Source: Acaryochloris marina MBIC11017 (lineage in GTDB: Bacteria > Cyanobacteriota > Cyanobacteriia > Thermosynechococcales > Thermosynechococcaceae). Taken from it: a stretch of 32,000 nucleotides of DNA. The stretch lies in the NCBI RefSeq assembly GCF_000018105.1, contig NC_009925.1, forward strand, positions 3,660,001 through 3,692,000, given 5' to 3'. Position numbers and translations under genes: made by a program. Of this stretch, positions 1-32,000 are shown one piece after another; the first letter of the stretch is position 1; each line of letters starts with the position of its first letter. The notes beneath the pieces were generated by a model that was not told where the DNA came from, ran no database searches, and saw only the letters and a program-made list of their open reading frames with translations.

Positions 1-49
1 ACAAGAGACTCGGTGCTATCTGAGTCGTCAATGGGGAACACACAGTACG

Positions 50-81
50 CCGGCAGACTTGGTTCAGTTTGTCGGTTTTTT
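50..81 (+). terminator. candidate rho-independent terminator of a plus-strand gene ending at or before the window edge
   Basis: 9-bp stem ccggcagac (50-58) / gtttgtcgg (67-75) with two G-U pairs and an 8-nt loop, followed by T6 (76-81). Plus frame 3 has a stop at 19-21. Confidence 0.4.
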
Positions 82-120
82 ATTGTGTATTTTTAGAGAA
101 CCTTTTCTTGAACCATAACC

Positions 121-717
121 CTATTTCATTAAGCCCATCGTATGTTTCCAGGACAACTCTTTACGCAAAATATCGAGAGCCCTACGATCGCTACCGTCAA
201 ACAAGGGACTAATTTGCCCGAGGACCTGCTCAACAAGTTGTGAGGCAAAAGCCCCTCCAGACCTTAATAGATGGCTGTAATAGCCAAATTGGGGTTGATG
301 CGTACGATCTAAATGAAAGGCATGGATATCGTCTGTACTCATCGTCCACACTGGCGTATTCACCGGGACAACCAAGCTGGGAATACCTTGATCGCCGTAA
401 GCATCTGACTGGTCCTGAACCAGCACGCCGATAAGAACACACCAGAGCAAGGTTCGAGTTTCTCGAATTAAATCGGGTGTAAAGAAGGGATCCGGCTGAC
501 TGACTAAGCGTGGTCCTGAACTGAGATAGGCAGGATTAAATAATTGAGAGTTATAGACCAGCCCCACAGCCCAATGCCGTTCTTCAGTTTCTAGCTTGAC
601 GAAGCAGCCAAACCCATAATCATCGGGTCGAGGAGGGGTCAAGACTTCCATGTCATCATCTACTTGGATGACGTAGTCGCAATGTGAATCTGATTTAACA
701 ACTTTTCCGAGTTTCAT
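121..717 (-). CDS. conserved hypothetical protein (about 198 aa), function unknown
   Basis: Long ORF. The track start at 723 is TTG, and the first ATG is at 717 (MKLGKVVKSD...). I recognise no catalytic motif. Confidence 0.6.
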   Translation of the reverse strand: MKLGKVVKSDSHCDYVIQVDDDMEVLTPPRPDDYGFGCFVKLETEERHWAVGLVYNSQLFNPAYLSSGPRLVSQPDPFFTPDLIRETRTLLWCVLIGVLVQDQSDAYGDQGIPSLVVPVNTPVWTMSTDDIHAFHLDRTHQPQFGYYSHLLRSGGAFASQLVEQVLGQISPLFDGSDRRALDILRKELSWKHTMGLMK

Positions 718-836
718 ACTCAAGCGCTAGGCTATCTTTGCTTGAATTCTAGATGCCTTCATCTGTTATTGGTGCCAGCTTACAAATACTTAAGGCCTTG
801 AGCTGCGCTATTTAACAGTGAATTCAAAGCTAATGA

Positions 837-1148
837 CTAATTGGGTGGAGCTTTGGAGGTGCTCTGTGAACCATGTCCATGGGTGGGACAAGGCGGCGCA
901 CTAATGGATCGATCCAGCCAACCTACAGCTTGCTGTAAGCGAAGTAAGCCTTCTTCAGACTGATCATTGAGGAGAAACACAATCGCTGTAGCTGCCTGTT
1001 CTAAGGCTCTAGCTCGACGATTGGTTTTAAGTCGGTGCCAGTCTCCAGACGTAATAGTTAATTGTTCTACGAGTTTACGGGCTGTGGCGATGGTGATCTC
1101 TGGTGAGATGGATGAGTCAGAGGCCTGAGTAGATGGATGGTTTGACAT
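837..1148 (-). CDS. small hypothetical protein (103 aa), function unknown
   Basis: ATG start at 1148 with AGGA about 8 nt upstream. A promoter-like element lies just upstream. No motif recognised. Confidence 0.55.
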   Translation of the reverse strand: MSNHPSTQASDSSISPEITIATARKLVEQLTITSGDWHRLKTNRRARALEQAATAIVFLLNDQSEEGLLRLQQAVGWLDRSISAPPCPTHGHGSQSTSKAPPN

Positions 1149-1175
1149 ATTTGTTTCCTAATGTGCCTGAAGCTG

Positions 1176-1205
1176 ATTGTAACGGGGGCATCCTAATTGT
1201 GTCAG
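1176..1205 (-). promoter_or_regulatory. candidate sigma70-type promoter for the 837..1148 gene
   Basis: On the minus strand: CTGACA (1205-1200), an 18-nt spacer, then TACAAT (1181-1176). This sits about 28 nt upstream of the ATG. Confidence 0.35.
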
Positions 1206-1481
1206 GCTCAGGTATTTACCGAACTCCTGACTTTATGTGGGCTGATACAGAAATCCCTGTTACAATGCCCACTAGCGATTCCTGCGACGTTGGTGACTGC
1301 CAATATTGTTTTTTGATCTATACCTTTAACGCTAGGGAGCCATTTGCTCGATAGCAGTAGACCAAGCTTGTACTTGGAAACTTTAAATCGATGTTTTCAA
1401 CTCCCACCTGGATGATTCCAGGTCAAAAACTGAGGTAAGACGGCGTTGCGGGAAAAGCACCTCAAAATTTTTGCTCATAAC

Positions 1482-1516
1482 AAAAAGAACCTCAGCCTAT
1501 TTGCTGAGGTTCTTTT
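1482..1516 (-). terminator. rho-independent (bidirectional) terminator immediately downstream of trnL
   Basis: Perfect 11-bp stem agaacctcagc (1486-1496) / gctgaggttct (1503-1513) with a 6-nt loop, flanked by an A-run and a T-run. It begins 12 nt after the tRNA 3' end. Confidence 0.75.
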
Positions 1517-1525
1517 GATCTGTAA

Positions 1526-1854
1526 TGGGGGCGGAGGGACTTGAACCCTCACGACCTTACCGGTCAACGGATTTTCATTCTCCCGCTGCTTTCGCAGCTG
1601 CCAATGTGGTTTTGAGAATTGGACTCTCCCTTTACCCGCGCCATACTTCAAGGATTAGCTTTGAGTAGCGTGAGGGTAGCTCCCGTCGAGTCTCTGCACC
1701 TTCCAAATCATCTATGACTTGGCTTGGCTCAGGATTGCCTTGTCTGAAAGTTCAGATTTAGGTTTCCCTGAGTTTGAGAGCATTCACTTACAAGATTTCT
1801 CCTGTAAGGCTCAGCTTTCTAAGTCCGTAGCGTCTACCATTCCGCCACGCCCCC
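1526..1854 (-). tRNA. trnL: tRNA-Leu(UAA) interrupted by a group I intron (5' exon 1854..1821, 3' exon 1575..1526)
   Basis: The joined exons read GGGGGCGTGGCGGAATGGTAGACGCTACGGACTT|AAAATCCGTTGACCGGTAAGGTCGTGAGGGTTCAAGTCCCTCCGCCCCCA. This gives a 7-bp acceptor stem (GGGGGCG/CGCCCCC), anticodon loop CUUAAAA, a long variable arm, a GGTTCAAGTCC T-loop and discriminator A. CCA is not encoded. Confidence 0.95.
1576..1820 (-). ncRNA. group I self-splicing intron (245 nt) of the cyanobacterial/plastid trnL(UAA) class, with no internal ORF
   Basis: It is inserted between U34 and A35 of the anticodon and ends in ...GAGAAUG (omega-G) before AAAAUCC. It contains the hallmark conserved blocks CTCAGGGAAACCTAA, GGCAATCCTGAGCCAA, GGTGCAGAGACTCGACGGGAGCTACCC and AGAGTCCAATTCTCAAA. 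Confidence 0.93.
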
Positions 1855-1868
1855 TTATTGCTTGGACT

Positions 1869-1899
1869 ACAATAGCACGGGATTATGACTAGTTTGCAA
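1869..1899 (-). promoter_or_regulatory. weak candidate promoter for trnL
   Basis: On the minus strand: TTGCAA (1899-1894), a 19-nt spacer, then TATTGT (1874-1869), 14 nt before the mature tRNA 5' end. The spacer is longer than optimal. Confidence 0.25.
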
Positions 1900-2117
1900 G
1901 TCGATATCTTTGAGCATCTGAAAACCGACCAATATAGCTCACATTTCTAAAGAGCTAAGGCTGTTCCAAGTGACTTGAAAGCCCTGAAAACCCGATAGTT
2001 GTTTAAGTACTGCTGAGTATTGTTCTGCCCAAACAGAACAGCTCCAGCGTTTCTCTTATAACTGTGATATGGCCATGCTGCTATGAGCTTTCAGTTAAGT
2101 TGGAGTAAGCGCCTATT

Positions 2118-3377
2118 TCATTTCTTTAGTGTTTCTTGGGCTAGAGAGGTTGTTTTTGGAATTAACTCTCGAAAAAGTGATTGATACTTACTTACAGCAT
2201 GTTTGAGCTGATATTTACATAAAACAGCTTGCGCTGCTTTGTGTCCCATGTCGTTACATAATTCTGAATCATTCACGATTTGAGTTAAGAGTTTAACCAA
2301 TTGATCACCATCATGAGGTGAAACTAACCAACCAATACCTTCTTCTTGAATGACTTTTGCTAATTCAGATTCATGATCTGCGATCGCAATCAATGGTTTG
2401 CCCGCAGCCATCTGATTGTACATCCGGCTGGGTACTGACACTCCTGCCATCCCTGGTACAAATGAGATGACTCCCACATCACAAGAATTAAGGGCCACAT
2501 TTTTTTCCTCATGAGGCAAGTACGGTAACACCGTGACATTCTGCAATTTTTGCTCTTGTACCCTCGCTTCCACCTCTGGCTTCCGAGCCCCGGCCCCAAT
2601 CAGCAAAAAATGAATCTGAGGATGTGTTTTCGTTAGGATGTTTGCTGCATCCAATAAGATGTTTAAGTCATGAGTCCGGCCCATATTCCCTGCATAGAGC
2701 ACTACAAACTTATCGACTAACTTTAAGCGCTGTAAAAGGGTACTGTCCTGCTTATCAACAGGATAAATCATCTCAGTTTCAGCCCAATTGGGAATACAAA
2801 CCAGCTTCCCCTCTACAGGCTGAGTAAATTTTTGACCCACTAGCTTTTGCATATCTCGCCCCAGCGTAATGATGCGGCTAGCCTGTGCATAAACCAGACG
2901 ATTGCCCCTTTGCACTAGTCGATAGACCAGAGAGTGGTTATGGACAAGCCCCGTAGCAGATAACACTTCGGGATAAACATCATGCACCAAGAGAACAAAC
3001 TCACACCCCTTCAACGTTTTGAGTAACCATGCCATAAAGGGCAAGAGTGGTGGATTGGTGACGACTAAGACCACATCACTGGCATGGCACTGCCATAAGG
3101 CTTGTAAAAAGATTGCGATCGCACGGGTACAACCATTCACTAGGCGTCCAGGAAGCCAATTCTTATCGAATGCTGTTCCAGAACATCGATGAATTTCCAC
3201 CCCTTTTACAACAACATATGAGGCCAAGCTTGACGCTTGACTTTCATATAGAGAAGCGTCAGTAAAGACTATCACTGGATAGTCTGTGACCAGTCCTTGA
3301 GCAATTGCAGTTAGAAAATAAGCTGTTGATGTTCTTTCTGGATAAAACAATTCTGTTAAAACGACAACGCGATTCAT
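2118..3377 (-). CDS. GT4-family glycosyltransferase (WcaI/WbuB-like)
   Basis: 419 aa with an ATG start. It has a GT-B fold signature and the C-terminal motif ...VSVPSRMYNQMAAGKPLIAI... typical of WcaI/WbuB-type GT4 enzymes. Confidence 0.85.
   Translation of the reverse strand: MNRVVVLTELFYPERTSTAYFLTAIAQGLVTDYPVIVFTDASLYESQASSLASYVVVKGVEIHRCSGTAFDKNWLPGRLVNGCTRAIAIFLQALWQCHASDVVLVVTNPPLLPFMAWLLKTLKGCEFVLLVHDVYPEVLSATGLVHNHSLVYRLVQRGNRLVYAQASRIITLGRDMQKLVGQKFTQPVEGKLVCIPNWAETEMIYPVDKQDSTLLQRLKLVDKFVVLYAGNMGRTHDLNILLDAANILTKTHPQIHFLLIGAGARKPEVEARVQEQKLQNVTVLPYLPHEEKNVALNSCDVGVISFVPGMAGVSVPSRMYNQMAAGKPLIAIADHESELAKVIQEEGIGWLVSPHDGDQLVKLLTQIVNDSELCNDMGHKAAQAVLCKYQLKHAVSKYQSLFRELIPKTTSLAQETLKK
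2380..2387. repeat. HIP1 palindrome GCGATCGC
   Basis: Perfect 8-mer. Confidence 0.9.
3115..3122. repeat. HIP1 palindrome GCGATCGC
   Basis: Perfect 8-mer. Confidence 0.9.
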
Positions 3378-3386
3378 ACTCAGGCC

Positions 3387-4580
3387 TTAAATGAGTAAGC
3401 TTTTATAAACGCTGAGCGTTTTGTTTGCAGCTGACTCCCACGAAAAGATGGACTGCTGACGAATCTTGGCGTTATCGCTAAGGTATAGGCATCGATCCTG
3501 ATCATTTAATAAGGTTTCCACCGTCTGTAAGTATTCGGTAAATAAGCCTTTGGGAACCACCACACCTGACTCATGAGCCAACTGGTATGAGATACCACCC
3601 ACATCGTAAGCAACAACCGGCAATTCACAAGCCATAGCCTCAATAATAGTTAGAGGTAATGTGTCTGACACACTTGGGAAGAGAAGCAATGTTGCAAGAT
3701 GATAGAAAGCTCGCTGTTCTTCAAGTGTTAAGTAATCAGTAAATACAACATCAATAGCAGGCTTGGGTGGTAACGCTTTAGCCCATTGGTCTGGCTCATC
3801 TGGTGAGAGAAGTCTACCGCCCACTACTATAGTGGCAGGCGAAGACAGCTGATTGGCGACCCGCATGACAGTATCAAGTCCTTTATTGGCCGTATGGTTA
3901 CCGATGAATAAGAGAATCGGCTTTGTCGTATTTACCCCAAACTTATCCTGGACATGAACATAGTCTTCTTGCTGTGGCGGTTTCAGAAAAAAGGGATTCA
4001 CACCATTGGGGATTAAGTGAATCTTGTGTTTGGGAATGCCCTGTTCTTGTAACATCTTTATCTCATCAGGATATAAAGCAAATACTGCATCCATATAGCC
4101 TAAAGCTCTACGAATAGGATGAGTGACCGTTTGCTGCCACAACCACTTTTCGTAACGTTTCAGACTATAGTTGGGATGCATGACTTCAAAAAAACCATGT
4201 GTGGATGCAACCACCTTGATTCCTGAATTTGCAGCCTGTTTAGCGATATTCTCAAACGCGAAGCTTGGAATTGGGTTATGTAGATGCACAATGCTGGGAC
4301 GATAAGATAAGAGATTATTCAGGATATTGCTGTCTAGAAGACATGCTCTGACCCTACGGGGCATAAATTTTTCGAGATGGGGAAATCTTGTTCTACTTTG
4401 GAAACTCTTGATCTTCAACGGCCCCATATCGAATTCTTCATCACAATCCCACATCCGCCAAAGCTCAATGTCAAAATACTTGGCCATACTACGACTATGA
4501 TATTCTGAGGCGATGGCTGCGCCACCCAAATGACTACCAGAGGTTGAGAGGTTAACATTAATTGCGATGTTTTCTTTCAC
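3387..4580 (-). CDS. GT4-family glycosyltransferase
   Basis: 397 aa. It carries an EX7E-type motif (LPLTIIEAMACELPVVAYDVGG). The start codon is GTG (4580), and there is no nearby in-frame ATG that keeps the N-terminal Gly-rich region. Confidence 0.85.
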   Translation of the reverse strand: MKENIAINVNLSTSGSHLGGAAIASEYHSRSMAKYFDIELWRMWDCDEEFDMGPLKIKSFQSRTRFPHLEKFMPRRVRACLLDSNILNNLLSYRPSIVHLHNPIPSFAFENIAKQAANSGIKVVASTHGFFEVMHPNYSLKRYEKWLWQQTVTHPIRRALGYMDAVFALYPDEIKMLQEQGIPKHKIHLIPNGVNPFFLKPPQQEDYVHVQDKFGVNTTKPILLFIGNHTANKGLDTVMRVANQLSSPATIVVGGRLLSPDEPDQWAKALPPKPAIDVVFTDYLTLEEQRAFYHLATLLLFPSVSDTLPLTIIEAMACELPVVAYDVGGISYQLAHESGVVVPKGLFTEYLQTVETLLNDQDRCLYLSDNAKIRQQSIFSWESAANKTLSVYKSLLI

Positions 4581-4641
4581 TATATTATTTTTTCAAGGAA
4601 CTACAGATAAGAGCCATAATGCCAATGATTGGGAATAAGAT

Positions 4642-5574
4642 ATGAAGCGAGTCTTGGTAACAGGTGGAGCCGGGTTTATTGGTTCAGCTCTACTTCCTGA
4701 ATTGGTTGCTTCTAATTATGATGTTTATGTCATCGATAATTTATCCTTTGGGAAACGAGAGCTTTTGAATATCTCAGATGATCATTTTTTCTTGTCTGAT
4801 ATTCTGGATCGGAAAAATCTAAACAGCATCATAAAGAATATTCAGCCCCATTGGGTGATTCATTTAGCTGCTATACATTTCATCCCCTATTGCAATCAAA
4901 ACCCTTTTGAAGCCTCGAATATCAATATTCAAGGGACAATGAATATATTAGATGCACTACGTTCATTGGATTGCTTAGAAAAAGTTCTTTTTGCCTCGAC
5001 AGCAGCAGTTTATCCTAACACCAATCACCCCATTGCGGAGACTGTCTCTTCTAGTCCACTTGATATCTATGGATTAAGTAAATTAGCAGGAGAACATTTA
5101 CTGAATGAGTTTTATCTAATGACCAAAATACCTAGCATTATCTGTCGATTTTTTAATGCATTTGGCGCTAGGGAAACTAATCCACACCTTATACCAGAAA
5201 TTCATCGGCAAATTATGAATGGTAAGAGATCAATACAACTTGGTAACTTAGATCCAAAGCGGGACTTCATTCATACTGCTGATATGAGCCAAGCATTGCG
5301 GTTACTCTTAGAGCAATTTAGCACTGATATAGATACTTTTAATATTGGTAGTGGCCAAGAATATTCAGTGCAAGAGGTGGTTGAAGCATTTGAGTTAGCT
5401 ATCAACGAAAAAATTCAAATTGAAGTTGATCCTGCTCGGATTCGTAAAGTAGAACGTCAACATCTATGTGCTGATATTTCCAAGTTAAAAGAATATATTG
5501 GTTGGAAGCCAAGAGTTGATCTTAAGTCAGGTATTAAGTTTTTAATTGATAATCCAAACATAGCACTAGCGTAA
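4642..5574 (+). CDS. NAD-dependent sugar-nucleotide epimerase/dehydratase/reductase (extended SDR)
   Basis: It has the VLVTGGAGFIGS Rossmann motif and the catalytic YGLSK (YxxxK) motif. It is the only plus-strand gene in the locus. Confidence 0.85.
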   Translation: MKRVLVTGGAGFIGSALLPELVASNYDVYVIDNLSFGKRELLNISDDHFFLSDILDRKNLNSIIKNIQPHWVIHLAAIHFIPYCNQNPFEASNINIQGTMNILDALRSLDCLEKVLFASTAAVYPNTNHPIAETVSSSPLDIYGLSKLAGEHLLNEFYLMTKIPSIICRFFNAFGARETNPHLIPEIHRQIMNGKRSIQLGNLDPKRDFIHTADMSQALRLLLEQFSTDIDTFNIGSGQEYSVQEVVEAFELAINEKIQIEVDPARIRKVERQHLCADISKLKEYIGWKPRVDLKSGIKFLIDNPNIALA

Positions 5575-5636
5575 ATCTATTGCCCTAAGAGAATACCGTT
5601 AACATAAGAAACTAATCTCACATACCAAATGCGCTT

Positions 5637-6365
5637 CTAATTTTTCTGACAAAGCAGTGCAGAATTATAGGTAAATAAATTAACAGCTAACTTAGGAAAT
5701 AACTTTAAGCATAATCGCTTGATTTCATAGTTTATAGCTCCTTGCTTGCCTTGATCATGCAAGTGGACATCTTTAGAGTGAGCTGTAACTACCTGCTTTA
5801 AAACTATCAAATCGCAACTTTGTAACAGATGGCGGATAGTTTGTGGCGTATAGACATTGATATGACCCACGCGATTAAACACAAAATCTTTGGGTAATTT
5901 CAAAGTATGTTCTAATGGAACTTCAACAAACAAGCTTTTTCCGACGCGACTTGCCTCTTGAATGAGTAAGCGGGGATATTCTAAGTGCTCTACCACATGA
6001 CTAAGAACAACAATATCAAAATGGTTGTCTGCATAAGGTATTTGATAACCATCATACAGCTGACATTCCCGCATTGAGGGAATATTACGTTGTTTGATGC
6101 GTTCAATACCCGACGCTGAGATATCAAGTGCATACAGATCGGTCGCAAAACCAGTTTCATCCATGCGACTCACAACGGAGCCTTCTCCTGCCCCCACTTC
6201 TAGGATGGAATTATGAGGAATATCTCTACACAGTTGAATGATATTATCAACTTTTGGGATTGCACCAATTCGTCGCCACTCTCCATCCCCTTCAGGATTA
6301 TCTCCATCTTGGTAATAATCTTTATAATTATCTAATAAATACTTGCTGACGGCCAAATTCTTCAT
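5637..6365 (-). CDS. class I SAM-dependent methyltransferase
   Basis: Motif I is ILEVGAGEGS, and FDIVVLSHVVEHLEYP follows. The track start at 6413 is TTG, and the first ATG is at 6365 (MKNLAVSKY...). Confidence 0.8.
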   Translation of the reverse strand: MKNLAVSKYLLDNYKDYYQDGDNPEGDGEWRRIGAIPKVDNIIQLCRDIPHNSILEVGAGEGSVVSRMDETGFATDLYALDISASGIERIKQRNIPSMRECQLYDGYQIPYADNHFDIVVLSHVVEHLEYPRLLIQEASRVGKSLFVEVPLEHTLKLPKDFVFNRVGHINVYTPQTIRHLLQSCDLIVLKQVVTAHSKDVHLHDQGKQGAINYEIKRLCLKLFPKLAVNLFTYNSALLCQKN

Positions 6366-6437
6366 TGATATTTTTGAGTACAATTCATGAATAACTTTTG
6401 TGTTTTGTAGCAAGCTACTGAAGTAAGATTTTATGTA

Positions 6438-7295
6438 CTATAAAGGCTTACTACAGATAAAACTATATAATCGACCTGGGCGATTATCAAACGTCGAAAG
6501 CAGTCGTAATAATATAGGAAAAGTAATTGAGTTAAATATGAGATAAGCTAGAGATTTACTTCCTGGTAATGGACGGAGGCGTTGGCCAAATTTTGCCTGC
6601 ATGTTAGCAGGCGTTAAGGGTGCATAGTTAATCTTACTATCGAATGATTTCAAAACATGATCGATTCTCAAGCCTGCTTGTTGTAGTGCGTTGATGTATT
6701 CTGTAGACAAAAAAGCATTCTCACCTCCGTATAAGTGATGCAAAGGATGAGATTCAAGAAATCTTGGTAAATCTTCTTTGGATGAAATGACATGATCGCG
6801 GACAGCAATAAACTTACCACCTGGCTTTAATACCCGGTTGATTTCTTTGCAAAGTTCTTGTAGATCTTGGGCATGATGCAGAACTTGACGGGCGAAGACT
6901 AACTCAAATGATTGGTCTGGAAAAGGAAGCGTCTCTCCAAATTCTTGTGTTACTTGAATCGGTAACTCTGCAGTTTTTGCAAGATGATAGATGGCACCGA
7001 CACCGACTAGGTTACTAGGGTCAGGTTCTAATGAATGAACTTGCCATCCTTCTTTGGCCAGAGCATAGCTCGCAATGCCATTACCAGCTCCAATGTCGAG
7101 TGCTGATCCAACGGTAGTAGGAAGCAACTCATTAATGGCATGCCATTCCTCACTACACCAATATCGATTGGCTGCATCCACTAAAGGAGCATCATAGTAA
7201 CAAGCTTTAACCAACTCCTGTTGTTCAGGGTTAGATAGGAGATATTGAACAGCCTCTTCCCACGTTAGACATCTGTTTTGTTCAACTTGCATCAT
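6438..7295 (-). CDS. class I SAM-dependent methyltransferase
   Basis: Motif I is ALDIGAGNGIAS, and FELVFARQVLHHAQD follows. Its ATG overlaps the upstream stop as ATGA (7292-7295). Confidence 0.8.
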   Translation of the reverse strand: MMQVEQNRCLTWEEAVQYLLSNPEQQELVKACYYDAPLVDAANRYWCSEEWHAINELLPTTVGSALDIGAGNGIASYALAKEGWQVHSLEPDPSNLVGVGAIYHLAKTAELPIQVTQEFGETLPFPDQSFELVFARQVLHHAQDLQELCKEINRVLKPGGKFIAVRDHVISSKEDLPRFLESHPLHHLYGGENAFLSTEYINALQQAGLRIDHVLKSFDSKINYAPLTPANMQAKFGQRLRPLPGSKSLAYLIFNSITFPILLRLLSTFDNRPGRLYSFICSKPL

Positions 7296-8230
7296 CCATC
7301 AACCTCAACGGCTGTAAGATCACGTACTTTAATTAGGCTATCAGTGTTGACATCATACAAAGGCATATCCTTCATGACTTCTAACCCTGCTTCAAAATCA
7401 AGAAAAGATAGTTCACCAGTACGAGAACGTGAAATTCGAAACTTTGATTTCACATAAGCTTCTTCAGGAGTATAGGCTGGAAGATCGCCTAAGACATCAT
7501 CTCTAACAAAAAAGATATTATTGCCTTCTGAATTAGAACCGACTAACGAGTATCCTTTTTGCTTAGCTAAGACATGAAAGGCAGTAATCGAAGCACCCCA
7601 GTACAATCCAGAAAAGTGAGCTTTATGTATCATGAAATCTGGATCATATGGAGTTGTTACAGCATATTTGTACCCAAAAAGACTGTTGTATTCGCATATG
7701 ACAATTCTAGGCTTGATACTTTCAATGGATTGCCACACCCAATAGTCATTCCCATCAATATCAATTGAGAGGATTCCAATATCTCCATGTATGTCATTAC
7801 TAGAAATAAGCTGGTTAATGTTATTTCTAGTAATGAAAGAATGTTCGGTTCTCAAGTCATATTTCCAGGGTAAGTCACTTTGTCTTATTTTTTGAATATT
7901 CTTCTCGGAGCCATCAATTATTAAGCCAGACCAGTTGCGATTTTTTAACATAAAACGAGTATTCGATTCTGAATAATCGCCTACGCCGAACTCTACAAAT
8001 ATCCGGTTTTTTATTGATATATTATTGATCAAAAACTGGAGAATTCCATCTTCTCCCCATTGAGAGAAGACTTGAAATTCATAGTCATGTAAATCCCTAG
8101 ACTTTATTCGATCTAGCTGTCGCATTTCCAATCTTCCCACTGCCTCTTGAAGGCGTTCAATACGATCTACTAATGTTGCTAACTCATCAGCTGCTGAGTA
8201 AAGTCTTTGGAAGAATTTTGAAAGTTTCAT
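7292..8230 (-). CDS. putative methyltransferase (FkbM/Methyltransf_21-like) with an N-terminal coiled-coil segment
   Basis: The pattern FSQWGEDGIL...FVEFGVGDYSESNTRFML...WSGLIIDG resembles SQxGED...FVExG...SNT...WxGxxIE proteins that are usually annotated as FkbM-like. The assignment is from memory only. Confidence 0.45.
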   Translation of the reverse strand: MKLSKFFQRLYSAADELATLVDRIERLQEAVGRLEMRQLDRIKSRDLHDYEFQVFSQWGEDGILQFLINNISIKNRIFVEFGVGDYSESNTRFMLKNRNWSGLIIDGSEKNIQKIRQSDLPWKYDLRTEHSFITRNNINQLISSNDIHGDIGILSIDIDGNDYWVWQSIESIKPRIVICEYNSLFGYKYAVTTPYDPDFMIHKAHFSGLYWGASITAFHVLAKQKGYSLVGSNSEGNNIFFVRDDVLGDLPAYTPEEAYVKSKFRISRSRTGELSFLDFEAGLEVMKDMPLYDVNTDSLIKVRDLTAVEVDG

Positions 8231-8233
8231 TCA

Positions 8234-8839
8234 TCAAATCCAACGAATAAAACATGCTGGGTTGCCAGCATATATCGAATGAGGTGGGACATCTTTAGTC
8301 ACAACGGAAGCAGCTCCTATAACTGCACCTTCACCAATTGTAACACCCTTTAAAACAGTAGCATTAAACCCAATCCAAACATCATTATGAATTTGTATAG
8401 CAGATGAAGGAATTTCTAGTTCACTTTTAGGATGTCCATTTGTTACTATTTCCAGAAAATGATCATATCTCAGCTGCTTATTTAATGGATGTCCGTCAGT
8501 ATCATGGATATTGACATTGTGTGAAATCAGTACACGATTACCTATTTCTACTTTGTTAGCCGACCATATTCGAGAATTCTCTCCAACATAACAATCTTCA
8601 CCTACTTGAATATGTCCTGCATGTCCAAATGTAAGCAATTCGCCAAGTAAATGAGTCTTTGAACCTATGTTGATTGCTAATTTATCTCCTCGTATATTAA
8701 TGACTTTTGCAGTATGAAATATCTTGGCATTGCAATCAATAGTGGCAATAGAACGATAATGCATGCTTTTTATAAGTCCTATCACTTTATAGAGAGCCTG
8801 TAAAACTATGTATGGTAGACTCTTTAAAAAGATCAACAT
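8234..8839 (-). CDS. hexapeptide-repeat (left-handed beta-helix) sugar O-acyl/acetyltransferase
   Basis: It shows imperfect hexapeptide repeats (IGNRVLISHNVNI, WIGFNATVLKGVTIGEGAVIGAASVV) and a C-terminal VPPHSIYAGNPA motif. Confidence 0.8.
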   Translation of the reverse strand: MLIFLKSLPYIVLQALYKVIGLIKSMHYRSIATIDCNAKIFHTAKVINIRGDKLAINIGSKTHLLGELLTFGHAGHIQVGEDCYVGENSRIWSANKVEIGNRVLISHNVNIHDTDGHPLNKQLRYDHFLEIVTNGHPKSELEIPSSAIQIHNDVWIGFNATVLKGVTIGEGAVIGAASVVTKDVPPHSIYAGNPACFIRWI

Positions 8840-8915
8840 GCTTGAAACCTTAATCTATAAATATATTTATTATCATATAAAATATTTGAAATAAAGATTT
8901 TTAAAACCAATTTAC

Positions 8916-10016
8916 CTACTTGCTAATATATAAATTGAAAATTTTAGCAAGTTGCTCACTGCGATAAGAAGTAGTATGAGACTCTAAAGTTTTTAGTTGT
9001 CCTGCTTTAGCAATCTTTAATGCCTGTCTAGGATATTGAATATAGTAATTGATTTTATCTACCAAATCATTAATGGTGTCGTATACTACAACCTCTTTGT
9101 TAGGGTCAAAAAGCTCTCGAATGTTAGGTGAATTTTCAGTTATTAACAACGTCCCAACTCCTGTAGCTTCAAACATTCGTATATTGCCTGCAATACCTCC
9201 AGCAACTTCTCCATGGACATTAACTGTCATACATGAGCGGGCCAGGATTCTATACATTTCCATTCCCCAAATACTTGATTGGATATTGGTACGCAAAGAA
9301 TTCGCTTCCAACAAAGTACGTATATATCCCTTCTTTAATAAACCTTTTGATAATAGAGTTGGACGATTTCCCCAAATTCTAATAGGAGTTTGTTTAGACA
9401 GTTGCTTAAGTACTTGAATACGTTTGAGATGTGCCCAAGTCAAATTTCCAATAAAACTACAGTCTATATCTGATTTAACATTATCTAAGAGATTAAGGAT
9501 ATTAGGCTCAAAAGCAGGAAAAAGACGTTCACTTGCCTGCCCTTGTCGTCTAAAACTATCTCGGAAATTTATATGTGAAGTTAAGACACAATCAATACCC
9601 GATAAGTTTAAAGATGGAGATATTGGACATGCGATCCATGCAAAAACTTTACGGCAAATTTGTCTCAGAGTTTGTAAATAATCGCCATAAAAATTAAACA
9701 TTGAGCCAATCCAAAGAATCTCTGGCTGAAACTGCCTGACTTGCTCATAAGCTATTTCATACTGCCAGTTTTTCGTGAAATGAAAACCATTTTCTTCAGC
9801 CCATTTGTACTGGAGTGGTTCAGCATTGACGATTAAAATTTGCACCTCATACCCTAAACATTCTAGCTTTTTAGCTAATGCTGGAGGCCAGCCAAAGTAG
9901 TCAGATAAAAGTAAATTTACCTGATATTGATACGTTCTTTCCTCTAATTGAGGGTGGGACTCATAAAAAGATTCTAAATAGCCCTGATAGAAGCTCCAAA
10001 AGAGTGTAAGTCTCAT
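8916..10016 (-). CDS. CgeB-like glycosyltransferase (DUF3880 / Glyco_trans_1_2 type)
   Basis: The C-terminal block NIRMFEATGVGTLLITE...ELF...EVVVYD...L..KI.YY is typical of the CgeB family. The track start at 10064 is TTG and overlaps wzy, and the first ATG is at 10016 (MRLTLFWSF...). Confidence 0.6.
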   Translation of the reverse strand: MRLTLFWSFYQGYLESFYESHPQLEERTYQYQVNLLLSDYFGWPPALAKKLECLGYEVQILIVNAEPLQYKWAEENGFHFTKNWQYEIAYEQVRQFQPEILWIGSMFNFYGDYLQTLRQICRKVFAWIACPISPSLNLSGIDCVLTSHINFRDSFRRQGQASERLFPAFEPNILNLLDNVKSDIDCSFIGNLTWAHLKRIQVLKQLSKQTPIRIWGNRPTLLSKGLLKKGYIRTLLEANSLRTNIQSSIWGMEMYRILARSCMTVNVHGEVAGGIAGNIRMFEATGVGTLLITENSPNIRELFDPNKEVVVYDTINDLVDKINYYIQYPRQALKIAKAGQLKTLESHTTSYRSEQLAKIFNLYISK

Positions 10017-10047
10017 ATGTTTACTATATGTTCTACCTGCTCTTAAA

Positions 10048-11427
10048 CTATCTTTGTGAAGCAAGAGTAGGTTGTGTCTTCTTGCTTCTTACTAAGCGAG
10101 ACTTACGCATTATCAAGTAGATCAAGAAGTTTAGTCCTAGACCAAAAGAAAATAATGTTGTCAGCAAGTTCCCCTCTGAGAGAAAGAAAGTTGACATTGA
10201 TAATGAAACATATGTACCCAGAACCATAGGGGTTTTTTGAGACTTTACAAACCATTGATGGTAGTACGATAGCAGGAAAACTACTAACAGTGATTGGAGC
10301 ACTACTCCAAAGTAGCTAAAGTCAGCCCAGGCAGTACCAATAAATGCAGCATTCCAAGATCCAGTGGCATCATATATATCACCAAAAGCAATATAGCCTC
10401 GTATAACACGTCCTGGATCATGAATAAAATCACTACCTGTAAATATATTCATAAAGGAAGAACTAGCACCATATAAATGTGGAAATATATCTGGATACAC
10501 ATGAAAGTGTAGTTGTAAGGTTCTTGTCACTTCACCGCTTAAGCGATTGACAACTGCCATTAAAGCGACTTGATAATTAATACTAGGATATTGAATCCAA
10601 TACTGAAAAGGAAGTAGAAAAAATACTAAAAACATGACGGCTAAAGCGGAACGTTTCCCAATCTTGCTAGCAAGGGAAATCGTGATATTTCCAGATGCAA
10701 GCAGCCAACAAAAAAAGGTGCCCAATAGAATTAAGACGATTCCACCTTTTTGTCCTGATATCAAATTTAGTAATAAGGTAATACTTAATAAGTATATAAA
10801 TAGAAACGTGTATCTTTTGCTTTTCTTTCTCATGAAAAACAAGATATAAGTACATAGTGGTAGTGCAGTGAATTTAAGAGTGTTAGCTACTCTCAATAAT
10901 ATACCGTTAAAACTACTTACGCTTTCTCCATAAGCAAGCCTTGCTGCTTTATAGGCTTCGCCAGAAAAATTTCCAGAAAATAAATAAGTGAGAAAATCAG
11001 TTCTCCATAATACAACAAAGGTTAGTGTAGATATGCTAAAAGCAAAAAGTGGAAAAATACTTCTCAAATCACTTGCTTTTCGTGTGGATAAGTTTGCTAT
11101 TGCCTCTTTATATGCTTTTCGACTGAGCTTTCGTTTTCCAAAAAAGGGTCGGGAAATTATGATACCAATTATAAAACTGATATACATTAGCATTAAAGAA
11201 GCAGTCCATCTTAGCAAGACTGCTTCTGGCAAATCCAAGCCTATTTGCTCATAATTAATATCTATTGTAAAAGGAATCATTATTCCATGCTTGATAAAGA
11301 AAGCATAGAAAAATACTGTAAATATACTTAATCTAGAGAAACAGCAGGTTAATTTTTCAAGTAAGATACCTATTATAAATAAGAATATGTACCATCCTAT
11401 TAGAAAAGTAATGTTTCCTATGCCCAT
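10048..11427 (-). CDS. polytopic membrane protein, candidate O-antigen/EPS repeat-unit polymerase (Wzy-like)
   Basis: 459 aa with at least 10 hydrophobic segments, and very AT-rich. It lies in a locus that also encodes Wzx. The call is by context and topology only. Confidence 0.55.
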   Translation of the reverse strand: MGIGNITFLIGWYIFLFIIGILLEKLTCCFSRLSIFTVFFYAFFIKHGIMIPFTIDINYEQIGLDLPEAVLLRWTASLMLMYISFIIGIIISRPFFGKRKLSRKAYKEAIANLSTRKASDLRSIFPLFAFSISTLTFVVLWRTDFLTYLFSGNFSGEAYKAARLAYGESVSSFNGILLRVANTLKFTALPLCTYILFFMRKKSKRYTFLFIYLLSITLLLNLISGQKGGIVLILLGTFFCWLLASGNITISLASKIGKRSALAVMFLVFFLLPFQYWIQYPSINYQVALMAVVNRLSGEVTRTLQLHFHVYPDIFPHLYGASSSFMNIFTGSDFIHDPGRVIRGYIAFGDIYDATGSWNAAFIGTAWADFSYFGVVLQSLLVVFLLSYYHQWFVKSQKTPMVLGTYVSLSMSTFFLSEGNLLTTLFSFGLGLNFLIYLIMRKSRLVRSKKTQPTLASQR

Positions 11428-11478
11428 AATGCTTTTTTAGTGAATAATTAAGATTAATGAATAAATTGACTGATATAT

Positions 11479-12891
11479 TTAGGCGCGAATAACCTGCTGA
11501 TAAATAGCTTTTTCTTGTTGTGTTGATAGTCGACTATTATGCCAAAGCAAGGTGAAGTTCCCTTCGAATAATCGACAGATGTCTTTTATTCCTTTAATTG
11601 TCTTCAAGGCTTCTCCATTAGATAAGTTTAAGTTCATATAGTTGTACTCCAGTATGGTTGAGTCCATGATAATTAGTGGACGCTCGAACAAACTTAGACA
11701 TTGCCTTGAAATGAGATTAAATACTGGAAAGTCGAAGCAAACTCCACATCGGAATCCCACGTGTTCTGGGAAAGTTAGTGTTGAATCATAGGTTAATCTA
11801 GCTTCCGCTAGATTCTGCCAAGTTATTGGTGTAGACCACCTAAGGCAATGTTGACGTGCACCCCAAATATCTTGGTGAATATCTTCTTGCGCACAAGCGG
11901 CTAGCAAGGCCTCAAACTCTTTTCGAGTTTGCTTGCTATCTTTATAAGTGTTGAAGCTGGAATGAAGTCCTAGTTCATGCCCTCGATTCTTAATCTTGGC
12001 AAGCAAATCGCGCATCAATGGATGATCTAAGTTGTAGTCTCCATCAATGGGGTGACAGGTGTGATCTGCAATAAAGTAGAAAGTGCTTTTAAGTCCCTGT
12101 GTTTCGCTGACCTGCATAATAAAATCAAAAGTGTTGCAGGGATCAGCTATTAGATTTCCCTGCTTTACTTCAAGCCAAGACTTTATACTGTTTGCTGCTG
12201 TTATTAAACTCTTACGACGGACTACATCTCCCAGACAGCGTCTGAGCAATCTATTTGGCCCAGAGAAAACATAGCGAAATGGCTCATCCACATCATGACT
12301 GACGTAAGTTTGAAAATGATGGTGTCTTCTTGTAAGCCTTGGCCACAGAACCAACAGATATGTCCAGAGGATTTCGATGTATTCATTAACAATTGGTCGC
12401 ATTATAAAGTTTTCTTGATAAGCCAAAGAGGCCGAGACTGGAAACCGATCTAGCGAATCGCGCTCGGTTTTAACCACTTCTTCATAACGCGTCAACATAA
12501 AAAAGGCAGATCCCAATATATCTAACCCCAAATAAATTTGATTTTCTCTTTGAGATACGAAGTCGGGGTTATGTGGATTATCGCCAAAAATGACAGGAAT
12601 ATTCGGGTGAACTAACTGTGCTTCTAAGTTCGTAGTGCTGAACTTCCATATCTTGAGGGGGTGAGCTGGCAAGGAGGTTTGCGTTAGCCATAAGTGTTTT
12701 GGTGTCGAGAAAAGGGTGTCTGCAATGATTAACTGCCGATGATCACTAGCCGTAATGATCACATTAGATTGGGAGTGTTTTGTGATTTGAATTTGAAGCC
12801 CTAGAAATTCTTCAAAAATGACTCGAACTATATATCTCCGTTCTGCCCAATATGAATCAGGCATCTCAATTTGCAGTGTTGGTTTAGACAC
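11479..12891 (-). CDS. two-domain protein with a polysaccharide deacetylase (CE4-like) C-terminal region and an uncharacterised N-terminal domain
   Basis: The blocks SHDVDEP, ELGLHSS and LLWHNS resemble the deacetylase/NodB-fold superfamily. The N-terminal DILGSAFFMLTRYEE block is seen in DUF-type partners of such enzymes. The start is GTG at 12891 (AAGG upstream), with an alternative ATG at 12864. Confidence 0.55.
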   Translation of the reverse strand: MSKPTLQIEMPDSYWAERRYIVRVIFEEFLGLQIQITKHSQSNVIITASDHRQLIIADTLFSTPKHLWLTQTSLPAHPLKIWKFSTTNLEAQLVHPNIPVIFGDNPHNPDFVSQRENQIYLGLDILGSAFFMLTRYEEVVKTERDSLDRFPVSASLAYQENFIMRPIVNEYIEILWTYLLVLWPRLTRRHHHFQTYVSHDVDEPFRYVFSGPNRLLRRCLGDVVRRKSLITAANSIKSWLEVKQGNLIADPCNTFDFIMQVSETQGLKSTFYFIADHTCHPIDGDYNLDHPLMRDLLAKIKNRGHELGLHSSFNTYKDSKQTRKEFEALLAACAQEDIHQDIWGARQHCLRWSTPITWQNLAEARLTYDSTLTFPEHVGFRCGVCFDFPVFNLISRQCLSLFERPLIIMDSTILEYNYMNLNLSNGEALKTIKGIKDICRLFEGNFTLLWHNSRLSTQQEKAIYQQVIRA

Positions 12892-12930
12892 GACTGGCCT
12901 TGGATCTGTTACTGGGTATGCTGATACAGT

Positions 12931-13170
12931 TCATGCACTAGTGTTTTCAACTGCTGTAATAATTGATTTTACAGACTGTAATTCAGCGATTTGTTCATCA
13001 TCAAACTGAACATCAAACTCCTCTTCAATGGCTAGAACTAAGTTGATATGCTTCATAGATTCCCATTGTTCAATGGATGCTGGCGAAGAGTCTAGAGTGA
13101 GCTTATCTGTCGGGATATTGAGGATATTGGAGATGACTTGAATAACTCGTTCTTGATTTGTTGCAGGCAT
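12931..13170 (-). CDS. acyl carrier protein (stand-alone, 79 aa)
   Basis: It has the size and four-helix pattern of an ACP. The candidate phosphopantetheine Ser lies in IEQWESMKHINLVLAIEEEF. An AGGAG SD lies 10 nt upstream, and the gene starts 5 nt after the FkbH-like stop. Confidence 0.8.
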   Translation of the reverse strand: MPATNQERVIQVISNILNIPTDKLTLDSSPASIEQWESMKHINLVLAIEEEFDVQFDDEQIAELQSVKSIITAVENTSA

Positions 13171-13175
13171 AGGTA

Positions 13176-14966
13176 TTAGTCTCCTTTAGTTACCTGAGAG
13201 ATAATTTCTCCAACAAAACGGCTTGTGGGCACGTCTTGGGAATAGGCAAGGTCTAAATAATACCGTCCAGCAGCCTGTTCAGTGAAATTGCGATCGCAAT
13301 AAAATGATTGGACTTGCATATTCTTGGGTGTAGGTTTGTACTGTCCCTCAATAGTCTGACACTCTCGATATGATGCGAGTTTGAGAATCTCACGCAAAAA
13401 TGCCTCTTCAACATGTCTGCCTAGCACTCGGCAAGACAGCAACAGCGAATCAATCACCGCATGGTCATCTTGATAGTTAACAATACAAACCCCGACAATA
13501 CCGTAGACGCCAAATTTGTCTTTCAACTGTAGGTATAAAACATCTGACGTTGAGCAACTGATAAAATCTGCAATATCCGCTTCAGAATATCGTTGGGTCG
13601 TCAAGTTAAATTGATTCGTTTTTTGAGTCAACTGTGCTATCCGTGGCACTGAGAACTCATCAGCAAAAGAGATCTCAGCAACCATTTTTAAGGATTCATG
13701 GTATTGGGCAATGCTCGTAAACTGTTGTTGAGCTTGGGTGCGCTGCCGGGCCGCAGAGTACATGGCGCCACGGTTTAAGTCTTCTTGGGTGAGGGCTAGC
13801 ATGTCAAACCAACCACAGCTCGCTAACATTAGACGGTAGTCTGTTGACCGTTTACTGGGTAGGTGGATGGTTTCTATCTCAGGAAGCAGTTGTCGGACAA
13901 GATTGACTTCAAATTCGCTATCGTCCACAAATACTAAGCTATCAAGTCCTATGTTTAACTCTTCTGCGATGTGACAGAGGTTTTGGGCTTTGTCATCCCA
14001 ATTAATTTGGGCACAGGTAATATGAGATTCTTGTAAGACCATGTCAGGATGATTATGAAATACATCCCATACTTCGGCTTCATTGTTCTTGCTACACAAG
14101 GCAATCAAAATCCCTTGATGGTAAAGGGTCAGAATTTCTTGCTGAAATTCGTAGAAACTAGAACCAGGATAAGAATTAGCGCTTAATTTGATACCGGCGA
14201 GACCATCTTCACCAATCACGCCTCCCCATAGGGTGTTATCACAGTCGAGGACTAGACATTTTTTGTTTTGTCCTTTTAAGGCCCGAATATATTTAAATAC
14301 TTCAGTCGCTATCTCGCATAATGCTTGTCTGGTATAGGGTGATCGACCGATATGCCAATAGCGATTATCAAAGTAATGATGGCTGCCGATGCGGGCAAGG
14401 GGTAAATCTAAATCAACGAAATAACTATTCTCTTGCTTGAGCAAGATACTTTGTATGGCAGCATTTAACCCTTGTATAGTTGCGGTTTGCCCTGTCTGCC
14501 TTTGCAGGTCAAGAATACCCCAACTGGGATAAAGTGGACGCTCAAAACCCATCCATAAGATCATGGCTGTGGTTTGACGACGAATTCCTTGGATAATCGT
14601 TTGAGCATACTCTAGAATTCGATCACATTCTGCATCAACCTCCGCCGCCGTTAAGGTGGGAAAACATTGGGCTAATTGAGTAGATAAAACTTCTAATTTC
14701 AGAAAAACGAGAACACAATCTGTTTGACTACTGAACAGTTGTGGATTGTCTTCAAGCGCATCTTGAATGCTGCAATCGTACCCTCCCCACTGCACCTGGG
14801 CAGAGAATCCCATTTGATAAGCAAAATAGGTAAGATACGGCTCTATGGGCTCAACAGTAATATTTCGCAGAACCGAAATACCCAGCTCGGGTTGATTTTC
14901 CGCCGATATCTGATTCAGAACATCCTGAATCTCAGAAAAGGTCAACATTATCTTTTCGCTGTACAT
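13176..14966 (-). CDS. FkbH-like HAD-IIIC family protein (glyceryl-ACP loading enzyme family)
   Basis: It carries the HAD-IIIC signature LVLDCDNTLWGGVIGEDG, a downstream LCSKNNE block and VFVDDS, and a C-terminal GNAT-like region. An alternative ATG at 14948 forms TAATG with the upstream stop. Confidence 0.85.
   Translation of the reverse strand: MYSEKIMLTFSEIQDVLNQISAENQPELGISVLRNITVEPIEPYLTYFAYQMGFSAQVQWGGYDCSIQDALEDNPQLFSSQTDCVLVFLKLEVLSTQLAQCFPTLTAAEVDAECDRILEYAQTIIQGIRRQTTAMILWMGFERPLYPSWGILDLQRQTGQTATIQGLNAAIQSILLKQENSYFVDLDLPLARIGSHHYFDNRYWHIGRSPYTRQALCEIATEVFKYIRALKGQNKKCLVLDCDNTLWGGVIGEDGLAGIKLSANSYPGSSFYEFQQEILTLYHQGILIALCSKNNEAEVWDVFHNHPDMVLQESHITCAQINWDDKAQNLCHIAEELNIGLDSLVFVDDSEFEVNLVRQLLPEIETIHLPSKRSTDYRLMLASCGWFDMLALTQEDLNRGAMYSAARQRTQAQQQFTSIAQYHESLKMVAEISFADEFSVPRIAQLTQKTNQFNLTTQRYSEADIADFISCSTSDVLYLQLKDKFGVYGIVGVCIVNYQDDHAVIDSLLLSCRVLGRHVEEAFLREILKLASYRECQTIEGQYKPTPKNMQVQSFYCDRNFTEQAAGRYYLDLAYSQDVPTSRFVGEIISQVTKGD
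13290..13297. repeat. HIP1 palindrome GCGATCGC
   Basis: Perfect 8-mer. Confidence 0.9.
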
Positions 14967-15376
14967 TCCAGAATTTCAACCAGGCCAAACCCATGTATCT
15001 GATAGAAAGACACCTTCTGAAAATTGAATAAAATTGCAGGCTTAGGGGGAGAAATCGTGATTATGCGATGTTTATGACGAAGTTGATCTACAGTCTGTTC
15101 CACATTCGCACTGACATAACAGAGATGGTAAATGATCTGAGGCTGCTCGGATAGCCATTGATCGAGAGGCCCCGGTGAATCAGCTGGGTAGATCAACTCC
15201 ACATCAGGCATAGATGAATGCTCACCCATCCTTAAGTTGACATTCTGCAACTCATCATATGTTTCAGGACCAATCTGATAATTCAGATCGTTCAAGAAGT
15301 GGATGGCTTTTTGTGGCTTCCGAACAGCCAGGCCAAAATGATGGAAATCCAATCCAAACGGGTTAGAGCTAAGCAT
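14948..15376 (-). CDS. VOC-superfamily protein (glyoxalase / methylmalonyl-CoA-epimerase fold)
   Basis: The paired motifs FHHFGLAV... and ...YHLCYVSANVEQTV are typical of VOC proteins. The track start at 15379 is TTG, and the ATG is at 15376. Confidence 0.65.
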   Translation of the reverse strand: MLSSNPFGLDFHHFGLAVRKPQKAIHFLNDLNYQIGPETYDELQNVNLRMGEHSSMPDVELIYPADSPGPLDQWLSEQPQIIYHLCYVSANVEQTVDQLRHKHRIITISPPKPAILFNFQKVSFYQIHGFGLVEILECTAKR

Positions 15377-16295
15377 CAACCTTGCCCAGAATAAGAGCGA
15401 TATTAATCGGCAGCTTGTCCTGTTCAGATGTCGCCAAAGTCGTTGATTGGTATGGAATCAACAATTGATGCTTGATATATAAACCACTAGCTTTAACCAT
15501 ATTGGCAATATCCTGAGCGTGCTTAAACAAGTAGATATGGTCAATAGCGGGAGAATTAATACAGGTTGTCACATGAATATGTGAGTTACCGTGGGTCAGT
15601 GCAGCAATCTTCTGCAGAAATTGTTGAGGTTGCTCTACATGCTCCAGTACTTCTCCCATGACTACTGCATCATATTGATCACTGGGCTCCCACGTTAAAA
15701 AGTCACACTCTTTGATATCGTAATTCTCGAATTGACCAAAATAGTGGCTAGAAAGAATTTTTTGAGTCAGCAACACGCTTGTAGGACTAATGTCGATTCC
15801 CAAGAACTGATCATACTGTGAATGTTGCATGGCTTCCATCATGTGAAAGCCATGTCCTGGACCAATTTCCAAATATCGTCCAGACTGCGTCTTAGGTAAC
15901 ATCTCCTTAAAAAACTGTTTCATTTGAGCATGATTAGGCCATAAAAAAGTCGTGATGGCTAAGCCATACATATACATGCTCATATAGTCTGCATTGCGAT
16001 AAACCAAAGACTCAACTTCAGCATAAGACGAATGCTTATAGTGCCCGTGGCGCTTGAAGTAGAGCTGTTGCGTAAAAGTATCTTTGACAATTAAGTCATA
16101 GCATTTAGCTAAGTACCCTAATGTTAATTGCTGATCCAGACAATAATTAAGGTATTGGCTAAAAAGTTGAATGTCACTTTTCGACAGAGTTTGAACTGCG
16201 TCTGCCAGGAAATTGCTTTGGAGTTTATTTATTCTCAAAATTTCTTGAATAAGCTCATCAATCACGGAGATCGACAAAGGTCTTGTTGAGTGCAT
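15369..16295 (-). CDS. class I SAM-dependent methyltransferase with an N-terminal helical domain
   Basis: Motif I is YLEIGPGHGF, and YDAVVMGEVLEHVEQP follows. The track start at 16316 is TTG. The ATG at 16295 is preceded by AAGGGA. Confidence 0.75.
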   Translation of the reverse strand: MHSTRPLSISVIDELIQEILRINKLQSNFLADAVQTLSKSDIQLFSQYLNYCLDQQLTLGYLAKCYDLIVKDTFTQQLYFKRHGHYKHSSYAEVESLVYRNADYMSMYMYGLAITTFLWPNHAQMKQFFKEMLPKTQSGRYLEIGPGHGFHMMEAMQHSQYDQFLGIDISPTSVLLTQKILSSHYFGQFENYDIKECDFLTWEPSDQYDAVVMGEVLEHVEQPQQFLQKIAALTHGNSHIHVTTCINSPAIDHIYLFKHAQDIANMVKASGLYIKHQLLIPYQSTTLATSEQDKLPINIALILGKVDA

Positions 16296-16402
16296 GTAGA
16301 ATCCCTTATTTATCAATACTAAAATAAATAGAATATGGTTAGATGATGGGCTATTGAGTCTGAGGTTATAAATATAAAAAAGCTATACGTCTTTTACTCT
16401 GT

Positions 16403-17344
16403 TCAGGATTTCAATGCTTTGCGCAGTAGTTGCTTTGTCGCTTTTGATAAATTAAAAATTAATGAACCTGTATCCCAAACAGTAACTCTTTTAGACTCAT
16501 AAATATGAACTGCAGCATCAAAAAAATCTTGAATTTTAAATGTGAAGAGCTTAACTCCAGATCGAGTTAATGTTTGTGAGTTGGAGATATCTAGCAAGTT
16601 AAAATAATAAATAGGGTCATACCCACCTTTAGGGAAAGTTTCAGGGTTTCGCATGAATGTACTGACTTGCTGCTCACACCCATCAGATGACTGCACTGTG
16701 AATTCTTCAGGCTCTTCATAATAGATTGTGTGCTTAAACCTTTTTTTGAAGTGGTCTTCAATCATATGACATGGTGTAAATGCTTCAAAGCCAACGCCAA
16801 TCCCCAAATATTTCCCCCCAGCACTCATCATCTGATAGTAAGGTGACAAAGGACCAAAAGGATAAGGACATAAATGGTGACTATCAGAGAATAGATGGGC
16901 TTTTCGACCATAAGAAACAGCACTAAAAATAGGATTTAGGCTGCGCACGGAACCTTTCTTCCTGCGAAGTATTTCAGCTAGCATACCGGACTCAGTCGCT
17001 GTTTTCTTGGCATTAAATATCTTTTTTTTTGCTGATATTTGATCGCGGCCTACAGGAAAGCATAATGCCATTACTGTGCTTTCTTCTCCTAAATAAGCCA
17101 TGAGATCTTTGAGCATAGATTGCACGGGAACTAACTTGCCGGTCTTTAAATAGATTTGATCTTGAGAACACATCAAGAATAGAGGATCTCCAGGGAGAAT
17201 CCCAATTCTCTCTAAGCCTTCAACAAAGTCTTCAGAGTCATAGTCAATATATTTCTGAGCCAAAAAAGGTCGAAATAATTTAAGTCTAAATTTTGCGATT
17301 GATTGCCTGGAGATACCTCGGGCTAGAGTTTGTATATAGCGCAT
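16403..17344 (-). CDS. AAC(3)-family (Antibiotic_NAT fold) N-acyltransferase, probably a sugar N-acyltransferase
   Basis: The blocks GILPGDPLFLMCS, SGMLAEILRRKKGSVRSLNPIFSAVSYG, GPLSPYY and GGKYLGIGVGFEAFTPCHMIED match the AAC(3) family pattern. The ATG is at 17344 (the track start GTG is at 17347). Confidence 0.7.
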   Translation of the reverse strand: MRYIQTLARGISRQSIAKFRLKLFRPFLAQKYIDYDSEDFVEGLERIGILPGDPLFLMCSQDQIYLKTGKLVPVQSMLKDLMAYLGEESTVMALCFPVGRDQISAKKKIFNAKKTATESGMLAEILRRKKGSVRSLNPIFSAVSYGRKAHLFSDSHHLCPYPFGPLSPYYQMMSAGGKYLGIGVGFEAFTPCHMIEDHFKKRFKHTIYYEEPEEFTVQSSDGCEQQVSTFMRNPETFPKGGYDPIYYFNLLDISNSQTLTRSGVKLFTFKIQDFFDAAVHIYESKRVTVWDTGSLIFNLSKATKQLLRKALKS

Positions 17345-17364
17345 CACACTACTCTGTACCTGAA

Positions 17365-18657
17365 TTAACCTGCATCTAAAGTGTTGCGATTTGAGCAGCT
17401 AAAGGAATAGCTCATGACGCCGCTCACCAAATACAAAACACAAAATGCTATCGAAAATAGTAACACTGATGATTCATCACTCTGAAAGATGGTATATCCT
17501 ACCCAGATTGAGCTAATTGAAAGGAAAAACCTAACGATTTGCCATACTAGATCTAACTCTTGCTTTTCGGCAATAATAAACATTGAGCAAAGAGGGATCG
17601 TAATAAATTGGCAAAACAGCATTGGTGACAGCAGACGCGCATAAACACCAGATTGAACCCATGCTTGACCAAAAAATAAAGTAAACAAGTAAGGACTTGC
17701 AATTAGAAAAACAGCAAAAGGTATAACAGCGATTAGCAGGAGGTACTTGAATGTCTTTAAAAAAAGTTGACTGCACTCCCCTTTAGCGATGTACTGCTTA
17801 GAGGCTGCTTCGCGAAAAACATCACTAATTGCATTACCAAGCAGGGCCATCGGCAGCGCTATGACTCGAAACGTTAGTGAATAAAAGCCCGAAAATGCAG
17901 GGCCGTAAAGACTTTGAAATAGCATAATGGGCATATTCCCAGAGACCGCATTCATCATGTGCCCGAGCAACAAGAATTTCGGGAATTTGATATGACGTTG
18001 AGCTTGTTGCTTAATGCGCTTAAGATTGATATCGACTAGTCCTGGATGCTTAAGTAGGAAGGCCAGCATTTGATAGACAGCATATATAACCCCAATAAAC
18101 TGCCCGAATACATAGCCAATCACTAAACCAACATCAGATACCTTATAAAGAGCCAGCTGAGTGGTTACTACAGCCAAAGATAATGTCACCTTATTGAAGG
18201 TAATAATTCTATATGATTTAACGCGATTAAACCAATAGTATGTTGATTGATAAGCAGCTAGTAAAAATATTGAAATTGGTAAAAGACGTAAGTAAGTATT
18301 TAAGTTTTTTAGGCTAACAATGGTAGCAATTGGACCACTAAACCCATAAAAAAATAACCAAAGAAATATACAAAAAGTTGCAGCAAGACTAATGCATAGC
18401 ACAACAATATTGAGAGCATCGCCATCTTCTTCAGGTAAGATGATGGACTGCTCATACCGGCCAGTAGCTGGGATGGCCATGATAATTGAGATAGACATGA
18501 AGAGGGCTAGCCCACCAAATGTTTCTGGCGAGTAGACTCGGGTTAGAACTGGCGACAAAACGACTGGAATGGCTTGTGCTAAAGCAGTGCCTGTCATCAA
18601 TGTGAAGACATTACGGAAGAAGGGTATGTTCGTGAGTTTCTGACTACGCTTCAGCAA
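17365..18657 (-). CDS. wzx: Wzx-type oligosaccharide flippase (polysaccharide biosynthesis protein, MOP superfamily)
   Basis: 430 aa with about 12 TM segments. The N-terminal pattern FFRNVFTLMTGTALAQ..P.LTRVYSPETFG is typical of Wzx. The start is TTG at 18657, because the first ATG would truncate the conserved N-terminus. Confidence 0.7.
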   Translation of the reverse strand: MLKRSQKLTNIPFFRNVFTLMTGTALAQAIPVVLSPVLTRVYSPETFGGLALFMSISIIMAIPATGRYEQSIILPEEDGDALNIVVLCISLAATFCIFLWLFFYGFSGPIATIVSLKNLNTYLRLLPISIFLLAAYQSTYYWFNRVKSYRIITFNKVTLSLAVVTTQLALYKVSDVGLVIGYVFGQFIGVIYAVYQMLAFLLKHPGLVDINLKRIKQQAQRHIKFPKFLLLGHMMNAVSGNMPIMLFQSLYGPAFSGFYSLTFRVIALPMALLGNAISDVFREAASKQYIAKGECSQLFLKTFKYLLLIAVIPFAVFLIASPYLFTLFFGQAWVQSGVYARLLSPMLFCQFITIPLCSMFIIAEKQELDLVWQIVRFFLSISSIWVGYTIFQSDESSVLLFSIAFCVLYLVSGVMSYSFSCSNRNTLDAG

Positions 18658-18681
18658 AATTCTCGCCTGGTTTTTGATGAC

Positions 18682-19836
18682 TTACCCAAAGTAGAATTTT
18701 TGGATAGTTTTTATGATGATGTTTTGAGTATCAGGCTGAAGCTCTGGCCAAATCGGTAGACTTAAGACTTCTTGGGTATATTGACTACTCACTTCCAGCG
18801 TATCGTACTGGCCCAGATAAACAGGTAGCTGATCTTGAGGGACGGGGTAATAGATCATCGACCCTATATCATGGTCTGCTAGATACTGCTTGAGCGCATC
18901 ACGCTTCCCATCTAAGACGCGAACTGTATATTGGTGGAATACATGTCCTTTAACAACCTGTGGTGTCACAATCCCAGGTAAATTTGCTAAACCGTCATTG
19001 TAACTTTGGGCAACTTGGCGACGTCCTCTATTCCAACCGTCGATATGCTGCAATTTGACCCTCAAAATAGCCGCTTGAATAGCATCAAGACGAGAGTTAT
19101 ATCCTAATACCTCATTGTGATACTTCTTCAACGCCCCATGGACGCGGAGCATCTTAGCGGTCTCTGCAATGGCATCGTCATTTGTGGTGATGAGACCTCC
19201 GTCACCATAAGCCCCTAAATTCTTAGATGGGAAAAATGAAAAGGCCCCAACATCTCCTATCGTTCCTACTGCTTGATCGCGGAGGTGGCCAACTTTTAAT
19301 GGGTCGTTGGCTGACTCATTGTTGTCTTCATCACTCCTATAGTGTGCTCCAAATGCCTGGGCACAATCCTCAATCACTTTTAGATTATATTTTTGGGCAA
19401 CTTTTATAATGGTCGCCATAGCCGCTGGATGACCATATAAATGTACGGGTAAAATGGCCTTAGTCTTTGGGGTAATTTGAGCTTCAATGTGATCAGCATT
19501 TAGGTTAAATGTTTGGGGATCAATATCCACAAATATCGGTTTGGCCCCTACATTACTGATCGATTCTGCTGTAGCAAAAAACGAGAAGGGAGTCGTAATG
19601 ACCTCATCTTCTGGCCCTATCCCAGATGCTTTAAGGCCAATGACTAAAGCATCGGTGCCTGAGTTGACACCAATTGCATGTTGGACCCCGAGGTAAGCGG
19701 CCACTTCTTGCTCAAACTGTTTGACTTCCGGTCCCATAATGAAAGCGCCAGATTCCAGGACCCGATCAAGAGCAGTATGGATGTCGGTTTTGATGCTGGC
19801 ATATTGGGGTTTGAGATCAAGAATCGGAATTTTCAT
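18682..19836 (-). CDS. wbpE: DegT/DnrJ/EryC1-family PLP-dependent sugar aminotransferase (WbpE-like by context)
   Basis: It has GVNSGTDAL and FSFFPSKNLGAYGDGG (the PLP Lys region), and it sits next to wbpD/wbpB/wbpA-like genes. Confidence 0.8.
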   Translation of the reverse strand: MKIPILDLKPQYASIKTDIHTALDRVLESGAFIMGPEVKQFEQEVAAYLGVQHAIGVNSGTDALVIGLKASGIGPEDEVITTPFSFFATAESISNVGAKPIFVDIDPQTFNLNADHIEAQITPKTKAILPVHLYGHPAAMATIIKVAQKYNLKVIEDCAQAFGAHYRSDEDNNESANDPLKVGHLRDQAVGTIGDVGAFSFFPSKNLGAYGDGGLITTNDDAIAETAKMLRVHGALKKYHNEVLGYNSRLDAIQAAILRVKLQHIDGWNRGRRQVAQSYNDGLANLPGIVTPQVVKGHVFHQYTVRVLDGKRDALKQYLADHDIGSMIYYPVPQDQLPVYLGQYDTLEVSSQYTQEVLSLPIWPELQPDTQNIIIKTIQKFYFG

Positions 19837-19845
19837 GCCTGGGTA

Positions 19846-20445
19846 CTAAAGTTTGCGGACTTCTATTTCAGTGACTTTTTGATATTGGTTACCTGCTGAG
19901 TCTACAGCATAGCCAGTGTTGTCGAATTCTAAAATATCTCCATAGGCACTCATCCAACCTACGAGACGGGCTGGAACACCAGCAACCATGCCGTAGGCAG
20001 GAACATCCTTAGTAACCACTGCTCCAGCAGCAACGAACGCACCTTCGTGTAAGGTTACTCCACAGACAATAGTGGCATTGGCACCTATACTAGCGCCGCG
20101 TTTGATCCAGGTTTTATGGTAGTCAGCACTGGTATTACGTGGAAATTCACACCGAGGTGTTTTAACGTTGGTAAACACCATACTGGGGCCACAAAAGACA
20201 TAGTCTTCTAAGATGACACCTTCATACAGGGAGACATTATTCTGAATTTTGCATTGATTGCCGATGATGACATTGTTCGCAACAGTCACATTTTGACCTA
20301 AAACACAGTTTTGGCCGATTAGGGTTTTGCCATAAATATGACAAAAATGCCAAATTTTAGTCCCTGTACCAATCTTTGCACCTTCATCGACATAGGAAGA
20401 TTCATGAATAAAATAGTCTCGTTGCTTTCTATTTGACTCACCCAC
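19846..20445 (-). CDS. wbpD: UDP-2-acetamido-3-amino-2,3-dideoxy-glucuronate N-acetyltransferase-like hexapeptide transferase (WbpD/WlbB-like)
   Basis: The blocks KIWHFCHI...GQNV...[30 protein letters not shown] and [11 protein letters not shown]...[22 protein letters not shown] match the WbpD/WlbB pattern. The GTG start overlaps the wbpB-like stop by 8 nt. Confidence 0.82.
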
Positions 20446-21382
20446 GCATTGCCTCCTGGGCCTTTTCTAAAATGTCAACTACGGCAACTCCATTCCAACC
20501 ATTCGATCGGGGCTGTTGGCGTGTTTTCAAACATTCAAGGAAATGTTCGCACTCTAACTTAAGGGGCTGTGTTGTCGCTACGTTAGCGAGCCAGGACCCT
20601 GTATCTGTATTTTGAAGATTGGTATCAATGGATTTTTCGTAAACGGTGACTTGTTGGGTGACTTCGTCATAAACCAGCATTTGCTGTTCTGCCAGGATAG
20701 TGGTGCATCGCTGTAGTAAAGGGTGATACCAAGACGCATGAATATGAGCGGTTTGGCCATTCTCAAAGACCAAATCAACATGCACATTATCTTCAACATC
20801 CGGCTGAAGTATGGCATGACCGCTGGCTTGGATGGATTTGAGCGTCGGGTTGCCCAGTAGATCGAGAACAACGGAGACGTCATGGGGGGCAAAGGACCAC
20901 CATACATTTTCTTCTGCACGGACTCTTCCCAACTTGGCTCGTTGGGCCATAACATGGAGGACTTTACCTGCTTTTCCAGTAGAGAGATAGTCTCTCATCC
21001 ATGCGATCGCAGGTTGATACAGCAATAAATGTCCCACCATCAAAATGAGATCGTGTTGATCGGCATATTTCGCCAATGCGATCGCATCTTGTGTGTTTAA
21101 GGTCATTGGTTTTTCGATAAATACATCTTTACCGGCAGCTAAAGCTGCTTTTGCCAATGAATAATGGGTCGGTGCTGGTGTTGCAATGACAATGGCCGAA
21201 ATGTCGGTATTTAAAACATCGCGATAATCAGCATACACCTGAAGATCTGGATAGCTATTGGCTACCGCCTGACGCAAATCTGAACTCATTTCAGCCACTC
21301 CTGCTAAAGCATTGAGTTCATGAAAATTCTTGACGAGGTTCTTACCCCAGTTTCCTGCGCCGACGACAACAACTTGTTTCAT
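20438..21382 (-). CDS. wbpB: Gfo/Idh/MocA-family oxidoreductase (WbpB-like UDP-GlcNAcA 3-dehydrogenase by context)
   Basis: It has an N-terminal Rossmann motif [12 protein letters not shown] and the EKP motif (FIEKPMT). It is 314 aa and lies between wbpA-like and wbpD-like genes. Confidence 0.75.
21003..21010. repeat. HIP1 palindrome GCGATCGC
   Basis: Perfect 8-mer. Confidence 0.9.
21078..21085. repeat. HIP1 palindrome GCGATCGC
   Basis: Perfect 8-mer. Confidence 0.9.
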
Positions 21383-21409
21383 AGAGAGACTGACGAATTC
21401 TAAATGGAT

Positions 21410-22750
21410 CTAGAGCAGTGTAATTTTAGATTGATATGAGGTAGATTGTGCGTCTGATAATTTTCGGGTAATCCCACGAGTATCTAGTATTGCCGTTGAC
21501 TGTTCTACTAAGTGAGCATAGTCAACGGCGGAATGGTCTGTGGCAATAATGACTAGATCATATTGACTTAAGGTTGTGTTCCCGAAATCAACGGATTGCA
21601 TCTGATGCCCTTCAATCGTAATTATTGGCACAAAAGGATCATAATAATCCAAGCTCACGTGATCGCGTAATAGTAGCTTAACGATGTCAATAGAAGGAGA
21701 TTCACGCCAATCTCCTAAGTCTTTTTTATAAGCAACTCCCATGACCAGCACTTTCGCTTTTGATGGGGCTATACCTATCTGGTTCAGGGTTCGTAGCGTT
21801 TTTTCTCTGACGAATTCGGGCATCCGCCGATTGATCTCTCCTGCTAAAGCAATAAAATGAGTTTCAAAATTGAACTCCTTAGCTTTCCACTCTAGATAAT
21901 GTGGATCAATGGGAATGCAGTGCCCGCCAACCCCTGGCCCAGGATAGAAAGGCATAATCCCAAAAGGCTTGGTGTTAGCGGCATCCAGTACTTCCCAGAC
22001 ATTCAGATCCATGCGATCACATAGCATGGCTAACTCGTTGACTAGAGCAATATTGACTGCCCTAAAGGTATTCTCAAAAACCTTAACTAGCTCAGCAGCT
22101 TTAGCGCTGCTGACGGGAACGACGTGATCAATGGTTTGCTGATAAAAAAGGGTAGCGATTTCTAGGGAGACAGGGTCAGATGCACCAACAACCTTATTGG
22201 TATTCTTAGTGGTGTAACGCTGATTACCAGGATCAACCCGTTCAGGAGAGTGGCCTAAGAAAAAATCTTTACCTTGCGTTAAGCCGCTAGACTCCAACAC
22301 AGGTTTAATCACTTCATCCGTTGTACCAGGGTAAGTCGTTGATTCAAGGGTAATCAATTGACCGGAACGCAATTCTGGTGCTATCCCCTGGGTCACGCTC
22401 TCGATATAAGAGAGGTTTGGAGTCATATTTTTGGATAATGGTGTTGGTACGCAAATCACCAATACATCCATGTGCGAGACCTGATCAAACCCACAGATAG
22501 CCTTGAGCTTACCGTTGGCAACTACTGCTGCTAACTCATCAGAATCAACATCATGAATGTAATTTTGAGCTGCATTTACAGCATCGGCACGATCGGGATT
22601 CTGCTCCACTCCAATCACATGAAATCCCACTTTGGCCTTTTCGACAGCAAATGGTAATCCTACATACCCGAGGCCGATTACTCCAACAACTGCTGTACGA
22701 TCAAGAATTTTTGCTTTTAAGTGATTAAACAAATTAGATGAATCAGACAC
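21410..22750 (-). CDS. wbpA: UDP-N-acetyl-hexosamine 6-dehydrogenase (nucleotide-sugar dehydrogenase, WbpA-like by context)
   Basis: It has VIGLGYVGLPFA NAD binding and the catalytic-Cys region GPGVGGHCIPIDP. It is 446 aa. The start is GTG at 22750, with no nearby ATG. Confidence 0.75.
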   Translation of the reverse strand: MSDSSNLFNHLKAKILDRTAVVGVIGLGYVGLPFAVEKAKVGFHVIGVEQNPDRADAVNAAQNYIHDVDSDELAAVVANGKLKAICGFDQVSHMDVLVICVPTPLSKNMTPNLSYIESVTQGIAPELRSGQLITLESTTYPGTTDEVIKPVLESSGLTQGKDFFLGHSPERVDPGNQRYTTKNTNKVVGASDPVSLEIATLFYQQTIDHVVPVSSAKAAELVKVFENTFRAVNIALVNELAMLCDRMDLNVWEVLDAANTKPFGIMPFYPGPGVGGHCIPIDPHYLEWKAKEFNFETHFIALAGEINRRMPEFVREKTLRTLNQIGIAPSKAKVLVMGVAYKKDLGDWRESPSIDIVKLLLRDHVSLDYYDPFVPIITIEGHQMQSVDFGNTTLSQYDLVIIATDHSAVDYAHLVEQSTAILDTRGITRKLSDAQSTSYQSKITLL

Positions 22751-23070
22751 AATGGGGAAAGGACTCTAGAAGGAACTCATTGACTTAATAAGTCTAGGCA
22801 GATGCTCATTCAAGTGTTTATATCACAATAACGAGATTGATATATGCTCTGTGGCAAGTCTTCTCAACGTCATATTGGCGAGGTTGTAACTGATGTGACC
22901 GCTAAGCAGCATATATTTCGTATGTCTAAGGACTCGAAGTAGAAAGCATGGTCAAGCTACATGCTTGTATCGTCATGAACGTCTCGTAATCTCATAAGTT
23001 CCCTGTGGCTGATGCACTCTACACCTCTTGTGACTAGCCAGTAGATTAGCTGGTATCTACAAAAATATCG

Positions 23071-25005
23071 TTAACGAGGCGAGACAGGCGTCTTGGTCTG
23101 ATATCCAGGTACTAGCTTCTGAAGTAAAGACCGAATTTCCATGGAATCGTTAATGGATGCAGATTGCAGTAAATCAGCAACATGTTGCAATAGCTGACTA
23201 GGAATATTTTGACTAGCATTTTTGACGACCAGCAACTTCTCATGCCCAGTCTTTTGATATTCTTCATCTGGCAGGAACAACTCTTCAAATAGCTTTTCGC
23301 CGGGCCGTAACCCGGTATAAGCAATTTCTATATCTTTGCCAACTTGGTAACCCGATAAGCAAATGAGATCCTTCGCTAAATCCACAATTTTTACAGGCTC
23401 CCCCATATTCAGCATCAATATCTCCCCGCCAGGGCTCATCACCACTGCTTGTAGGACTAATTGCACTGCTTCTGGGATGGTCATAAAATACCGGCATATC
23501 TCTGGATGAGTCACTGTGACCGGTCCACCTGCAGCAATCTGTCGTTTGAATGTAGGAATCACACTGCCTCGACTACCCAGAACATTGCCAAATCGAACAA
23601 CGACAAATGGGAGTCCGCTAGTTTGCGCTGCTTTTAGCACAATCATTTCGGCAATACGCTTGCTAGCTCCCATTACATTGGTAGGGTTAACAGCTTTGTC
23701 CGTAGAAATCATGACAAAATGTTGTACCCCAAATTCAACGGCCAAATCAGTTAATGCTTTGGTGCCTAGAACATTATTGGTGACAGCTTCAGGCGCATTA
23801 TTTTCCATTAAAGGGACATGCTTGTGGGCTGCTGCATGGAATACGACTTCTGGTTGGTACTCTTCAAAGGCAAACCGTAAGCGAGAGGGATGTCTTAGAT
23901 CTGCAATGAAAGGTCTAAGTATAGGAACGGATACATCAGAACTGGCAACACCATTATGATTCTGATATTGGAGAAGTTCTTGTTGTATCTGGAATACAGA
24001 GTTTTCTCCATGACCCAGCAGAATAAGTTCTGCTGGTGCACAACGAAAGATTTGTCGACAGAGTTCGCTACCAATCGATCCACCAGCTCCAGTCACCAAT
24101 ACCCGGCGGCCTTTAAGAAGCTGACGAACACCTTGTATATCTGTCTGGATAGGTTCACGACGAAGCAGATCTTCAATCTGCACTTCCCGAATGCTGTTTT
24201 GTAAATCTTGCTGACCGACTAAGACATCTTGTAACGCTGGTAAGGTTAAGGTCTCAACGCCAGTCATTTGACATAGTGCAACAATATCTCGTAGGCTCTG
24301 GCCTGATAAAGAAGGCATGGCAATAATCACGGTCTGAATATGCCAAGATTTAATCGTATCTGGAATGACATTCCGATTACCAACGACGGGTAATCCCCGG
24401 ATGCGCAAATTTAATTTTGCAGGGTTGTCATCGACAAAAGCGATAGGCAGTAAACCAATATGGGGACTCCGTTCCAGCTCTTGTACAAGAGCAACACCTG
24501 CATTACCTGCCCCTACAACTAATGCTCTTTTCCTTAAGTCTCTGCGTTCAGAGGTTTCAAGTTGACGCTTTCTCCGTTCTATTGCCCGAACACTAAACCG
24601 AATACCGCCAATAATGAGTAGTGTGAGCAGACCATCCAAAAACGGCAAGGATCGTGGCAAGGACAAAATGGAAAGGGATTTTAGCACTGCAAATGCTAAA
24701 GTTTGCAAAATAACTGATGAGCCTGTGAGCACAGCAACATTGCTCAACTCATCAATGCTTGCATAACGCCAGTAGTGCTTATAAAAACCACCTGACAGGA
24801 AAACAGTGAGTTTAATCACCATAAATAGCAAGGTGGCTAGCAATAAGTCAGCTTGGTATCGTTCGAAAGTCAGGATAAATCCCAGCGCACTATCTAAGCG
24901 CAAGCTCAAAGCAAACAGTGGGATAAATGTAAAGGCAATAATATCAACAAGTAAAAAGTGACGATTTCTGAGATGCAGGCAGTAATTTCCTAACCTATCG
25001 ATCAT
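23071..25005 (-). CDS. membrane-anchored CapD/WbpM/PglF-family UDP-GlcNAc 4,6-dehydratase
   Basis: 644 aa with about 4 N-terminal TM helices. It has VLVTGAGGSIGSEL and the family-typical ISTDKAVNPTNVMGASKRIAE motif. Confidence 0.9.
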   Translation of the reverse strand: MIDRLGNYCLHLRNRHFLLVDIIAFTFIPLFALSLRLDSALGFILTFERYQADLLLATLLFMVIKLTVFLSGGFYKHYWRYASIDELSNVAVLTGSSVILQTLAFAVLKSLSILSLPRSLPFLDGLLTLLIIGGIRFSVRAIERRKRQLETSERRDLRKRALVVGAGNAGVALVQELERSPHIGLLPIAFVDDNPAKLNLRIRGLPVVGNRNVIPDTIKSWHIQTVIIAMPSLSGQSLRDIVALCQMTGVETLTLPALQDVLVGQQDLQNSIREVQIEDLLRREPIQTDIQGVRQLLKGRRVLVTGAGGSIGSELCRQIFRCAPAELILLGHGENSVFQIQQELLQYQNHNGVASSDVSVPILRPFIADLRHPSRLRFAFEEYQPEVVFHAAAHKHVPLMENNAPEAVTNNVLGTKALTDLAVEFGVQHFVMISTDKAVNPTNVMGASKRIAEMIVLKAAQTSGLPFVVVRFGNVLGSRGSVIPTFKRQIAAGGPVTVTHPEICRYFMTIPEAVQLVLQAVVMSPGGEILMLNMGEPVKIVDLAKDLICLSGYQVGKDIEIAYTGLRPGEKLFEELFLPDEEYQKTGHEKLLVVKNASQNIPSQLLQHVADLLQSASINDSMEIRSLLQKLVPGYQTKTPVSPR

Positions 25006-25873
25006 TGAGGTAAACCTTAAGGGGAGAAGTCTCGGTGCTACTTTAGTAGACTGAATAATAAAGCGATGGGTTTCTTTGCGTGTGTTTTTGTGGCTGTTGT
25101 TAGTAAAAAGCTATTCTTTGTCAAAATATAAAAGTTCATAAAAATTATACTGGATTCTTAATTATTTTTCTCATCGCAATATAATCTTTGGATCTACTGC
25201 ATGGAGGCTGTCAGTGCAGAAAATAGGCCAGGTAATCGAGGTGAAATTAAATGCATAGGGTGTTCATATCAATACAGTTCAAAAGACAACCTTTTCTCAG
25301 CAAAACAACTGCAGGATGGTTGAAGATATATCTAGAACATCTTTTAACCAAGCCATATTAGTTTTTGTAAAGAGTTAAAGAGCACCTCAGAAACTAGATT
25401 GACTTGAGATTTGAAGGGCCTGTAAATACTACAGTATTGATAAGGCTCGTTTATACTCCATCAGGATTTATTTTTTTAGATAATCCTAGTCAATTTAAAG
25501 CTATACGTGCGTAGTAAAAGGAAGTTGAGTTGAGGTTGGCAAGTACTGCTAGTTTACGATAAACATATTGTGCGTTGTTGCTATTTCAATTCCATGATTT
25601 GATCGCATTTAAGTTAAATACTTTAGTCTGTTATAAATGCCAAATCATTTTTAATGATATTTCAATGATACTTAAGTGTGAATCTCTTAGTTCGATCTAA
25701 ATTGACGACTCAAAAAGAGAGGATCTATCTGGTTGAAAAGTTAGGTTTTAATGAGGTAAAAAGACTTCGATGCAATCATATTGGGGTCTCTATCTCTATA
25801 TAGACAAACTCAACTTATTTTGACCAAGTTCTATCGACTTCATCTTTCTTGAGGGTCAATCTAGAAGTAGGAT

Positions 25874-25903
25874 TTGTTAGTCTCTGGACTTCAAACGTAT
25901 ACT
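25874..25903 (+). promoter_or_regulatory. candidate promoter of a short plus-strand transcript
   Basis: TTGTTA (25874-25879), an 18-nt spacer, then TATACT (25898-25903). Confidence 0.3.
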
Positions 25904-25909
25904 GATTCT

Positions 25910-26089
25910 CACCATGTTTGGATGAGTGGGAATAATATTTAATATGTGCGACAGCTGGAGTTTAACAGTTGTTGGGAGAAGTCCCTATCCAATAGTGGAT
26001 AGGCATCAAGTCTTGTGGAGTGATGTGCAGAGTGGGTAAGTTTCTTTAACTAAAAAGACGCTAGCATCCAGAAATTCTAGCGTCTTTTT
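25910..26089 (+). ncRNA. candidate ~180-nt transcript (sRNA or small-protein mRNA) bounded by the promoter-like element and the terminator
   Basis: The unit runs from the promoter-like element at 25874-25903 to the strong terminator at 26052-26089. It has an internal 7-bp hairpin at 25984-26003. It contains a 31-codon ORF (25944..26039, MCDSWSLTVVGRSPYPIVDRHQVLWSDVQSG) with no SD. Confidence 0.25.
26052..26089. terminator. bidirectional rho-independent terminator
   Basis: The stem gacgctag (26057-26064) / ctagcgtc (26077-26084) is extended by A5 (26052-26056) and T5 (26085-26089), with a 12-nt loop. Confidence 0.6.
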
Positions 26090-26333
26090 GTCAAGTATTT
26101 GAAATCACTAATCGGACAGCGTTGATATCTAGCAGCAATTTAAGAATTCGTTTTCTTAAATTTTTACTTAAGATATTGTCACTGTCCAATTGCTAGAATT
26201 CTGAGTGAAGTTTATTTCTTAGCTGTTTGAGTCAATTTGCTTGCTAGGATCACTTCAATCTGTATCGTAGGACATTAAGATACGGTAAGCGATAACAAGA
26301 CTACAGAGCAACGCTGACTTAAACCGCTATTGC

Positions 26334-26477
26334 TTACTCAGCAGGAGAAGCTTCAGGGGAAGCCTCTGCTTCGGGAGAAGCTTCGGGGCTGGGAGACTCA
26401 GATGCACTATCTGAGCAGGCACCTAAAAGGGTGGAAAAGCCAAGTAGAACGGCTAAAGCAGTTAGTTTGATTTTCAT
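26334..26477 (-). CDS. small secreted lipoprotein (47 aa) with a repetitive Glu/Ala/Ser/Pro tail, not in the ORF track
   Basis: It translates to MKIKLTALAVLLGFSTLLGAC|SDSASESPSPEASPEAEASPEASPAE. It has a signal peptide plus the lipobox-like LGAC. GGAG lies about 12 nt upstream of the ATG, and the stop is TAA at 26334-26336. Confidence 0.6.
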   Translation of the reverse strand: MKIKLTALAVLLGFSTLLGACSDSASESPSPEASPEAEASPEASPAE

Positions 26478-26628
26478 TTGTTTCTTAACTCCTCACAGTG
26501 GAATTGATAAAAAAAGAGCCACTTACTTGTATCAAGCCTACGTTGAATTTGCAACTGGTGCAGTTCAAAGCAGGATTATAGAAACATAGTAGTATGCGTC
26601 AGATGCTGGATTTGAGTGATAGAAATAG

Positions 26629-26657
26629 ATTGTCCAGGTTTCTTCAAAATCTGTCAA
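26629..26657 (-). promoter_or_regulatory. candidate promoter for the small lipoprotein gene
   Basis: On the minus strand: TTGACA (26657-26652), a 17-nt spacer, then GACAAT (26634-26629). Confidence 0.3.
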
Positions 26658-26728
26658 TCTATCTTTATGTTTTTGACAAAATCAATATTTAATGATATAT
26701 GCAGGCTGTTGATTGACTCATAGCGTTT

Positions 26729-27406
26729 TTAGTCGTTGCTAGTTTCTAGTTGGGTAGACCTTTGTTGGTTGTGCAGGTACTCAAATACACTTTTGTCACC
26801 GATATCTGGGGGAATGGGTTTAACGATTTTCCTAGATGCAAAAATCATAAACAGTACTGCCCAAGTACCTAATAAGACTTTTTCACCTATGATAGGTAGC
26901 CAGTTCAACCAATGTCCTAATAGCAGTATCGGGACAACACCCGTTAGCAGCTTGGTCTCTCCATGATTGAAGCAAAAAGCTTCTTTAAAAAAAATCCCAG
27001 TCAGTGCAACAAATAGCCAGCCAACACCAAATAGATGGAGTGGCTGCTGATAAATGCTAGCAATGAGGGGGGAAGTTTGTGTGATGGCAATATAGACTGC
27101 AACTGATAAGCCGATAGCCCAAAAGATTTGTAGGGCTCGATGTAAGGCACTCATGTAGATGTGAATGGTGGCTAAACTCACTCCGATTGCCACTGCAAAA
27201 CAAATAAATAAGCCAGTTAGCCATGACAATACATGAGCTTGAGGGCCTAAAAGTAGAAATAGGATAGAGCCCAGGGCAAAGCTAGAAGCCGCTAGCAGCA
27301 TTGCTCCACGATAAATGACGACTTCTATTCGATCGTCTTTAGAAATCGTGAATTCCCCAAAGTGGCCTTGATAAATGTCTGAGGTTGCTTCAAGGAAAGA
27401 AAACAT
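26729..27406 (-). CDS. conserved integral membrane protein (about 6 TM, possibly DUF2301-like)
   Basis: 225 aa with an ATG preceded by AGGAG. It has multiple hydrophobic helices. The family name is from memory and not verified. Confidence 0.7.
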   Translation of the reverse strand: MFSFLEATSDIYQGHFGEFTISKDDRIEVVIYRGAMLLAASSFALGSILFLLLGPQAHVLSWLTGLFICFAVAIGVSLATIHIYMSALHRALQIFWAIGLSVAVYIAITQTSPLIASIYQQPLHLFGVGWLFVALTGIFFKEAFCFNHGETKLLTGVVPILLLGHWLNWLPIIGEKVLLGTWAVLFMIFASRKIVKPIPPDIGDKSVFEYLHNQQRSTQLETSND

Positions 27407-27518
27407 ATGTTAACTCCTGGCTACTGCGGGTGGAATCCAAAGGTGTTGAATGAGTCAGGTGGGATGCCTTAATCGATCATTGTAGCGGGTGTCTGTGATG
27501 GAAGTTTGTGAGTCTTAT

Positions 27519-27541
27519 CCCTCTTTTATCACTTTAGACAG
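27519..27541. repeat. IS terminal inverted repeat (transposase-distal end)
   Basis: ccctcttttatcactttagacag is the exact reverse complement of 28888-28910. Confidence 0.92.
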
Positions 27542-28844
27542 AGAGAAAATCAGGATGCTTGAGCAATTTCCTCACCAGTGGACAGCAAAATGCCTCCATC
27601 TTTGATGTGAGTTGCTCAAACCCCTTTTTCAAAGCACGGCTGGGAAAGACTTCTAACCAGCGCTTTAGAAGATTCCAACTGATTAACGGTTGAATGATCA
27701 AGCGCACATTATTGAGCAGATTCTTCCACCCGTTTTGGTTATCCCACCAAGGATGCTGCGCAAAGTGTTGATGTGCCACTGGACAAGAGTCATTGAAGAC
27801 ATCAGCGAACAAACTCACCATCAAGAAAGCGCTCATCACTATCTCCCACCACTTTTCAATTTGTTCGTAGTGCGTCATGCGAAAATCAGCCCAACCCAAG
27901 GTATCTTTAGACTGTTTGAGACCATACTCAATCCAAGTTCTGAAGCCATAGCAATCCCCAATTTCATCCAGCTTGATCTCGGGTGCCGCTGCCATGACAT
28001 AAGAGGTTGAGTTCTCTGGTAGCGTTTGGGGGTCCGTGGTTAATAGCCAATAGCGCTTCTGGTGGTGTCGCTGGCCATAAATGATCTCTTGCCTGTAACG
28101 AGTTTCAGTGGTGCCATTGCTGAAGGTTCGTTCAAATGACTGCCACGGTTCGGCAAAGACTGCTTGTTCTGCGGGTAACCACACCGCATGATTGCTACGA
28201 ATCGCTAGGATATAGGGCAGCTTTAACTCCTCTAAGACATTCACAAAGTTTGTTTGAGCTTCCCCATACAAGCTGTCAGCCAGGACGAGCTCAAAGCAAA
28301 AGCCCATCCCTTGCAACTGTCGGATCATTCCAGCAGCAATTTGGGGTTTGCTGAGATACTCATCCTCCTCTTTAAGACGTTCTCGGGGTTTGTACACTTC
28401 AAAGGACAAAGGCAAAATCATCCCTTGAAACAGCCCGTAGGCAGTGACTGCGACGATGCCATTCTCTTTCTTGCCCACATTGCCGATATACTGCCGTTTC
28501 ACATAGTCGGTACTCTTGCCTTTTTTGCAATCGCCCGTCTCATCGATCAATAGAATTAACCTGCGCCCATCCAGTATTTTCAAGATGATGTCCAATCTCT
28601 TGTCAGACAAATGTGACGCTACCCAAGGTGATTCACTCAGAAAATGATGCAGGCTTTGATGGTTCTCCAAGCCCACTGCTCTTGCAATGGCGGGCAATGA
28701 TTTACGTTTGATATCACTAATCATCCCCAGATGGAGATGCTTGAAGGCTTCATAACTGCGGACTTGGGGAAATAACTCTGCAAATAGTTGGCAGTACTCA
28801 TCAACAAAGCCAATGGTTGGTTCTGGACTTCTTGAAGCTGACAT
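27534..28844 (-). CDS. IS701-family DDE transposase
   Basis: 436 aa. It has the blocks LLIDETGDCKKG, VLADSLYGE and IEYGLKQSKDTLGW (DDE triad context). The ATG is at 28844 (the track start GTG is at 28847). Confidence 0.88.
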   Translation of the reverse strand: MSASRSPEPTIGFVDEYCQLFAELFPQVRSYEAFKHLHLGMISDIKRKSLPAIARAVGLENHQSLHHFLSESPWVASHLSDKRLDIILKILDGRRLILLIDETGDCKKGKSTDYVKRQYIGNVGKKENGIVAVTAYGLFQGMILPLSFEVYKPRERLKEEDEYLSKPQIAAGMIRQLQGMGFCFELVLADSLYGEAQTNFVNVLEELKLPYILAIRSNHAVWLPAEQAVFAEPWQSFERTFSNGTTETRYRQEIIYGQRHHQKRYWLLTTDPQTLPENSTSYVMAAAPEIKLDEIGDCYGFRTWIEYGLKQSKDTLGWADFRMTHYEQIEKWWEIVMSAFLMVSLFADVFNDSCPVAHQHFAQHPWWDNQNGWKNLLNNVRLIIQPLISWNLLKRWLEVFPSRALKKGFEQLTSKMEAFCCPLVRKLLKHPDFLSV

Positions 28845-28887
28845 CACTCATTAGAAAAATAGAAACTGAGAATAGTCTATTTTTTAT

Positions 28888-28910
28888 CTGTCTAAAGTGA
28901 TAAAAGAGGG
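28888..28910. repeat. IS terminal inverted repeat (transposase-proximal end)
   Basis: ctgtctaaagtgataaaagaggg is the exact reverse complement of 27519-27541. Confidence 0.92.
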
Positions 28911-28940
28911 TTATGGAGGGAACGGTCTAGGGTAAAAAAT

Positions 28941-29723
28941 TTACGGATGGAGATGTAGCTCTACTGGTTCTCCTATCTTGCTGTTTAGGATGTGATGAGC
29001 AGAGCCGTTGGGAAGAGCGATTTCAAGCCACCCATGACTACCAACCAGTGCTTTTAGGGTGGGATAAGCTTCTTCCGTCGTGTATGAGGTCGTACTGTGA
29101 ATGTGGTGCTGATCAATCTGTAGGCTCCACGAAATGTGTTGGACCTCGCTGGCAGGAATATTGGTAATCAAATTGCCGAAATAGTCGATAGCCTGAATAT
29201 TGCCCGTACCCCCATTTGGGGTGGGTTGCCAGGTAAAAATATTAGATAGGGCTGTGAGTGCCGAAAGGGGTACCTTGGGACCCAGGACCTGGAGAGAGAG
29301 TCCTTTGGCTAAGTAGGCAGCGGCTGGAGCGAAAATGTCTCTGCCATGAAAGGTATTGCTAGGTTGGGTGGAATACCAATATTGGCTGTTGGTTAGTTCT
29401 ACGGCTGCGATCGCAGCCTCATACCGCAGAACATGGCTAAATAGACCATTGTCAGGGCCAATCAGTATGCCTGAAGGCATTTGGATCGCAATGGCTCGTC
29501 GATGGCTGCCCACGCCTGGATCAACGACGGCAACATGAATCGTACCTGGTGGGAAATGTGGATAGGCATTGCCCAGTTGGAAGCTGCCAAGGGCAATATT
29601 TTGAGGGGGGATTTGATGAGTTAAATCAATGACATGAGCCTGGGGATGAATGCCAGCGATAACCCCTTTCATAACGCCGACATAAACGTCTTCTAGGCCA
29701 AAATCCGTAAGAAGTGTAATCAT
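28941..29723 (-). CDS. SAM hydroxide adenosyltransferase / SAM hydrolase family protein (DUF62, fluorinase-chlorinase fold)
   Basis: It has the family motifs LLTDFGLEDVYVGVMKGVI, VDPGVGS, GPDNGL and FHGRDIFAP. Confidence 0.8.
   Translation of the reverse strand: MITLLTDFGLEDVYVGVMKGVIAGIHPQAHVIDLTHQIPPQNIALGSFQLGNAYPHFPPGTIHVAVVDPGVGSHRRAIAIQMPSGILIGPDNGLFSHVLRYEAAIAAVELTNSQYWYSTQPSNTFHGRDIFAPAAAYLAKGLSLQVLGPKVPLSALTALSNIFTWQPTPNGGTGNIQAIDYFGNLITNIPASEVQHISWSLQIDQHHIHSTTSYTTEEAYPTLKALVGSHGWLEIALPNGSAHHILNSKIGEPVELHLHP
29407..29414. repeat. HIP1 palindrome GCGATCGC
   Basis: Perfect 8-mer. Confidence 0.9.
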
Positions 29724-29802
29724 GGATGTTGCCTATGGCAAGGGCTGGCTAGGTCGATACAACATGCTTCTTACCAGGATAGGAGAGCCTTGAACACAGA
29801 TA

Positions 29803-29840
29803 TACAAAAACAAGCTGCTACAGAACAGTTAGCAGCTCGT
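29803..29840 (-). terminator. rho-independent terminator of the rplU-rpmA operon
   Basis: On the minus strand: AGCTGCTA (29837-29830), a 9-nt loop, TAGCAGCT (29820-29813), then TGTTTTTG. It lies about 40 nt after the rpmA stop. Confidence 0.7.
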
Positions 29841-29878
29841 TTATTCAATGCTAAAAGTGCTTTTAATCAAGCGCAGTT

Positions 29879-30133
29879 CTATGCAGGATAGACGCTGACT
29901 TTCTTGCGGGATTTACCTTTGCGCTCAAAAGTAACAATGCCATCAATCGTGGCAAATAACGTATCGTCACTACCGCGACCGACATTATTACCAGGATGAA
30001 CCTTAGTGCCCCGTTGACGAATAATGATGTTGCCTGCCCGGACGACTTCACCGCCGTAACGCTTAACCCCTAAACGCTGAGCGTTAGAGTCCCGTCCGTT
30101 GCGGGTACTACCGGTTCCTTTCTTATGAGCCAT
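29879..30133 (-). CDS. rpmA: 50S ribosomal protein L27
   Basis: [28 protein letters not shown]... is the canonical L27 N-terminus. Confidence 0.97.
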
Positions 30134-30183
30134 AATGTCCTCGTGAATGCTTTGGGATAAGGTTTGAAATTGCTTGGGAATAA

Positions 30184-30594
30184 CTAATCCGCAACGACTT
30201 CTGCTTCAACAGCCACTGCTTCGTCGCTTGCTTTGGATTTCTTGGTCTTTTTGGTGCTTGCTGCCCCAAGAGCCTTACCATCTAGATGAATTGCATCCAC
30301 CATTAAGCGGGTGAGTTCTTGACGATGCCCCCGCTTCTTCCGGGTTTTCTTTTTGGGCTGCATCTTGTAGACGATAATCTTGCGATCGCGGCGATGCTGC
30401 ATCACGGTTACTTCAACGGTCGCCCCTTTGACTAAGGGTTGGCCAACCGTGGCTTCATTGCCATCATGGACGAGCAAGACTTGGTTGAGGGATAATTTGG
30501 TATCTGGATCGTCTGCTAGACGATCAACATCGTAATATCGACCGGGTTCTACTTTTAACTGTTTTCCACCCGTTTCGATAATTGCAAAAGTCAT
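30184..30594 (-). CDS. rplU: 50S ribosomal protein L21 (with a Lys-rich/acidic C-terminal extension)
   Basis: It starts [18 protein letters not shown]... and contains ...GHRQELTRL... It sits immediately upstream of rpmA. Confidence 0.95.
30382..30389. repeat. HIP1 palindrome GCGATCGC
   Basis: Perfect 8-mer. Confidence 0.9.
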
Positions 30595-30758
30595 TTGATT
30601 TGAGCCTCAATAAGCCGTACAGGTATCTGATCCTCTGTTTTTGCTTGAGCATCAGCATTTAGGGCATGGACCTGATCCGAGCTGAACAAAAGTATGCCGA
30701 ATATCTAGTATTCAAAATTTTAGGGTGGATTGTCAACTGTTAATCGCAAAGACAACCA

Positions 30759-31181
30759 TCATCCTTCAGAGGGAGATTGAAAGGGCAAAGGTAGACGCTC
30801 CGCATGTCCCCAAAATGCTTCTAAATCATAGTATTCCCGCTGTTCTGGCATCAGTACATGGGAGATAACGTCGCCATAGTCTAGCAAAACCCAGGTGCCT
30901 TCAGCTTTCCCTTCTTGACGAACCGGGAGCCTATGGTAGTGGTCTTCAGCTGCTTTCTCCATAGACTCTGTAATTGCTCTCACCTGGGTGCGAGAAAAGC
31001 CAGTGACGATGACAAAGTAATCAGCGATAAAAGAAACATCTGCGACCTGTAGCACCAAAATGTCGCCCCCTTTACGGTCATCGGCTGCTTCAGCCAAGCA
31101 TAACGCTAAGGTTTGGGCTAAGTCTTGTGCAGGTGACAGGGGAGTATTTATGGTTGGTTGTCCAGAAGAATTAGAAACCAA
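30759..31181 (-). CDS. rsfS: ribosome silencing factor RsfS (iojap family)
   Basis: It has the core ...AADDRKGGDILVLQV...ADYFVIVTG.S..Q..AI......WVLLDYGDVI.H.. and EQREYYDLE.FW. There is no in-frame ATG near the N-terminus, so the real start (TTG at 31181 or an internal TTG/GTG/CTG) is uncertain. Confidence 0.82.
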   Translation of the reverse strand: MVSNSSGQPTINTPLSPAQDLAQTLALCLAEAADDRKGGDILVLQVADVSFIADYFVIVTGFSRTQVRAITESMEKAAEDHYHRLPVRQEGKAEGTWVLLDYGDVISHVLMPEQREYYDLEAFWGHAERLPLPFQSPSEG

Positions 31182-31273
31182 AAGTTTGAAAATGTATAGA
31201 GCTATCCTCTACACCTTAACTTAGGAAACTTGAGTTGGATGTCAAGATTGCTGAACCTCAATTGGATGTGATT

Positions 31274-31876
31274 TTAAGATTGAAGTTCTAGCCATGCCCA
31301 GTTGCGAGTAAGCACCATGCGGGGGTGAATCAGGCGTTGGGTTTTCACTAAGTGTTTCAGAGTGAGGTCACAGACGAGCGCGACGGCATGGTGAAGATCC
31401 TGGTAACTCATCTCTCGGGCTGCCTGGACTTTGGGCCGATCGCCCCGTCCTGGTTCTAAGCTGTCGGCCAGAAAGACCACGCAGCTTAAATCGCTCATCT
31501 GGGGTTGTCCAAGGGTATGGTTGCTGATGGCAGCTAGAATCTCAGTATCCGTAATACCGAAGGTTTCTTGAGCCACTAGGGCGCTGACTTGGGCATGTAA
31601 CAAGTGAGGATTAGCTTCATCCACAGGATCGGTGGGGAGTTGGTGCTTTTGGGCGAGGGCCAAGAGTTGTGCGGGCGGAAAATATTTGGCTAAATCATGC
31701 ATCAGACCGGCCCTGGCAGCTTGCTCTTGATCGAGCTGATGTCGCTGAGCCAAGTCTCGAGCCATGGCTTCGACTCTCAGAATATGTTGAATTCGGATCT
31801 CGGGGACATTCTCTTTAAGCCATTGGAGCACAGTATCTCTGGCCCAAGGAGCAAGATCAGGTTGCACAGATGTCAT
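31274..31876 (-). CDS. yqeK: HD-domain protein YqeK (bis(5'-nucleosyl)-tetraphosphatase family)
   Basis: It has RIQHILRVEAMARDLA...AGLMHDLAKY (the HD motif), and the yqeK-rsfS gene order is conserved. The track start at 31903 is TTG, and the first ATG is at 31876. Confidence 0.78.
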   Translation of the reverse strand: MTSVQPDLAPWARDTVLQWLKENVPEIRIQHILRVEAMARDLAQRHQLDQEQAARAGLMHDLAKYFPPAQLLALAQKHQLPTDPVDEANPHLLHAQVSALVAQETFGITDTEILAAISNHTLGQPQMSDLSCVVFLADSLEPGRGDRPKVQAAREMSYQDLHHAVALVCDLTLKHLVKTQRLIHPRMVLTRNWAWLELQS

Positions 31877-32000
31877 GGGATCAAAATCAATGGCGTATAT
31901 CAAACTTTATGCAAGAATGATGCTGACGGACCCCGTAGGACTCCCAGCCCCTTGCCGTTCTCAAATCCTAACTGGAAAAGAAGGCTATAGCGAAAAAGCC

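Follow-up and report, generated by a model that had tools for sequence, protein, structure and literature searches.

Five tightly packed genes on the minus strand of Acaryochloris marina MBIC11017 lie between those for a Wzx-type flippase and a Wzy-type polymerase (Table 1; the window denotes the whole 32,000-nucleotide stretch of DNA that was analysed). The open reading frames lie where the preliminary description had placed them, and its account of the junctions agrees with the sequence: the stop codon of the methyltransferase gene and the ATG of the VOC gene overlap by 8 nt, the VOC stop codon and the second ATG of the FkbH gene form TAATG (with a start at the upstream ATG, 14966, the two genes overlap by 19 nt instead), and the ATG of the carrier protein gene follows the FkbH stop codon by 5 nt, with AGGAG 10 nt 5' of it. 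Two starts have alternatives, namely 14948 for FkbH, which would yield 590 aa, and an upstream TTG for the methyltransferase, which would move the gene end to 16316. The cassette is translationally coupled. Profile searches with TIGR01686, PF00550, PF02522 and VOC and methyltransferase families bore out all five assignments made in the preliminary description.

Table 1. Genes of the cassette and its flanks, in window coordinates.
Feature	Position	Strand	Match or domains
Wzy-type repeat-unit polymerase	10048..11427	minus	TIGR04370, 44.5 bits (cutoff 40)
VimE-like de-N-acetylase (DUF7033 + CE4-like)	11479..12891	minus	DUF7033, E=2.6e-31
Dedicated acyl carrier protein (ACP), 79 aa	12931..13170	minus	PF00550, E=1.6e-6
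Long-form FkbH, 596 aa, AM1_3617	13176..14966	minus	N-terminal domain, HAD-IIIC, GNAT-like Cys domain
VOC (glyoxalase/epimerase-fold) metalloprotein	14948..15376	minus	Glyoxalase_4, E=1.3e-12
Class I SAM methyltransferase	15369..16295	minus	Methyltransf_23/12/31/11 matches
AAC(3)-fold N-acyltransferase	16403..17344	minus	PF02522, 89.5 bits (cutoff 25)
Wzx-type flippase	17365..18657	minus	Polysacc_synt_3, E=2.8e-16; directly upstream of cassette
WbpA-, WbpB-, WbpD/WlbB-, WbpE-like genes	18682..22750	minus	predicted supply of UDP-2,3-diamino-2,3-dideoxy-hexuronic acid

AM1_3617, a 'FkbH domain protein' in GenBank, scores 303 bits against TIGR01686 (cutoff 146.65) over residues 235-562 and matches the HAD-IIIC family TIGR01681 (E=1.3e-17); the FkbH signature pointed out earlier, LVLDCDNTLWGGVIGEDG, is found at residues 238-255. 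PDB 3SLR is the best structural match of its AF2 model, whose C-terminal domain adopts a GNAT fold. The catalytic residues, on whose presence the preliminary description had made its reading depend, are in place: the protein retains both its HAD motif and the cysteine of SCRV, and D241/D243 (DxDxT), S292, K326, D348/D349 and Cys512 (SCRV) are invariant across 20 long FkbH proteins as well as in two canonical short ones, the first from a methoxymalonyl cassette (FkbK/J/I/H) of Streptomyces and the second from an NRPS/PKS cluster of B. cereus. Judged by its sequence, AM1_3617 is proposed to be a glyceryl-S-ACP synthase. In the adjoining carrier protein Ser38 lies within a W-[D/E]-S-[L/M] motif and is kept in all 56 cassette ACPs (56/56).

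The remaining cassette proteins are likewise conserved at their putative active sites. The methyltransferase bears a ~130-aa N-terminal extension and resembles UbiG and BioC weakly; 35 cassette-linked homologues all keep its GxGxG motif (G145/147/149) and D168. The VOC protein matches the methylmalonyl-CoA epimerase model TIGR03081 weakly (E=8e-5), and H12/H13, E60, H84 and E134 are invariant among 14 cassette VOCs; because a Rivularia locus does without it, this protein is best regarded as an optional accessory. The cassette-linked AAC(3) homologues, among them short forms like Cj1296/7 and a fusion, AAC3::DUF4910, all retain the RS.HP motif and His193.

The interpretation put forward in the preliminary description, an acyl group borne by the ACP and moved to a sugar amine, is supported, but the adjacent VimE-like de-N-acetylase had been missed. 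This protein matches the VimE model NF053580 with E=7.9e-51 and 173 bits, well under the equivalog cutoff of 440, which speaks against our reading; its position is kept in the Rivularia and Chamaesiphon loci. Its place beside the cassette suggests a swap of acetyl for acyl, and we propose that it frees the acceptor amine. Upstream lie the Wbp genes, whose order is identical in Rivularia. The WbpA-like gene encodes UDP-sugar 6-dehydrogenase domains, the hexapeptide transferase (WbpD/WlbB-like) matches WlbB (3MQG, E=1.3e-58) and the DegT protein matches WbpE (E=3e-78) and also QdtB; the WbpB-like gene encodes a GFO/IDH/MocA oxidoreductase with no close match to solved WbpB/WlbA, a point against our reading. 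Given the VimE-like gene downstream and WbpA/B/D/E upstream, the acceptor is likely a 2,3-diamino-uronic acid on which one N-acetyl group is exchanged.

On balance we consider it probable that the cassette serves a Wzx/Wzy heteropolysaccharide of A. marina as an ACP-dependent module for acyl donation and acyl exchange; most likely it builds an O-methylated glyceric-acid group on the ACP and then joins this group to an amino sugar. By homology, FkbH would take 1,3-bisphosphoglycerate, its HAD site (D241/D243) removing the 3-phosphate, and the acyl group would be captured by Cys512 and handed on to the ACP, at the phosphopantetheine borne by Ser38, to give glyceryl-S-ACP. The methyltransferase is proposed to O-methylate this thioester at one or both hydroxyls, as its conserved adjacency and the Campylobacter jejuni product described below would suggest, and the VOC metalloenzyme might conceivably act as a C2 epimerase of a 2-hydroxyacyl thioester, inverting C2 via an enediolate. 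In parallel WbpA/B/E/D would produce UDP-2,3-diacetamido-2,3-dideoxy-glucuronic acid. The VimE-like enzyme would take one N-acetyl group off this product, and the Wbp/Vim pathway makes N-2 the most likely site by analogy. The amine so exposed is proposed to receive the ACP-bound (O-methyl)glyceroyl unit through the AAC(3)-fold enzyme, presumed specific for acyl-ACP, and the repeat unit would then be flipped by Wzx and polymerised by Wzy.

A survey of related loci places this module in sugar-decoration loci across many bacterial phyla (83 loci fetched; neighbour families drawn from 80 loci of GTDB species representatives; AAC3 and hexapeptide transferase genes counted in 76 non-duplicate loci). 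The ACP gene directly follows FkbH in 73 of the 83 loci, a methyltransferase gene lies directly upstream of FkbH or of VOC-FkbH in 34, and a VOC gene stands between the two in 14, with a median gap of -1 nt; such frequencies argue that the arrangement is not due to chance. Nor are the homologues confined to PKS/NRPS surroundings, which the preliminary description had held would tell against it: the neighbours in the 80 multi-phylum loci are glycan genes. Those found in at least six of them comprise sugar aminotransferases, hexapeptide, GNAT and AAC(3) transferases, glycosyltransferases, NeuB, nucleotidyltransferases, deacetylases, Asn-synthase-type amidotransferases, radical-SAM enzymes and stand-alone AMP-binding enzymes; ketosynthase and condensation domains are absent among the families recurring at this frequency. 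Seven of the 14 ORFs of at least 800 aa were scanned against Pfam, none of the seven being a PKS or NRPS, and another four are similar to an ORF that was scanned or had an annotation already. Co-occurrence of the five genes in other glycan loci, left to comparative genomics in the preliminary description, is found in Chamaesiphon (the full set, accompanied by Wbp genes and by this deacetylase), in nonulosonic-acid islands of two gammaproteobacteria and in Bacteroidales; Alteromonadaceae and Psychromonadaceae are among the families that carry the full set.

The chemistry is less new than first supposed, as N-glyceroyl-Pse (Tannerella) and 2,3-di-O-methylglyceroyl-Pse (C. jejuni) are known, and the C. 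jejuni locus has the same gene types by published annotation. In strain NCTC 11168 Cj1295-Cj1302 (5-N-(2,3-di-O-methylglyceroyl)-pseudaminic acid, flagellin) includes an FkbH/HAD-IIIC protein (Cj1302), an 'epimerase' (Cj1301), a SAM methyltransferase (Cj1300) and N-acetyltransferases (Cj1296/7 and Cj1298), the roles of Cj1296-1302 being putative. C. jejuni makes CMP-Pse7Ac5(2,3-di-O-methylglyceroyl), for which Cj1295 is required; the authors of that work propose that Cj1295 removes the 5-N-acetyl group, so that proposed N-acetyl removal followed by installation of a methylated glyceroyl amide is common to both systems. Besides the published annotation, the link is based on orthologous nonulosonic-acid loci: in nonulosonic-acid and flagellin loci, L043, L047 and L066 among them, the MT-VOC-FkbH-ACP-AAC(3) set adjoins a Cj1295-like amidohydrolase. 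In A. marina the acyl group would go to a diamino-uronic acid of the Wbp type, destined for a Wzx/Wzy polymer, whereas in C. jejuni the acceptor is a CMP-nonulosonic acid for flagellin, and the amidohydrolase is of the DUF7033/CE4 VimE-like type in the former and DUF4910/M28-like in the latter.

Other parallels concern single parts of the scheme. For the Wbp/Vim linking sugar of Porphyromonas gingivalis and Tannerella forsythia, WbpA/B/E/D are likewise followed by a VimE-type de-N-acetylase, which strips the Wbp product of its 2-N-acetyl group before a transferase acylates the amine anew; there FemAB-like VimA adds Ser or Gly, whereas an AAC(3)-fold enzyme with an ACP-borne donor is proposed for A. 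marina, whose deacetylase falls under the VimE equivalog cutoff. The FkbH/OzmB/ZmaN glyceryl-S-ACP synthases of the methoxymalonyl-ACP, hydroxymalonyl-ACP and tetronate pathways share with AM1_3617 the HAD-IIIC and Cys domains, the catalytic residues and a dedicated ACP, but their acyl group becomes a polyketide unit rather than the sugar amide proposed here. Unlike those pathways, the window (all non-shadow ORFs from 100 aa upwards) lacks, as had been noted, a ketosynthase, an acyltransferase domain and FkbK/FkbI-type dehydrogenases, and it holds no FabH-like condensing enzyme, condensation gene or PKS. Tannerella forsythia Pse5Am7Gra (N-glyceroyl pseudaminic acid), the genetic basis of which was described as unknown in 2017, likewise carries an N-glyceroyl amide on a sugar of the bacterial surface; the sugar differs from that of A. 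marina. The Bacteroidales loci L071 and L078 carry VOC-FkbH-ACP-MT-AAC3.

The choice of transferase admits another reading, a possible but unlikely one, by which FkbH, ACP, methyltransferase and VOC make a glycerate-derived acyl-ACP that another transferase uses, or that is esterified to a hydroxyl, while the AAC(3)-fold protein is an acetyl-CoA-dependent sugar N-acetyltransferase. Aminoglycoside acetyltransferases and FrbF use acetyl-CoA; to our knowledge characterised AAC(3)-fold enzymes all use acyl-CoA, and we know of none shown to use acyl-ACP, which counts against our own reading. The solved relatives in the PDB are these same acetyltransferases and FrbF. Candidates for the other transferase exist in the window, namely a second hexapeptide transferase (8234-8839) and an unassigned 312-aa protein (7292-8230). 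AAC3 genes lie within 4.5 kb of FkbH in only 8 of the 76 non-duplicate loci, against 23 of 76 with a hexapeptide transferase after the ACP, and in many loci hexapeptide, GNAT, FemAB-like or AMP-binding genes take that place. A C. jejuni NCTC 11168 variant with Cj1296/7 out of frame continued to produce the dimethylglyceroyl sugar (Table 1 of PMC3068675), so that this AAC(3)-type gene is not essential there; on a plasmid of Rhodobacteraceae FkbH-ACP is accompanied by an MBOAT, an indication that certain systems use O-acylation. Against this stands the close tie of AAC3 to the methyltransferase type of cassette: seven of the eight loci have a methyltransferase as well, and AAC3 never shares a strand with the MaoC-SDR type. 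It directly follows the ACP in four loci (L043, L047, L066 and L028) and adjoins an amidohydrolase in most, of the DUF7033/CE4 type in three cyanobacteria, DUF4910/Cj1295-like in the same four loci and Peptidase_M20 in L065, and in L003/L015 it is fused to a Cj1295-like (DUF4910) amidohydrolase. N-acetylation is, moreover, already covered by WlbB in the window.

That the glycan-linked long FkbH loads a non-glycerate acyl group from another phosphorylated precursor, leaving a substituent not derived from glycerate, appears improbable. Its ~235-aa N-terminal domain is missing from the canonical FkbH proteins compared, and the tailoring partners are highly diverse (MaoC-SDR in 36 loci, B12-radical SAM in 9); yet all catalytic residues match canonical FkbH, the TIGR01686 score is twice the cutoff, and the same domain occurs in a tetronate/butenolide-type Streptomyces FkbH, adjoining FabH-like, KS, ACP and PPTase genes, where the accepted product is glyceryl-ACP. 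Known products in bacteria with such loci are, furthermore, glyceroyl and di-O-methylglyceroyl amides. Although FkbH is best known from polyketide pathways and PF02522 is named after resistance enzymes, a diffusible small molecule or lipid (tetronate-like or another secondary metabolite) made by a cassette placed here by chance, or an AAC(3) conferring aminoglycoside resistance, is highly implausible for a coupled cassette set between Wzx and Wzy in a window without the condensing and dehydrogenase genes listed above, since the NCBIfam AAC_3 resistance models score far under their cutoffs (55 vs 270) and the arrangement is repeated inside the Wbp loci of two other cyanobacteria.

The glycan locus of Acaryochloris marina MBIC11017 is a single block in which all genes but one lie on the minus strand, with a GC content of 34–44% compared to 46–49% in the flanks. 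It runs from a WbpM-like dehydratase through WbpA-like, GFO (WbpB-like), WlbB/WbpD-like and WbpE-like DegT genes to Wzx and the five-gene FkbH cassette, which is followed by a 470-aa DUF7033/CE4 protein (VimE-like) and Wzy, and thereafter by glycosyltransferases, a second hexapeptide transferase, two further methyltransferases and an epimerase/reductase. All five cassette genes that the preliminary description had read from the sequence, encoding an AAC(3)-fold transferase, a SAM methyltransferase, a VOC protein, FkbH and an acyl carrier protein (ACP), were found on the minus strand at the positions listed in the table, and HMM searches bear out their family assignments. The junctions are also as described: the methyltransferase gene shares 8 nt with the VOC gene, the VOC–FkbH junction is a TAATG, or a 19-nt overlap if the upstream ATG is used, and the ACP gene is preceded by a 5-nt gap and an AGGAG. 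A dedicated stand-alone carrier protein of the type expected for the FkbH family is present directly after FkbH, and its phosphopantetheinyl serine (Ser38) is retained in 56 of 56 cassette ACPs. The VOC protein possesses an H/E/H/E metal site and a weak similarity to methylmalonyl-CoA epimerase. The methyltransferase found no match in a PDB sequence search; its GxGxG motif and D168 are invariant amongst cassette-linked methyltransferases, as are an RS.HP motif and His193 amongst the AAC(3)-fold proteins of FkbH-linked loci.

Features of the window, with the evidence for their assignment
Feature	Position	Strand	Evidence or remark
6S (SsrS) RNA gene	1276-1458	+	Rfam RF00013, 92 bits (gathering score 46)
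tRNA-Leu(UAA)	~1536-1851	-	Exons readable in the sequence
Group I intron in tRNA-Leu(UAA)	1598-1830	-	RF00028, 77.8 bits
Glycan locus	2118-25005		
312-aa ORF	7292-8230	-	No Pfam match
VimE-like deacetylase	11479-12891	-	DUF7033 + CE4-like
ACP	12931-13170	-	PF00550, E=1.6e-6
FkbH (AM1_3617)	13176-14966	-	TIGR01686, 303.4 bits (cutoff 146.65), residues 235-562; TIGR01681 HAD-IIIC, E=1.3e-17
VOC protein	14948-15376	-	Glyoxalase_4, E=1.3e-12
SAM methyltransferase	15369-16295	-	Class I methyltransferase domains
AAC(3)-fold protein	16403-17344	-	PF02522, 89.5 bits
WbpA/B/D/E-like genes	18682-22750	-	
Gene-poor, AT-rich gap	25006-26728		34% GC, strong positive GC skew
47-aa ORF	26334-26477	-	Lipobox (LLGAC) and SPEA repeats
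DDE_5 transposase adjoining SAM hydroxide adenosyltransferase (chlorinase/fluorinase family) gene	27534-28847 and 28941-29723	- (both)	

The FkbH gene, annotated as encoding an 'FkbH domain protein', specifies a member of the TIGR01686 family that is predicted from its sequence to load glycerate from 1,3-bisphosphoglycerate. The catalytic residues anticipated in the preliminary description are in place: D241, D243, S292, K326, D348, D349 and S511-C512-R513 are invariant across 20 long homologues drawn from many phyla (53–87% identity to the A. marina protein), and the HAD-IIIC motifs (DxDxT, S/T, K, DD) together with S511-C512-R513 remain so once the comparison takes in two canonical short FkbH proteins, one from a Streptomyces plasmid on which an FkbK-like/ACP/FkbI-like/FkbH set adjoins a type I PKS (locus L085) and one from a B. 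cereus NRPS/PKS cluster. We take C512 to be the acyl-enzyme nucleophile by analogy with work on OzmB. The AF2 model, from which only domain folds were taken (mean pLDDT 68.6, with residues ~187-311 of the HAD core mostly below 50), comprises an N-terminal domain, the HAD region and a C-terminal GNAT fold; the first two are best matched by PDB 3SLR (B. fragilis BF1531), and residues ~410-590 match GNAT structures with a TM of ~0.7. The N-terminal domain of ~235 aa is specific to the long form of FkbH, and nearly all of its 665 representatives in 50%-identity clusters are N-terminal in proteins of ~590–630 aa. It also occurs in a Streptomyces homologue encoded beside FabH-like, KS, ACP and PPTase genes (L086), a tetronate/butenolide-type context, where the generally accepted function of FkbH is to form glyceryl-ACP.

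Searches with the A. marina protein find upwards of 8000 homologues, and identity stays at ~55% across Cyanobacteria, Planctomycetes, Deltaproteobacteria, Omnitrophota and Acidobacteria. Eighty loci fetched from GTDB species representatives were compared by tblastn and ORF clustering. Of 83 loci, 73 have an ACP gene directly after FkbH and 34 have a homologous methyltransferase gene immediately upstream of FkbH; in 13–14 a VOC gene is inserted between methyltransferase and FkbH. According to Pfam, the neighbouring gene clusters include DegT aminotransferases, hexapeptide transferases, GT2 enzymes, epimerases, Asn-synthase amidotransferases, AMP-binding proteins and GNATs, and furthermore B12-radical SAM proteins, NTP-transferases, Cj1295-like DUF4910/DUF2172 proteins, NeuB, polysaccharide deacetylases, FemAB-like proteins and AAC(3). 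Seven of the 14 ORFs of at least 800 aa in these loci were scanned and no PKS or NRPS was detected amongst the seven; a further four are similar to one of these seven or to an annotated flagellin. Given these glycan neighbours and the lack of PKS or NRPS genes amongst the large ORFs scanned, the possibility entertained in the preliminary description, that such cassettes are confined to the vicinity of PKS/NRPS genes, is refuted. The full methyltransferase-VOC-FkbH-ACP-AAC(3) set recurs in Chamaesiphon, together with Wbp genes and the deacetylase seen in A. marina, in Bacteroidales, and in nonulosonic-acid islands of Alteromonadaceae and Psychromonadaceae that carry NeuB, a CMP-sugar synthetase, DegT and a Cj1295-like protein; Rivularia has the A. 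marina locus without the VOC gene.

Other arrangements around the long FkbH were also encountered. Long-form FkbH-ACP pairs are present in two archaeal MAGs (L008 and L032; an unclassified archaeon and Halobacteria), with 52–56% identity to the cyanobacterial protein, which points to wide horizontal spread. In 31–36 of 76 loci (for example L022:8790-9971 and L057:3515-4924) the gene immediately upstream of FkbH-ACP encodes a MaoC-dehydratase::SDR fusion, often with no methyltransferase or VOC gene. If glyceryl-ACP were dehydrated and then reduced, lactyl-ACP would result, as in the bryostatin loading module, and the MaoC-SDR loci look like a second, commoner branch of the same donor system. 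Genes for B12-binding radical SAM proteins adjoin FkbH in 9–12 loci (including L036–L042 and L045, the latter with three copies) and may serve the C-methylation of the ACP-bound acyl group. On the Rhodobacteraceae plasmid pSC52_6 (L087, 7059-12846) the order ACP-FkbH-MBOAT-hypothetical-VOC-acyltransferase, with sulfotransferase genes alongside, suggests a Dlt-like route whereby an ACP-borne acyl group is passed via the membrane MBOAT for extracytoplasmic O-acylation.

Where AAC(3)-fold genes occur in FkbH loci they are nearly always accompanied by an amidohydrolase, the type of which varies: DUF7033/CE4 in three cyanobacteria, DUF4910/DUF2172 in four loci (L028, L043, L047 and L066) and Peptidase_M20 in a Sericytochromatia MAG. 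In a deltaproteobacterium (L003/L015, 11071-12855) the two domains are joined in one 594-aa AAC(3)::DUF4910/DUF2172 (Cj1295-like) fusion protein encoded after methyltransferase, FkbH and ACP, in the company of ~1070-aa flagellins, Maf and a B12-radical SAM gene. Seven of the eight loci with an AAC(3) gene within 4.5 kb of FkbH also include a methyltransferase, and in the loci compared AAC(3) never shares a strand with the alternative MaoC-SDR tailoring gene. Many FkbH loci employ transferases other than AAC(3), and FemAB-like genes accompany FkbH in three (L007, L016 and L027). We know of no AAC(3)-fold enzyme that uses an acyl-ACP.

The acceptor is suggested by the Wbp genes. The WlbB/WbpD-like protein matches 3MQG strongly (E=1.3e-58), the DegT protein is close to WbpE (E=3e-78) and WbpA domains are present; no solved WbpB/WlbA is a close relative of the GFO enzyme. 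The DUF7033/CE4 protein, overlooked in the preliminary description, matches the VimE UDP-GlcNAc3NAcA deacetylase model NF053580 with E=7.9e-51; at 173 bits it falls below the equivalog cutoff of 440 and is therefore a VimE homologue rather than an equivalog. A PDB sequence search with this protein gave no match. The 312-aa ORF that also lies within the locus could be an unrecognised transferase.

Pathogens such as C. jejuni and T. forsythia bear hydroxy-acid amides, including N-glyceroyl, methylated glyceroyl and related groups, on their nonulosonic acids and O-antigen sugars. In one case the origin of such a group has been tied to a single gene, Cj1295; the genetic basis of N-glyceroylation of Tannerella Pse was described as unknown in 2017. 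Flagellin of C. jejuni NCTC 11168 carries 5-N-(2,3-di-O-methylglyceroyl)-Pse, the formation of which needs Cj1295, a protein proposed by the authors to cleave the 5-N-acetyl group and thereby permit its substitution. The corresponding locus holds genes for N-acetyltransferases (Cj1296/7, Cj1298), a SAM methyltransferase (Cj1300), an 'epimerase' (Cj1301) and an FkbH/HAD-IIIC protein (Cj1302). A variant of C. jejuni in which Cj1296/7 is out of frame nevertheless makes the dimethylglyceroyl sugar (PMC3068675). In the P. gingivalis Wbp/Vim system VimE is proposed to strip the 2-N-acetyl group from the Wbp product, which VimA then re-acylates. Both systems follow the same acyl-swap logic that we propose for A. 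marina. The C. jejuni-type set of FkbH, ACP (in C. jejuni presumably Cj1299), methyltransferase, VOC/'epimerase' and AAC(3)-type protein is complete in A. marina, as it is in L043 and L047; in contrast, DUF4910 and NeuB genes are absent and DUF7033/CE4 and Wbp genes stand in their place. No VimA FemAB-like aminoacyl transferase of the Wbp/Vim kind was found amongst the ORFs of the window. Campylobacter was absent from the best 120 matches to a Campylobacterota FkbH and from those to the Cj1295-like protein of L066, and the link to C. jejuni consequently relies on the published annotation and on orthologous nonulosonic-acid loci. In the literature searched for FkbH in connection with polysaccharides or glycans, the only relevant statement found was the description of cj1302 as an 'fkbH domain-containing gene'.

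The better-known destinations of FkbH products have to be weighed against this acyl-swap reading. A methoxymalonyl- or hydroxymalonyl-ACP pathway (FkbG/H/I/J/K) or a tetronate glycerate-utilisation operon would likewise employ an FkbH with a dedicated ACP; however, both are rejected because the partner enzymes that they require are absent. As the preliminary description had maintained, no KS, AT, FkbK or FkbI homologues exist amongst the ORFs of the window, whereas FkbK- and FkbI-type dehydrogenases are present in Streptomyces L085, and the FabH-like enzyme that adjoins FkbH/ACP in Streptomyces L086 is likewise missing. Aminoglycoside resistance, which the AAC(3) fold might call to mind, is rejected since the family cutoffs are not reached (the best NCBIfam AAC_3 model gives 55.2 bits where 270 are required, and only the fold-level PF02522 passed) and the surrounding genes do not suit such a role.

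According to the acyl-swap reading, FkbH would turn 1,3-bisphosphoglycerate into glyceryl-S-ACP, which the methyltransferase would O-methylate and the VOC protein might optionally epimerise at C2; removal of an N-acetyl group from the Wbp product would free an amine, onto which the AAC(3)-fold enzyme would move the acyl group. More broadly, we tentatively advance a joint reading whose chances we judge to fall a little short of even: long-form FkbH and ACP would form the core of a widespread C3 hydroxy-acid acyl supply for bacterial and archaeal surface glycans, delivered by an amidohydrolase/transferase acyl swap, with the AAC(3)-fold proteins as the first acyl-ACP sugar N-acyltransferases and a new O-methylglyceroyl-diamino-uronic acid in the envelope polysaccharide of A. 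marina. The system would supply glyceroyl and O-methylglyceroyl groups, and probably lactyl groups where MaoC-SDR partners are present. Neither the enzyme family nor this kind of substituent is new in itself; new would be the pathway proposed to join the two and its application to a Wbp-type sugar in a cyanobacterium. The cassette and its conservation across phyla offer a concrete, testable route from a glycolytic intermediate via a carrier protein to a sugar amine, and predict a specific and unusual envelope sugar for Acaryochloris. If true, FkbH chemistry would extend from polyketides to glycans, AAC(3)-fold proteins would gain a physiological role outside antibiotic resistance, and the many homologues currently labelled 'HAD-IIIC family phosphatase' could serve as markers of acylated glycans.

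The flanks of the glycan locus harbour several further features (table). On one side lie the 6S RNA gene and a tRNA-Leu(UAA) whose anticodon loop is split by a group I intron, a classic cyanobacterial arrangement; an ARAGORN scan of the window reported no tRNA, this one included. On the other side, upstream of the WbpM-like gene, a 1.7-kb gene-poor gap contains a small ORF with a lipobox, and beyond it a transposase gene adjoins one of the chlorinase/fluorinase family.
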